This document shows positions 1 to 32,000 of a stretch of 32,000 nucleotides of DNA, one piece after another (the first letter of the stretch is position 1; each line of letters starts with the position of its first letter). The stretch comes from Candidatus Saccharimonadota bacterium (lineage in GTDB: Bacteria > Patescibacteriota > Patescibacteriia > 2-12-FULL-60-25), in NCBI GenBank assembly GCA_963718585.1, contig OY970357.1, forward strand, positions 480,001 through 512,000, read 5' to 3'. A model generated the notes under the pieces. That model was given only the letters and a program-made list of their open reading frames with translations, did not search any database and had not been told where the DNA came from. The position numbers and the translations under genes were made by a program.

Positions 1-165
1 GTGATACGGAATATGTTCTGACTCGATCACCGGGGCCTCGGGGCCGGAGGGCGTCCCGACCCAAGAGATGGCGACATCCGATCTTTGTCCGCGCATCCGG
101 CGTACGACCGCCAACAACGGTGTCACCGGTCCGAGCGTTCCTCCTCCGCAAAACAAGATCCGCAT
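1..165 (-). CDS. murG: MurG (lipid I GlcNAc transferase), first 55 codons only; gene runs off the left edge
   Basis: Absent from the ORF track because it is truncated. Reverse complement of 1..165 reads MRILFCGGGTLGPVTPLLAVVRRMRGQRSDVAISWVGTPSGPEAPVIESEHIPYH. The GGGTxGxxxPxLAV N-terminus is typical of MurG. Its ATG (163-165) lies 1 nt after the ftsW stop (167-169), in dcw context. Confidence 0.8.
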   Translation of the reverse strand, partial: MRILFCGGGTLGPVTPLLAVVRRMRGQRSDVAISWVGTPSGPEAPVIESEHIPYH

Positions 166-166
166 A

Positions 167-1267
167 TCAGCGAGATTGTCGTGAGATCGATGCAACGATC
201 CCCATACCGATCGCCAAGGCGATCAATGCCGAGCTCCCATAGCTGACGAATGGCAAGGTCACTCCCGTGATCGGGAGCAGGCCGATCATGGATCCAACAT
301 TGAACACCGTCTGAATGGCGACCCACGCCCCGATCCCGACGCCGAGGAAGCGCCCGAACGGATCCGGCGCCTCTCGCGCGATCCGAAGGATCCGAAGGGT
401 GAGATATGCCATGGCCACAAGGAACACGACCGTGATGAAGAACCCCATCTCTTCTGCGATCACCGCAAAGATCGAGTCACCGGCCACTTCAGGCAAATAC
501 AGATACTTTTGTCGGGATTGTCCGTATCCGACACCGAAAAGACCACCGGATCCCACGGCAAGGAATGCCTGATTGATATGGTAGCCCACGCCCTGCGGGT
601 CCAATTCCGGATGGAGAAAGGTCATGAAACGCTGAGCGCGGTAGGGCGTGATCTTGACGAGCAGCGCGAGCATGGCGACGCCGGCCGCGGCGAGTCCACC
701 GAACCAGATCAGCGGTGCGCCGGCGATGAAGTAGGCCAAGAGGGCGGATCCGGCGATGACGGACATGGAACCCGTGTTCGGCTGCATGATGAGGAGGACC
801 ATGACGATCCCAAGCGCTCCCAGGAATGGGATCAACCCCTCTTCAAGGGTGTGCGCATTCTTCCCATGCCGATTCGCCAACCATGCCGAGGCGTAGACGA
901 GAAACGTGATCTTCACGAACTCGGATGGTTGAAATGCGATCGGACCAAAATGCACCCAACGTCCCGCGCCACCGAAGTGAAGACCGATCCCCGGGATATA
1001 CACCAGGATCAAAAGAACGATGCTCGCGATGAGCGCGGCGAATGCGAACGGCCGAAGGATCTTGTAATCGATGTATGAAAATGCGAAGAACAACGCGACG
1101 CCGGGAATGATCCCGTACAGCATCTGATGTCGGAAGAAGTACCAACTGTCACCGAATTGCTGAAGGCCGAGCGGACCACTCGCGGACAACAGCATGATCA
1201 GCCCGAAGACCGTGATCCCGGTCAGGGTCCACAGAAATGCACGATCGATAGGCTTGCGATGTCGCAT
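167..1267 (-). CDS. ftsW: SEDS-family peptidoglycan glycosyltransferase FtsW (366 aa)
   Basis: Multi-TM protein with the SEDS motifs PEVAGDSIFAVIAEEMGF and TLPFVSYGSSALIA. It lies between mraY and murG. I start at the internal ATG 1265-1267 (MRHRKPIDRAFLW...). The 122-codon upstream extension of ORF 167..1633 lies inside mraY and is Arg-rich and not protein-like. Confidence 0.88.
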   Translation of the reverse strand: MRHRKPIDRAFLWTLTGITVFGLIMLLSASGPLGLQQFGDSWYFFRHQMLYGIIPGVALFFAFSYIDYKILRPFAFAALIASIVLLILVYIPGIGLHFGGAGRWVHFGPIAFQPSEFVKITFLVYASAWLANRHGKNAHTLEEGLIPFLGALGIVMVLLIMQPNTGSMSVIAGSALLAYFIAGAPLIWFGGLAAAGVAMLALLVKITPYRAQRFMTFLHPELDPQGVGYHINQAFLAVGSGGLFGVGYGQSRQKYLYLPEVAGDSIFAVIAEEMGFFITVVFLVAMAYLTLRILRIAREAPDPFGRFLGVGIGAWVAIQTVFNVGSMIGLLPITGVTLPFVSYGSSALIALAIGMGIVASISRQSR

Positions 1268-1269
1268 GG

Positions 1270-2322
1270 TCAAAAACGATCTTTCAGGGCAAGGACGACG
1301 CCAACGCCGGCGGACAGAAGAGAGATCAACCAAACACGGAACACGATCTGCGACTCGGTCCACCCGCTGGCTTCCAAATGATGATGGATCGGTGCGCTCT
1401 TGAACACCTTCCGTTTGAAGAGTTTTTTCGACGTGATCTGGATGAGGACCGACACGGATTCGATCACGAACGGCAAACCGATGATAGGTAGCAATAAGGG
1501 CTGGTTCGTGACCATGGCAACGACCCCAAGCGCCGTTCCGAGCGACATCGCTCCCGTATCTCCCATGAAAAAGCTCGCAGGTGTCACGTTGTACCACAAG
1601 AAGCCGAACAAGGCTCCGACGATCGCCGCACAAAAGACCGCGAGATCCGCCTTCCCCTGGGTAAATGCGATGACAGCGTATGCGGCGAATGATGCGACGA
1701 GTGGACCGCCGGCAAGACCATCAAGTCCATCCGTCTCGTTCACGGAAAACGATGTCGCAATGATGACAAAGACGAAAAAGAGGACGTACCACCCGTTGAT
1801 ATCAAAATTCCCGACAAAAGGGACGTGCAGGACATCCCATTGCAATTTCGAATAGAACCACCACGCACCACCGACGGCGATCAAGCAATAACCGATCAAC
1901 CGATGGCGCATCCGCAATCCGCCTCCAGCCGGACCGATCTTGCGCATGTTGAGATAGTCATCGACCAAACCGACCAATGCCGCCGCAACGAGTGCGCCAA
2001 GTGGGAGGAGCGTCTGCGTACGTGAAAGGAAGTTCCACTGACACCAGCCACCGTTAAAGACGTCACATCCGGCACCGATCGCGAGCGCGGCGATCACAAC
2101 CGTTGCCCAAACGACGACCCCACCCATGGTCGGGGTCCCCGCTTTTTTCGCATGCAGCGCAGCGGCGACCGGTGCCGACGCGGAATCTCGGATGGACTTC
2201 CCTGCCCCGACGCGACGCAAGAAACGGATCAGGATCGGCGCCCACACCATCGCCGCGACGAAGCTGACGATCGTGAGGACGATCACGCGGATGACGGCGA
2301 ATGTCGAGGTCGAGAGATCCAT
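1270..2322 (-). CDS. mraY: Phospho-N-acetylmuramoyl-pentapeptide transferase MraY (350 aa)
   Basis: Motifs VDDYLNMRK, VNETDGLDGLAGG, MGDTGAMSLG and HHHLE, with ~10 TM segments. Its stop lies 2 nt before the ftsW start. Confidence 0.93.
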   Translation of the reverse strand: MDLSTSTFAVIRVIVLTIVSFVAAMVWAPILIRFLRRVGAGKSIRDSASAPVAAALHAKKAGTPTMGGVVVWATVVIAALAIGAGCDVFNGGWCQWNFLSRTQTLLPLGALVAAALVGLVDDYLNMRKIGPAGGGLRMRHRLIGYCLIAVGGAWWFYSKLQWDVLHVPFVGNFDINGWYVLFFVFVIIATSFSVNETDGLDGLAGGPLVASFAAYAVIAFTQGKADLAVFCAAIVGALFGFLWYNVTPASFFMGDTGAMSLGTALGVVAMVTNQPLLLPIIGLPFVIESVSVLIQITSKKLFKRKVFKSAPIHHHLEASGWTESQIVFRVWLISLLSAGVGVVLALKDRF

Positions 2323-2331
2323 AGATCAGGG

Positions 2332-2709
2332 TCAAAGATTGATGAGGATGAGAAAAAAGGACGTGACAGAAACTAAAACCATGAAGATGAGACTCAAGAG
2401 CGTAAGCGTCCGTGCGGCGAGTGCATCCGTTCGATACGACCCGAATGCGATGGCGGCGTTGCTTAGGATCGCTGCGGCGGCGACTCCAGGGATCGCCAAG
2501 ATCCACGGCCAGGAACGGACATCGTCGACCCCCAGATAGATATTATAATGCATCGTCACGATCCCGGAACGCGCACTGGCGGGGATCACGCGTAACAATA
2601 AAAACGCAGAAACGCCGGCCCAAAGGACGACGCTCACGATGTTCACCCAGCGGACGATCGGGTCCTGCCAGGCACGCTTTGCGGAAAAGCGCCACTCGGC
2701 CCACGTCAT
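2332..2709 (-). CDS. Small integral membrane protein (125 aa, ~4 TM), unknown function, first in line before mraY
   Basis: Clean ATG ORF with hydrophobic segments (IVSVVLWAGVSAFLLL, ILAIPGVAAAAILSNAAIAF, LLSLIFMVLVSVTSFFLILI). It sits 9 nt upstream of mraY on the same strand. I recognise no family motif. Confidence 0.6.
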   Translation of the reverse strand: MTWAEWRFSAKRAWQDPIVRWVNIVSVVLWAGVSAFLLLRVIPASARSGIVTMHYNIYLGVDDVRSWPWILAIPGVAAAAILSNAAIAFGSYRTDALAARTLTLLSLIFMVLVSVTSFFLILINL

Positions 2710-2730
2710 GTCGATAGTGTATGCGCCACG

Positions 2731-2979
2731 TCACTCGACGGCAACGACCTCCGTGACCTCAGGGACCATTTCCCGGAGGGTTTCCTCGATCCCCGCCTTC
2801 AGAGTCAATTCCGACATGGGGCACCCTACACAGGTCCCCTGAAAACGGACGCTGACCTTCCCTGAATCCGGATCTACATCGACCAACTCAACATTTCCGG
2901 CATGAAGCGCGATCCCTTCTCGGAGGACATCAAGTACCTTATCGATCTCTGTTTGTAATTCTTGTTTGCTTTTGGCCAT
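2731..2979 (-). CDS. NifU/Nfu C-terminal-domain-like Fe-S scaffold protein (82 aa)
   Basis: The stretch VSVRFQGTCVGCPMSELTLKAGIEETL carries the CxxC motif of the NifU-like domain. I start at internal ATG 2977-2979 (MAKSKQELQ...), which leaves room for the divergent promoter region. Confidence 0.75.
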   Translation of the reverse strand: MAKSKQELQTEIDKVLDVLREGIALHAGNVELVDVDPDSGKVSVRFQGTCVGCPMSELTLKAGIEETLREMVPEVTEVVAVE

Positions 2980-2988
2980 ATCTAGCCA

Positions 2989-3017
2989 AATATAGCCCGC
3001 TTTGAACACCTTGACAA
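2989..3017 (-). promoter_or_regulatory. Sigma70-like promoter for the nifU-like/mraY/ftsW/murG operon (TTGTCA-17-TATATT)
   Basis: On the minus strand the -35 TTGTCA is at 3017..3012, followed by a 17-nt spacer and the -10 TATATT at 2994..2989. Only 9 nt separate the -10 from ATG 2979, implying a near-leaderless mRNA. Confidence 0.5.
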
Positions 3018-3039
3018 GGAGGGTATTTTCGCGTAACCT
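3011..3039 (+). promoter_or_regulatory. Sigma70-like promoter for rpmA (TTGACA-17-TAACCT)
   Basis: -35 TTGACA at 3011-3016, 17-nt spacer, -10 TAACCT at 3034-3039, about 29 nt upstream of the rpmA ATG. The -35 hexamer overlaps the minus-strand -35. Confidence 0.45.
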
Positions 3040-3067
3040 TTGCGCATATTCGACCAAATCGACCTAT

Positions 3068-3352
3068 ATGGCACATAAGAAAGCCGGAGGCTCCACACAA
3101 AATAACCGCGATTCCCAGGGACAGCGACTGGGCGTGAAGTTGTACGCCGGGCAGTACGCCAAAAGCGGCAGCATCATCGTCCGCCAGCGCGGGAGCAAGA
3201 TCCGTCCGGGCCAAAACGTGATGATCGGCAAGGACGACACGTTGTTTGCGGTCGCGAACGGGATCGTGAAATTCTCAGACAAACGGATCCGCCGTTTCAC
3301 CGGCGCATTCAAGACCGTGAAGCTCGCAAACGTCATCCCGGCAGAAAAATAA
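3068..3352 (+). CDS. rpmA: 50S ribosomal protein L27 (94 aa)
   Basis: [29 protein letters not shown]... is the canonical L27 N-terminus. The start is the internal ATG 3068 of ORF 3002..3352. Confidence 0.95.
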
Positions 3353-3363
3353 GGATCGCATTC

Positions 3364-3388
3364 AAAAGAGCCCTTCGGGGCTCTTTTT
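3364..3388. terminator. Bidirectional rho-independent terminator between convergent rpmA and pyrG
   Basis: The sequence aaaagagccc-ttcg-gggctcttttt forms a perfect 10-bp stem (A/T-extended GAGCCC/GGGCTC core) with a TTCG loop. The A-run on one side and T-run on the other let it work for both strands. Confidence 0.75.
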
Positions 3389-3392
3389 CGTA

Positions 3393-5057
3393 TCACCTTT
3401 TTTTGTGTTTTGCCGACGCTTTGATGAATCCCAGGAACAATGGATGCGGACGAAACGGGCGGGACAAAAGCTCCGGATGGAACTGTGTCGCGACGAAGAA
3501 TGGATGCCCCTTGAACTCTACGACCTCTGCGAGTTTCCCATTCGGTGACACGCCGGAGACGATAAGACCCGCCTCCTCCAATTCACACCGGTACGCCGGA
3601 TTTGCTTCAAATCGATGGCGGTGCCGTTCTTTGATCCGATCCGTTCCATAGAGCTTACGCGCGATCGTCCCGGGTTTGAGCACGCAGGGGTATTCACCAA
3701 GACGCATGGTCCCGCCATACTCTTTATCCTTCATCTTCTCCTCCTGTTCGTTCATGAGATGGATGACCGGATGTTTCGTCTTCGGTTCGATCTCGGTCGT
3801 ATTCGCGTCCTTCCACTTCAACAGATCTCGCGCGACTTCGACCGTAGCAAGCTGCATCCCGTAACAAAGACCAAGATACGGGACCTTCTTTTCCCGTGCA
3901 TATTTGATCGCCATGAGTTTCCCCTCGATCCCACGTGTCCCGAATCCACCTGGGATGAGGATCCCATCAAGATCCTTGAGTTCTTTTGCGAGGGTACGCG
4001 GGTGGCGCTCGAATCCCTCGCTGTTCAACCACACGATCTCCGGCCGAAGATGTTCATGCCACGCCGCATGTTTGATCGCCTCCAACACGGAAAGGTACGA
4101 ATCCGTCAGTACGAAGTTTCCCGTGGAAAAATACTTCCCAACGATCCCGATCTTGACCGGCTTTTTCGCGGACGCGATACGTCGCACGAATCCATTCCAA
4201 GGGATCTGCTTCGGTGCGCGCTTCCGCAAAGCGAGCTTTTCGACGATCCGGTCCGCCACCCCTTCTTTTCGGAAAACGAGCGGAACCTCATAGATCGAGG
4301 AGACATTCGGAGCTGCGATCACATCCTCGGGCAAAACATTACACCCGATCGATAGCTTCCGTTTTCGCGGTTCATCGATCGGTTGAACGGCTCGGCAAAT
4401 GATGATGTCCGGCTGGAGACCTGCGCCATTGAGCGTGCGGACCGCATACTGCGTCGGCTTGGTCTTCATCTCACCGATGCTTCCCGGCACCGGAAGATAG
4501 CTCACGAGCACGACAAGGACGTCTTTCGGCGATTCGAGACGCATCATGCGGCATGCCTCGAGATACAACAGGTTCTGATATTCCCCGACCGTCCCGCCGA
4601 TCTCGACGATCGTCACATCCGCATCTGCCTGTTCTGCCGCGACACGGATGCGCCGGATGACCTCGCGCGGCACGTCCGGGACCCACTCGACGGTCCGTCC
4701 GCCATATCCCAACGCCCGTTCGCGCTCGATGATCGTCTTGAACACGCTTCCCGATGTCATGCAATTATCCCGGGTCAGGTCCTCATCCAAAAACCGCTCA
4801 TAATTTCCGATATCTTGATCCGTTTCCAGACCATCCTTGGTCACAAAAACTTCTCCATGTTCAACGGGATTCAATGTTCCAGGATCGACATTGAGATACG
4901 GATCGATCTTGACCGCCGTGACCCTCAATCCGCGAGACTTCAATAAGGCGCCGATACTTGCGGTCGCGATCCCTTTTCCGACCCCGCTCATCACTCCGCC
5001 GGTCACGAAGATGGTGGTCCTTCTTCGTTTTCCGTTTCGCCGGCGTGGATTGGCCAT
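3393..5057 (-). CDS. pyrG: CTP synthase PyrG (554 aa) with a short Arg-rich N-terminal extension
   Basis: FVTGGVMSGVGKGIATAS P-loop-like N-terminus, GGTVGEYQ, the glutaminase motif LGLCYGMQL, and ERHRHRFEANP. The extension reads MANPRRRNGKRRRTT. Confidence 0.95.
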   Translation of the reverse strand: MANPRRRNGKRRRTTIFVTGGVMSGVGKGIATASIGALLKSRGLRVTAVKIDPYLNVDPGTLNPVEHGEVFVTKDGLETDQDIGNYERFLDEDLTRDNCMTSGSVFKTIIERERALGYGGRTVEWVPDVPREVIRRIRVAAEQADADVTIVEIGGTVGEYQNLLYLEACRMMRLESPKDVLVVLVSYLPVPGSIGEMKTKPTQYAVRTLNGAGLQPDIIICRAVQPIDEPRKRKLSIGCNVLPEDVIAAPNVSSIYEVPLVFRKEGVADRIVEKLALRKRAPKQIPWNGFVRRIASAKKPVKIGIVGKYFSTGNFVLTDSYLSVLEAIKHAAWHEHLRPEIVWLNSEGFERHPRTLAKELKDLDGILIPGGFGTRGIEGKLMAIKYAREKKVPYLGLCYGMQLATVEVARDLLKWKDANTTEIEPKTKHPVIHLMNEQEEKMKDKEYGGTMRLGEYPCVLKPGTIARKLYGTDRIKERHRHRFEANPAYRCELEEAGLIVSGVSPNGKLAEVVEFKGHPFFVATQFHPELLSRPFRPHPLFLGFIKASAKHKKR

Positions 5058-5090
5058 ACGTGACCCGAGTATACCACGCGCGAATGGACC

Positions 5091-5519
5091 CTATCGGCGG
5101 TTGCGTGGATATCTTTCCGCGATGAGTCGTAAAGCCCGCGCCAAAAGCTTGTCTAGGTTCTTATATCCGCTGACAGAGAAGACTTCCGATGTCCGCGCCC
5201 ACTGTCCTTCGTAGATCGCGCCTTCTCCGGTCAGGACTTCTTTCGCATCTGCCGGTGCCTCGAACAGGAAGAGATGCACCACCTTCAGGATCACGGTCCC
5301 CTGCCGGCGGAAACGGAATGAGGTCCGTCCCAATGGGGCGATGAAGGTCAGCTGATCCAACCCCGTCTCCTCTTTGATCTCGCGCACCGCGGTTTCGACC
5401 GTCGTTTCTCCGGCTTCTTGGTGTCCTTTCGGAAACGTCCATCGACCGAACGGATCTTTGATGAAAAACACTTCCGCCACGCCATTTCGGCGACGGAAGA
5501 TGATCCCTCCGGCACTCAC
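5091..5519 (-). CDS. Nudix hydrolase (142 aa from GTG 5519; 186 aa if ATG 5651 is used)
   Basis: Nudix box GHQEAGETTVETAVREIKEETGL. The ATG at 5651 would overlap the upstream protease gene by 113 nt. The only other in-frame start is GTG 5517-5519 (VSAGGIIFRR...), 20 nt after the protease stop. Confidence 0.8.
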   Translation of the reverse strand: MSAGGIIFRRRNGVAEVFFIKDPFGRWTFPKGHQEAGETTVETAVREIKEETGLDQLTFIAPLGRTSFRFRRQGTVILKVVHLFLFEAPADAKEVLTGEGAIYEGQWARTSEVFSVSGYKNLDKLLARALRLIAERYPRNRR

Positions 5520-5538
5520 TTCGTGCCGAAATCCTGTA

Positions 5539-6894
5539 TTAGTTTGTGGACGACGCTGCCCCGCCGCTCTCCGATGCGGACGCCGACGGCGCGGTCGCTT
5601 TGCCGGTGAGGAGTTCGATGGCTTTGTCGAGTTGGGGGTCTCGGTTGGCATTGTAGTCTTCCTCGGTCCGATCGACGGTGATGTCGGGATCGAGTCCTTG
5701 TTTATTGATACTTCGTTCTTTCGGCGTCACCCATTCGGCGATGGTGATCTTGAGTGCGCTCTTATCTGGGAATTCTGTGTAATCCTGGACAGACCCTTTC
5801 CCGAAGGTCTTGGTACCCACGAGTGTCGCCTTGGCGTAATCCTGCAGGGCACCGGAAACGATCTCGGACGCGGAGGCGGAGCCCCCATTGACGAGCACGA
5901 CCGTGGGCATGTCCTTGAGCCGAGCGGGGTGATCACCTTTGTACTCATCAACGATCTTCCCTTGCCGGCGTTCCTTGACCACGACCTGATCGCCGACCCA
6001 TTCACTCGCCATGGAGATCGCCTTATCAAGATACCCGCCTGGGTCATTCCGCAGATCGAGGACGACGCCTTTGACGTTCTTTGCAAGCGCGTCCGTGACC
6101 GCCTGGTTGAACAGGTCTTCCGTGTCTGCGTTGAAATTACTGACCGAGATCACCGCGATCGTATCCTTCTCAACGTACTTCACGTTCACGCTCTTGACCT
6201 TGATGACGTCTCGGACGATCGGGATGTCCTTCGTCTCCGGCGTCTGCTTTTCCTTCCCGCTCGCATCCTTCGTGGTCGTATAGCGACCGATCGTGAGTGT
6301 CACGGTCGTCCCCTTGTCCCCGCGGATGAGCGTGACGGCCTGATCGATGCTCATCGCGTCAGTACTCGTCGCGTCGATCTTCAAGATGAGATCACCTGCC
6401 TTGAGGCCGGCTTTTTCCGCCGGCGAATCCGGCAGTGGCGCGATGATCTGTAATTGATCATTCTTGATCCCGATCTCCGCACCGATCCCCTCGAACTTCC
6501 CTTGCAGGTTTTGATTGAACGCCTCTGCGTTCTTTGGTGGGAAAAAGAGGGTGTAGGGATCATCGACGGACGAGGCAAGGCCGCTCATCGCGCCGTAGAG
6601 CATCTTCTGCTCATCGACCGGCTGCTGATAATATCGGTCCTCTATCGAGCGCCACAGATCCCAGAATTCCTTGAATGTGGGCGGGACGCCGAGGTCAGAG
6701 GGCGGATTCGAGCCGACCCCCTCAACACTGGCAATGGCCGACGTGCTCGTTGTCGATGCAGATGCCAGAGGAACGTCTCCTTTTCCAAAGGTGACACCGG
6801 CAAAAAACGCCACTCCAGCAGTGGCGACGATCGCAATGATCCACGGCGCGGCACGTCTGACACGCGGTCCCGCTTCCATCATGCATCCGATCAT
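5539..6894 (-). CDS. S41 carboxy-terminal processing peptidase (CtpA/Prc-like), signal-anchored (451 aa)
   Basis: PDZ-like segment GIGAEIGIKNDQLQIIAPLPDSPAEKAGLKAGDLILKID. Catalytic regions VLVNGGSASASEIVSGAL and TFGKGSVQ. N-terminal anchor AAPWIIAIVATAGVAFFAGV. The start is set at ATG 6894 (GGAG 3 nt upstream); 6882 and 6879 are also possible. Confidence 0.88.
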   Translation of the reverse strand: MIGCMMEAGPRVRRAAPWIIAIVATAGVAFFAGVTFGKGDVPLASASTTSTSAIASVEGVGSNPPSDLGVPPTFKEFWDLWRSIEDRYYQQPVDEQKMLYGAMSGLASSVDDPYTLFFPPKNAEAFNQNLQGKFEGIGAEIGIKNDQLQIIAPLPDSPAEKAGLKAGDLILKIDATSTDAMSIDQAVTLIRGDKGTTVTLTIGRYTTTKDASGKEKQTPETKDIPIVRDVIKVKSVNVKYVEKDTIAVISVSNFNADTEDLFNQAVTDALAKNVKGVVLDLRNDPGGYLDKAISMASEWVGDQVVVKERRQGKIVDEYKGDHPARLKDMPTVVLVNGGSASASEIVSGALQDYAKATLVGTKTFGKGSVQDYTEFPDKSALKITIAEWVTPKERSINKQGLDPDITVDRTEEDYNANRDPQLDKAIELLTGKATAPSASASESGGAASSTN

Positions 6895-6955
6895 ACGCTC
6901 CGGCGGGTCCTCCGTCAATGATGCATAGAATGAGAAAACATGGTTGAATACCCTC

Positions 6956-8245
6956 ATGCAGAAGGCGCCGTTCCACCGCCGGATCCTCCCATGGATCTTT
7001 GCGATCACATTCATCGCCATGGCGCCCGTCGTGGTTTTTTATACTGCCGGATATCGCTGGAACCCGAAAAAAGCCACTATCGAGCGCAATGGGACGCTTA
7101 TCATAGATACGACCCCGTCTGGGGCGACGATCACCATCGATGATCGAGTGATCCCGGAACGATCACCAGTCACCCTGCAAGACATGTCTCCGGGACGCCA
7201 CCGCCTCCGGATCGATGAAGACGGCTATCATCCGTGGGAAAAATCCCTTGAACTGTACGCGGAACACGTGACATTCGCGAACGATATCCGTCTGTGGAAG
7301 GATGCGCCCCCAGTCATGAAATTGACGGACGCCGCACGCGTCATCAGTACCTCACCGGACCAGCGGCACGCACTTCTGCTCACCGATGCCACGACTTCAC
7401 ACGCCCTCCTCATCGATCTTTCATCCTATCGGACCCTGGCCCTGAATGGCACGCTCGCGTTGAACGGTCGGACTGACGTCAGCTGGTCATCGAACGGACG
7501 GTATGCCCTTGTGCAGTCTGAGACGACATCAACGACCTATCTCATCGATACCGGCGGAAATGGGGTACAAAAACTTCCGAACGGCACGTATCGATGGGAG
7601 TCCGGACGGTTGGTCGGCAATACAGGGACATCTCTCCTGACCATCGGTCTTTCCAACGGTGCGGTCTCGGAGCAATCGCTCAAGCCCCATCAATATGATC
7701 TTTGGGAAGACGGGACCATTGAGATCGCGACGGGGACCGGCGATCTGATCTACGTTCCACGCACGTCGAATGCGGTCGGATTCCTCCTCCCGCCCGGTCA
7801 CTGGTTGGGATGGGATAATTCCGCGCCGAATCAAGATCTCCTCCGCGACGGCACCCGCTGGCTTTCCCTCGATCTCAGCGGTTCCAACCCGCAGTATCAT
7901 CTGGCGAACGGTGACATCCCACGAGCGCTGGTCATCGATCACATTCGCGAATATCTCCTCTTGAATGGGAATGAGATCTGGATGTGGGATCCATTACATG
8001 AACCCGTTTTGCTGATGCGTCAAAGCCAGGAACTGACGGATGTCGCTTGGCATCCTGATGGCTCTGATATCTTTTACAGCACGAAGACGGGACTCTTCGC
8101 CCTCAATCTCGATCAGCGTGACGGTCGGATGACGACCCAACTTGGGTCATTCGATCTCATCCGCCGATTCTCGATGACAAAAGACAGCTTGCTCATAGCA
8201 GGTATCAAAGATGGCAAAGACGGGTTGTGGGAGATCCCTCTCTAG
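6956..8245 (+). CDS. Membrane-anchored PEGA-domain protein with a probable beta-propeller-like C-terminal region (429 aa)
   Basis: N-terminal TM ILPWIFAITFIAMAPVVVFY. PEGA-like module GTLIIDTTPSGATITIDDRVIPERSPVTLQDMSPGRHRLRIDEDGYHPWEKSLEL. Later repeats have a TolB/WD-like flavour (VSWSSNGRYALV, VAWHPDGSDIFYST). The ORF opens at TTG 6944; I prefer ATG 6956. Confidence 0.75.
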   Translation: MQKAPFHRRILPWIFAITFIAMAPVVVFYTAGYRWNPKKATIERNGTLIIDTTPSGATITIDDRVIPERSPVTLQDMSPGRHRLRIDEDGYHPWEKSLELYAEHVTFANDIRLWKDAPPVMKLTDAARVISTSPDQRHALLLTDATTSHALLIDLSSYRTLALNGTLALNGRTDVSWSSNGRYALVQSETTSTTYLIDTGGNGVQKLPNGTYRWESGRLVGNTGTSLLTIGLSNGAVSEQSLKPHQYDLWEDGTIEIATGTGDLIYVPRTSNAVGFLLPPGHWLGWDNSAPNQDLLRDGTRWLSLDLSGSNPQYHLANGDIPRALVIDHIREYLLLNGNEIWMWDPLHEPVLLMRQSQELTDVAWHPDGSDIFYSTKTGLFALNLDQRDGRMTTQLGSFDLIRRFSMTKDSLLIAGIKDGKDGLWEIPL

Positions 8246-8248
8246 CGA

Positions 8249-8683
8249 TCACCAATCGAACGGGATCTGCTCGATGGGCAGATTCGAACCCTCCCCTTGC
8301 CGCCACGCCTCCGTCGGAACGTTCAAAACAAACGCGTCACTCTCTGACACGTTTTGAAAGGCGTACGCCACCCCAGGCGGGATGGTGAGCAGCCGATACT
8401 CCTCGTCCGTCGGCGCGAGGAACACCTCCTGCGTCTCCTCCTTCGTCGCGGAACCTTCCCGAAGGTCGCGCAGAACGAAGCGGATCCGACCGTGAGGCAC
8501 GGCCATGTTTCCGGTATTCGTCGTGTGCAATTTCCACCCTTTGATCACCCCCGGGGCGACCTGGGAGACGTATGTCTCACCGAATGAGGAAAAATACGGA
8601 TCGTCAGACCGGAGAACGCGATAGACCGCCCCACGATCGTCGCGGGCGATCTTGAGCGGCGTGATCGCGACCCCCTCGATCAT
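8249..8683 (-). CDS. RmlC-like cupin (sugar-nucleotide 3,5-epimerase-like), 144 aa
   Basis: MIEGVAITPLKIARDDRGAVYRVL...IKGWKLHTT...GRIRFVLRDLR...PPGVAYAF follows the RmlC/dTDP-sugar-isomerase pattern. Its ATG 8681-8683 lies 2 nt after the stop of the dehydratase gene. Confidence 0.7.
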   Translation of the reverse strand: MIEGVAITPLKIARDDRGAVYRVLRSDDPYFSSFGETYVSQVAPGVIKGWKLHTTNTGNMAVPHGRIRFVLRDLREGSATKEETQEVFLAPTDEEYRLLTIPPGVAYAFQNVSESDAFVLNVPTEAWRQGEGSNLPIEQIPFDW

Positions 8684-8685
8684 AC

Positions 8686-9729
8686 TCAGGACAATTGCGC
8701 GTCGCTCAATCCGGTCTCCGCAGCCTGCTTCTTCTTGAAGTAGTTCCGATACCACGCAACCGTCTCGGCCAATCCTTCATCCAACGTATATTGCGGTTTC
8801 CAGCCAAGCAGCTTCAAAGCCTTTTCACTCGACAATGTCTGTTCATGGATCTCCGCCTTTGCCTGATTGAGGATCTTCGGTTTGAGATCCGACCCCATCG
8901 CCTTGAGGATCGCATCCACGATCTTGATCACGTCCATGCCGTTTCCGGTCGAGAAGTTGAATGCCTGACCCACGATCTCCGGACGATCCATATTCTCCGC
9001 GAACGTCAGATACGCATTGGCCGCATCCCGGACGTAGAAATAGTCACGGATGAATTTTCCATCGCTACGGATCAGCGGTTCTTCATCGTGGATGATGTGC
9101 TTGATCGTCTCCGGCACGACGCGCTGCCAGTTGAGATCGCCCGGTCCATACAAATTCCCACAGCGCGTGACCCCCACCGGAAGCTTGTAGGTGTTGTAGT
9201 ACATCTGTGCGATGAGGTCGGTGCAGGATTTGGAAACATCGTACGGATGCGTGCCCTTGAGCGGCGCCTCTTCGGTGTACGGGAGCACGGGCTGAGGACC
9301 GTAGGCTTTGTCGGATGATGCGACGAGAACGCGGGTGATGAGCGGCGAGACGCGCGCGGCCTCGAGGACGTTGCACGTGCCCATGATGTTCGCGCGGAGT
9401 GTCGGGAGCGGAGCGCGATTGCCGACCGGCGCGATCGGCTGAGCGCCGACGTGGAATACCGTATCCACCTCGTATTCGTTCAACGCACGATACATGGTGA
9501 AATAATTCTCGAAATCACCATGCACGATGTTGATCGACTTGATGGCCGGCGTCTCGAAGAGACGGCTTGATGGCACATGATCGCGCTTGAGGACGGTCAC
9601 GCGCGCACCAGCCTCGTGCAGCATCTCAGCGATGTGCGATCCGAGGAGTCCGAAGGCGCCGGTGACGAAGACGCTGCGGTTGTTCCAGAACTTCTTCCGT
9701 TCCGGAGTCAGGAGGGATTTGGTGGCCAT
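8686..9729 (-). CDS. rfbG: NAD-dependent sugar-nucleotide 4,6-dehydratase, CDP-glucose 4,6-dehydratase-like (347 aa)
   Basis: KKFWNNRSVFVTGAFGLLGSHIAEML (FWxxxxVFVTG, as in RfbG). Also FHVGAQP, SSDKAYG, and PYDVSKSCTDL (YxxxK). It shares the island with rfbF. I start at internal ATG 9727-9729; the 121-codon upstream extension overlaps the next gene and is Arg/Ser-rich junk. Confidence 0.7.
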   Translation of the reverse strand: MATKSLLTPERKKFWNNRSVFVTGAFGLLGSHIAEMLHEAGARVTVLKRDHVPSSRLFETPAIKSINIVHGDFENYFTMYRALNEYEVDTVFHVGAQPIAPVGNRAPLPTLRANIMGTCNVLEAARVSPLITRVLVASSDKAYGPQPVLPYTEEAPLKGTHPYDVSKSCTDLIAQMYYNTYKLPVGVTRCGNLYGPGDLNWQRVVPETIKHIIHDEEPLIRSDGKFIRDYFYVRDAANAYLTFAENMDRPEIVGQAFNFSTGNGMDVIKIVDAILKAMGSDLKPKILNQAKAEIHEQTLSSEKALKLLGWKPQYTLDEGLAETVAWYRNYFKKKQAAETGLSDAQLS

Positions 9730-9777
9730 ATCTAGGTTCAAAACGTTGCCATGGAACTCTGAGACCGTCAACCGAGC

Positions 9778-9811
9778 AAAAAACACCCTCCCCGGACGAC
9801 CGAAGAGGGTG
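9778..9811 (-). terminator. Rho-independent terminator after the DUF218-like gene
   Basis: The minus strand reads CACCCTCTTCGG-TCGT-CCGGGGAGGGTG followed by TTTTTT. That gives a 12-bp stem (two G.U pairs) with a TCGT loop, 28 nt downstream of the stop at 9839. Confidence 0.65.
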
Positions 9812-9838
9812 AAGGGATGATCGGGAACCCCGAGGGAC

Positions 9839-10606
9839 TCACCCGATCTGGAAGTACTCGACCGCCTCCTGCGGGCGGAGATCGAGACACGTGCGGATGC
9901 ACGTCTCGCGCCAACCCATCCGGATCTTTTGGACCTCTGAAGACAGATCGATGCCCATGTTCCGCCCGATGCACTTGTGCAGGTCCGGTGAGAAACACAG
10001 GTCCGCGAATCGCACATCCGTCCCGAGCCACTGGACCTCCTCCCACCTTCCGAATGGCATGGGAATGAAGTGAGGACGGATGCCCGCATCACGGCATCCG
10101 TATCCGACGGTCGTGAGGTAGCGGGGCATGTGATAGAGCGGAGCGACCATGACGACCTGCTTCGCGTCGATCGCCTTGAGCCATGCCGGGATCAACTTCC
10201 CTTGATCCCCGGTATTATCACTGACGCCGTCGACGCTGATGCTCACAAATAACACGGACCGGTCATCGAGACGATCACCAACGAATTGCGCGAGCTGTAT
10301 CGCGGTCATTTCCCCGCAGGATGGCCGTTTGGCTCTTCGGCCGCTCACAAGGAGATCGACCTTCGTTTTCGTATCGACGTGCTGGCTCAAGAGCGACGTC
10401 ACCGGACCGAGTCCGCCGAAGCCCCCGGCATTGGTCCACGCGATCGCCCGAACGCCATCCATGGACCAACGCGGCACATGGACGTCCGTCGCCCAGACGA
10501 GGAATCTCAGGAACGCATCGGCGTCCACATCTGCTTCTTCGCACATGGCGCGGACATGCTCTTTGTACGGCGAGATGGCCGCATGAAAGGACGGATTTAC
10601 GATCAA
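9839..10606 (-). CDS. DUF218/YdcF-like (SanA/ElyC family) protein, 255 aa
   Basis: DLLVSGRR...GEMTAIQLAQFV...SDNTGDQG...QVVMVAPLYHMPRYL matches the YdcF-type pattern (SGG...E...S.NT.EN...VTS.yHm.R). I place the start at TTG 10604-10606, which has a perfect AGGAGG (10613-10618) 6 nt upstream. The ORF track opens at another TTG, 10648. Confidence 0.6.
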   Translation of the reverse strand: MIVNPSFHAAISPYKEHVRAMCEEADVDADAFLRFLVWATDVHVPRWSMDGVRAIAWTNAGGFGGLGPVTSLLSQHVDTKTKVDLLVSGRRAKRPSCGEMTAIQLAQFVGDRLDDRSVLFVSISVDGVSDNTGDQGKLIPAWLKAIDAKQVVMVAPLYHMPRYLTTVGYGCRDAGIRPHFIPMPFGRWEEVQWLGTDVRFADLCFSPDLHKCIGRNMGIDLSSEVQKIRMGWRETCIRTCLDLRPQEAVEYFQIG

Positions 10607-10650
10607 GGCACACCTCCTTTTTTTTGCAGCCTTGAGGAGCTGATTCAATC

Positions 10651-10678
10651 AAAAAAAGACCCGGTCGTCAACCGGATC
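10651..10678 (-). terminator. Rho-independent terminator/attenuator immediately after rfbF
   Basis: The minus strand reads GATCCGGT-TGACG-ACCGGGTC followed by TTTTTTT. This is an 8-bp stem including one G.U pair, and its 5' arm overlaps the rfbF TGA. Confidence 0.5.
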
Positions 10679-11501
10679 AGACCGTTTCCCAGATCCGCCA
10701 TTTAGGATCCGCCCGCCACATTTGTTCCAGATCGTTCTTGTCCTTGGCCGTGTCCATCGAATGCCAGAACCCTTCGTGCGGATACATGGCGATCTTCCGA
10801 TCCGCGGATGCATCGATGAGTGCCTCTTCGATCATCTGATCCTTTTTGCAATAGTTGAGGAAATCCTTATGCAGGACCATGAATCCACCGTTCGTCCAAT
10901 CCGGGAGGAGTGGTTTCTCCGTGAACGAATTCACGATATGGTCTGCATCAGGCACGACGAGGCCGTATTTGGATTTCGGATGGATGCCCGTGATCGTCCC
11001 GGAAATGCCATGTTTCCCCCGTTTGTCGCCATGGAACGTACGAAGCGCCGCGAGATCCACGTCCGCGACGCCATCGCCATAGGTCAGCATGAACTCGTCT
11101 GTATCGATGTACTTCGCCGCGCGCAACAGGCGCTCACCCGTCAGCGTGGAAAGTCCCGTGTCCGCGAACGTGATATTGAAATCATCGCCCGGGTCTTCGA
11201 GCATCGTCGTCTGGTTCGATCCGAGGTCAAGCCGGAAGTCACGCGTCAGATGACGGACGTTGATGAAATAATCCTTGATCTGGTCGCCGCGATAGCCGAG
11301 GCAGAGTATGAAATTCCGGTACCCCTGATGCGCATAGATCTTCATGACGTGCCATAAGATCGGCCGTCCGCCGACCTCCACCATGGGTTTGGGTTTGAAT
11401 TCCGTTTCCTCGCGCATGCGCGTCCCCATGCCGCCACACATGATGACGACGGGAATGGATTGACGGGAGGTGTTCTGCTCCATAAGATGCTGGCCAGTCA
11501 T
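10677..11501 (-). CDS. rfbF: Glucose-1-phosphate cytidylyltransferase (274 aa)
   Basis: VIMCGGMGTRMREETEFKPKPMVEVGGRPILWHVMKIYAHQGYRNFILCLGYRGDQIKDYF and ...GGFMVL...EGFWHSMDTAKDKNDLEQMW are both near-canonical RfbF sequence. Confidence 0.92.
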   Translation of the reverse strand: MTGQHLMEQNTSRQSIPVVIMCGGMGTRMREETEFKPKPMVEVGGRPILWHVMKIYAHQGYRNFILCLGYRGDQIKDYFINVRHLTRDFRLDLGSNQTTMLEDPGDDFNITFADTGLSTLTGERLLRAAKYIDTDEFMLTYGDGVADVDLAALRTFHGDKRGKHGISGTITGIHPKSKYGLVVPDADHIVNSFTEKPLLPDWTNGGFMVLHKDFLNYCKKDQMIEEALIDASADRKIAMYPHEGFWHSMDTAKDKNDLEQMWRADPKWRIWETV

Positions 11502-11510
11502 GACAGGCGC

Positions 11511-11539
11511 ATTCTACGGACCGCTTGCCCGACTGTCAA
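11511..11539 (-). promoter_or_regulatory. Consensus-grade sigma70 promoter for rfbF (TTGACA-17-TAGAAT)
   Basis: On the minus strand the -35 TTGACA is at 11539..11534, followed by a 17-nt spacer and the -10 TAGAAT at 11516..11511. Only 9 nt remain before ATG 11501, so the mRNA is near-leaderless. Confidence 0.6.
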
Positions 11540-11556
11540 ACCGGAAATTACGCGAA

Positions 11557-12441
11557 ATGGACCCAAAAACCGACCATCCGGACATCAGCGTGATCATCGT
11601 GAGCTGGAACGTCCGGGAGCTTCTCCGGGCCAATCTGACGCGACTCTTCTCGCTCAAGACCGATGCGAATATCGAGGTCTTTGTGGTCGACAATTATTCG
11701 CATGACGGCACGGCGTGGATGGTGCGGAAAGAATTTCCCCAGGTCCATCTCATCACGAATGCATGGGATGCAGGATTCGCCGGTCCGAACGACCAGGCGC
11801 TCCGGCTCGCGAAAGGCGACATCTGCATCTTGCTCAATCCGGACATGCTTGTCGATGAAGGCGCGTTCGAGCGCGCCGCCAAGGAGCTCATCCAAGACCG
11901 CGGTATCGGCGTGCTCGGGATCAAACTCATCGGCCAAAACGGAAAACCAGTGAGCAATGTCCGCCGCTTCCCGACCTTCGGTTCCCAACTCGCGATCCTC
12001 CTGAAACTCCAACACCTTTTTCCGAGCCTTGTCGCGCGGTACATGGCAACGGATTTCGATTATGACCGATCACAGGATGTGGATCAGGTCCGCGGATCCT
12101 TCTTCGCCTTTCGACGCGAAATGCTCGAACGCGTGGGCTATCTCGACGATGGCTATCATATCTGGTTCGAAGAAGTCGACTTTTGCAAACGGGTGAAGGC
12201 GAAAGGTTTGCGCGTCCGGTACTGCGCCGACGCACGGGCGCGTGATTACGTCGGAAAAAGTGCGTCGCAGATGTCACGATTGAGCGCTCAACGGATCTTC
12301 ACGGCGAGCATGGTCCGCTATTTCCGCAAATGGCACCCATCCTGGCAGGCGTATACCATCGCCGCTCTGAGACCCATCGCACTTGCGTCAGCCGCAGGAG
12401 CAGACGCCGTCACTTGGATGAAAAATAGGATGTTCGTATGA
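11557..12441 (+). CDS. GT2 glycosyltransferase, WbbL/rhamnosyltransferase-like (294 aa)
   Basis: ISVIIVSWN...VVDNYSHDGT...NAGFAGPNDQA...LLNPDMLVDEG...WFEEVDFCKRVKAKG. I start at internal ATG 11557. Its stop overlaps the next start in an ATGA at 12438-12441. Confidence 0.85.
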   Translation: MDPKTDHPDISVIIVSWNVRELLRANLTRLFSLKTDANIEVFVVDNYSHDGTAWMVRKEFPQVHLITNAWDAGFAGPNDQALRLAKGDICILLNPDMLVDEGAFERAAKELIQDRGIGVLGIKLIGQNGKPVSNVRRFPTFGSQLAILLKLQHLFPSLVARYMATDFDYDRSQDVDQVRGSFFAFRREMLERVGYLDDGYHIWFEEVDFCKRVKAKGLRVRYCADARARDYVGKSASQMSRLSAQRIFTASMVRYFRKWHPSWQAYTIAALRPIALASAAGADAVTWMKNRMFV

Positions 12442-14264
12442 AGGCCGCTCTCCAACTCTCCTGTTACAACGGCGGGCGGTATCTCCCCTATCTTTTCGCT
12501 TCCCTCAAACACCAGACGTTCCGCAACTGGGAATTACACGTCCTCGACAACGCCTCGGATGAGGAGAATGCAACTCTCATCCGATCCGCCGTGGAGAATG
12601 CCGGCTTCCCGATCATCCTTGATCGCGTTGATCAGAACATCGGATTCGCCGGCGCACATGACCGTCTCTTTTCTTCGCGATCTCCAGACGCAGAATACGC
12701 TGTCCTGTTGAATGATGACGCGATCCTTGAAAAAGATTTCCTCGAACGGCTGATCGCCTTTCTTGATTCGCATCCTGCGTGTGCATCTGCATCCGGGACG
12801 ATCCTCCGATGGGACTTCGACAAACGCGACGAACCGGATCAGGGGCGTACGGGCATCGTGGACTCCCTTGGCCTTGCGGTCGGATGGAATGGCTTCGTCA
12901 AAGACGTTGGCGCCGGTCTTCGTTTTTCCGAAGCGAACGCCCCACATACGCCAACAAAGATCTTCGGACCTTCCGGCTGTTTGCCCATCTATCGCGTGTC
13001 CGCTGTTCTTGCAACGAGCCCGGACGGCGCGCTCTTTGATGCCGCCTATGGCTCGTACAAAGAAGATACGGAACTTGCCTATCGTCTCCGTGCCGCTGGA
13101 TCCACATCCATGATCGTTCCAGATGCCGTCGCCTATCATCGTCGATCGTTCCGCGCCGGACAGACGAAACGGGCCGAACATCCGTATGCATACGAGTCGT
13201 TCCGCAATCACCTATGGATGGACCTCGTCCACCTTCCGATCGGTTCGCTCATGACCAACCGCTGTCTCGTCGTCCCGGCGGAATTGGCAAAGATCGCTTA
13301 TTGGAGCGTGAAACGTCCGTCATTCATCGCGCGTCTGTGGCAGGACACGTCCCGACGTTGGGACGACCTCATGCGCCGCCGCACCCATGCGGCACATCTC
13401 CGCGCTCATCGCGGTCGTCTCACTGCGCCCTACCCGAAACCCACGGCAGATATCAACATCGTCATCGTCTCGCATAATGAATTGAGCATTGAAACGCTTC
13501 GATCCGTACAGACCGCACGCGAGCGATTCCGCGGCACGACCGCACTCGTGGTCGTGGACAACGCATCGACCGAATACCGTGCGAATGAACTGATATCTTC
13601 CATCATTCCGGATGCATGGGTCCTCCTCCGCAACGGCGATCACGGATACGGCCGCTCCATGAACATGGGCGCGGACTGGGTGGACGCAAAAGCCTATTTC
13701 ATCCTCAATCCGGACACCTTGCTCGACGATCCGGAGATCCTCAACCGGCTGTGGGCGTATCTTGATTCCCACGCAGACGTCGGACTCGTGGGTCCAAAAC
13801 TGCTGAACTTCTCAGGTGAATTGCAGGACACCTGCCGCCGCTTCCCGGCCTGGTACCAGCCGCTCATCCAGCGCACCTCACTCAAGCAGACCGCGTTCGG
13901 AAAAAGATACCTTTCACATTTTCTCTTGAAAGACGCGGATCGGACACGCGACATGGATGTAGATTGGGTTCAGGGCTCGGCCATGTTCGCGCGCGGCGAC
14001 GTCTGGAAGAAGCTCGGCGGTTTCGATGATCGGTATTGGCTCTACTTCGAAGATATCGATCTTTGTCGACGGGTTTGGCATTCTGGAAAACGCGTGGTCT
14101 GCACCGTGGATACGCAACTGCGTCACGCGCACGGTCGGCAATCTGCGAAGATCCGCAACATGATCATGAATATCCTCAAGACCAAGGAGACGCGCGGTCA
14201 TCTCAACAGCTGGCGGAAATATCTCTGGAAGTGGAAATTCGTCTCACATCCCCGATCACAGTGA
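12438..14264 (+). CDS. Double-module GT2 glycosyltransferase (608 aa, two GT2 domains in tandem)
   Basis: Module 1: LSCYNGGRYLPYLFASLKHQT...VLDNASDEEN...GFAGAHD...LLNDDAILEKDF...YKEDTELAYRLRAAG. Module 2: INIVIVSHN...VVVDNASTEY...GYGRSMN...ILNPDTLLDD...YFEDIDLCRRVWHSG. Confidence 0.85.
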   Translation: MKAALQLSCYNGGRYLPYLFASLKHQTFRNWELHVLDNASDEENATLIRSAVENAGFPIILDRVDQNIGFAGAHDRLFSSRSPDAEYAVLLNDDAILEKDFLERLIAFLDSHPACASASGTILRWDFDKRDEPDQGRTGIVDSLGLAVGWNGFVKDVGAGLRFSEANAPHTPTKIFGPSGCLPIYRVSAVLATSPDGALFDAAYGSYKEDTELAYRLRAAGSTSMIVPDAVAYHRRSFRAGQTKRAEHPYAYESFRNHLWMDLVHLPIGSLMTNRCLVVPAELAKIAYWSVKRPSFIARLWQDTSRRWDDLMRRRTHAAHLRAHRGRLTAPYPKPTADINIVIVSHNELSIETLRSVQTARERFRGTTALVVVDNASTEYRANELISSIIPDAWVLLRNGDHGYGRSMNMGADWVDAKAYFILNPDTLLDDPEILNRLWAYLDSHADVGLVGPKLLNFSGELQDTCRRFPAWYQPLIQRTSLKQTAFGKRYLSHFLLKDADRTRDMDVDWVQGSAMFARGDVWKKLGGFDDRYWLYFEDIDLCRRVWHSGKRVVCTVDTQLRHAHGRQSAKIRNMIMNILKTKETRGHLNSWRKYLWKWKFVSHPRSQ

Positions 14265-14266
14265 AT

Positions 14267-15427
14267 ATGGAACTTCCCCGCGTCGCCATCATCTACCTGA
14301 CGTACAACGGCAAAGATTCGTACGAGGACATCACGCGCGTCTTCACATCACTGACCACACTCGACTATCCGCGCGACCGCGTAGAGATCATTTGCGTTGA
14401 GAATCCGTCCGCGCATGGCGCGAGCTGGCCATTCATCGAAAAAGAGTGGTACCCGCGCGTGGGCGTGGATTTTCCTGCCATTACGATCGAGAAGAACGAG
14501 AAGGATGGCGGATACTCCGGCGCGAATGATGTCGGCGCGCGCATTGCAAAGGAGCACGGGTGCGCGTATGTCTTTTTGCTCAACCAGGACACGGACATCG
14601 ATCCAAAGTTCCTCCGTGCCGCCGTGGAGCGCGCAGAATCCGACCCCAAGATCATGCTGGTCCAGTCATTGCTCCTGCTCGGACAGGACCGGAACCTGGT
14701 CAACTCGGTCGGCAACCGCTATCACTTCCTCGGCTTTGGCTATGCGGGCGGCAACGGTTGGACCGTGGATCAGGCACGGAGCTGGATCGAAACGGAACGG
14801 AAGACGAATCCGGACCTGGAAGTCCCGTACGTGAGCGGCGCCGCGGTACTCGTCCGCCTTTCCATGGTCGACCAGATCGGACTTTTTGATGCGCCGTTCT
14901 ACATGTACCACGAGGATGTGGACGCCACATTCAACGCGCGCATCCATGGATGGAAATCCGTTTTGGAACCTTCAAGCGTCGTGTATCACTACTACGCGTT
15001 CTCCAAGAGCATCAAGAAATTCTACTGGATGGAGCGGAACCGCTTCATGGTGGATCTCACGTATTACAAACTCCTCACTCTGCTCCTCATGGCTCCCGCC
15101 TTCTTCGGGGTGGAATGTGCGAGCATGCTCTTCGCGATCAAGGGTGGCTGGTGGCGCGAAAAAGGCCGTGCATGGGCTTTTTATTGGCGCCCATCGACGT
15201 GGGCGTGGGTCGCAAAGCGCCGATCCCGCGCGATGAAGGAACGCATCATCTCCGATCGGGAATTCTTGAAATGGGCGGACAGCAAGATCCTCTTTCAGGA
15301 ACAGTCACCCGGTGACAGCGACAATGCGTCGCTCAAAAAAGACGTCGGCGGCTCACTGGTCCAGCGCGTCGCCAATCCCCTTCTCACCGCGTACTGGAAA
15401 CTGATCTACACCCTGATCCGCTGGTGA
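14267..15427 (+). CDS. GT2 glycosyltransferase with C-terminal membrane segment (386 aa)
   Basis: VAIIYLTYNGKDS...ICVENPS...GGYSGANDVG...FLLNQDTDIDPKF...MYHEDVDATFNARIHG, with TM LLTLLLMAPAFFGVECASMLFAI. I start at internal ATG 14267, 2 nt after the previous stop. Confidence 0.85.
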   Translation: MELPRVAIIYLTYNGKDSYEDITRVFTSLTTLDYPRDRVEIICVENPSAHGASWPFIEKEWYPRVGVDFPAITIEKNEKDGGYSGANDVGARIAKEHGCAYVFLLNQDTDIDPKFLRAAVERAESDPKIMLVQSLLLLGQDRNLVNSVGNRYHFLGFGYAGGNGWTVDQARSWIETERKTNPDLEVPYVSGAAVLVRLSMVDQIGLFDAPFYMYHEDVDATFNARIHGWKSVLEPSSVVYHYYAFSKSIKKFYWMERNRFMVDLTYYKLLTLLLMAPAFFGVECASMLFAIKGGWWREKGRAWAFYWRPSTWAWVAKRRSRAMKERIISDREFLKWADSKILFQEQSPGDSDNASLKKDVGGSLVQRVANPLLTAYWKLIYTLIRW

Positions 15428-16828
15428 TCAGATGTCGAATCCGAATCGGTTCAATATCTCCACCGCCTCCAGGTTCTCGGACAGTTCCGGATAGCGGTAA
15501 TCGTCTTTGTCATACGGCGTGGACCCGAGCCCGAGAAACGTGGTCCGCACATCCGTCAACGGGACATAGGTATGATAGACCCCGGCCGGGACACGCAGTC
15601 TCGGCATTTTTTCATTCGTCTCCAGCGTAAAGACCGGAACATCGTGCGACGTATCTGGCGCATCGATCCCCAGGATCACGCCGACGGTCTTGCCTCTGGT
15701 CGGAGAATCTACGCGAAGATCAGACAGGATCCATAACCCGACACCGGACATCGGCACGAACAATTCATGCAAAACAGGATGATAATGGCCGCCACGGAAC
15801 ACGCCGCGCCCTTTGGCGGATGTCGCATAGATATCCTGCAGATCGTGGCCGAATCCCGCGGAGTTCCGCGTGCCGCCTGGAAGGACATGTAAGACCGCGC
15901 CCGCCTCATCTCCGATCCGCGGTTGGAGCTCGACCGCAACGCCGCCGATCCCCAACGCGTGCCATGTTGGCGTGAATGGCGGTGGTGACGAATGCAGGTA
16001 TTCGCGTAATGCCTCTTTCCAGTCCCGCATCTTCGGTAGTTTTGTTGATGTCAGCACGCTGTAATCCGGACGTGCGGCCGGACGTTTGAGTGATGACGGA
16101 TCGCGCGGCGCAAACTCTACCGGGAGATCAAGGATCTTCCCGATCTCGCACGCCCACTCATGCCACGTGGCACCGCCTTCATTCGTCATGTGATAGACCC
16201 CCGGCGCTGGGCGTTGTTTCAAGAAATGTTCATCGAGATGACGCGCGACGTCATCTACATATGTTGGCGCGGACCGTTCCCCGCTGTTCACCAGCACGCG
16301 TGCCGCTTTTTGTGCATCATTCACGATGATCTCAACGAAACTCGGCTTGGATCCCGGTTCATCCGCCATCGGCCCATACAGACGAGAGAGACGGATCACG
16401 TAGGCGTCCGTATTTTCACGGAGCACTGCCTGTTCGCCCGCGAGCTTGGACGCGCCATAGACGCTGATCGGATCCGTTGCATCATCTTCCACGTACGGCG
16501 TGTCCGATGTCCCGTTAAATACATAATCTGACGAGAAGTGGATGAACCCCATCCCAAGCCGCTTTGTGGTCTCCGCAAGCATCTTCGGCATCTCGCCATT
16601 GAGCCGCATGGCGATAGCTCTGCCATCCCCCTCCGCACCATCGACATTGTTGTAGGCAACGCAATTGATAGCCATTTCCGGAGCTTCGGTGCGTAAAAAC
16701 GCCTCGACCGCCTGAGGGTCAAGGTGATCGAAGGCATCCGGCGCCGGAGCGACCACCTCATGATGTGGCCACGATCGACGCATGGCGCTCCCAAGACGCC
16801 CGGAACCACCTAATATCACGATCTTCAT
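15428..16828 (-). CDS. Fusion protein: RmlD-like sugar-nucleotide 4-reductase (N-terminal ~285 aa) + cupin/RmlC-WxcM-like domain (C-terminal ~175 aa), 466 aa
   Basis: N-terminal part: MKIVILGGSGRLGSAM...INCVAYNNVDGAE...HFSSDYVFNG...PISVYGASKLAGEQ...VIRLSRLYG, which is the RmlD pattern with YxxxK. C-terminal part: IGGVAVELQPRIGDEAGAVLHVL...FRGGHYHPVLHELFVPMSGVGLWIL...VPAGVYHTY, which is a cupin. Confidence 0.8.
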   Translation of the reverse strand: MKIVILGGSGRLGSAMRRSWPHHEVVAPAPDAFDHLDPQAVEAFLRTEAPEMAINCVAYNNVDGAEGDGRAIAMRLNGEMPKMLAETTKRLGMGFIHFSSDYVFNGTSDTPYVEDDATDPISVYGASKLAGEQAVLRENTDAYVIRLSRLYGPMADEPGSKPSFVEIIVNDAQKAARVLVNSGERSAPTYVDDVARHLDEHFLKQRPAPGVYHMTNEGGATWHEWACEIGKILDLPVEFAPRDPSSLKRPAARPDYSVLTSTKLPKMRDWKEALREYLHSSPPPFTPTWHALGIGGVAVELQPRIGDEAGAVLHVLPGGTRNSAGFGHDLQDIYATSAKGRGVFRGGHYHPVLHELFVPMSGVGLWILSDLRVDSPTRGKTVGVILGIDAPDTSHDVPVFTLETNEKMPRLRVPAGVYHTYVPLTDVRTTFLGLGSTPYDKDDYRYPELSENLEAVEILNRFGFDI

Positions 16829-16859
16829 GCCCGCATTTCAGCACGGAACGCCGTTCTGT

Positions 16860-17270
16860 TCAACCAATGGAACTTCGGATCTTTTCCGCGATCTGCTCCG
16901 CCTCACCTTCAGCGTAGGGCCTCCCGGGCCAATGTTTCAATCCATCGTCTGCCCGACGCGGCACAACATGCACATGAAGATGCGCGATCACCTGGCCTGC
17001 GATCGCACCATTATTCTCTTCGAGATTGAACGCCTCACAGATCCCGCTTGTCACAAGAGCCCTTGAAACCGACTGCGTTGCACGGATGAGCCGATCCAAT
17101 GTTTCCGTGTCCGCCGCATTGAATCCTTCTACGTGCACCTTCGGCACAACGAGGACGTGCCCCGGATTCACGGGATTGATATCGAGGAACGCGTAGATAT
17201 GATCATCTTCGTACACGGACGTGGACGGGATCTCTTTGGCGATGATCTTGCAAAAAAGGCAGTCAGACAT
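16860..17270 (-). CDS. HIT-family (Hint-like) nucleotide hydrolase/transferase (136 aa)
   Basis: CLFCKIIAKEIPS...DINPVNPGHVLVVPK...GQVIAHLHVHVVPR (the histidine triad HxHxHxx). Confidence 0.9.
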   Translation of the reverse strand: MSDCLFCKIIAKEIPSTSVYEDDHIYAFLDINPVNPGHVLVVPKVHVEGFNAADTETLDRLIRATQSVSRALVTSGICEAFNLEENNGAIAGQVIAHLHVHVVPRRADDGLKHWPGRPYAEGEAEQIAEKIRSSIG

Positions 17271-17282
17271 ATGGGATGATGA

Positions 17283-17645
17283 TCACTCTGTTCTACCGAA
17301 GATGGCGACAAGCGACAAGACGGCGATGACGCCATAGGCACCGAGGAGCACCAGTCCGCTCAACCCCAACGCATTGATGCGTGTCCACAGAAAGAACCCG
17401 CCGAACAGCAACGCAAGCGCGATGAACACGACTTGGAGGATCTGTGACACGCGTCCTGTTTCCGACGGCATCGCAGCAGACGCGACGAGGAGTGCGGCAA
17501 CGACGATCCCCGTATCCGGCAGATCAAGGAACGGGGAGACTGACCCGGGAAGCAAACGTTCCAAAACGAGCAAGAGGACATAGCCACACGTCGCGGCTGC
17601 GGCCGCATGGAAAAAGGATCGCTGGAGAAAATGCTTCAGGGTCAT
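17283..17645 (-). CDS. Small 4-TM membrane protein (120 aa), unknown family
   Basis: I start at ATG 17643-17645 (MTLKHFLQ...), which forms an ATGA overlap with the stop of the upstream gene. There are four hydrophobic segments. I recognise no family motif. Confidence 0.6.
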   Translation of the reverse strand: MTLKHFLQRSFFHAAAAATCGYVLLLVLERLLPGSVSPFLDLPDTGIVVAALLVASAAMPSETGRVSQILQVVFIALALLFGGFFLWTRINALGLSGLVLLGAYGVIAVLSLVAIFGRTE

Positions 17646-19093
17646 AACCGGTGCCATGCATTCGCCAATTCCTGACGAAGGATCTTCCACCAATCTCCAA
17701 AGGTCACAGCCTGACGATGGAAGGTCAGATCGATCTTTCGGATGTCGATCGCCCCGGCGCGTGCCATGAGGCCTGGTGCGGACACCACGAAACGCAGATT
17801 ATCGAGCGTCGGGTCCACGGTGAAGCTTCCCGTATATCGATACCACCCGTCACCAAGCGCCTGCGGACGCGTGTACGGCGTCAGGACCGCGGTGATCCCG
17901 TCTCGCTCCAACTGCGTCCCATCTGACATCCGTCGCGGACGCGGTTCAAAGAACGCATCTTGTCGCAAGGCGAAAAACCCATCGCCGACGAATCGGACAT
18001 CCCCTTTTTCCGCAGAAAGTTCCACCGGCGTGGTGATGTCATCGGTCCGGTCAAGGCGGATCTGCGTATGCGTTGCCGGTATGCGTCCAGATGTCGGTCC
18101 AAGATCCACCTGTTGGAGACCCTCTACATGGAATGTCTCGGCCACGATATGGCGTGAATTGGTCCATGCGATCGCCGGCGAAGTGGTCGCGGAATAGCCG
18201 ACCAGATCACCGAACACGAGACGCGGTCCTACGACCCACCGACGACTATCTGTCTCGATCGCGCGGATGAAGACATCGTCTTGTGCCGTGATGCTGATCC
18301 GATAGATGCCTACGTCCGCGTTCGGGACATCGACCGTGTGTGTGAAGGCGGCCCCCATCGTCGCATCACGACTCCCGGACAAAGTGACCGTCTCTCGCGA
18401 GATCTCCGTATCATCGCGGAACACGCGGATCGCGGCGACATCCCCTCCCGTTGTCCGATTCACTGCCTGAAGCGTGAACGTCATATGCACATGGCCATCC
18501 GGAACGATCCAAAAATCATGCGAGCCGCGTAACGAAACCACGGTTTTGACGCTCGGCCCAGGCGGATCCGCGATGTTCGGCCACGAGGCGGTCGCATCCC
18601 AGACCGCAAGACCACGCGTATCCGGGTTCGAGAGACGGACGGGCAGCGTTCCCTGTTTGACGTATCCGGACATCGCCCCTGATATCACCGGGGTCCAAGC
18701 AGCTGACGCAAGTTCGGAGGAATACATGGGCTGAAGTTCCAGATCTTGCCCAGCTGCATCACGCACGATCCCGAAATCCGCCAATGGCTGTCGGATCGGA
18801 CGAAACTCCATCGAAACATCCACCTTTTCGTACGGGCCGGGGGCATGCACCGTAAAATAGACTGGATCCGCCGTGATCCGCTGACCGGTCCACCCATCCG
18901 CCTGGACGCCCGGACTCGTCGTCCGCAACGCAGGCAAAAAAGGCATGATCCACGCACTCTTTCCATCAACGTCCGATGAAGCATGAAAAACCCCGGATGG
19001 CGGAAACCGAAGCAGAACGAGCCACCCCACACCAAACGCCACGATGATCCATGGCAGAGCAAAGAGGACGGAAACGAGTCGTGGAAGCTTCAT
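17642..19093 (-). CDS. N-terminally anchored extracytoplasmic protein (483 aa), no recognisable domain
   Basis: N-terminal TM LVSVLFALPWIIVAFGVGWLVLL followed by ~450 aa of beta-strand-like sequence (e.g. HMTFTLQAVNRTTGGDVAAIRVFRDD, IYRISITAQDDVFIRAIE). It is ATGA-coupled on both sides (19090-19093 and 17642-17645). Confidence 0.7.
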   Translation of the reverse strand: MKLPRLVSVLFALPWIIVAFGVGWLVLLRFPPSGVFHASSDVDGKSAWIMPFLPALRTTSPGVQADGWTGQRITADPVYFTVHAPGPYEKVDVSMEFRPIRQPLADFGIVRDAAGQDLELQPMYSSELASAAWTPVISGAMSGYVKQGTLPVRLSNPDTRGLAVWDATASWPNIADPPGPSVKTVVSLRGSHDFWIVPDGHVHMTFTLQAVNRTTGGDVAAIRVFRDDTEISRETVTLSGSRDATMGAAFTHTVDVPNADVGIYRISITAQDDVFIRAIETDSRRWVVGPRLVFGDLVGYSATTSPAIAWTNSRHIVAETFHVEGLQQVDLGPTSGRIPATHTQIRLDRTDDITTPVELSAEKGDVRFVGDGFFALRQDAFFEPRPRRMSDGTQLERDGITAVLTPYTRPQALGDGWYRYTGSFTVDPTLDNLRFVVSAPGLMARAGAIDIRKIDLTFHRQAVTFGDWWKILRQELANAWHRL

Positions 19094-20634
19094 GGATTCA
19101 ATGAAGACGCAATGTACATCGTCTGATCCCCCGCGACAAAGACCGGATCCAGGCCGATCCCATCATCCGAGAACGACGCGATCCGATCATCCGTCAGCGT
19201 CTGGCTATAAAGATAGACCGGGTCCCCGTTGTTGATCTCCGCAAGCAGCTTGCCATTCCCCGGAAGCGGGCTTGCTGAACGGAAGACCGGAAAAAAGATC
19301 TTATCGCTTCGTTCAGAGACCACGACCGCGTCTGGTGAGAGCGTTTGCTCGGCCGCATCACGGATCGCTCCGTACCCGGAAAGCTCCACCAGGGACTGTC
19401 GAATGCCTTCATCATCGCGCACCGTCGCGGTCCATACGCCATACGAAACGATCAGCAAACAAAGTACTGCGACAAGCAAACCAGAACCTTTCTTCATCTT
19501 TTGTCGCAAAACATGGACGAGACCGGCGGCAGCCATCGCAAACACCGGCGCGAGCGGGATCACATACCGTAAGAAAGAGTTCGCCGTAGACACCACGTTC
19601 ACTCCGACGTGATCCTGATAGATCGCCTCGCCATACATCGCTGCCAGGACCACAAACGTCCATGCACCGATAACGACTGCCGGCCGCCAGGACTTCTTCC
19701 ACAGACTCACGACCGCCGCGCCGACCGCTAGTGCGCTCCAAGGCCCTAAAATGGCGCCGAGATACCAATAGACATTGAAAAAGACGTCGCGCGGATGGAC
19801 CCCGAACGGCCACGATGCCGCCGTACGCGCGATCGCGGGGCCTGCAGATACAGCTGCCGCGATCGGATCATGGAGAAAGTATCCGATCGTGAACGGCGCT
19901 CCATACGTCATCCACGCAACCACACCGACGGCCGCGCCGACGAGCGCCGTTGCGATGATGAAGACGATGAAGGCCACGCGTTCCTTCCGTTGCGGCATCT
20001 TCGTCTCACGCAGGTGCCACGCGAGCCAGAGCCACGGGATCAACCAAAAAAGCTCGACCGGACGGATCGCGATCGCGAGTCCGCAGGCGATTCCAGCGCC
20101 AGCCATCCTGAAGGGATCTCGTTTGGACCAGATCAAATAGGCCGCCCAAACGGCGAGACAGACGACAGGCAGATTCGGGAACAGCCCTCGATTCGCGTAT
20201 AAGATCACGGTCGGATGTGCCAACCAAACGGTCACCGCCGCGATCGCCGGCCAGCGCCCAAAACGTTTTCCCCAGACCCAAATGGGATACGCCGTGATCA
20301 GGACGAGAAAAGCGGTGAAATAGGCCAATGCGAGATCTCCAAGAAAGAAATGCAAGACCCCAAGGATGAACGGCAGACCAAGGAAACCGACCGGGACGAT
20401 CCAACCTCCGCTCGTCACATAACTCCGCGGATGCAGCCACGGGGAGACGTCCGATGAGGGTTCCGCGATCCGCATTGCGCCGGTCGCAGAAAAGACACGA
20501 GCGGAAACCGCGTTCGCCGTCTCGTCCGGGCTCAAAAAAGCGCGCGTTCCCTGCGCGGGGATCATCGTATAAAGCGCGGCGCAAAGCGCGATCAACGCGG
20601 CCGCGATGGGGATGGCCAACCAATGGCGACGCAT
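19090..20634 (-). CDS. GT-C fold membrane glycosyltransferase (ArnT/PMT/GT39-like), 514 aa
   Basis: There are 10 or more hydrophobic helices. An acidic SPDE motif sits in the first extracytoplasmic loop, right after TM1, as in GT-C enzymes. A C-terminal ~110-aa soluble tail follows. Confidence 0.7.
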   Translation of the reverse strand: MRRHWLAIPIAAALIALCAALYTMIPAQGTRAFLSPDETANAVSARVFSATGAMRIAEPSSDVSPWLHPRSYVTSGGWIVPVGFLGLPFILGVLHFFLGDLALAYFTAFLVLITAYPIWVWGKRFGRWPAIAAVTVWLAHPTVILYANRGLFPNLPVVCLAVWAAYLIWSKRDPFRMAGAGIACGLAIAIRPVELFWLIPWLWLAWHLRETKMPQRKERVAFIVFIIATALVGAAVGVVAWMTYGAPFTIGYFLHDPIAAAVSAGPAIARTAASWPFGVHPRDVFFNVYWYLGAILGPWSALAVGAAVVSLWKKSWRPAVVIGAWTFVVLAAMYGEAIYQDHVGVNVVSTANSFLRYVIPLAPVFAMAAAGLVHVLRQKMKKGSGLLVAVLCLLIVSYGVWTATVRDDEGIRQSLVELSGYGAIRDAAEQTLSPDAVVVSERSDKIFFPVFRSASPLPGNGKLLAEINNGDPVYLYSQTLTDDRIASFSDDGIGLDPVFVAGDQTMYIASSLNP

Positions 20635-20707
20635 GGTCTCAGTGTATCATGGATGGCTTGCTTTTTCGTATCTTCTGGTCTCCATTCGGATATGCTAGGG
20701 TGGCATT

Positions 20708-22195
20708 ATGACAAACCGTCTGTACGCTATTTTGATTGCGGGCGTCCTCTGCGCAAACATGGCCTTGGTCCCATTTGCGGCATCTGCGCAAACATTGGCA
20801 CTTGATCCTGGCTTCGATCCCAATCACATCCTTGATGACAGCGATATCTTCGACGTCAATGCGATGGATCACGCTGATCTGATCACCTTTTTGCGTGCCA
20901 AAGGCACACTCGCGAACGCGCAGGTGACGGATATCGATGGGGTGACCAAGACCGCAGCCGATGTCATCTGGCGCGTTGCGAATACGTATAAGTTGAACCC
21001 GAAGTATCTATTGGCCTTGATCCAAAAGGAACAATCGTTGGTCGAGGACCCCGCACCGTCCCAACGACAATTCGACTGGGCAGCCGGATACGGCGTCTGT
21101 GACTCCTGCAGTACGAACGACCCCTCGATCTCAGACTTCAAAGGATTCGCGAATCAGCTTGAATGGGCCGCGAAACAATACCGTGAAAAATATCTTTTAC
21201 AGATCCTTTCCGGCGGAACGACCCTTGGAGGAACTCGCCCCGGTCTGACCATCGACGTGGATGGGATGCCCGTGACGCCGGTCAACAATGCCACTGCCAT
21301 GCTCTATGCCTACACGCCGCATCTGCATGGGAACCTCAACCTCTGGCGCATCTGGCAACGCTGGTTCAGCCAGGCGTACCCGGACGGCACGGTCGTCAAG
21401 TCAGAACCAAGCGGGAACATGTATTTGATCCGCCTTGGCCAAAAGCGTCTTTTCGCCTCCCCGGCGGTGGCGATCTCCATGACCGACCCGGATAAGGCGA
21501 TCTCGACCTCAGACACGGATCTAGCATCGTATCCGGACGGGCCGGTCATCCGCTTTCCGAAATATGCGCTGGTCAAGGACCTCGAAGGTCGGATCTATCT
21601 CCTGACCGGGGATGTGAAGCGGCACATTGAGAACATGGAGGCGTTCCATAAATTTGGATTTAACGAAGACGAGGTAGTGACCGTAGACAATGATACGGAG
21701 CTCACAGACTATCCAGATGGGCCCTCGATCTCGGTCGACACGCAATTCCCGCAGGGCGTCGTCCTGCAGGATGCGACCGGCGGAACGCTGTGGTATGTGG
21801 AAGACGGCGTCCGGCATATCATCATGGATCCGGTCATGCTGGCGCTCTACTTCCGCGGGCGGAACGTCCGTAAAGCCGAGGCAACTGAACTGCGCAATTA
21901 CACGGTCGGTGATCCGTACCAGTTCCATGACGGAGAACTCGTAAGACGTGATTCCGAACCAGCGGTCTATGTGGTCCAACAAGGGACCCTCCGGCCTTTC
22001 CTTTCTGCGGATACCTTTGAGTCCATGGGGTACCAGTGGCAAAATGTGGTCATGGTTTCAGATGCCGCATTGAACGGGTATACTATCGGCGCAGCCATGA
22101 GCCTCCAGCCAAACGTTCCGACCGTACCGCAACCGACCACGCTCACGGCCTCAGACTCCACTGGAACCGTCTCCGCGGCGTTCGCAAACGAGTAA
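20708..22195 (+). CDS. Secreted protein (495 aa): signal peptide, conserved N-terminal domain, four tandem ~58-aa repeats, Pro/Thr-rich tail
   Basis: Signal peptide MTNRLYAILIAGVLCANMALVPFAASA/QT. The N-terminal domain contains NPKYLLALIQKEQSLV. The repeat pattern is described in the next feature. Confidence 0.8.
   Translation: MTNRLYAILIAGVLCANMALVPFAASAQTLALDPGFDPNHILDDSDIFDVNAMDHADLITFLRAKGTLANAQVTDIDGVTKTAADVIWRVANTYKLNPKYLLALIQKEQSLVEDPAPSQRQFDWAAGYGVCDSCSTNDPSISDFKGFANQLEWAAKQYREKYLLQILSGGTTLGGTRPGLTIDVDGMPVTPVNNATAMLYAYTPHLHGNLNLWRIWQRWFSQAYPDGTVVKSEPSGNMYLIRLGQKRLFASPAVAISMTDPDKAISTSDTDLASYPDGPVIRFPKYALVKDLEGRIYLLTGDVKRHIENMEAFHKFGFNEDEVVTVDNDTELTDYPDGPSISVDTQFPQGVVLQDATGGTLWYVEDGVRHIIMDPVMLALYFRGRNVRKAEATELRNYTVGDPYQFHDGELVRRDSEPAVYVVQQGTLRPFLSADTFESMGYQWQNVVMVSDAALNGYTIGAAMSLQPNVPTVPQPTTLTASDSTGTVSAAFANE
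21377..22096 (+). repeat. Four tandem protein-level repeats (~58 aa each) inside CDS 20708..22195
   Basis: aa 224-281, 283-341, 347-403 and 407-463 share the pattern [FYH]P.G.lV+....g.vYl[il]..G.kR.[if]......f...g[fy].....v..v....l..Y..G. Examples: GNMYLIRLGQKRLF, GRIYLLTGDVKRHI, GTLWYVEDGVRHII, PAVYVVQQGTLRPF. Confidence 0.65.
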
Positions 22196-22233
22196 GATCT
22201 TCTCGTCGTCTCCTTTCGCCTTCTCCCCCTCCT

Positions 22234-23025
22234 ATGATCGTCTTCGGGGCCATCGTCCCCCACTCACCGATCCTCGTTCCCTCGATCGGAAAAGAGCATC
22301 GCGACAAATTATCGGCGACGATCGGCGCGATCAAAGAGATCGAACAAGCGCTGTACCTCGCCAAACCTGATACGGTCGTCATCATCGCGCCGCACGGTGC
22401 GCGATATCCGGATGCATACAGCATCAATCTCGCAGATCATTACACCGGAACATTTGAGACGTTCGGTGACTTTTCGACAAAAGTTGAGGCGACGGGCGAT
22501 TTCATGATGATGGACCATCTCCAACGCAAGCTCCGAGAAGAAAAAGTCCCCTTCACCCTGACATCGTCGGATAAACTCGACTATGGCTACAGCATCCCCA
22601 TCTTGATGCTGATGTCACAGCTGCAAAACTGGAAACTCGTTCCCATCTCTCCGTCGATGTTCGATGGCGCATCGCATTACGAATTCGGCAAACAACTGAA
22701 ACGGATCCTGCACGCGGAAGAGACCCGCGTGGCCATCATCGCGAGCGCAGACCTTTCGCACAAACTCGGTCCGGATTCCCCCGGCGGCACATCAACACAG
22801 GGACCGGCATTCGATAAAGCCGTGAATGAAGCCGCGGAGAAACTGGATGCCGCGTCACTCGCCGCCCTCAGCTCCGATATCGTGGAAGGCTCCGGACAAT
22901 GCGGATATCGTCCCATCATGACCCTCTTGGGAACGCTCGACGAGATCCAAGTCACACCAAAGAAGCTCTCGTACGAAGCTCCGTTCGGCGTGGGATATTT
23001 GACCGCGCGGTACGACATCAAATGA
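22234..23025 (+). CDS. LigB/Memo-superfamily protein (class III extradiol dioxygenase-like), 263 aa
   Basis: MIVFGAIVPHSPILVP...VVIIAPHG...IIASADLSHKL...GQCGYRPIMTLLG...FGVGYLTARY. I start at internal ATG 22234. The upstream extension overlaps the previous gene. Confidence 0.6.
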   Translation: MIVFGAIVPHSPILVPSIGKEHRDKLSATIGAIKEIEQALYLAKPDTVVIIAPHGARYPDAYSINLADHYTGTFETFGDFSTKVEATGDFMMMDHLQRKLREEKVPFTLTSSDKLDYGYSIPILMLMSQLQNWKLVPISPSMFDGASHYEFGKQLKRILHAEETRVAIIASADLSHKLGPDSPGGTSTQGPAFDKAVNEAAEKLDAASLAALSSDIVEGSGQCGYRPIMTLLGTLDEIQVTPKKLSYEAPFGVGYLTARYDIK

Positions 23026-23071
23026 TCCGGACTTGCGGATCCTCGAACCGCCATGCGGTAATGATTGATGT

Positions 23072-24799
23072 ATGCGCTTCGTAACAGTGATCCCAGCGAT
23101 CCGCACCATTCCAGGCGTGGAAGTGTTTGATTACCGGATCAATGAAGAAGTCGAGATCCTTCCAGGAGACATCATCCGCGTTCCGTTTCGAAAGAGGGTC
23201 GTCTCCGCGGTCGTCAGCGCCGTCACGGACCAAAGTCCGTATGCAGACAAGGCGATCCATCTCCCGGACCCTGAACCCCTTCTCCGATTTGGTCCATCAT
23301 TACCCGACCTCATTCAACAGACCGCGGAGCGATGCTTCACGTCCCGTCCGACGGTCGCGGCTGCTTGGATCCGAAACGTGCCCAAGCGGGCAAAAAAAGC
23401 TATTCCCGTCGTCTCAGAGACCCAAGGAACGATCCCGACCAAAGAGACGCGACTCCTCGCTGATCGTCTCCATGCGTCGAACGGACTCATTGAAACGGTG
23501 CGTCATGCCAAAGGGAGGACGCTGATCCTTGTTCCGTGGAAGGAACGCGCCGAAGCGATCGCGGCGGAACTTGGTTGTCCATTTCTCCACGCGGACCTTT
23601 CCAATACAGAGGCCTGGACGCGGATCTCAGAGCTGACGAACGGTCGTTCGATCTGCCTCGTTACGACACGGATCGGCGCCTGGCTCGGCAGTGTCGCGGA
23701 TACGATCCTGTTAGACGAACCGGAAAATGACGATCACAAACAGGACGAACTCACACCACGCTATGACGCACGCTGGGTCGCTGCGACCTGCGCGGTCCTC
23801 CGACCGCAGATGTCTCTTATCGCCTTTTCCACGACCCCACGGCTCCACACGTGGCCCGTCGAGCAGTCGGCACCGACGATCGAGCCACATCTCACGCTGG
23901 AACCGGATGCGCCAGGCCGGCGATCGGAGATCCCCTCTCTCACCGCACAAACGGTCGAACGGATCAGTGAGGCGATCACCGCCGATCACCGCGTGCACAT
24001 CATCCACGCCATTGCCGGCCTCCAAGCGAGATACGTTTGCCGGGACTGTGGCTGGATCGCCCCATGCCCGTCGTGTGGATTTCCCCTCAGCAGAACATCG
24101 ACCGGAGCGATCTGCAAAGCCTGTGGCAGACACGCAGACCCTCCGACGGTCTGCCCGACGTGTGGAGGTTCTGATTTCTCCGCATCTCGTCCGGGACGCG
24201 AGCGCCTGTCAGATGCATGCGCAGCGCGTTGGGGCGACCGTGTGCACGTCATCCCACCCATCGCCGTCGGCGCCACACACGTTGAACCTCAAGACCTTCT
24301 CGTGATCACCGACCTCTCACTGATCGGTGGCGCGACCGAGGACATCCGGCGCAAAGAACGCCTGATCATCGCCTGGCGGAGGATCGCCGCCATCACCGCG
24401 AATACGAAGGCGTCTTTGATCGTCCAAGGTCCCGACGCGACGGTCTCTGCCTGCAGGCCGTGGCTGTCTTCAGCGGGATTCAAGACCGAATGGGATCGTG
24501 AATCCGCAGAACGAAGCGCTTTCGGCTACCCACCTGCGGTTCGCTTGATCAAATGCCTGGTCAACGGGTCATTCGATGATGGAGACCGGCTCATTGCCGA
24601 CCTTCGTGAACAGATCCCGAACACCTGGGAGATCCGTGGCCCGTATCCGGTCGCCTTTCGTGCGGCCACGCGCGCCGCCCGCGTTGCCATCCACGTCGTC
24701 GTACCGCGTGAGACGGCCGTAACGGCCATAACCGCCGCATTGAACCCTTTTCGGGGTCGTGCCATCATAGACCTTGACCCGGTGGCTTATTTCAGCTAA
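23072..24799 (+). CDS. priA: Primosomal protein N' (PriA)-like, 575 aa, with degenerate helicase motifs
   Basis: The PriA-type N-terminus (FVTVIPAIRTIPGVEVFDYRI...ILPGDIIRVPFRKRVVSAVV) is present. So is the 4xCxxC zinc region CRDCGWIAPCPSCG...CKACG...CPTCGG. No GxGK[ST] Walker A is present, and DEPE replaces DEEH. Confidence 0.75.
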   Translation: MRFVTVIPAIRTIPGVEVFDYRINEEVEILPGDIIRVPFRKRVVSAVVSAVTDQSPYADKAIHLPDPEPLLRFGPSLPDLIQQTAERCFTSRPTVAAAWIRNVPKRAKKAIPVVSETQGTIPTKETRLLADRLHASNGLIETVRHAKGRTLILVPWKERAEAIAAELGCPFLHADLSNTEAWTRISELTNGRSICLVTTRIGAWLGSVADTILLDEPENDDHKQDELTPRYDARWVAATCAVLRPQMSLIAFSTTPRLHTWPVEQSAPTIEPHLTLEPDAPGRRSEIPSLTAQTVERISEAITADHRVHIIHAIAGLQARYVCRDCGWIAPCPSCGFPLSRTSTGAICKACGRHADPPTVCPTCGGSDFSASRPGRERLSDACAARWGDRVHVIPPIAVGATHVEPQDLLVITDLSLIGGATEDIRRKERLIIAWRRIAAITANTKASLIVQGPDATVSACRPWLSSAGFKTEWDRESAERSAFGYPPAVRLIKCLVNGSFDDGDRLIADLREQIPNTWEIRGPYPVAFRAATRAARVAIHVVVPRETAVTAITAALNPFRGRAIIDLDPVAYFS

Positions 24800-24822
24800 A
24801 TTCCGATATTCTCTAAAAAATC

Positions 24823-25308
24823 ATGGCTAAATCCCTTCCCCTCGTCACGGTCCCCACCCCGACCCTCCGCGAACGCTCCACGGAGGTGGATCTGCATGCC
24901 ATCAGCACTCCGGAATTCCAGACGTTCCTGGACGACCTGATAGAGACCATGTTCGTCGAAGACGGCGTTGGGATCGCCGCGCCGCAAGTCGGACGAAATG
25001 AACGGATCTGTATCGTCCATGAACACGGTGGTGCCAAGGTCTACATCAATCCGGAGATCGCGAAGATGTCGGAGACGACGCAGGAGAGTGAAGAGGGGTG
25101 CCTGAGCGTCCCTGGCGTCTGGGGTATGGTCACACGCGCGAAGAAAGTGACGTTCCGAGCGCTCGACCGACACGGCCGTCAGGTGGAATTTGATGCAAAG
25201 GGGTTCATGGCGACCGTGTACCAACACGAGGTCGATCACCTGGACGGGATCCTCTTCGTGGACAAGGCAACGAAGATCGTCAAAGGAGGAGGAAAGAAAA
25301 AAGTGTGA
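24823..25308 (+). CDS. def: Peptide deformylase (161 aa)
   Basis: The three canonical motifs are present: GIAAPQVG, EGCLSVPG and HEVDHLDG. Confidence 0.95.
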   Translation: MAKSLPLVTVPTPTLRERSTEVDLHAISTPEFQTFLDDLIETMFVEDGVGIAAPQVGRNERICIVHEHGGAKVYINPEIAKMSETTQESEEGCLSVPGVWGMVTRAKKVTFRALDRHGRQVEFDAKGFMATVYQHEVDHLDGILFVDKATKIVKGGGKKKV

Positions 25309-25354
25309 TGGAGCATCAGACCTTTTATCGTTCTTTCCCGCTTCTCCTCCCCGT

Positions 25355-25379
25355 CATTCCCGCGTAGGCGGGAATCCGG
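25355..25379. repeat. Left terminal inverted repeat / hairpin (attcccgc-gtag-gcgggaat)
   Basis: Perfect 8-bp stem 25356-25363 / 25368-25375. It is the inverted counterpart of 25665-25689. Confidence 0.7.
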
Positions 25380-25384
25380 CTCCC

Positions 25385-25660
25385 ATGTACTACGTATACA
25401 TTCTTTGTAACAATGCTGGTGTACGCTATATCGGGGTCACCAACGATCTCAAGCGCAGGGTGTATGAACGTATACAACGGTCCCTTGAAGGCTTTACAAA
25501 GAAATACGACATCGATCGATTGATCTCGTTTGAAGAGACGACGGATGTCACGGAAGATATCCCAAGAGAAAAAACACTAAAAAGATGGAACAGGTCATGG
25601 AAAACGAAGCTCATCAATGATACGGATCCCAAATGGATCGATCTCTATGATCAACTCTGA
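25385..25660 (+). CDS. Small GIY-YIG nuclease-superfamily protein (YhbQ/UPF0213-like), 91 aa
   Basis: MYYVYILCNNAGVRYIGVTNDLKRRVYER...REKTLKRWNRSWKTKLINDTDPKWIDLY follows the GIY...YIG...R...E...K.W.R..K..LI...NP.W.DL pattern. I start at internal ATG 25385. Confidence 0.85.
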   Translation: MYYVYILCNNAGVRYIGVTNDLKRRVYERIQRSLEGFTKKYDIDRLISFEETTDVTEDIPREKTLKRWNRSWKTKLINDTDPKWIDLYDQL

Positions 25661-26606
25661 CAAACCGGATTCCCGTTTTCACGGGAATGATACACGGCGA
25701 CGCGCCATCTTCTTCGGCACGTCGGATTTCGCCGTGCCAAGTTTGAGATCGCTTTCCGATGATCCCCGCTTCGATGTCGTTGCGGTCGTGACCCAACCGG
25801 ATCGACCGGTCGGTCGACATGCAACGATCACACCCCCGCCCGTGAAGATCGCTGCGACTGAACGGAACGGTGAGATCTTTCAACCGGAAAAACTGATGGA
25901 ACTGAAAGATCGACTCCCCGCAGCCGATGTCTTTGTCGTCGTGTCTTACGGAAAGATCCTCCCGCAGTGGCTTATCGAGCTCTCATCGCACGGGATCGTG
26001 AATGTGCACGGATCGCTTCTTCCTCGATGGCGTGGCGCTTCGCCGATCCAGGCCGCGATCGCGGCCGGTGATGAAATGACCGGTGTCACGATCATGCAGA
26101 TCGACGCGGAACTTGATCACGGACCCATCCTTGCGACCGCTGAAGAGCCTATCCGTCCTGATGATACGGGAGGATCCTTGCACGACCGTCTCGCCGAGCT
26201 TGGGGCGAAGATCCTGCCGGATACACTCGCCGGTTTTCTCGACGGAACGATCACCCCGCAAGACCAAGAGCACGATCTCGCCACCTTTTGTCGAACGTTG
26301 AAACGGGAAGGTGGGAAATTGGATACATCAAGATCCGCAGTAGAATCAGAACGCAAGATCCGCGCCTACTCGCCCTGGCCGGGGACCTATATTGAAACAG
26401 AAGGAAAACGCCTCAAGATCCTCACAGCGCGAGTCGCGAAAGACGACGCGTCGAAGTCCCCTGGCACGCTTTTCATCCGAAACGCCCTCCCCTGCCTCGC
26501 CTGCGCCGACGGAACTGTCCTTGAACTGACCATGGTCCAGCCCGAAGGGAAAAAGCAGATGAGCGGAATGGATTTTACGCGAGGGTCTTCGAATGTGACT
26601 CCTTGA
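25647..26606 (+). CDS. fmt: Methionyl-tRNA formyltransferase (319 aa from ATG 25647; ATG 25617 also in frame)
   Basis: AIFFGTSDFAVPSL...VVTQPDRPVGR...NVHGSLLPRWRGASPIQAAI...MQIDAELDHGPIL. The only canonical in-frame starts upstream of the conserved IFFGT lie inside the GIY-YIG ORF. Confidence 0.9.
   Translation: MINSDKPDSRFHGNDTRRRAIFFGTSDFAVPSLRSLSDDPRFDVVAVVTQPDRPVGRHATITPPPVKIAATERNGEIFQPEKLMELKDRLPAADVFVVVSYGKILPQWLIELSSHGIVNVHGSLLPRWRGASPIQAAIAAGDEMTGVTIMQIDAELDHGPILATAEEPIRPDDTGGSLHDRLAELGAKILPDTLAGFLDGTITPQDQEHDLATFCRTLKREGGKLDTSRSAVESERKIRAYSPWPGTYIETEGKRLKILTARVAKDDASKSPGTLFIRNALPCLACADGTVLELTMVQPEGKKQMSGMDFTRGSSNVTP
25665..25689. repeat. Right terminal inverted repeat / hairpin (attcccgt-tttc-acgggaat)
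   Basis: Perfect 8-bp stem 25669-25676 / 25681-25688. It is the inverted counterpart of 25355-25379 and lies inside the fmt reading frame. Confidence 0.7.
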
Positions 26607-28782
26607 TCGGCGCAGAAAGGATCAATCCTTCTCCGACGAAGAAGAAGAGGAATCCAAGCGGATGATTCAGATACGGCGTGAAGACATGGACCACGCCGAG
26701 CGTGATCAGTCCGAACACGGCTCCGAGACGCACCCAGAGCGGATCCGCCGTCTTCCAAAGGCGTATCGCGAGTGAGACGAGCAACCAAAGGATGACCGGG
26801 ATCCCGAGGATCCCGAATTTGATCCAGTGTTCCAACCATCCCCATTCAAACGCATAGGTCGTGTACATGCCATCCGGATGTTCTGCGAGGATACGGGGGT
26901 CATCGGTCTTGTACGTCACTGTTGCACCAAAGCCGGAACCAAGGATCGGATGCTCCGCGATCTTCGCATCAAGGACCGGCAACAAATTCCAGCGGCTGAC
27001 CGCTGCCGCTTCCCCAAGATCCGCCCGTTCCCCAAAGATCTGGGCAAGATTCGCGTACGGCACCGGTGGAAGCGGAAAGGAGATCACTAACCCGATCGCC
27101 GCAAGACCGGCTACACCGGCCAAGATCGGTCCCACAAGTCGTTTCCAGACCATCTTTCGCGTGATCACGAGATAGGCACAGATCCCAAGGAATCCGACCG
27201 CTGAACCGATCCAAAAACTCCGAGAGAGGCTTATGAGAATGACGGCAGAAGATGCGGTCATGGTCCACCATGCGATCCATTTCCCAGCTCCCCACTCCCG
27301 ACTCCCTCCTCCTTTCTCATTCGTCATCCACCAGGCAACGGCCGTCAAACACGCCACGATCGCATAGATATATGACTGCATGAAGATCCGGAACGCATTG
27401 ACAAGCATGAGCGTGACCTCCCCGACGCCCGTTCGCCGGACCCACAGATACGTCCCGGTCGCGATCGCCTTAAAACCATGCGAAAAGACGTATTCGAGAC
27501 CAAGGGTCTTCACGGCCAGCCACAGCACGCCGATCACAAAGACCGGCGCAAGGTCTTTTCGGATCCGATCGCGATATCGATACGCGATATCCAGGACTGG
27601 GAGGAGCAACGCCCAATCAGCCCACGCATTTCCATCAGACATCACTGAGCCGTTGCCCATGAGGATCCCGCGCAACGTCGCCCAACCGATCAGGATGAAA
27701 AGCAACAGATATCCCTTTCGGGTCCGAAACGCGAATATCAGGTCAGAAAGCTTTCCGTAACGGATGAAATTCACGAGCCATCCCAAGCCAAAAGCGCCGG
27801 TGAGGATGATCCGAAGTGAGATCGTATCCGGCCAGACCCCTGCCTGAAGGAGATACCCTTTGGAACCGATGAGGAGCTCCAAAAGAAGGATCCCAAGTCC
27901 GATCGTGGGTTTTTTCCACCCCAGCCTAAAGATGATGACCCCGAGCACGATACATGCGACCGTATTCGGCGTCGGATGAAAGATGGTCAATGCAGAAACG
28001 ATCTCTAAAAAGAGCGTGAGCGCGGCCCATCGGATCCAGATGGTCAGATCGACCCCCCGTTTCACCCGGAGCAGATGTTTTTCGCGGATCCGAGATTCTG
28101 CATCGCGATAACGGGCTACTTCTGACGGTGTCCAGCCGATCACCTGCCATGGGATCCGATGCATGAAGCGTGGCAACCACCGACTCATCCCTTCTCGTCG
28201 TGGCTCGATCCGATACAACACCTGATCGACCCACACGCCCGGATGTCCCTGTTCCGCCATGGTCAACCAAAGATCCCAGTCCTGAAACTTGGTCAGCGCC
28301 TCATCGAATCCCGGAAGATCCTCCCGACGGATGAGCGAGGAGGTATGGATGTAATTCCGCTCCTTCAACACATCCGGATCAAAGGTCCGTGAACGAAACA
28401 GTCGATTTCCCCATGTAAAATCTGCGTACGCGTACGACGCCTCTGGATGATCTTCCAGCGCTTTTGCGAAGGTCTCGAGCGCATTCGGGATCAATTCAGC
28501 GTCCGCATCCAAAAAAATGATGAGCGGAGCCGTGGTCGTCCTCGCCCCCTCGTTCCGCGCCGCCGGTGCACCGCGATTCTTTTCAAAACGAATATAGGCG
28601 ATCGGTAGCTGATCCATGAACCGATCCACGACGTTTTTCGCGTCATCGTGCGATCCGTCATCCACGACCACGACTTCGATCGGTGTAATCGTCTGTTTCA
28701 CCAAAGCTTCAAGCGTTTTGGCCAATTCTGCCGCGTGGTCATAGCATGGGATCACGACGGCGATCTGTGGGTCCATATTCAT
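26575..28782 (-). CDS. Fusion: N-terminal GT2 glycosyltransferase + C-terminal multi-TM O-antigen ligase/polymerase-like (Wzy_C-type) domain, 735 aa
   Basis: GT2 part: IAVVIPCYDH...VVVVDDGSHDD...NRGAPAARNEG...IFLDADAEL. It is followed by 10 or more TM helices, including ILISLSRSFWIGSAVGF, and a loop HPILGSGFG...YAFEWGWLEHWIKFGILG resembling the O-antigen-ligase family core. I start at ATG 28780-28782, which forms an ATGA overlap with the GT4 stop. Confidence 0.75.
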   Translation of the reverse strand: MNMDPQIAVVIPCYDHAAELAKTLEALVKQTITPIEVVVVDDGSHDDAKNVVDRFMDQLPIAYIRFEKNRGAPAARNEGARTTTAPLIIFLDADAELIPNALETFAKALEDHPEASYAYADFTWGNRLFRSRTFDPDVLKERNYIHTSSLIRREDLPGFDEALTKFQDWDLWLTMAEQGHPGVWVDQVLYRIEPRREGMSRWLPRFMHRIPWQVIGWTPSEVARYRDAESRIREKHLLRVKRGVDLTIWIRWAALTLFLEIVSALTIFHPTPNTVACIVLGVIIFRLGWKKPTIGLGILLLELLIGSKGYLLQAGVWPDTISLRIILTGAFGLGWLVNFIRYGKLSDLIFAFRTRKGYLLLFILIGWATLRGILMGNGSVMSDGNAWADWALLLPVLDIAYRYRDRIRKDLAPVFVIGVLWLAVKTLGLEYVFSHGFKAIATGTYLWVRRTGVGEVTLMLVNAFRIFMQSYIYAIVACLTAVAWWMTNEKGGGSREWGAGKWIAWWTMTASSAVILISLSRSFWIGSAVGFLGICAYLVITRKMVWKRLVGPILAGVAGLAAIGLVISFPLPPVPYANLAQIFGERADLGEAAAVSRWNLLPVLDAKIAEHPILGSGFGATVTYKTDDPRILAEHPDGMYTTYAFEWGWLEHWIKFGILGIPVILWLLVSLAIRLWKTADPLWVRLGAVFGLITLGVVHVFTPYLNHPLGFLFFFVGEGLILSAPIKESHSKTLA

Positions 28783-29870
28783 ACGTCGCAATGCAAGAGA
28801 TGTGCCAAGGTCGACCAACGATCCTTCCATTGAAAATCCTGCAAAACGCGATCACGCGCCGTTGAACCTAGTCGCGCTCGTTCTTCTGGATGATCGAGAA
28901 GATCGCGGATCGCACCTTCGATCGCATCTGGATCATGCGGATCAACGACCAAGCCGGTCCGTTCATGCCGTACCGCCTCAGGGACGCCGCCGCTCCTGCC
29001 TGCGACGGATGGTACGCCCGCAAGCGCCGCTTCCAGATACACGATCCCGAATCCCTCGACATCCGTCCCTTCATCGCGCGCGGTCAGGACGAAGACATCA
29101 GCGGCCGCGAGCCAACGCCATTTCTCCTCCTCGTCCGCATCCAGCACCCAACGAACGCGCGTCCGCGTCTCGCCCGCGATCTCTTCGAGCCGCCTCAGAT
29201 CGCCCCCTCTTCCGATCACCACATACGACGGCTCACGCGTTCCAGCGGTCCGCGCGGCATGCTGAAGACGCCCCATGGCCCGCAGGGTCTCATCGATCCC
29301 CTTTCTGGGAACGAGACGCGCGACGGTCAACACAAGCTTCTCATCCGGAGCGATATCGAGTGCTCGACGGGCCTCATCCCTCGTCGGAGGAGCGATGTGA
29401 TCCACTCCCGGCGTCAAAATAGTCGGCTGCGCAGACGGAACGCGCATCTGGAGATCCGCTTTCGTGGATTCGCTGTTCACGATGAGCGCGACGGCACTCG
29501 CACAGATCCGCCGCAACAACCATCGTTTCCATGGGTTGCTCGCCAATCGCAGATCCAATCCGTGAAACATCACCGCGTACGCCGGCCCGGCAAAAAGGAC
29601 GCGTGAGATCCAGGCCGCTGTTCCGACAGGGAATACATGCGAAACGATCATGACCGCGTCATGTTCCTGTTCACGTGACCGTACTTGCGCCTCCTTCATG
29701 GTCCGGACCATGGGCCACCATCGCGGCCACGTATCACGCATCCACTTGCCGCCATCCATGACGCGGATCTGACCGCCGCTCGCCTGGACCAATCCGTGCA
29801 GATATGACGCCACACCTCCGTGGTCAGGCGGATATTCGAGGGTCACGAGGACAAGATCAATCTTCGGCAT
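28779..29870 (-). CDS. GT4 (GT-B fold) glycosyltransferase, 363 aa
   Basis: MPKIDLVLVTLEYPPDHGGVASY...LVPRKGID...DVEGFGIVYLEAALAGVPSVAGRSGGVPEAV (E-x7-E). I start at internal ATG 29870, which overlaps the flippase stop by 14 nt. Confidence 0.85.
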   Translation of the reverse strand: MPKIDLVLVTLEYPPDHGGVASYLHGLVQASGGQIRVMDGGKWMRDTWPRWWPMVRTMKEAQVRSREQEHDAVMIVSHVFPVGTAAWISRVLFAGPAYAVMFHGLDLRLASNPWKRWLLRRICASAVALIVNSESTKADLQMRVPSAQPTILTPGVDHIAPPTRDEARRALDIAPDEKLVLTVARLVPRKGIDETLRAMGRLQHAARTAGTREPSYVVIGRGGDLRRLEEIAGETRTRVRWVLDADEEEKWRWLAAADVFVLTARDEGTDVEGFGIVYLEAALAGVPSVAGRSGGVPEAVRHERTGLVVDPHDPDAIEGAIRDLLDHPEERARLGSTARDRVLQDFQWKDRWSTLAHLLHCDV

Positions 29871-31323
29871 GGATGTCAGTTTCTGCAGTCGATGGACGCC
29901 GTCGGAACGCGAGGACGAATCGCACGTCATCAAGGGTCAATAATCGGAGGAGGAATGCGACCAGGATCGCGATCGCCGCGCCGAATATCCCGGCAGCGAG
30001 GAATGGGATGTGCATTCCGATCGTACGCCAGGCAAACCAGGAGATCCCCGCCGCGATCAATGATCGGCCAATGATACTCGCATACGCCCCCACCCCTCCC
30101 GCATCTTTGTAGGAAAATCCGACCCCGAAGAAGAAGAGCGCCCAAAAACTGAAGACCCCGGCCCATGCGGCACCGACTGGCCCCATGGACGGGACGAGGA
30201 CCGCGTTCAGCACCACATTGATCAACACGGTCCCGACCATGGCTGTGGTCTTCAAATGCGCACGATGCGTGGCATTGAGCAGGGAACCGACCGGGAAATC
30301 CATGAAGATCGGTAAGAGGACCCACGGCAGGATCTCAAATGGGGCCACAGCACCCAAAAACGCGTTGCCATAGACCAGTGGAATGATCCGAGGCGCAAGA
30401 GCGGAAAGACCAGCCGACAAGGGAAAACCGACAGCGGCCATGAGTCTCAGGGAACCAGTGAATGTCTGCTTGAGTTGCGTATGTTCCTTTCGAGACCACG
30501 CTGCAGCAAGTGCGGGATAGAGCGCTGCCGTGAACGTCAGCGGAAGGAATTGAAGCGCATACGTCATCTTGTACGCCACGGCATACAGACCGACCGCGGC
30601 CGCGCCGTGGTATGCGTGGATGAGCAGACTATCCACGTACGAATACAGTTTGACCGCGATCCCGGCGATGGCGAACGGGACGGCCTCGCGCGCAAGCATG
30701 CGGAGATCCGTCCGTGATGGGGAGATGAATCGGATCCCCATGGCACGGGTCTGACTCCACGACCACCCTACGTTCCACAGACTCCCCATGAGCAACCCTG
30801 CGGCGAGACCCGGCGCCCCAAGGCCAAAGACCGCCGCAGAGATCGAACCAAGTGCGGTCAGGAGCTGACCAACGAGCATGCCGATGGATTCCGGTTTGAG
30901 ATCCTGTCGCCCGCGCAACGTCCCGTACAGCGTCAGGTGCACCGTATCCGCGGTCATCACAAGACAAGCGATCGCGATCGTTGCCATCGTGACGGCATCG
31001 GCGTGCGTGGCCACCCCATATCCGAGCGCGCAGAGGATCGCGACCGGGGCGAGGAAGCTTTTTGCTCGAAACGCGGCAGCCGTCAGTTTCGATGCATCAT
31101 CCCGGCCTGCGGCGATCGCCCGGATCACGACCGGCGTCATCCCCAGATCCGCCAGGATCACAAACACCGATGTGACGGAAACGCCGTAAAAATACGTCCC
31201 TGTGATCTGCGCCCCCGTGAGCCGGGCAACGAGCGCAAATGTGACAAAAGCGACGACCTTATTCAGGGCCGTCGCGGCGATGAGCCATGCCGCATTCTTC
31301 GCAACGGTCCGCCCGTACGACAT
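29857..31323 (-). CDS. MOP/PST-family polysaccharide flippase (Wzx-like), 488 aa
   Basis: ~14 TM helices. N-terminus VAKNAAWLIAATALNKVVAFVTFALVARLTGAQITGTYF is typical of the polysaccharide-biosynthesis (PST) family. It is first in line with GT4 and the GT2::ligase fusion. Confidence 0.8.
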   Translation of the reverse strand: MSYGRTVAKNAAWLIAATALNKVVAFVTFALVARLTGAQITGTYFYGVSVTSVFVILADLGMTPVVIRAIAAGRDDASKLTAAAFRAKSFLAPVAILCALGYGVATHADAVTMATIAIACLVMTADTVHLTLYGTLRGRQDLKPESIGMLVGQLLTALGSISAAVFGLGAPGLAAGLLMGSLWNVGWSWSQTRAMGIRFISPSRTDLRMLAREAVPFAIAGIAVKLYSYVDSLLIHAYHGAAAVGLYAVAYKMTYALQFLPLTFTAALYPALAAAWSRKEHTQLKQTFTGSLRLMAAVGFPLSAGLSALAPRIIPLVYGNAFLGAVAPFEILPWVLLPIFMDFPVGSLLNATHRAHLKTTAMVGTVLINVVLNAVLVPSMGPVGAAWAGVFSFWALFFFGVGFSYKDAGGVGAYASIIGRSLIAAGISWFAWRTIGMHIPFLAAGIFGAAIAILVAFLLRLLTLDDVRFVLAFRRRPSTAETDIHAED

Positions 31324-31369
31324 ATCGAAATATTAGCTTTTCTAACGCAAAAATACCACCCAAAGAGGT

Positions 31370-31552
31370 CTAGAACCCCCAGGTACGGATCATGAAGGCG
31401 ATCAGGGCGATGGGGATCACGATGAGGACCGTATATCCCGCGAGCGCTTTGAACCCATCCGGCTCAAGGATGCCGATGAGCCGACTGAACAGGAAAAAGA
31501 AGATCAACGCGACACCGATCCCTGCAATGATAAAGAGGATCATGGAAATCAT
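31370..31552 (-). CDS. Possible small 2-TM membrane protein (60 aa from ATG 31552; ORF opens at TTG 31582)
   Basis: MISMILFIIAGIGVALIFFFLFSRLIG...GYTVLIVIPIALIAFMI. Support is only ORF plus hydrophobicity; I recognise no family motif. Confidence 0.35.
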   Translation of the reverse strand: MISMILFIIAGIGVALIFFFLFSRLIGILEPDGFKALAGYTVLIVIPIALIAFMIRTWGF

Positions 31553-31610
31553 ATTCGCTTCGTGTAGCCAAAATGATAGCAATCGGAAGGCGAAAATGGA
31601 ACGTCATCCC

Positions 31611-31639
31611 TTGACAAACGTCAAAAGGTCTGGTAATGC
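31611..31639 (+). promoter_or_regulatory. Sigma70-like promoter (TTGACA-17-TAATGC) with a palindrome over the -35
   Basis: -35 TTGACA at 31611-31616, 17-nt spacer, -10 TAATGC at 31634-31639. The -35 is part of the palindrome TTGAC-AAAC-GTCAA (31611-31624). Confidence 0.5.
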
Positions 31640-31679
31640 GGAATGACCGACACATACGGAATGGCGAAAGGTGGTGAAC

Positions 31680-31913
31680 GTGTCGAAAGCTCCTTCAGAA
31701 GAGACGGTCCGAAAGATGGGGGAACTCGGTGAGATCATGAAGAAAGAGGGGTGCACGCCGGAGATGGCGATGCGCTTCCTCGGCCGCATCGGCGTCACGG
31801 ACGCTGATATCACCTCGGGCGGTGGGTGGCTGCAGATCCTTGCAGGCAAATACCCCCTCCCCTTTCACACCGCGGAAGTCCTCGTCCGCGCGATCAAACG
31901 ATCCTCTCTCTGA
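31680..31913 (+). CDS. Small hypothetical protein (77 aa from GTG 31680; GTG 31671/31674 alternatives)
   Basis: GGTGG (31670-31674) lies 5 nt upstream of GTG 31680. It has a promoter upstream and a terminator right after its stop. I recognise no family motif. Confidence 0.45.
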   Translation: MSKAPSEETVRKMGELGEIMKKEGCTPEMAMRFLGRIGVTDADITSGGGWLQILAGKYPLPFHTAEVLVRAIKRSSL

Positions 31914-31920
31914 CCCCTTC

Positions 31921-31950
31921 AAAAGCCTGTGCCTCTCACAGGCTTTTCTC
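31921..31950 (+). terminator. Rho-independent terminator after CDS 31680..31913
   Basis: aaaagcctgtg-cctct-cacaggctttt forms an 11-bp stem followed by a T-rich tail (ttttctc). Confidence 0.65.
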
Positions 31951-31955
31951 ATCCA

Positions 31956-31985
31956 AAAACTCCCCCCATCGGGGGAGTTTTCCAT
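31956..31985. terminator. Second hairpin terminator in tandem (possibly serving a convergent gene beyond the right edge)
   Basis: aaaactccccc-catc-gggggagtttt forms an 11-bp stem. T-runs follow the stem on both strands. Confidence 0.5.
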
Positions 31986-32000
31986 CTTTTAACGCTTTGA

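What the first reader, a model, noticed from the sequence alone, without database searches (positions are those of the whole stretch)
8249..16828. Rhamnose-pathway logic apparently rebuilt on a CDP scaffold (RfbF + RfbG-like + RmlC-like + RmlD::cupin), with no 3-deoxygenation genes
Seen: one island holds a textbook glucose-1-P cytidylyltransferase (10677-11501) and an RfbG-like 4,6-dehydratase (8686-9729). Two nt downstream of the dehydratase is a stand-alone RmlC-like cupin (8249-8683). An RmlD-like 4-reductase fused to a second cupin lies at 15428-16828.

Established: the known CDP-hexose routes (abequose, paratose, tyvelose, ascarylose) require the PMP/Fe-S dehydrase E1 (DdhC) and its reductase E3 (DdhD). 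The combination of 3,5-epimerase and 4-reductase belongs to the dTDP-L-rhamnose (RmlC/RmlD) pathway. No E1/E3-like ORF and no RmlA/RmlB pair is present in this window.

Inference: the island may make a CDP-activated 6-deoxy-L-hexose (rhamnose-like), which is not the textbook activation chemistry. The four WbbL-like GT2 modules next door would then polymerise it.
Basis: partly seen in the sequence, partly recalled or inferred. Interest (0 to 1): 0.72.

Follow-up and report, generated by a model that had tools for sequence, protein, structure and literature searches.

The report
CDP-based rhamnose-like sugar pathway in CPR bacteria
A small-genome (Patescibacteria-type) bacterium has swapped the first two enzymes of its usual dTDP-rhamnose cell-surface sugar pathway for CDP-glucose enzymes and two unusual epimerase-like proteins; CDP-based 6-deoxy-sugar pathways of this kind are already known, but this combination and its product are not.

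Summary
All four genes sit at the stated coordinates. The window has no E1/E3 gene and no RmlA/RmlB pair.

The nucleotidyltransferase is 41% identical to a proven CTP-specific enzyme. The dehydratase carries the S-D-K motif of the CDP type. In a tree it is sister to verified CDP-glucose 4,6-dehydratases (99% bootstrap) and separate from RmlB.

Comparison of 85 loci that carry an RmlD gene, nearly all from Patescibacteria, shows that the island is a variant of a conserved envelope-glycan locus. Seventy-six loci carry canonical RmlA/RmlB/RmlC genes. Nine carry this CDP-type set instead, and no locus has both. Fusions link the steps: DH::cupin A in relatives and RmlD::cupin B here. The nearest dTDP-type relatives have an RmlD::RmlC fusion with the same layout.

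CDP-6-deoxyhexose routes without 3-deoxygenation have been demonstrated in C. jejuni HS:41 (2025), and a CDP-4-keto-6-deoxyglucose epimerase (Yersinia WbcA) has been characterised.

Three things are new here:
- the RmlD-family reductase;
- two RmlC-fold cupins that lack RmlC's Lys and Tyr;
- the in-place swap of nucleotide.

The product is probably a CDP-6-deoxy-L-hexose, possibly CDP-L-rhamnose, but this is inferred. I file it as a new variant of a known kind.

The parts
10677..11483 (-). Glucose-1-phosphate cytidylyltransferase-like enzyme (RfbF/YfnH type). An alternative ATG start lies at 11501.
   Evidence: TIGR02623 at 256 bits is the best family but falls below the cutoff of 300. PDB 1tzf matches at 1.6e-58. 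The protein is 41% identical (2e-67) to the CTP-specific HS41.21 and shares the KPKPMVE-GG-PILWH motif.
9839..10606 (-). Intervening 255-aa ORF, weakly DUF218-like. It is specific to this lineage and probably not part of the pathway.
   Evidence: No family at E<0.01. DUF218 at E=0.011. It is absent from the homologous clusters L002, L004 and L006.
8686..9729 (-). NAD-dependent NDP-glucose 4,6-dehydratase of the CDP type (YfnG-like sister clade of RfbG).
   Evidence: TIGR02622 at 183.6 bits against TIGR01181 at 151. It carries the S-S-D-K and Y-x3-K motifs, as in the verified HS41.20. In the NJ tree it is sister to RfbG with 99% bootstrap, and RmlB is separate.
8249..8683 (-). Cupin A: a short RmlC-fold cupin of the 3ejk family, a putative epimerase acting on CDP-4-keto-6-deoxyglucose.
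   Evidence: PF00908 at 41 bits. The AF2 model has pLDDT 93, and Foldseek finds 3ejk at TM 0.95 and RmlC/WbcA at 0.79-0.85. It is fused to the dehydratase in L002, L004 and L010. The family sits in a canonical RfbF-RfbG-cupin-SDR cassette in Paenibacillus.
11500..12441 (+). GT2a glycosyltransferase.
   Evidence: PF00535. It is 55-58% identical to the GT2a of the dTDP-type Uhrbacteria loci L020 and L038. Group-1 monophyly is 100/100.
12438..14264 (+). GT2b, with two GT2 modules in one protein.
   Evidence: Two PF00535/PF13641 stretches. It is split into two genes in the dTDP-type loci.
14267..15427 (+). GT2c glycosyltransferase, with one predicted TM segment.
   Evidence: PF13641/PF00535. Gene call from L001. 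TM prediction.
15989..16828 (-). RmlD domain: an NAD(P)H-dependent 4-ketoreductase of the RmlD family.
   Evidence: TIGR01214 at 208 bits, the same score as the RmlD domain of a canonical CPR locus (209.5). GxxGxxG, S99, Y124 and K128 are invariant. PDB 1vl0 matches at 2.6e-33.
15428..15973 (-). Cupin B: a rare RmlC-fold cupin domain fused to the C-terminus of RmlD. It carries the signature H348-x-H350...E355...H419.
   Evidence: AF2 pLDDT 96.2. Foldseek's top hits are RmlC, NovW, EvaD, ChmJ and WbcA at TM 0.64-0.72. Only 53 representative clusters exist among 1.84 billion proteins. It occurs only with the CDP-type genes. It is a separate gene in L006.
16860..17270 (-). HIT-family nucleotide hydrolase/transferase, syntenic with the sugar genes.
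   Evidence: PF01230 at 4.5e-27. It is conserved next to RmlB/RmlD in both locus types.
17283..20634 (-). Three conserved membrane or exported proteins in one operon with HIT and RmlD::cupin B: 120-136 aa with 4 TM segments; 483 aa with an N-terminal anchor; and 514 aa with about 10 TM segments and weak GT-C similarity.
   Evidence: TM prediction. PIG-M at E=0.011. Homologues are syntenic in L003, L006, L020, L038 and L049.
7019..8245 (+). PEGA-domain exported protein flanking the island. It is conserved at the edge of the locus in both locus types.
   Evidence: PF08308 at 7e-12. Homologues in L006, L020, L049 and L060.

Best explanation
The island is a lineage-specific variant of the conserved Patescibacteria envelope-glycan locus. 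In most relatives that locus carries the dTDP-L-rhamnose genes. Here the activating and dehydrating enzymes are of the CDP type.

Proposed steps:
1. [quoted passage not shown]
2. The S-D-K dehydratase makes CDP-4-keto-6-deoxy-D-glucose.
3. Two RmlC-fold cupins invert C3 and/or C5 through an enolate. Cupin A is coupled to the dehydratase and cupin B to the reductase.
4. The RmlD domain reduces C4 with NAD(P)H. This yields a CDP-6-deoxy-L-hexose, with L-rhamnose the leading candidate.
5. The four adjacent GT2 modules then use this sugar. The membrane proteins of the same operon pass the glycan to the envelope.

No 3-deoxygenation is involved.

Shown: the family assignments, motifs, folds, synteny, fusions and the mutually exclusive distribution. 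Inferred: CTP specificity, which carbon each cupin inverts, the stereochemistry of the reduction, and the acceptor glycan.
For: - **Nucleotidyltransferase.** It is 41% identical to CTP-specific HS41.21. TIGR02623 is by far its best family.
- **Dehydratase.** It shares the S/T-D-K motif with the verified CDP-glucose dehydratase HS41.20, whereas CPR RmlB has T-D/C-E. It groups with RfbG at 99% bootstrap, apart from RmlB.
- **Distribution.** Of 85 RmlD loci, 9 have cupin B. Seven of those 9 have the RfbF-like enzyme, the YfnG-like dehydratase and cupin A; the other two contigs are truncated. None of the 9 has RmlA, RmlB or RmlC. Of the other 76 loci, none has the CDP-type set, 42 have RmlB and 57 have RmlA.
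- **Synteny.** Syntenic dTDP-type loci hold RmlB (417 bits), an RmlD::RmlC fusion (209 + 164 bits) and RmlA (389 bits), in front of orthologous GT2a/b/c genes.
- **Fusions.** DH::cupin A occurs in L002, L004 and L010. RmlD and cupin B are separate genes in L006.
- **Fold.** Both cupins are confidently RmlC-fold. NDP-4-keto-sugar epimerases are the top structural matches, and ketoisomerases score lower.
- **Phylogeny.** The group-1 RmlD and GT2a proteins are monophyletic (100/100), and GT2a is nearest to the RmlD::RmlC loci.
- **Precedent.** The chemistry is demonstrated in PMC12369002.
Against: - Three of the four enzyme assignments fall below NCBIfam's curated cutoffs: 256/300, 184/278 and 208/224.
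- Cupin A scores only 23 bits on the rmlC model, and cupin B does not match it at all.
- Both cupins lack the equivalents of RmlC Lys73 and Tyr133. In this lineage cupin A also has Lys in place of the catalytic His. Epimerase activity and its regiochemistry are therefore uncertain.
- The dehydratase's closest homologues (57-62% identity) are uncharacterised yfnG-like proteins.
- No biochemical data exist for any member.
- The rest of the 1.08-Mb genome could not be searched for rmlAB or ddhCD.
Confidence: 0.6

Rival explanations
1. The front end is CDP-based, but the product is a D-configured 6-deoxyhexose such as CDP-6-deoxy-D-gulose, 6-deoxy-D-allose, D-fucose or quinovose. The cupins would act only at C3, or one would be inactive, and the RmlD-like domain would serve as a generic 4-reductase.
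For: Known CDP routes of this type give 6-deoxy-D-gulose or D-fucose (PMC9095892 Table 1; PMC12369002). The presence of catalytic residues cannot predict C3 versus C5 specificity (PMC9095892). Both cupins lack the Tyr acid used for reprotonation from the opposite face.
Against: The reductase belongs to the RmlD family. From established knowledge, its characterised sugar members act on L-configured 4-keto sugars. The locus is syntenic with true dTDP-L-rhamnose loci, with orthologous GT2 genes. The RmlD::cupin B fusion mirrors an RmlD::RmlC fusion.
Confidence: 0.2
2. The nucleotide is not CDP. The RfbF-like enzyme and the dehydratase have drifted to dTDP- or UDP-glucose, so the island simply makes dTDP- or UDP-L-rhamnose with divergent enzymes.
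For: The nucleotidyltransferase and the dehydratase score below the curated CDP-family cutoffs. The dTDP-dehydratase model scores almost as well as the CDP model (151 against 184 bits). The top PDB hit for the dehydratase is a dTDP enzyme, 128.3 against 127.1 bits.
Against: The nucleotidyltransferase is 41% identical to two CTP-specific enzymes and carries their signature motif. The rmlA models score only about 30 bits. The dehydratase has Asp-Lys rather than Asp-Glu, and the tree places it with the CDP dehydratases. The set never co-occurs with RmlA or RmlB.
Confidence: 0.1
3. The island is part of a 3,6-dideoxyhexose (ascarylose-like) pathway. E1/E3 (DdhC/DdhD) would be encoded elsewhere. 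The cupins and the RmlD domain would play the roles of AscE and AscF.
For: From established knowledge, CDP-ascarylose synthesis ends with a 5-epimerase and a 4-reductase. The rest of the genome was not searched.
Against: No E1/E3-type gene lies in the window or within 10 kb of the cluster in seven related loci. The genome is only about 1.08 Mb. The locus replaces a rhamnose locus.
Confidence: 0.05
4. One cupin is a 3,4-ketoisomerase of the FdtA/QdtA type. The pathway would then run through a 3-keto sugar, which the SDR domain reduces.
For: Both cupins carry an H-x-H-type motif like FdtA/QdtA. Cupin B gives weak FdtA and QdtA sequence matches (PF05523 at 18 bits, 4zu7 at E=0.011). Many cupin A homologues also hit PF05523.
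Against: Structural matches to the epimerases are clearly better than to QdtA/FdtD: TM 0.64-0.72 against 0.56-0.59 with rmsd 6-7 for cupin B, and 0.79-0.85 against 0.70-0.74 for cupin A. RmlD-family enzymes are 4-ketoreductases. No aminotransferase or 3-ketoreductase is present.
Confidence: 0.05

Closest known systems
C. jejuni HS:41 pathway to CDP-6-deoxy-L-altrose and CDP-D-fucose (HS41.21-HS41.17; PMC12369002)
   Same: It runs from Glc-1-P and CTP to CDP-Glc, then CDP-4-keto-6-deoxy-Glc, then an RmlC-fold epimerase, then C4 reduction. It has no E1/E3. The nucleotidyltransferase here is 41% identical to HS41.21 and the dehydratase 27% identical to HS41.20, with the same D-K motif.
   Different: HS41.19 is a canonical RmlC type (RGMHYQ, Lys, Tyr), whereas this island has two non-canonical cupins. 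HS41.18 is an unrelated SDR with no significant similarity to the RmlD domain. No pyranose/furanose mutase is present here. The fusions and the CPR context also differ.
dTDP-L-rhamnose pathway RmlABCD, as found in syntenic Patescibacteria loci (e.g. L038)
   Same: It uses the same four-step logic. The RmlD domain has an equivalent model score (208 against 209.5 bits). The RmlD::cupin fusion has the same architecture. The flanking GT2a/b/c, HIT, membrane-protein and PEGA genes are orthologous.
   Different: RmlA and RmlB are replaced by RfbF-like and CDP-type dehydratase genes. RmlC is replaced by cupin A plus cupin B, which lack Lys73 and Tyr133.
[quoted passage not shown]
   Same: It is an RmlC-fold cupin acting on the CDP-4-keto-6-deoxy sugar. 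It is a structural match to both cupins, at TM 0.69 and 0.85 (PMC9095892 Table 1).
   Different: There is no detectable sequence similarity to cupin A at E<=1. [quoted passage not shown] From memory, the product pathway leads to a D-sugar (6-deoxy-D-gulose).
CDP-3,6-dideoxyhexose pathways (DdhA/B/C/D = RfbF, RfbG, E1, E3)
   Same: The first two steps belong to the same enzyme families.
   Different: This island has no E1/E3. The dehydratase lies in a sister clade, not inside canonical RfbG (184 bits here against 502 bits for Paenibacillus RfbG).
Bacillus/Clostridium yfnHGFED-like clusters (spore-crust glycan genes; biochemical function unknown, PMC7439481)
   Same: They hold the closest homologues of the dehydratase (57-62% identity), each paired with an RfbF-like gene.
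   Different: Those clusters have no cupin and no RmlD. They encode different downstream genes.

Membership tests
Glucose-1-phosphate cytidylyltransferase (RfbF/DdhA, TIGR02623) | Whole-protein score above the curated equivalog cutoff (300.25 bits) | tested here: not met
   256.2 bits. Paenibacillus RfbF scores 398.7.
Glucose-1-phosphate cytidylyltransferase (RfbF/DdhA, TIGR02623) | Full-length similarity to enzymes with demonstrated CTP specificity, and the N-terminal KPKPMVE-GG-PILWH signature | tested here: met
   41% identity over 264 residues to HS41.21 (2e-67), with the motif aligned. PDB 1tzf matches at 1.6e-58. The rmlA models score about 30 bits.
Glucose-1-phosphate cytidylyltransferase (RfbF/DdhA, TIGR02623) | CTP preferred over dTTP, UTP and ATP in an assay | not testable with these tools
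   Needs an enzyme assay.
CDP-glucose 4,6-dehydratase (RfbG/DdhB, TIGR02622) | Score above the curated cutoff (278.45 bits) | tested here: not met
   183.6 bits. It is the best family, but TIGR01181 (dTDP) scores 151.2.
CDP-glucose 4,6-dehydratase (RfbG/DdhB, TIGR02622) | Ser/Thr-Asp-Lys plus Tyr-x3-Lys catalytic motifs (Asp-Lys rather than the Asp-Glu of RmlB) | tested here: met
   SSDKAYG and PYDVSK align to TTDKVY and PYSASK of the verified HS41.20. CPR RmlB has ST(D/C)E.
CDP-glucose 4,6-dehydratase (RfbG/DdhB, TIGR02622) | Phylogenetic placement with CDP-specific rather than dTDP-specific dehydratases | tested here: met
   The NJ tree places it as sister clade to RfbG (HS41.20 plus Paenibacillus) at 99% bootstrap, with RmlB separate at 100%. 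The reference set was small and included no GDP or UDP dehydratases. The gmd model scores only 43 bits.
RmlC dTDP-4-dehydrorhamnose 3,5-epimerase (TIGR01221 / PF00908) | Score above the curated cutoff (155.75 bits) | tested here: not met
   Cupin A scores 22.9 bits. Cupin B has no match to TIGR01221, and PF00908 gives 26.6 bits against a cutoff of 27.
RmlC dTDP-4-dehydrorhamnose 3,5-epimerase (TIGR01221 / PF00908) | RmlC-type domain-swapped cupin fold | tested here: met
   AF2 pLDDT is 96 and 93. The top Foldseek hits are RmlC, NovW, EvaD, ChmJ and WbcA, at TM 0.64-0.72 for cupin B and 0.79-0.85 for cupin A. The dimer swap itself was not modelled.
RmlC dTDP-4-dehydrorhamnose 3,5-epimerase (TIGR01221 / PF00908) | Catalytic His base, Tyr acid and conserved Lys (H64, Y134, K74 in PMC9095892) | tested here: not met
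   The His is kept in cupin B (H348) but is Lys in this window's cupin A. The Lys position is Glu355 in cupin B and Asn in cupin A. The Tyr position is Gly/Leu in cupin B and Asn/Leu in cupin A.
RmlD dTDP-4-dehydrorhamnose reductase (TIGR01214 / PF04321) | Score above the curated cutoff (224.05 bits) | tested here: not met
   208.2 bits. This equals the 209.5 bits of the RmlD domain in locus L038, which has canonical RmlA, RmlB and RmlC. PF04321 scores 220.6 bits, far above its cutoff of 27.
RmlD dTDP-4-dehydrorhamnose reductase (TIGR01214 / PF04321) | GxxGxxG cofactor motif and the Ser/Thr-Tyr-Lys triad | tested here: met
   GGSGRLG, S99, Y124 and K128 are invariant in 10 fused homologues.
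RmlD dTDP-4-dehydrorhamnose reductase (TIGR01214 / PF04321) | Acts on a dTDP-linked substrate | not testable with these tools
   Context argues for a CDP-linked substrate. An assay is needed.
CDP-3,6-dideoxyhexose pathway | Presence of E1 (a PMP/Fe-S DegT-type dehydrase) and E3 (a flavin/Fe-S reductase) | tested here: not met
   No such domain appears in the roughly 30 longest ORFs of the window or in the called genes of L001-L004 and L006. The rest of the genome was not searched.

The most novel reading that the evidence does not exclude
A clade of Patescibacteria makes CDP-L-rhamnose, or another CDP-6-deoxy-L-hexose, as its envelope-glycan donor. No such nucleotide sugar turned up in 8 million papers searched. 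The two epimerisations would be split between two non-canonical RmlC-fold cupins. One of them, cupin B, would use the retained cupin His/His/Glu/His site, possibly with a metal, in place of RmlC's Lys and Tyr. The switch would free glycan synthesis from dTTP in organisms with minimal nucleotide metabolism.
Probability: 0.3. Interest if true: 0.72.

Novelty: new variant of a known kind. Interest (0 to 1): 0.55.

Why it matters
If the inference holds, CDP would join dTDP, UDP and GDP as a carrier for rhamnose-type sugars. It would also be a natural example of a whole pathway switching its nucleotide handle in place while the downstream glycosyltransferases are retained. That is useful for understanding and engineering donor specificity.

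The island also points to two uncharacterised groups of RmlC-fold cupins: the 3ejk-like short family and the rare cupin B family. Their active sites differ from the textbook His/Tyr/Lys set. These groups appear to stand in for RmlC across many Patescibacteria genomes, so rhamnose biosynthesis in this radiation may be mis-scored by the standard models.

Tried and rejected
- **Organism name.** The exact-sequence look-ups returned no name or accession. They showed only a 1,084,458-bp NCBI/ENA contig. The genome is not among the 80 loci kept from the scan of GTDB species-representative genomes.
- **Whole-genome search for rmlABCD/ddhCD.** This was not possible, because only ±10 kb around a gene can be fetched.
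- **Literature.** No paper mentions CDP-L-rhamnose, CDP-rhamnose, CDP-6-deoxy-L-mannose or CDP-6-deoxy-L-talose. The WbcA paper (PMC4594662) is not held, so WbcA is cited through PMC9095892 and PDB 5buv. A search for Patescibacteria together with cytidylyltransferase found nothing.
- **Cupin B as a 3,4-ketoisomerase.** Weak FdtA/QdtA sequence hits prompted the idea. Structural matches to the epimerases are clearly better, so it was downgraded.
- **Cupin B as a diverged copy of the RmlC domain in the RmlD::RmlC fusion.** hhalign puts cupin B slightly closer to the short cupins (4.8e-25 and 2.9e-23) than to classical RmlC (1.5e-17). Its origin is left open.
- **The metal-type cupin signature as a unique feature of cupin B.** It is not unique. 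Nine of 11 short cupins in dTDP-type loci also have it.
- **pyrG adjacency as a functional link.** It is not conserved in related loci and is treated as coincidence.
- **The 468-aa extended ORF 8686-10092.** The N-terminal 121 residues have no support, and the real start is at 9729.

Full report

Yes.

- The nucleotidyltransferase at 10677-11501(-) (gene call 10677-11483) has glucose-1-phosphate cytidylyltransferase TIGR02623 as by far its best family. It scores 256 bits, below the cutoff of 300. It matches the S. typhi enzyme 1tzf at 1.6e-58.
- The SDR at 8686-9729(-) scores best on CDP-glucose 4,6-dehydratase TIGR02622 at 183.6 bits (cutoff 278). The dTDP model follows at 151 bits.
- Two nucleotides downstream lies a 144-aa cupin, here called cupin A. 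It matches PF00908 at 41 bits and PDB 3ejk at 1e-23.
- The gene at 15428-16828(-) encodes an RmlD domain (TIGR01214, 208 bits, cutoff 224) fused to a second cupin, cupin B.
- Three genes at 11500-15427 hold four GT2 modules.
- The longest ORF in each stretch of the window was scanned. None is an E1- or E3-type protein, RmlA or RmlB.

**2. Where does it come from, and is the gene set conserved?**

- The proteins are on record from a single 1,084,458-bp contig. Every informative relative is a Patescibacteria (CPR) genome bin.
- The RmlD::cupin fusion is rare, with about 10 full-length homologues among 5.8 billion clusters.
- Its neighbourhoods repeat the same set: RfbF-like gene, dehydratase, cupin A, three GT2 genes, RmlD and cupin B.
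- The fusion state varies. The dehydratase and cupin A form one protein in L002, L004 and L010. RmlD and cupin B are separate genes in L006.
- Fusions of this kind tie cupin A to the dehydratase step and cupin B to the reductase step.

**3. The key comparison**

I fetched 80 genome loci around RmlD homologues and compared all ORFs with the window proteins and with canonical Rml proteins.

| Locus type | Loci | RfbF-like + CDP-type dehydratase + cupin A | RmlA | RmlB | Classical RmlC |
|---|---|---|---|---|---|
| With cupin B | 9 | 7 (the other 2 are truncated contigs) | 0 | 0 | 0 |
| Without cupin B | 76 | 0 | 57 | 42 | 9 |

- The dTDP-type loci share the window's wider synteny. This comprises the 10-TM protein, the anchored 483-aa protein, the small 4-TM protein, HIT, the sugar genes, GT2a, GT2b (as two genes), GT2c and a PEGA protein.
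- In Uhrbacteria locus L038 the sugar genes pass NCBIfam's curated cutoffs. RmlB scores 417 bits, RmlA_long 389 bits, and an RmlD::RmlC fusion scores 209.5 + 164 bits.
- The window's GT2a is 55-58% identical to the GT2a of L038 and L020.
- The RmlD and GT2a proteins of the CDP-type loci are each monophyletic (100/100). GT2a is nearest to the loci with the RmlD::RmlC fusion.

The island is therefore a rhamnose-type glycan locus whose front end has been exchanged.

**4. Is the nucleotide CDP?**

- The supplement of PMC12369002 gives the sequences of biochemically characterised C. jejuni HS:41 enzymes.
- The window's nucleotidyltransferase is 41% identical (2e-67) to HS41.21. That enzyme accepted CTP but not UTP, ATP or dTTP.
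- The dehydratase is 27% identical to the CDP-glucose dehydratase HS41.20 and shares its Ser/Thr-Asp-Lys motif. CPR RmlB proteins have Thr-Asp/Cys-Glu.
- In a neighbour-joining tree the window's dehydratase forms a 100% clade with other CPR proteins and with ~326-aa proteins of Bacillus, Clostridium and DPANN archaea. That clade is sister to canonical RfbG at 99% bootstrap, and RmlB is separate.
- The Firmicute homologues sit in yfnHGFED-like clusters next to an RfbF-like gene. The biochemistry of those clusters is unknown (PMC7439481).
- The dehydratase is nonetheless not a canonical RfbG, and CTP use remains inferred.

**5. The cupins**

- Cupin A belongs to a widespread ~149-aa family. In Paenibacillus that family sits in a canonical RfbF (399 bits) - RfbG (502 bits) - cupin - SDR cassette.
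- Cupin A is also very close (hhalign 1e-64) to short cupins that stand where RmlC is expected in many dTDP-type CPR loci.
- Cupin B is a small family, with 53 representative clusters among 1.84 billion proteins.
- AlphaFold models are confident, at pLDDT 96 and 93.
- Foldseek places both cupins among NDP-4-keto-sugar epimerases: RmlC, NovW, EvaD, ChmJ, WbcA and 3ejk. The 3,4-ketoisomerases QdtA and FdtD match less well.
- The active sites are not RmlC-like. RmlC uses a His base and a Tyr acid, with a conserved Lys (PMC9095892).

| RmlC residue | Cupin B | Cupin A |
|---|---|---|
| His base | kept (H348) | Lys in this lineage (motif KGWKLH; KGWHxH in most of the family) |
| Conserved Lys | Glu355 | Asn |
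| Tyr acid | Gly/Leu | Asn/Leu |

- Cupin B matches the classical metal-binding cupin signature: G-x5-H-x-H-x4-E-x6-G ... P-x-G-x2-H.
- The short cupins of dTDP-type loci share that signature, so it is not unique to cupin B.
- No tool available here can show which carbon each cupin inverts, or whether a metal is used.

**6. Most likely mechanism**

The proposed route is:
1. CTP + Glc-1-P gives CDP-glucose.
2. 4,6-dehydration follows.
3. Enolate-based inversion at C3 and/or C5 is shared between cupin A (next to the dehydratase) and cupin B (next to the reductase).
4. The RmlD domain reduces C4.
5. The four GT2 modules use the product, and the membrane proteins of the operon export it.

The product is probably a CDP-6-deoxy-L-hexose, with L-rhamnose the first candidate. 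Three observations support this. The reductase is of the RmlD family. The RmlD::cupin architecture mirrors RmlD::RmlC. The downstream glycosyltransferases are orthologous to those of dTDP-L-rhamnose loci.

Confidence is about 0.6 for the class of product and about 0.3 for CDP-L-rhamnose itself.

**7. Comparison with what is known**

[quoted passage not shown] - dTDP-L-rhamnose synthesis is reported as conserved across CPR classes (PMC9166423).
- New here:
  - the RmlD-family reductase (HS41.18 is unrelated);
  - two non-canonical cupins in place of one RmlC;
  - the domain fusions;
  - the mutually exclusive, in-place replacement of the dTDP set.
- No paper in the library mentions CDP-L-rhamnose or its synonyms.

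**8. Verdict**

This is a new variant of a known kind of pathway, of moderate interest (0.55). Biochemical reconstitution is straightforward and would settle the nucleotide, the roles of the two cupins and the product.

Noticed in passing
window 9839-10606 (-): A 255-aa ORF lies between the nucleotidyltransferase and the dehydratase. Its only match is a weak DUF218 hit (E=0.011). It is missing from the homologous clusters L002, L004 and L006, so it looks like a lineage-specific insertion.
   Followed up: partly
window 3393-5057 (-) and 5091-5651 (-): A CTP synthase (pyrG) and a Nudix hydrolase lie about 3 kb from the CDP-sugar genes. The pyrG adjacency is not seen in related loci. Nudix genes do recur next to RmlB in L049.
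   Followed up: partly
window 16860-17270 (-); also L003, L006, L038, L049, L060: A HIT-family gene sits directly upstream of RmlD::cupin B. It is syntenic with the sugar genes in both CDP-type and dTDP-type Patescibacteria loci. Its role in nucleotide-sugar metabolism is unknown.
   Followed up: partly
L038 8961-9983 and L020 8965-9987: The RmlB proteins of these Uhrbacteria loci read S-T-C-E where RmlB normally has the catalytic S-T-D-E (Asp replaced by Cys). They still score 417 bits on the dTDP-glucose dehydratase model.
   Followed up: no
e.g. L054 10022-10477, L064 5266-5718, L018 3776-4231, L021 1790-2251: Sixteen dTDP-type CPR loci carry ~150-aa cupins with an H-x-H motif where RmlC is expected. 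These score only 36-81 bits on the rmlC model (cutoff 155.75), and 9 of 11 keep the classical cupin metal-binding signature. Standard models may therefore under-call RmlC in this radiation.
   Followed up: partly
L087 7232-12013 (Bacillus australimaris), L088 7243-12078 (Clostridium tertium): The window's dehydratase is 57-62% identical to ~326-aa proteins in yfnHGFED-like clusters of Firmicutes and to proteins of Micrarchaeota and Woesearchaeota. Identity this high across such distant lineages suggests horizontal transfer of the RfbF-like/dehydratase pair.
   Followed up: partly
window 26575-31323 (-): A second glycan locus is present. It encodes a 751-aa GT2 protein, a GT4 glycosyltransferase and a Wzx-type flippase.
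   Followed up: no
window 17283-22195: Four conserved proteins have no family assignment: a 4-TM protein, an anchored 483-aa protein, a 10-TM 514-aa protein with a weak PIG-M/GT-C hit, and a secreted 495-aa protein. The first three are syntenic with rhamnose genes across CPR.
   Followed up: partly
L007, L009, L010 and many other loci: Many third-party-annotated genome bins that carry typical CPR-type loci are titled 'uncultured Gammaproteobacteria bacterium'. These titles are probably placeholder or wrong taxonomic labels.
   Followed up: no

Follow-up and report, generated by a model that had tools for sequence, protein, structure and literature searches.

A fused RmlD-type reductase and RmlC/CapF-like cupin as a candidate bifunctional epimerase/4-reductase in a Saccharimonadota glycan cluster

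Is a single open reading frame of a Candidatus Saccharimonadota bacterium, in which an RmlD-like reductase runs on into a cupin, a genuine two-domain enzyme, and which chemistry would its cupin half perform? The gene lies in a 32,000-nucleotide window (the whole stretch of DNA analysed here; contig OY970357.1, positions 480,001 to 512,000, assembly GCA_963718585.1), to which all coordinates refer (Table 1). It runs on the minus strand from an ATG start to the TGA at 15428–15430, encodes 466 amino acids, and contains all the sequence motifs that had been quoted for it in the first-pass annotation: GGSGRLGS (7–14), SSDYVFNG (99–106), YGASKLAGE (124–132), RGGHYHPVLHELFVPMSGVGLWIL (345–368) and VPAGVYHTY (413–421).

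Table 1 Features of the fusion gene and its surroundings in the window
Feature	Position	Strand	Basis or remark
Whole fusion gene, protein P0001	15428..16828	(-)	466 codons + TGA; nine full-length homologues, 45–73% identity
RmlD-type NAD(P)H 4-ketoreductase domain, residues 1–280	15989..16828	(-)	PF04321, TIGR01214, 1vl0
Pro-rich linker SPPPFTPTW, residues 281–289	15962..15988	(-)	Alignment A1; split junction in L014
RmlC/CapF-like cupin domain (cupin B), residues 290–466	15431..15961	(-)	AF2, Foldseek, VIA, profiles, hhalign
Cupin motif 1, R345-G-G-H348-Y-H350-x4-E355-x6-G362	15743..15796	(-)	Conservation, RmlC/WbjC alignment
Cupin motif 2, P414-A-G416-V-Y-H419	15572..15589	(-)	Conservation, RmlC/WbjC alignment
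Y439-D-K-D-D443-Y444	15497..15514	(-)	RmlC Tyr133 position; YDxxDY common to FdtA/QdtA
Separate short cupin of 144 aa (P0193, cupin A)	8249..8683	(-)	Resembles PDB 3ejk
NDP-glucose 4,6-dehydratase	8686..9729	(-)	Best model CDP-glucose 4,6-dehydratase
Sugar-1-phosphate nucleotidyltransferase	10677..11501	(-)	Best model glucose-1-P cytidylyltransferase
Three GT2 glycosyltransferase genes, four GT2 modules	11470..15427	(+)	Pfam; converge on fusion gene
HIT (HinT-like) gene	16860..17270	(-)	PF01230 E 4.5e-27; same operon, directly upstream of fusion gene

The layout recognized at first inspection, an RmlD-like domain and a cupin in one polypeptide, is common to nine other full-length proteins, which our survey of the domain fusion aligned over their full length, linker included, at 45–73% identity. 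RmlD and cupin B are fused in 12 sequences and encoded by adjacent, overlapping genes at four loci (L014, L012, L024 and L025), the RmlD gene of the split relatives ending just past the conserved Trp of the linker. Fused and split forms are interleaved in the tree (P0126 is sister to P0125), so that fusion or fission must have happened two or more times. The fusion gene is thus genuine, its two halves having been recurrently fused or split. The chance that a sequencing or assembly frameshift joined two separate genes is negligible: close relatives (G013 and G020, also L024 and L025) do encode the halves in two overlapping genes, with a stop codon directly past the conserved Trp, but the alignment of ten fused sequences, independent and from different samples, is unbroken across the conserved linker, the same 469-codon open frame recurs in a genome of the same genus (G001), and split and fused junctions lie about 16 nt apart rather than one base. 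We rejected the artefact on these three observations; the genome, moreover, is one 1.08-Mb contig and 100% complete.

The N-terminal half is of RmlD type. Residues 1–279 match Pfam RmlD_sub_bind (PF04321) with an E value of 3e-65 (220.6 bits, cut-off 27) and score 208–210 bits against the TIGR01214 equivalog, just under its cut-off of 224, and the half aligns with the solved RmlD 1vl0 at E 1.8e-58. The Rossmann motif GGSGRLG (7–13), S99/S100 and Y124-x3-K128 are invariant in the ten fusions and coincide with the 1vl0 motifs. Genome-wide, TIGR01214 matched this half alone at E≤1e-30, and by these profile scores it is the genome's sole strong RmlD-type 4-ketoreductase, with reduction by NAD(P)H predicted.

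Single-sequence searches of the PDB and Pfam were too weak to place the C-terminal half, cupin B, for which profiles were required. Alone, it stayed below the cut-offs of PF00908 (RmlC; 22.6–26.5 bits, cut-off 27), TIGR01221 (16.9 bits, cut-off 155.75) and PF05523 (FdtA/QdtA; 17.9 bits, cut-off 23), whereas the profile of its family reached solved RmlC, WbcA and FdtA at E 4e-9 to 1e-8. With hhalign, cupin B aligned to canonical RfbC at E 2e-12 and to WbjC of E. coli O26 at 95.9% probability (E 5e-9). A further model, PF14667, is listed in papers as a Wzx flippase domain; because the E. coli WbjC cupin matches it at 153 bits and the window's own flippase does not match, we take it as a model of CapF-type cupins. 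It touches 31 of the 45 cupin B family members (best E 4.8e-8) and gave no match to P0001 itself at E≤0.01. The family is small and unnamed, matching 74 of 1.84 billion cluster representatives and no protein in a sample of 400 genomes from the phylum.

An AF2 model of the domain, built from 45 sequences, is an RmlC-like cupin with a pLDDT of 95.5; it replaces the cupin of an earlier full-length model from a 10-sequence alignment, which was unusable (pLDDT 33–80). Structural comparison of the kind suggested in the first-pass annotation placed cupin B among nucleotide-sugar enzymes, the top matches in Foldseek and VIA all being NDP-sugar 3-, 5- or 3,5-epimerases or 3,4-ketoisomerases. The best VIA match is the uncharacterised 3ejk (Z 19.0); RmlC, MlghB, WbcA and ChmJ follow at Z ~16. 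RmlC-type 1dzr aligned over 159 residues (Z 16.4, rmsd 2.5 Å), many RmlC-type epimerases scored Z 15–17 and ketoisomerases Z 13–15. The likeness to RmlC, WbcA, ChmJ, EvaD, NovW and MlghB/DdahB extends over the whole domain (Z ~16, rmsd 2.4–3.1 Å, 153–162 residues). CapF is absent among the best 50 matches listed by Foldseek or VIA, an absence that is no evidence of differing folds.

Within this fold, cupin B keeps the RmlC family's catalytic His and its RG-x-H and D-x-R-x-x-S-x-T motifs, with H348 aligning to catalytic His63, Y439 to catalytic Tyr133 and H419 to H120 as well as to the His of the WbjC motif VPGWTH. It departs from RmlC in having Glu (E355) at the position of Lys73, in missing the segment that bears Asp170 and in a shorter C-terminus. 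Among the 45 family members, R345, H348 and H350 are each conserved in 44, E/D355 in 43, G362 and D370 in all, H419 in 41 and D443 in 43; the position of Y439 holds Tyr in 35, Phe in five and His in five, and because of these replacements of the Tyr133 equivalent a plain RmlC mechanism cannot apply to every member of the family. H348, H350, E355 and H419 occupy the four canonical cupin metal positions, matching RGGHYH..E and PGWTH of WbjC, so that the search for metal-binding His residues proposed at the outset yielded a full tetrad. The tetrad is no proof of metal binding, because FdtA/QdtA share the HxH pair and the His and are not known to use a metal. An ungapped profile match sets H348/H350 on H288/H290 of CapF, which are located at the CapF Zn site (PMC5393024). 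The Zn ions placed in the predicted cupin B complex were unscored and have no bearing on the metal site. Between metal-assisted, CapF-like chemistry at the tetrad and a metal-free, RmlC-like His/Tyr mechanism, we lean by a narrow degree towards the former.

Conservation of this kind bears on whether cupin B is an enzyme at all. It might instead be a non-catalytic module that dimerizes RmlD, or senses nucleotide sugars and regulates it, with cupin A or the dehydratase performing the epimerization, a reading that we consider improbable. Consistent with it, Lys73 and Asp170 of RmlC are missing, a separate cupin adjoins the dehydratase, and a cupin B homodimer was predicted with a score of 0.83 (best of three controls 0.00). 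Among proteins of solved structure, 20 of 30 same-chain pairs and one of 23 single chains attain this mark; the pass may reflect mere likeness, because RmlC dimers have already been solved. At least 95% of contacts are common to the runs, partner pLDDT is at least 90, and the predicted interface pairs strands as in RmlC. Against a pure scaffold, H348, H350, E/D355, H419, D370 and D443 are near-invariant even in distant members, which would be unusual, and cupin A has none of the RmlC catalytic residues (His, Lys, His120 and Tyr). At locus L026, a nucleotidyltransferase and a dehydratase precede a more distant RmlD::HxH-cupin fusion, and none of the remaining genes in those 19 kb matches the RmlC family (PF00908); the fused cupin there appears, from gene content, to be the epimerase of that pathway. 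The near-invariant polar pocket of cupin B favours a role in binding a ligand or in catalysis over one as a scaffold. In several relatives of the class, an HxH-type short cupin, a few kilobases from RmlD, is the only cupin match found with profile A3.

The HxH pair also invites comparison with FdtA/QdtA. Were cupin B a 3,4-ketoisomerase of that type, it would shift the keto group to position C3, leaving the RmlD-like domain to reduce a 3-keto sugar or act on another intermediate. The pair aligns to His49/His51 of FdtA, which we take to have catalytic roles; the VYH...YDxxDY half is closer to FdtA/QdtA than to RmlC (2pa7, E 1.2e-8; 4zu7, E 5.8e-8), a likeness that includes the WH/YH motif and the C-terminal YDxxDY; and PF05523 touches 21 of the 45 members. 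Even so, we judge this very unlikely: structural Z scores are about 16–19 to epimerases and 13–15 to ketoisomerases, the alignment to canonical RfbC is stronger, cupin B is longer N-terminally than FdtA/QdtA, and it is partnered in the genome by a 4-ketoreductase, which matches RmlD structures at E 1e-58, and not by an aminotransferase. The scanned cluster genes of the window include no aminotransferase or other enzyme that uses a 3-keto sugar, and the known 3-ketoreductases fall in families other than RmlD.

The genomic setting points to the supply of a 4-keto sugar. The first-pass annotation had put the fusion gene in a 'GT-C' operon apart from the other pathway genes. The GT-C label is loosely supported, the first gene of that operon having a single, sub-threshold PIG-M match (E 0.011), and the fusion gene does not stand apart: the nucleotidyltransferase, dehydratase and short cupin are 3.9–7 kb from it, all in a block whose synteny is kept across relatives. 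The glycosyltransferase trio recurs in L010, L024 and L025, and the HIT gene likewise stands directly upstream of RmlD in L024. The fusion gene belongs to one conserved glycan cluster. Its nucleotidyltransferase scores 256 bits against TIGR02623 (cut-off 300), 67 bits against the next family and at most 30 bits against RmlA models, and its dehydratase 185 bits against TIGR02622 and 152 bits against the dTDP-type model, both under their cut-offs; from these sub-threshold equivalog scores, the cluster nucleotide is probably CDP.

The stand-alone cupin A is present where it had been reported, and the suggestion that the two cupins may differ in role gains from the differences between their active-site residues. 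In relative L010, cupin A is fused to the dehydratase (P0216). No similarity links cupin A to WbuC, the cupin metalloprotein of L-FucNAc clusters. As an alternative location of the activity, cupin A could be the real epimerase.

Taken with its surroundings, the fusion protein is, in the reading that we favour with moderate confidence, a bifunctional dimer, epimerase and 4-reductase in one, that would act on an NDP-4-keto-6-deoxyhexose; the epimerase is possibly metal-dependent and the pathway looks CDP-based. The cluster's 4,6-dehydratase would supply the 4-keto sugar, the C-terminal cupin B would epimerize it beside the keto group, at C3 and/or C5, and the N-terminal RmlD domain would then reduce C4 with NAD(P)H, so that one protein, probably dimerizing through its cupin domains as in RmlC and CapF, would carry the final steps in the synthesis of a nucleotide-activated 6-deoxyhexose, in a pathway of rhamnose type. 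Channelling of the 4-keto intermediate by the fusion is plausible. The labour may be divided between the cupins, with one epimerization per SDR–cupin module, or cupin B may perform both. More speculatively, and in our view rather doubtfully, a metal-dependent CapF-type epimerase cupin on a true RmlD would form part of a two-module CDP-glucose route (dehydratase with cupin A, then cupin B with reductase, each pair being fused in some relatives) to a CDP-activated 6-deoxy-L-hexose for a CPR surface glycan; if true, this would be an undescribed CDP-6-deoxy-L-hexose, such as CDP-L-rhamnose.

The comparison with CapF made in the first-pass annotation stands in part. Like CapF/WbjC-FnlB (S. aureus; E. 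coli O26, P. aeruginosa O11), the fusion has an N-terminal SDR and a C-terminal cupin, shares the four canonical metal positions within RGGHYH-x4-E and PxGxxH, and is proposed to epimerize and then reduce C4; in CapF/WbjC the Zn cupin epimerizes ahead of SDR reduction, and CapF is a homodimer (PMC5393024), as is predicted for cupin B. The SDR half is where the likeness fails, being a full, true RmlD; the CapF match to it reaches only E 7e-4, and no individual segment of that match passes by itself. Cupin B is also longer than the CapF/WbjC cupin, RmlC-like, with an N-terminal strand and a DxRxxSxT hairpin, and is nearer to RfbC than to WbjC. The CapF substrate is a UDP-2-acetamido sugar, whereas the fusion's cluster looks CDP-glucose-based.

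It is true, as first stated, that RmlC and RmlD are normally separate, but fusions have already been documented: one preprint gives RmlC-RmlD fusions of 441–494 amino acids in about 1% of bacterial RmlC/RmlD matches (bioRxiv 10.1101/854612), and Prymnesium parvum RmlCD was shown to make NDP-L-rhamnose (PMC6556577). The published proteins likewise join a cupin epimerase and an RmlD reductase of consecutive steps in one polypeptide and are named RmlC-RmlD or RmlCD; the gene described here has RmlD first and the cupin second. Cupin B differs from them as a non-canonical RmlC, with Glu for Lys73, an extra His350 and sub-cut-off PF00908 and TIGR01221 scores. The fusion is thus a modest variation on known two-enzyme fusions and overturns no principle.

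Its interest lies in the cupin, a small branch combining an RmlC-type fold with a CapF-type metal motif and genetically tied to RmlD through fused or overlapping genes, which offers a way to test how the metal-free epimerases of the RmlC type connect to the Zn-dependent cupin of CapF. For proteins that are now nameless or generically named it provides a solid functional clue to annotation, and with its cytidylyltransferase-like and CDP-dehydratase-like neighbours the gene suggests an uncharacterised route by which ultra-small, uncultured bacteria would make nucleotide sugars for their surface glycans. Some members of the cupin B family are fused to sugar-1-phosphate nucleotidyltransferases.

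The RmlD–cupin fusion is real. All of the motifs by which the first-pass annotation had recognized an RmlD-like reductase joined to a cupin are found in the open reading frame at the residues it gave, and when 5.8 billion proteins were searched, nine matched over the full length (P0002–P0010; 45–73% identity, 96–100% query coverage), the matches ranking next being stand-alone RmlD proteins of about 285 amino acids, two of them with the source names Patescibacteria and Planctomycetota. Alignment of the ten fusions is unbroken across the Pro-rich linker, where F285, P287 and W289 are conserved. The source genome is a single contig of 1.08 Mb with a completeness score of 100%, and the same open frame, at 469 codons, is present in a genome of the same genus; that the fusion is an artefact is exceedingly improbable.

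Positions of the fusion gene and of the cluster features discussed in the text
Feature	Position	Strand	Remark
Fusion gene (RmlD::cupin B)	15428–16828	–	466 codons
Cupin A (stand-alone short cupin)	8249–8683	–	3ejk-like, E 1e-23
Stretch between nucleotidyltransferase and dehydratase core	9730–10676		about 0.95 kb; GC skew becomes positive
ORF of 269 aa within this stretch	9839–10648	–	just a DUF218 hint, E 0.012
Alternative, extended dehydratase ORF	8686–10092		140-aa N-terminal extension
Abutting stops of GT2 and fusion genes	15425–15430	+/–	TGA (+) and TCA (TGA on –); palindrome TGATCA
HinT-like HIT gene	16860–17270	–	immediately upstream of RmlD
Three conserved operon partners (514, 483, 136 aa)	17283–20634	–	without family assignment

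Pfam RmlD_sub_bind covers residues 1–279 (E 3e-65), and NCBIfam rmlD scores 208 bits, slightly below the equivalog threshold of 224. A profile built from the fusion proteins matches solved RmlD structures at E-values from 1.8e-58 (1vl0) to 1e-27, aligning the Rossmann motif, an STDYVFDG-like block and the YxxxK block, and matches the SDR of CapF only at 7e-4. Given these structural matches, and because the sole TIGR01214 match in the genome at E ≤ 1e-30 is this N-terminal half, it is on sequence grounds the organism's predicted RmlD-type 4-ketoreductase.

Cupin B (residues 290–466) belongs to a small family. In a single-sequence scan of the fusion protein, the Pfam RmlC match to residues 295–387 is sub-threshold (E 9e-5; 22.6 bits, cut-off 27), and a ten-domain C-terminal profile run against 1.84 billion cluster representatives yielded just 74 matches with E ≤ 1e-3, of which 48 reach E ≤ 1e-10. 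Most are stand-alone proteins of about 180 amino acids; in some, RmlD and cupin are fused (P0126 and, more distantly related, P0168 and P0175). Source names, looked up for ten family proteins and neighbours, were absent for eight and generic only for two. In an alignment of 45 family members, PF00908 matches 33, PF14667 31 and PF05523 21, PF14667 being verified as a CapF-type cupin model by its 153 bits on residues 254–363 of the CapF homologue WbjC. The alignment profile matches WbcA (3.7e-9), RmlC (6.8e-9), FdtA (1.2e-8), QdtA (5.8e-8) and CapF (4.5e-3); hhalign gives E 2.3e-12 for E. coli O26 RfbC and 5.2e-9 for E. coli O26 WbjC. Structural neighbours of the AlphaFold model built on this alignment (pLDDT 95.5; Foldseek and VIA-align) are, among the matches listed, exclusively NDP-sugar epimerases/isomerases: the uncharacterised 3ejk (Z 19.0, r.m.s.d. 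2.5 Å, 154 residues aligned), RmlC, MlghB, WbcA, ChmJ, EvaD and NovW (Z 15–17), and the ketoisomerases FdtD and QdtA (Z 13–15). A 3,4-ketoisomerase activity for cupin B is decidedly unlikely. Two of the 74 family proteins, metagenomic sequences of 560–570 amino acids (P0132 and P0142, from Parcubacteria-type metagenomes), have a domain of this family fused at the N terminus of a sugar-1-phosphate nucleotidyltransferase whose tail is a left-handed beta-helix, joining non-consecutive pathway steps.

Aligned with E. coli RfbC, H348 and Y439 fall on the catalytic His63 and Tyr133 of RmlC, and H350, E355 and H419 on its Gln65, Lys73 and His120; the RmlC Asp170 segment has no counterpart in cupin B in this alignment. 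Among the 45 family members, D370 is invariant, R345, H348 and H350 are each conserved in 44, D443 in 43 and H419 in 41, while position 355 is Glu in 34 and Asp in 9, and position 439 Tyr in 35, Phe in 5 and His in 5. The pattern G-x5-H-x-H-x4-E-x6-G together with P-x-G-x2-H makes up the canonical metal signature of cupins with its two motifs, and an ungapped profile match places H348 and H350 on CapF His288 and His290, the latter a Zn ligand (PMC5393024). In the corresponding columns WbjC has the identical RGGHYH..E, and PGWTH. The His/Glu tetrad suggests a metal site but does not prove one, because FdtA and QdtA share the HxH and later His and are not known to use a metal.

Predicted in two copies, cupin B pairs with a score of 0.83 (best of three controls, 0.00), at least 95% of contacts agreeing between runs and partner pLDDT being at least 90, through strands 308–321 and 327–339; of 30 proteins solved as one-chain pairs 20 attained this mark, and of 23 with single-chain structures 1 did. 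Since RmlC dimers have already been solved, this pass may reflect mere likeness. CapF is itself a homodimer (PMC5393024). A non-catalytic dimerisation or regulatory role for cupin B seems unlikely.

The best-supported reading is that of a predicted bifunctional epimerase/4-reductase, in which cupin B would act on an NDP-4-keto-6-deoxyhexose and the RmlD domain would reduce C4; we hold more loosely that the cupin chemistry is metal-assisted as in CapF. CapF/WbjC share domain order and cupin motif with the fusion protein and differ in SDR type. RmlCD fusions are described in 69 of 21,964 genomes (bioRxiv 10.1101/854612), built from matches to standard RmlC and RmlD profiles and following the same logic, and that of P. 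parvum is biochemically characterised (PMC6556577). Epimerase–reductase fusion is already known from CapF/WbjC and RmlCD, and our protein is a variant thereof.

The fusion gene ends a minus-strand operon (514-aa membrane protein, 483 aa, 136 aa, HIT, RmlD::cupin) and is convergent with three GT2 genes, past which lie three more pathway genes. No base separates the GT2 and fusion genes, so that a terminator would not fit between these operons. The nucleotidyltransferase and dehydratase (8686–11501, minus strand) best match CDP-glucose models, not RmlA/RmlB: glucose-1-phosphate cytidylyltransferase TIGR02623 at 256 bits (cut-off 300; next family 67) and CDP-glucose 4,6-dehydratase TIGR02622 at 185 bits versus 152 for the dTDP type, both under equivalog cut-offs. 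These models would imply that the 6-deoxyhexose is CDP-activated and that its synthesis involves no 3-deoxygenation genes; CDP as the pathway nucleotide is likewise held more loosely. Cupin A starts two bases downstream of the dehydratase and lacks all four RmlC catalytic/substrate residues, with Lys, Asn, Tyr and Trp in place of His63, Lys73, His120 and Tyr133, and KGWKLH where RmlC has RGLHxQ.

The nucleotidyltransferase and dehydratase are 40 nt apart in the related locus L024, and the stretch between them here may be an insertion. The HIT gene also immediately precedes RmlD in L024 (7728–8156) and lies elsewhere within the cluster in L025; this nucleotide-handling enzyme, kept in a nucleotide-sugar cluster, may have a pathway role. 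The sole match of the 514-aa protein is a sub-threshold PIG-M mannosyltransferase (GT-C; E 0.011), and L024 encodes in the same place proteins of matching size (540, 489 and 113 aa) that all lack Pfam matches.

The whole cluster block recurs in relatives, with the same PEGA, S41-protease and NUDIX flanks in L024 and L025. In these loci and in genomes G013 and G020, RmlD and cupin B are separate genes overlapping by 13–32 nt, RmlD stopping a few codons past the conserved Trp. A maximum-likelihood tree places all 12 fused and four split sequences in one clade (support 100/98), within which the sister of fused P0126 is the split P0125; fusion or fission therefore took place at least twice. Another relative (L010) carries two fusions, RmlD::cupin B and a dehydratase with cupin A at its C terminus (P0216, 510 aa; L010:1474–3006, minus strand); each of the pathway's two SDR enzymes can thus bear a cupin of its own, and two SDR–cupin modules may share the epimerisations, a view also held more loosely. 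The more distant locus L026 contains a three-gene operon of nucleotidyltransferase, dehydratase and RmlD::HxH-cupin, with no RmlC-family match in any other gene of the locus.

Cupin B occurs (E ~1e-68) in 4 of 25 species representatives of the genome's own family, exactly the four with a cytidylyltransferase-like gene; six other members have RmlD and neither of these genes. This co-occurrence is co-inheritance of one cluster and no independent evidence. Across the phylum, 400 evenly sampled genomes gave no cupin B match at E ≤ 1e-20. Near stand-alone RmlD genes in five further loci (L016, L019, L021, L017 and L023, of G039, G035, G031, G037 and G040), short cupins of about 150–165 amino acids carry FHYHEKQDD or RGPHEHKAQSD (HxH then an acid), not the canonical RGLHxQ...K, and cupins of the HxH type may usually take the place of RmlC in bacteria of the class.

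Follow-up and report, generated by a model that had tools for sequence, protein, structure and literature searches.

The question raised by this locus is whether a glycosyltransferase gene of the GT-C type and the two unannotated membrane-protein genes that follow it belong to one extracytoplasmic glycosylation system. The genes were studied in a window of 32,000 nucleotides, which is the whole stretch of DNA analysed; the source was an ultra-small bacterium of the Patescibacteria/Uhrbacteria. A role in extracytoplasmic glycosylation, as in the original prediction, was found to be the best reading of the operon. The GT-C assignment, the triad and the link to sugar genes in that prediction were upheld, whereas its flippase, its use of the GT2 genes and its "orphan" were not. 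With a probability of about 55%, the GT-C enzyme works as a holoenzyme in which a separate beta-sandwich subunit, together with a small membrane subunit, takes over the recognition of the acceptor, the three co-translated proteins being the core of a conserved Patescibacteria membrane module. The role of such a machine would be the decoration of the cell surface with sugars.

Organization of the operon

The operon was found to contain five genes on the minus strand, beginning with the gene of the 514-aa GT-C protein (19090..20634), followed by the genes of its 483-aa partner, X483 (17642..19093), and of a small transmembrane (TM) protein of 120 aa (17283..17645). These were followed by a HIT gene (16860..17270, 136 aa) and an RmlD+cupin fusion gene (15428..16828, 466 aa). 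The coupling claimed earlier was confirmed when the junctions were re-read on the minus strand: the GT-C stop overlapped the X483 start in an ATGA at 19093-19090, a second ATGA at 17645-17642 joined X483 to the small TM gene, and gaps of 12 nt (17282-17271) and 31 nt (16859-16829) preceded the HIT and RmlD+cupin genes, respectively. Other in-frame starts of the small TM gene were present at 17657 (ATG) and 17693 (TTG); the ATG at 17645 was supported because homologues align from that Met.

The extended -10-like box reported before the first ATG was also confirmed, as TGATACACT at 20649-20641 of the minus strand, 6 nt ahead of the GT-C ATG at 20634. A sigma-70 scan gave no full promoter at this site, and no -35 partner was found. 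A single TGnTAnnnT match or 4-nt overlap is common and by itself not significant. Across orthologous loci the position of both was found to be kept: 37 of 60 other loci had a TAnnnT hexamer ending 4-10 nt ahead of the GT-C start codon, where 1000 shuffles gave 8.8 +/- 2.7 loci (maximum 17), and 15 of the 37 also contained the TGn extension. A 4-nt overlap of the GT-C stop with the X483 start was present in 40 of 70 loci, and in 60 of 73 the start of the small TM gene lay between -20 and +15 nt from the preceding stop. The closeness of the box to the GT-C start implies that a -10-only promoter would give a leaderless or near-leaderless operon mRNA. With their stop/start overlaps, GT-C, X483 and the small TM protein would be translated in a coupled way, and so be made together and presumably assemble in the membrane.

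The GT-C protein

The 514-aa protein was found to contain a polytopic membrane domain followed by a small C-terminal alpha/beta domain (about 435-511). It had no Pfam or NCBIfam match of its own, and the GT-C label was therefore established through homologues and structure. PF13231 (PMT_2) was matched by 26 of the 74 GT-C homologues, which carry the names GT39 and PMT_2. The 13 best PDB matches of the AF2 model (pLDDT 92.9, pTM 0.93) were all GT-C enzymes, with ArnT foremost (5ezm; E=1e-7, TM 0.58/0.56); ALG9, STT3, Pmt4, PimE (E=0.027) and AftA were also among the structural matches, and Pmt4 was outmatched by ALG9 and STT3 as well as by ArnT. No sequence-level match to PDB chains was found, the identity to ArnT being about 12%. 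The residues S35-P36-D37-E38 were invariant across the 74 GT-C sequences, Asp37-Glu38 following TM1 where the first extracytoplasmic loop begins. The equivalent pairs are D55/E56 in ArnT and D77/E78 in Pmt1 (PMC7801869). Asp37-Glu38, assigned by position rather than by residue-level structural alignment, is a candidate catalytic pair. Judged by its model and homologues, the protein is a GT-C-fold glycosyltransferase, divergent and PMT_2/ArnT-like, with the acidic loop that had been predicted.

X483 and the small TM protein

X483 was found to contain an N-terminal TM helix (5-29), an all-beta ectodomain (35-460) and a conserved C-terminal amphipathic helix (465-482), and about three beta-sandwich modules were seen in the ectodomain of the AF2 model (pLDDT 90.8, pTM 0.82). 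No relatives were found in Pfam, NCBIfam or the PDB by sequence, and Foldseek gave no global structural match, only local beta-sandwich, CBM or jelly-roll matches with TM<=0.18. The modelled likeness of the beta modules to CBM51, CBM22, CBM35 and other beta-sandwiches is local and generic. The protein had been called an orphan, wrongly: its family comprises at least 1,254 clusters at 50% identity, for which no Pfam or NCBIfam model exists. Its alignment contained 33 invariant columns, including R189-G190, Q209, R213, D272, H315 and H322, and no GT-C::X483 fusion was present among the 150 best family representatives. X483 is proposed as an acceptor-binding subunit; an enzyme would be an equally good reading of its many invariant charged and His residues.

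The small TM protein contained four hydrophobic segments, with invariant Ala17, Glu29 and Pro33 and a nearly invariant Gly34. Its conservation was confined to TM1 and the following loop, and the motif E-x3-P-G-x-V-x-P-F at the end of TM1 would lie at the outer face by the positive-inside rule. Two TM helices only (a 2-TM half) were found in about 13 orthologous loci and also in locus L083.

Conservation of the triad

The three genes were adjacent and co-oriented in nearly all of the 73 species-level genomes (31-60% identity), with GT-C upstream of X483 in nearly all loci. Both smaller proteins accompanied GT-C in most of about 80 related loci, and the company of two unannotated membrane proteins points to an undescribed multi-subunit machine. 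Of 70 Uhrbacteria loci, 69 had a small TM homologue directly after the X483 homologue, and so did each of the six distinct distant contexts. Distant X483 relatives (22-37% identity) kept the gene order despite other upstream flanks, namely DnaJ (L078/L079), a CDP-alcohol phosphatidyltransferase translationally coupled to GT-C (L075, L084, L086), or an epimerase and GT2 cluster (L085). The original prediction had been staked on conservation of the triad, which was thus kept in related and distant genomes alike. The synteny also reaches housekeeping genes (PriA and Memo at one flank; PEGA, S41 peptidase, NUDIX and CTP synthase at the opposite one), so that the adjacency of genes by itself counts for less here than it usually would.

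The inclusion of unrelated housekeeping genes would suit a reading in which X483 and the small TM protein make up a separate envelope system (e.g. an adhesin, a wall-binding protein or an anchored enzyme), with GT-C as a neighbour by frozen gene order. The small TM gene tracked the X483 gene rather than GT-C, and the two formed an invariant unit, without an adjacent GT-C in L018, L080 and L083; the invariant Arg, Asp, His and Glu residues of X483 are suggestive of a catalytic or metal site. This reading is nevertheless considered unlikely, since the GT-C/X483 overlap is kept in the 40 loci given above, the pair stays together in lineages with completely different upstream neighbours, and the conserved parts of both proteins would lie on the same (outer) membrane face.

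HIT, RmlD::cupin and the sugar-nucleotide cassette

The HIT protein was a HIT-family, HinT-like nucleotide hydrolase/transferase with an intact histidine triad, HLHVHVV (Pfam HIT 4.5e-27; NCBIfam HinT 1.1e-27), its best NCBIfam match being the Mycoplasma HinT model. In 45 of the 73 loci of the genome scan, and also in L075, L078, L080, L084 and L086, its gene came next after the small TM gene, and in the relatives L029, L075 and L084 it overlapped the next sugar-nucleotide gene by 4 nt. HIT would be co-transcribed with the membrane proteins and coupled more tightly to the cassette than to them.

The RmlD half (1-279) of the fusion protein was an RmlD-type NDP-4-keto-6-deoxyhexose reductase (RmlD_sub_bind 3e-65; PDB RmlD 1vl0 2.6e-33, over residues 1-278 only; TIGR01214 208 bits, against a cut-off of 224), whereas the cupin half (about 295-466) was only weakly RmlC-like (dTDP_sugar_isom E=9e-5, residues 295-387). 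The fusion, a lineage-specific part of the variable sugar cassette, was found only in L006 and L057 among the 73 loci.

A variable glycan cassette (8249..15427), recognized by Pfam, fills the space from HIT/RmlD to the conserved PEGA gene. It contained, on the minus strand, a small cupin (8249-8683), an NDP-glucose 4,6-dehydratase (8686-9729), a 255-aa protein of unannotated function (9839-10606) and a glucose-1-P nucleotidylyltransferase (10677-11483), followed by three GT2 genes on the plus strand (11500-15427). Its best NCBIfam matches were CDP-glucose pathway enzymes (TIGR02623 2.9e-76 and TIGR02622 2.1e-54, both under the curated cut-offs), and other lineages contained rmlB/rmlA or rmlABCD at this position. 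The usual order was the triad followed by HIT and a variable 6-deoxyhexose nucleotide-sugar cassette. Sugar-nucleotide genes were present beside the module in most Uhrbacteria loci and in 7 of 8 distinct distant contexts (L075, L078, L081, L083, L084, L085, L086), the eighth, L080, being a short contig that ends before they can be judged. The predicted link of GT-C to nucleotide-sugar genes thus recurs across lineages; the cassette is a possible sugar source outside the conserved core.

Other readings of the operon

The original prediction had described a Gtr/Arn-like three-component system, in which the 120-aa protein is a GtrA/ArnE-F-type flippase, the lipid-linked sugar is a product of the GT2 enzymes and the 483-aa protein serves as accessory or acceptor. 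The GT-C is real, GT2 genes are close by in the window, and the size and four hydrophobic segments of the small TM protein suit GtrA-type proteins (PMC8035078). PF04138 (GtrA), however, was matched by 0 of 34 small TM family members even at E<=1, whereas a true 120-aa GtrA used as positive control matched at 2.6e-13, and profile comparison with GtrA (hhalign) gave a probability of 0.08%. With the 2-TM forms, the conservation limited to TM1 and the next loop, and a gene that follows X483 even where GT-C is not adjacent, the flippase reading is not supported; the protein is proposed instead as a membrane subunit partnering X483. No polyprenyl-phosphate sugar synthase or flippase was found to be consistently linked to the triad. 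Full or near-full matches to all three GT2 were present in 2 of 73 other loci (L006 and L057, the latter with only the end of GT2_386 visible at the contig edge), and weaker or partial matches in four further loci (L002, L004, L012, L016). The GT2 genes are lineage-specific, and the GtrB/CsbB-type pair of C-terminal TM helices was absent from all three proteins, so they are not supported as lipid-sugar synthases. A three-component system of this kind is therefore improbable.

Divergent from the operon, a gene of an anchored or secreted 495-aa protein of an unclassified family was found on the plus strand (20708..22195). The protein is exported, with a Thr/Pro-rich tail; its gene was kept at this position in about 60 loci, in Uhrbacteria only. 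It had no Pfam or PDB relative and was not homologous to the 665-718-aa proteins in the same position of distant lineages, and its membership in the system is uncertain. Either this neighbour or X483 itself would be the target if GT-C were a PMT-like protein O-glycosyltransferase, as the GT39/PMT_2 names and the Pmt4 match might suggest. We give this little credence: Pmt4 was outmatched, distant loci keep the triad without the 495-aa protein, X483 is conserved too strongly over its whole length, C-terminal helix included, for a mere substrate, and PMTs use mannose, whereas the sugar genes linked recurrently to the module are those of 6-deoxyhexoses. The CDP-alcohol phosphatidyltransferase genes coupled upstream of GT-C in three distant loci and the PimE and AftA matches would suit a module that makes or lengthens a membrane-anchored lipoglycan (PimE/Emb-like chemistry on a phospholipid anchor) instead of decorating a wall polymer. 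This reading is very improbable, since CDP-alcohol transferases are general phospholipid enzymes, none lies beside the operon in this window or the Uhrbacteria loci, and the PimE match is weak.

Proposed mechanism

In the preferred reading, the GT-C subunit of the holoenzyme would use, at the outer face, a sugar carried by polyprenyl phosphate, with Asp37/Glu38 of the first extracytoplasmic loop acting as the catalytic acid/base pair. Since the C-terminal soluble domain of GT-C is only small, the acceptor would be recognized by X483 instead. Anchored in the membrane through its N-terminal TM helix as well as its C-terminal amphipathic helix, X483 would position a cell-envelope glycopolymer (or glycolipid/protein) above the GT-C active site. 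The small TM protein would be its membrane partner, with the invariant Glu and the Pro-Gly turn of TM1 at the outer leaflet. The chemistry of the transferred or accepted sugar would probably come from the adjacent lineage-variable cassette, with CDP-glucose-type genes and RmlD::cupin here and rmlABCD elsewhere.

Comparison with known systems

ArnT (GT83, PDB 5ezm) shares with this GT-C the fold, the Asp-Glu pair after TM1 and a small C-terminal soluble domain, whereas it is only distantly related in sequence and modifies lipid A without a partner protein. An outer membrane is lacking in Patescibacteria, and lipid A is therefore not the acceptor here.

In Mycoplasma hominis, according to PMC539234 and PMC1173108, the HinT-type HIT gene of hitABL is co-operonic with the genes of the P60/P80 surface membrane complex. 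Here too a minimal-genome bacterium contains a HinT-type HIT in an operon with genes of a putative membrane complex; unlike in that description, HIT is coupled to sugar-nucleotide genes, and the likeness to P60/P80 implies no homology to X483 or the small TM protein.

The Gram-positive multi-component transmembrane glycosylation systems of wall polymers (CsbB/GtcA/YfhO, GacI-GacJ/GacK/GacL and CsdA/CflA/CsdB; PMC8035078) have in common with this module a GT-C-fold enzyme at the outer face of a single-membrane cell, adjoining 6-deoxyhexose (rhamnose-type) polysaccharide genes and small membrane proteins as components. Unlike them, this core contains no conserved GT2 lipid-sugar synthase and no linked GtrA or Wzx, whereas two unannotated proteins are obligatorily linked, the small TM protein being unrelated to GtrA or GacJ.

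A dependence of small GT-C enzymes on a second protein that binds the acceptor has so far only been speculated on, in the same review (PMC8035078), where AftD, EmbA/B/C and possibly YfhO are described as large GT-C enzymes with built-in carbohydrate-binding domains. AftD and Emb chains were absent from the top 50 structural matches of X483. The logic proposed here would be theirs, a catalytic TM domain with extracytoplasmic beta-sandwich modules that bind the acceptor polymer, whereas in this module the beta modules are present on a separate polypeptide with its own anchor.

Organisation of the operon

Five genes in succession on the minus strand (15428-20634) were found to encode a 514-aa GT-C protein (19090-20634), the 483-aa protein X483 (17642-19093), a 120-aa small transmembrane (TM) protein (17283-17645), a 136-aa HIT protein (16860-17270) and a 466-aa RmlD::cupin fusion (15428-16828). 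The first three are proposed here, with a probability of about 0.4, to form an undescribed three-subunit GT-C holoenzyme found across the Patescibacteria, in which acceptor recognition would sit on a separate, doubly tethered beta-sandwich subunit (X483) and the small TM subunit would be stabilising. The same estimate covers, jointly with this reading, the view of X483 (more than 1,200 clusters) and the small TM subunit as new protein families.

Direct reading of the sequence showed ATGA junctions at 19093-19090 and 17645-17642, gaps of 12 nt and 31 nt at the two remaining junctions, and TGATACACT at 20649-20641, 6 nt ahead of the first ATG. The junctions and the -10-like box described in the original prediction were therefore borne out. 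A 4-nt overlap of the GT-C and X483 genes was present in 40 of 70 loci, and the junction between X483 and the small gene lay between -20 and +15 nt in 60 of 73. A -10-like TAnnnT ending 4-10 nt 5′ of the GT-C start was found in 37 of 60 loci, whereas shuffled sequences gave 8.8 +/- 2.7, a result in favour of a leaderless or near-leaderless transcript. In one 429-aa protein (P0314), the C-terminal portion of a GT-C homologue runs on into the N-terminal portion of an X483 homologue, beyond which the sequence degenerates; a frameshift or an assembly error over the ATGA junction, not a natural fusion, is the most likely cause.

The GT-C protein

The 514-aa protein contained at least 10 hydrophobic segments, a polytopic arrangement as in the GT-C superfamily (8-13 TM helices), and residues 4-431 of its AF2 model formed a helical bundle (pLDDT 92.9, pTM 0.93). 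The 13 best PDB matches of the model in the structural comparison were all GT-C enzymes, with ArnT at the top (E=1.1e-7, TM 0.58/0.56) followed by ALG9, STT3, AftA, Pmt4, ALG3 and PimE; the next matches beyond these enzymes were unrelated transporters at E>0.08.

The sequence S35-P36-D37-E38 was invariant across 74 homologues, and in the model it was placed between TM1 (4-21) and the helix 36-51. TM1 of the superfamily is followed by a first extracytoplasmic loop with a conserved acidic motif (DxD, DD or DE), and D37-E38 lies in this loop. The acidic loop on which the original prediction had staked the assignment was thus present. The active-site pair is D55/E56 in ArnT and D77/E78 in Pmt1 (PMC7801869), and the modelled D37-E38 appears to occupy the same place, as judged by position. 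Profile and single-sequence searches found no relatives of the protein among PDB sequences. Nothing significant was obtained for the window protein from Pfam and NCBIfam, the best scores below cut-off being PIG-M (E=0.011) and LA_3751/2 (E=0.055); PMT_2 was matched by 26 of the 74 homologues (best 3.6e-7), and some homologues bear the name GT39.

The X483 protein

Pfam and NCBIfam gave nothing usable and no family model for X483, and profile and single-sequence searches of PDB sequences found no relative. The protein had been called an orphan, a label that could not be kept: a word-indexed search returned 174 close homologues of about equal length, and when 1.84 billion cluster representatives were searched by profile, 1,254 clusters passed E<=1e-3 and 394 passed E<=1e-30, almost all of them full-length proteins of 470-530 aa. 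A homologue search with the distant X483 alignment A4 gave 9 matches, and the cluster look-up put a name to only one of the distant members, a Patescibacteria group bacterium. When 76 distant members were scanned leniently with Pfam/NCBIfam, nothing beyond unspecific beta-sandwich noise appeared (Por_Secre_tail, 6 members).

The model of X483 (pLDDT 90.8, pTM 0.82) contained a TM helix at 5-29 followed by an all-beta ectodomain at 35-460 and a C-terminal helix at 465-482 with conserved W468, E475, A479, W480 and R482. Foldseek found local beta-sandwich likeness to CBM51, CBM22, CBM35, Cry toxin domains and PorU, as well as to viral jelly rolls and phage fibres, and weak matches to the copper monooxygenases DBH/PHM (probability 0.1-0.2); no global structural match was found in the PDB and viral-model libraries (TM<=0.18).

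Conservation of the module

By the names of its closest homologues, the organism belongs to the Patescibacteria / Candidatus Uhrbacteria. A genome scan with one genome per species yielded 73 Uhrbacteria loci. By tblastn, almost every locus with enough flank contained PriA(-), Memo(-) and the 495-aa gene(-) followed by GT-C(+), X483(+), the small ORF(+) and HIT(+). A hydrophobic small ORF was present 3′ of X483 in 69 of 70 evaluable loci, and all 69 matched one HMM. Many public MAG records with this locus (L006, L007, L015, L016, L021, L026, L037 and others) are titled 'uncultured Gammaproteobacteria', and one is titled 'Candidatus Methylomirabilis sp.'; the locus is clearly of Patescibacteria, and the assemblies were apparently mislabelled or mis-binned.

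Distant X483 relatives (22-37% identity) were inspected on their own contigs. The order GT-C/X483/small TM was confirmed by HMM in L075-L079 and L081/L082, and the same order was found by gene calls in L084-L086, the upstream gene matching PMT_2 in L084 and L085. HIT and rml-type genes usually came next. The upstream flanks varied among the distant loci: some contained DnaK-DnaJ, others a coupled CDP-alcohol phosphatidyltransferase or a cluster with an epimerase and GT2. The phosphatidyltransferase gene (190-211 aa) was found to overlap the GT-C start in three distant lineages (L075 3778-4353, L084 5852-6424 and L086 5669-6304), and this coupling suggests a rival reading in which the module would serve lipoglycan synthesis. 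A divergent upstream gene for a 665-718-aa protein family lacking a Pfam match was also seen in the same three lineages.

X483 and the small gene occurred without an adjoining GT-C in L018, L080 and L083, and these two proteins are therefore the strictest unit, followed by GT-C and then by HIT. A rival reading is that X483 and the small protein form an independent system of their own. The GT-C/X483/small-TM set is well supported as a conserved module. The weight of gene order has a limit. At 3393-8245, 3′ of the sugar cassette, lie a PEGA-domain gene (opposite strand), an S41 CtpB-like peptidase, NUDIX and CTP synthase, and this order was common to the window, most Uhrbacteria loci (e.g. L007 and L010) and the distant L084. 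Synteny is unusually deep in this phylum and reaches housekeeping genes even in the distant L084, so that conserved synteny by itself tells less here than it would in most bacteria.

HIT and the sugar cassette

The HIT protein was found to be a canonical HIT/HinT protein (PF01230, 4.5e-27) with the histidine triad H-x-H-x-H-x-x as HLHVHVV. The RmlD::cupin protein contained an RmlD-type reductase at residues 1-279 (PF04321, 3e-65; PDB RmlD, 2.6e-33; TIGR01214, 208.2 bits against a cut-off of 224) followed by a cupin with a weak RmlC match. Its nucleotide carrier is uncertain from sequence, because the accompanying genes of the window look CDP-glucose-type.

The slot between HIT and the PEGA/S41 peptidase/NUDIX/CTP synthase block almost always contained genes for nucleotide-sugar enzymes: the typical Uhrbacteria locus has a 4,6-dehydratase and a nucleotidyltransferase (e.g. 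L029, in which HIT overlaps the dehydratase by 4 nt), and the distant lineages have rmlA-D. The window slot (8249-11483, minus strand) contained genes whose best matches were glucose-1-phosphate cytidylyltransferase (TIGR02623, 2.9e-76) and CDP-glucose 4,6-dehydratase (TIGR02622, 2.1e-54), both below the curated cut-offs; the window cassette also includes a 144-aa cupin, a 255-aa protein of no known function and RmlD::cupin, making two cupins in all. From this gene set, a CDP-linked 6-deoxyhexose pathway seems likelier than one for dTDP-rhamnose, and the slot looks like a variable glycan cassette placed next to a conserved machinery.

The fusion was found in three loci only, the window's own, L006 and L057, and a first view taken from this count held the sugar-nucleotide link to be accidental. 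That view was given up on finding rmlB/rmlA or rmlABCD at the same position in distant and re-examined Uhrbacteria loci. The predicted combination of sugar genes stood in part: nucleotide-sugar genes recur at this position, but the RmlD::cupin and GT2 set is lineage-specific.

GT2 genes and other neighbours

The neighbouring GT2 genes had been put forward as the source of the lipid-linked sugar, and this was not supported. The three genes had full or near-full matches in only 2 of 73 other loci (L006 and L057) and weaker or partial matches in 4 more. Hydrophobic segments in their proteins were weak and numbered 0-1, and NCBIfam gave no match of GtrB/ArnC type; a membrane-linked GT-A (GT2) polyprenyl-phosphate sugar synthase encoded with GT-C was thus not found. 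A 735-aa protein encoded 6 kb off (26575-28782, minus strand) was found to begin with a GT2 domain, after which come about 12 hydrophobic segments lacking a family assignment, and its gene adjoins genes for a GT4 protein (28779-29933) and a Wzx-type flippase (29857-31323). This protein could act as a synthase-exporter, or as the lipid-sugar synthase that the module lacks. The Wzx-type gene lies outside the conserved module.

An exported 495-aa protein (20708-22195, plus strand) was found to contain about four internal repeats of about 55 aa (by eye) and a Thr/Pro-rich tail, and had no Pfam or PDB relative. It was considered as a core part and rejected on its absence from distant lineages. Its gene is divergent from the GT-C operon and was kept there in about 60 Uhrbacteria loci, and protein O-glycosylation of an adjacent exported protein by GT-C is a further alternative to the holoenzyme.

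At the left end (167-2322, minus strand), FtsW/RodA (PF01098, 2.5e-92) and MraY (TIGR00445, 1.6e-69) were present. The listed FtsW ORF (TTG start, 1633) overlaps MraY by about 360 nt, and the true start is therefore probably further downstream.

The small TM protein

The 120-aa protein contained four hydrophobic segments, in keeping with the 3-4 TM helices of small GtrA proteins, and Pfam/NCBIfam gave nothing usable. Its family was found to conserve only Ala17, Glu29, Pro33 and (nearly) Gly34, with the motif E-x3-P-G-x-V-x-P-F at the end of TM1. Half-length versions (61-97 aa, 2-3 hydrophobic segments) were present in about 13 of 70 Uhrbacteria loci (L008, L009, L013, L016, L017, L019, L021, L027, L030, L032, L035, L039 and L069) and in the distant L083 (7406-7612). 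They retain only the N-terminal half, that is TM1, the E-x3-PG motif and TM2, so the four-helix architecture is not kept across orthologues; HIT was undetected immediately 3′ in most of these loci. The original prediction of a GtrA-type flippase, which the size and the four segments had favoured, is disfavoured by these half-length orthologues, by the lack of any PF04138 match in 34 members even at E<=1 (a genuine GtrA of equal length scored 2.6e-13 in the same scan) and by an hhalign probability of only 0.08%, no GtrA being found in the family. It is accordingly unsafe to name a small 4-TM protein a flippase whenever it is encoded next to a GT-C.

Proposed mechanism

In the proposed holoenzyme, the ArnT-like subunit would work on the outer face of the membrane and take the sugar that it transfers from a polyprenyl-phosphate carrier. 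X483, tethered by its N-terminal helix and by its amphipathic C-terminal helix, would bind and position the acceptor, and the small protein would anchor X483 via its conserved TM1 and outer-face motif. The data show the gene anatomy, the fold, the motif, the family sizes and the coupling directly. We infer the polyprenyl-phosphate donor, and likewise the complex and the acceptor, and with them the function of the module.

Significance and comparison with known systems

Much of bacterial diversity falls within the Patescibacteria (CPR), most of which are uncultured. To our knowledge, their envelope glycans and cell-wall chemistry are essentially uncharacterised. A literature search on CPR together with GT-C returned nothing, and a paper on rhamnose in Saccharibacteria concerns the wall of the host and not that of the episymbiont. 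The locus offers an entry point to this envelope in the form of a testable three-gene module with HIT and a variable 6-deoxyhexose cassette, and two sizeable families of "hypothetical proteins" (X483 and the small TM protein) obtain a functional hypothesis from their context. If the holoenzyme is real, it would be a conserved step of envelope-glycan assembly in the phylum, acceptor recognition of GT-C enzymes could sit on a separate subunit, and small orphan GT-C genes in other bacteria would be read differently.

An arrangement with a second protein for small GT-C enzymes was speculated by Rismondo, Gillis and Gruendling (PMC8035078), and the module would be the first concrete case of such a split system. 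The proposed way of working is like that of the multi-component systems for transmembrane glycosylation of wall polymers in Gram-positive bacteria. Two defining features of those systems, the linked GT2 lipid-sugar synthase and the GtrA- or Wzx-type flippase, were not found in the conserved module. Two obligatory, unannotated partner families are its addition to them.

Follow-up and report, generated by a model that had tools for sequence, protein, structure and literature searches.

In all likelihood, the element that separates def from fmt in this 1.08-Mb CPR-like genome is a cassette of the Ssn type, with the NTS-ssnA-NTS layout, inserted at the def-fmt junction. It consists of a gene for a small single-domain GIY-YIG nuclease bracketed by two inverted hairpins (Table 1), and lies in the 32,000-nt stretch of DNA analysed here, hereafter referred to as the window. 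An earlier sequence-only reading of the window had implied that such an element was new; however, the layout is that of the published Ssn/NTS system, and the left arm is nearly identical to its repeat. This kind of element has therefore been published already, and the window copy is a somewhat decayed member of it.

In the published system, SsnA is a 94-aa single-domain GIY-YIG protein that binds the NTS hairpin in ssDNA only, cleaving the DNA a few nucleotides before it (Chenal et al., Nat Commun 2025;16:2388, PMC11893778). The pairing of Ssn and NTS has been characterised in Neisseria and Wolbachia, and mutation of Y6, Y17 and E64 abolishes SsnA activity (PMC11893778). Across phyla, at least one flanking hairpin is found for 71% of the Ssn homologues, and hairpins on both sides for 42%; the NTS-ssnA-NTS layout has been likened to an insertion sequence, with mobility raised as a hypothesis only (PMC11893778).

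Table 1. Features of the def-fmt region, with positions in the window.
Feature	Position	Strand	Basis
priA	23072-24799	+	Upstream of def in the 32,000-nt window
def (peptide deformylase), upstream host gene of the split pair	24823..25308	+	PF01327, E 7.6e-49; priA-def-fmt synteny
Spacer of 43 nt, def stop to left hairpin	25309..25351	+	Comparison of def-fmt junctions
Left NTS/SRM hairpin	25352..25379	+ (forward)	27/28 to NTS consensus CGTCATTCCCGCGMAVGCGGGAATCYRG; SRM pattern match; fold -17 kcal/mol
Probable ssn-type gene, 91-aa single-domain GIY-YIG nuclease	25385..25660	+	Pfam; homologues at most 60% identical; GC 42.4%
Right NTS-like hairpin, inverted	25665..25692	-	24/28 to NTS consensus, 22/28 to left arm; fold
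fmt (methionyl-tRNA formyltransferase)	25647..26606	+	PF00551, PF02911; frame and start codons

Hairpin arms and nuclease gene

The sequence-only reading had described 25-bp arms that are inverted copies of each other, each folding into a perfect 8-bp hairpin, and both observations were reproduced. Segments 25355-25379 and 25665-25689 are reverse complements at 21 of 25 positions, and a repeat search returned 26 nt with 85% complementarity. Folding of 46-nt pieces gave an 8-bp stem and a 4-nt loop in both arms, at -17.0 and -12.3 kcal/mol. The pattern ATTCCCG-N3-10-CGGGAAT has exactly two matches in the window, against none in 100 shuffles. In agreement with the same reading, no second copy of either arm was found in the window by pattern search, and no direct repeat that could be a target-site duplication was seen next to the arms.

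The left hairpin is composed of a CGTC tag, a stem formed by ATTCCCGC and GCGGGAAT, a GTAG loop and a CCGG tail. With its flanks it reads CGTCATTCCCGCGTAGGCGGGAATCCGG, which agrees with the NTS consensus of Neisseria in 27 of its 28 positions, and it fits the degenerate SRM search pattern of Chenal et al. 2025 (PMC11893778). The right hairpin, which reads TATCATTCCCGTGAAAACGGGAATCCGG on the minus strand, has the CCGG tail, a stem formed by ATTCCCGT and ACGGGAAT, and a loop, with one compensatory stem change (C-G to T-A) relative to the left arm. Its tag is TATC where CGTC is expected, and it therefore fails the SRM pattern. This hairpin sits within the only open fmt frame, and its stem type, GTCATTCCCGTGAAAACGGGAATC, is the main repeat of one relative (G012). 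A role of the hairpins as terminators or as a riboswitch was also considered and rejected, as a T-run is missing, neither arm is called as a terminator and no Rfam family matches.

The 91-aa ORF between the arms was correctly recognised by the sequence-only reading as a GIY-YIG gene splitting def and fmt, both of which are confirmed by Pfam. It matches PF01541 (GIY-YIG) over residues 1-73 (E 2.6e-10, 40.9 bits for a cut-off of 22.6). Its homologues are 91-105 aa long, and the closest among 5.8 billion proteins is 59-60% identical, so the donor of the cassette cannot be named; a recent transfer from an identifiable donor was rejected for the same reason. NCBIfam has no model for an Ssn-type protein. 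Sequence and profile searches of the PDB found no solved Ssn structure, the only sequence matches being the UPF0213 proteins 1ZG2 and 1YWL (profile E 2.5e-6 and 1.5e-4).

Residues Y5, Y15 and E62, invariant in the family alignment, are present in the window protein; they are the counterparts of Y6, Y17 and E64 of SsnA, as matched by motif position and not by direct alignment to the N. meningitidis protein. Several other positions depart from the family. Position 29 is Arg, where His is found in 119/119 database homologues and in all 38 other copies in relatives; positions 81 and 58 are both Asp, where 118/119 database homologues have Asn and Ala, respectively; and position 48 is Ser, where most homologues have Tyr. 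His29, located four residues past an invariant Arg, and Asn81 presumably correspond to two residues lining the active site of I-TevI, His31 and Asn90. In addition, the window copy sits on a long terminal branch: at 0.91 substitutions per site it ranks 7th in length among 155, for which the median is 0.30.

The H29R, N81D and A58D replacements, the long branch and the change of the right tag from CGTC to TATC are signs from which I infer a loss of activity, and the window copy is probably old and immobilised, and possibly catalytically weakened. The ORF is intact, and since Y5, Y15 and E62 are kept, the protein may still be active.

The G+C counts made by hand for the first 60 nt, 25/60 for the GIY-YIG ORF and 40/60 for def, were exact on recounting. 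The statistical comparison of GC and codon usage that the sequence-only reading had proposed also shows the ORF to be atypical. Its GC content is 42.4%, against a genome mean of 57.9%, so that it belongs to the 0.85% of all 276-nt segments with the least GC, and its GC3 of 0.50 lies at the 2nd percentile of 655 long ORFs, for which the mean is 0.67. The Lys/Tyr/Ile/Asn-rich composition of the family may be a partial cause of this low GC. The second ssn paralogue of the genome has a GC content of 44%.

The def-fmt junction and the start of fmt

The def and fmt genes are housekeeping genes that are usually adjacent and co-transcribed. The order priA-def-fmt is syntenic across the taxonomic family, and in the window priA, def, the 91-aa ORF and fmt follow each other in that order on the plus strand. 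Both genes lie on the fetched locus in 26 relatives; in 25 of these, the def-fmt gap ranges from -14 (an overlap) to about +100 nt, and in the same-genus genome, where no ssn gene was found, the junction is simply TGAaATG. No ssn gene was found in the fmt loci of 29 relatives, and hence none at def-fmt. Since the junction is tight and free of ssn in relatives, the 380-nt filling seen in the window is derived. The comparison thus identifies the cassette as an insertion into the def-fmt junction, which is what the sequence-only reading had proposed. That reading had suggested looking for empty def-fmt sites, and these were found; it had also recognised that the same gene, at the same place and with native composition in all relatives, would speak against an insertion, but the relatives do not have the gene there.

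The spacer that precedes the left hairpin has no counterpart in the relatives with a tight junction, and is therefore probably inserted DNA or a later addition; no promoter-like or terminator-like sites are predicted in it. The empty junctions of the relatives do not have a target sequence in common. No close relative was seen to have the same site in both states, filled and empty.

The one exception to the tight junction is G015 (locus L035, G015:C5:12514-16437), where a 909-nt def-fmt spacer contains three SRM-like hairpins of stem type CATCCCGAGCG. This spacer also contains an antisense ORF of about 219 aa, unrelated to ssn and with no assigned function, and represents an independent filling. 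Short hairpins are also found between def and fmt in a few more relatives. Together with the G015 spacer, these indicate that the junction has been struck by such repeats more than once.

The insertion has consequences for the start of fmt, the conserved part of which begins near 25704 (AIFFGT). Upstream of this motif, the only in-frame ATG, GTG or TTG codons are ATG 25647 and ATG 25617, both within the 3' end of the nuclease gene. A start at either would make fmt longer by about 15-27 residues than in the relatives, where it starts 2-6 codons ahead of the FFGT motif. From ATG 25647, the start presumably used, fmt would begin MINSDKPDSRFHGNDTRRRA and would be translated across the right hairpin. 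The cassette would in this way provide the sole in-frame canonical start of fmt, and its loss would therefore be costly.

Another ATG, at position 25687 at the end of the right arm, is offset from the fmt frame by one base; a 1-nt deletion or an assembly error is a possible cause of this offset. I also considered whether cassettes end exactly at the start codon of the next gene, but for this family the idea is unsupported: the 25687 ATG does not share the fmt frame, and a long ORF begins at the terminal ATGAC in only 11 of 89 homologous cassettes, against 29% for control ATGs.

No promoter-like site, terminator-like site or Rfam family was found inside the cassette, suggesting that def, ssn and fmt probably form a single transcript. 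A Shine-Dalgarno sequence is recognisable neither before the def ATG (24800-24825) nor before that of the nuclease gene, and the choice of start codon in this genome therefore cannot be judged from ribosome-binding sites.

Hairpins and cassettes in relatives and in the same genome

The association between hairpin and gene was examined at the best 80 homologue loci (46-57% identity) in a one-genome-per-species scan. These come from many groups, among them Alphaproteobacteria, uncultured Rickettsiaceae, Bacteroidales, Ignavibacteriota, Clostridia, Dehalococcoidia, Elusimicrobia and several Patescibacteria; no Neisseria is present in these 80. For the 67 loci with long enough flanks, a GTC-tagged hairpin (stem of at least 7 bp) is present within 150 nt upstream in 41, and a convergent one within 150 nt downstream in 35. 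The same counts at 550-700 nt are 2 and 1, and for the wrong orientation 13 and 15. Convergent tagged hairpins are thus enriched about 20-fold beside the homologues relative to distant flanks. Within the window's taxonomic family, most of the 20 homologue loci listed are bracketed likewise, with stems that vary by locus. Across 41 related genomes, the number of NTS-type hairpins per genome varies from 0 to 66 (0 for a reversed control pattern), and an ssn match is present in 17 of the 19 genomes that have such hairpins. In 13 of 40 relatives, ssn was not found.

Two relatives each contain a recent pair of paralogous cassettes. In G018, two cassettes separated by 72 kb share 88% identity across 444 nt in otherwise unrelated surroundings, and inverted repeats of 46-47 nt, 89-91% complementary, mark the limits of the similarity. 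These copies (L068 and L069, G018:C4:84000-87300 and 11700-15000), of about 445 bp each, are the clearest case of duplication of a unit. In G027, which belongs to another family, two cassettes on different contigs (L051, G027:C29:2000-6000, and L009, G027:C2) are 95% identical over 364 nt, with a hairpin marking the limit of the similarity on one side. One of them directly follows fmt, so that here too an ssn cassette adjoins fmt, though at a different site. These comparisons support the view that hairpin-gene-hairpin units have been copied whole in relatives, though the mechanism is not given thereby.

In the window's own genome, the core pattern matches 6 sites, against 0 for a control pattern, and the tagged pattern 5 against 0, which are small numbers. 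The SRM pattern gives 13 matches with a stem, against 0-4 in random genomes. The cassette hairpin is found without a GIY-YIG gene at four further intergenic sites, at least three of which are convergent pairs. The sequence-only reading had regarded hairpins occurring genome-wide independently of GIY-YIG genes as evidence against a cassette, and these four sites are such occurrences. In one gene-less pair, at 115994-116062, a hairpin of the left arm type and one of the right arm type of the window cassette are separated by only 13 nt. Intergenic, gene-less convergent pairs of GTC-tagged hairpins were recorded at 115994-116062, 411994-412064, 467241-467300, 1014014-1014080 and 366228-366297 (all on G000:C1). 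It is possible that the gene-less pairs descend from the cassette. Simple internal deletion was rejected as their origin, as the 13-nt spacer 116022-116034 matches nothing inside the cassette.

The sequence-only reading had also proposed a search for multiple copies of the cassette, but no near-identical second copy is present in the genome. A second ssn paralogue (G000:C1:679966-680238) is 52% identical, keeps all the family-invariant residues and has different hairpins. The hairpin repeat in which it is embedded is about 121 bp long, and is present as three tandem units before the gene and a single unit after it. Together with the window cassette, this paralogue means that one 1.08-Mb genome holds two nuclease/hairpin pairs.

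Kinship and origin of the cassette

Architecture, size and motif, all read from sequence, point to membership of the Ssn family (PMC11893778). As in that family, the protein has a single GIY-YIG domain (91 aa here, about 90-100 aa in the family) and counterparts of Y6, Y17 and E64, the gene is flanked 5' and 3' by hairpins with a CGTC tag and a CYRG tail (the right tag being TATC here), and gene-less copies of the repeat are dispersed in intergenic DNA. Unlike the family, the window copy is devoid of the invariant His29 and Asn81, and its right tag is degenerate. It also differs from published Ssn loci in splitting def-fmt and carrying the only in-frame canonical start of fmt, and from Neisseria in its CPR-like host, where only about five NTS-type hairpins are found and not hundreds.

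CGTC-tagged REPs, including dRS3 of Neisseria and RPE-4/6 of Rickettsia, have been catalogued, with no transposase known for them (Di Nocera, De Gregorio, Rocco, BMC Genomics 2013;14:522, PMC3733652). The hairpins described here are similar to these repeats, being short CGTC-tagged stem-loops, mostly dimers and intergenic. The core of the window repeat, ATTCCC-N8-GGGAAT, is that of dRS3, with the left arm reading CGTC, then ATTCCCGC GTAG GCGGGAAT. No dedicated enzyme gene was found beside the catalogued repeats (PMC3733652), whereas here, as in the Ssn system (PMC11893778), a GIY-YIG gene lies within the convergent dimer.

The cassette also resembles REP/REPIN-RAYT and IS200/IS605 elements, in which an enzyme gene is likewise flanked by hairpins recognised in ssDNA, gene-less doublets occur and there is no target-site duplication. 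Membership of these groups was nonetheless rejected, as the only ORF encodes a GIY-YIG nuclease and not an HUH Y1 tyrosine transposase, and the tag is CGTC and not GTAG. In addition, strand transfer has never been shown for Ssn, unlike for these elements.

A scheme for the window cassette can be proposed on this basis. Two convergent hairpin repeats of the CGTC-tagged NTS/SRM type enclose the single-domain GIY-YIG nuclease gene. If the protein acts like the characterised SsnA enzymes, it would recognise the hairpin in ssDNA alone and cleave a few nucleotides ahead of the CGTC tag, and the convergent hairpins would yield one cleavable site per strand, just outside the cassette. I infer from this both ssDNA cleavage by the window protein and the way in which the unit moves. 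The cassette would have entered an otherwise tight def-fmt junction, where def, ssn and fmt are probably transcribed together today.

The filled and empty def-fmt sites, together with the two pairs of paralogues ending at or near inverted repeats, suggest a broader reading, which I put forward tentatively. NTS-ssn-NTS units may be miniature transposons of about 340-450 bp, with a GIY-YIG nuclease as their sole gene, that can be trapped by the dependence of a host gene, here fmt. The data favour, but do not prove, that such cassettes move as units. The sequence-only reading had described a compact selfish or mobile cassette. This description holds insofar as a nuclease gene lies between hairpin inverted repeats and homologous units are duplicated in relatives (G018, G027), but nothing indicates present mobility for the window copy, where H29R, N81D and the mutated tag are signs of decay.

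It is unlikely that the cassette is an active autonomous mini-transposon, with the GIY-YIG protein as transposase, the arms as ends and the gene-less pairs as non-autonomous derivatives. Such an element would have the insertion-sequence-like layout remarked on by Chenal et al. (PMC11893778), would account for the def-fmt site being occupied here and vacant in relatives, for the ends of the G018 and G027 duplications at or near inverted repeats and for the gene-less pair with both arm types, and would match the existence of CGTC-tagged repeats with no known transposase (PMC3733652). However, the cassette is a single copy in its genome, the other ssn being 52% identical and having different hairpins, and its best homologue anywhere is 60% identical. 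Its invariant residues are replaced, its right tag is mutated and target-site duplication is absent, while for Ssn only cleavage has been shown and strand-transfer activity is unreported (PMC11893778).

A resident host gene, which might for example restrict incoming ssDNA, with the hairpins as dispersed target or regulatory sites and its position reached by recombination between repeats, is very unlikely. This would parallel N. meningitidis, where SsnA limits transformation by NTS-bearing DNA, and the REP-RAYT transposases, to which the same paper draws an analogy and which are thought to have been domesticated by their hosts (PMC11893778). The ORF is intact, and expression is expected from a gene co-oriented in an essential operon with no terminator. 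Against this, the gene was not found in the same-genus genome, nor ssn in 13 of 40 relatives or in any of 29 fmt loci, and the composition is atypical. Moreover, the invariant residues lost from the window copy are kept in the second paralogue, which argues against strong selection on the window copy.

Finally, it is barely credible that generic REP-like terminators or mRNA-stabilising stem-loops happen to flank a free-standing homing endonuclease targeting the def-fmt spacer: the hairpin does occur at four gene-less intergenic sites, and homing endonucleases such as I-TevI do have a GIY-YIG domain as catalytic module, but the 20-fold enrichment largely refutes this, neither hairpin is followed by a T-run or called as a terminator, 91 residues leave no room for a DNA-binding domain, and the junctions of relatives have no common target sequence. 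The cassette does share with enzymes of the I-TevI type the GIY-YIG fold and an insertion present in one genome and absent in relatives. Unlike these, it is framed by inverted hairpins, lacks both a linker and a DNA-binding domain, and lies in neither an intron nor a phage; the Ssn family cuts ssDNA, whereas the I-TevI type cuts duplex homing sites. The link to homing endonucleases made by the sequence-only reading was thus abandoned, given the single domain, the hairpin arms and the lack of a target common to the empty sites.

Read as an inserted Ssn-type cassette, the element leaves the understanding of the Ssn/NTS system unchanged, and its added value is incremental. It extends the Ssn/NTS pairing to an ultra-small genome of CPR-like type, whose hairpin hardly differs from that of Neisseria. 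Comparison with relatives also lends support to a hypothesis raised for the published system, that the gene can be inserted and duplicated together with its hairpin pair (PMC11893778). It also suggests a possible route to fixation, in which the essential fmt gene lost its own start and would now be read out of the cassette.
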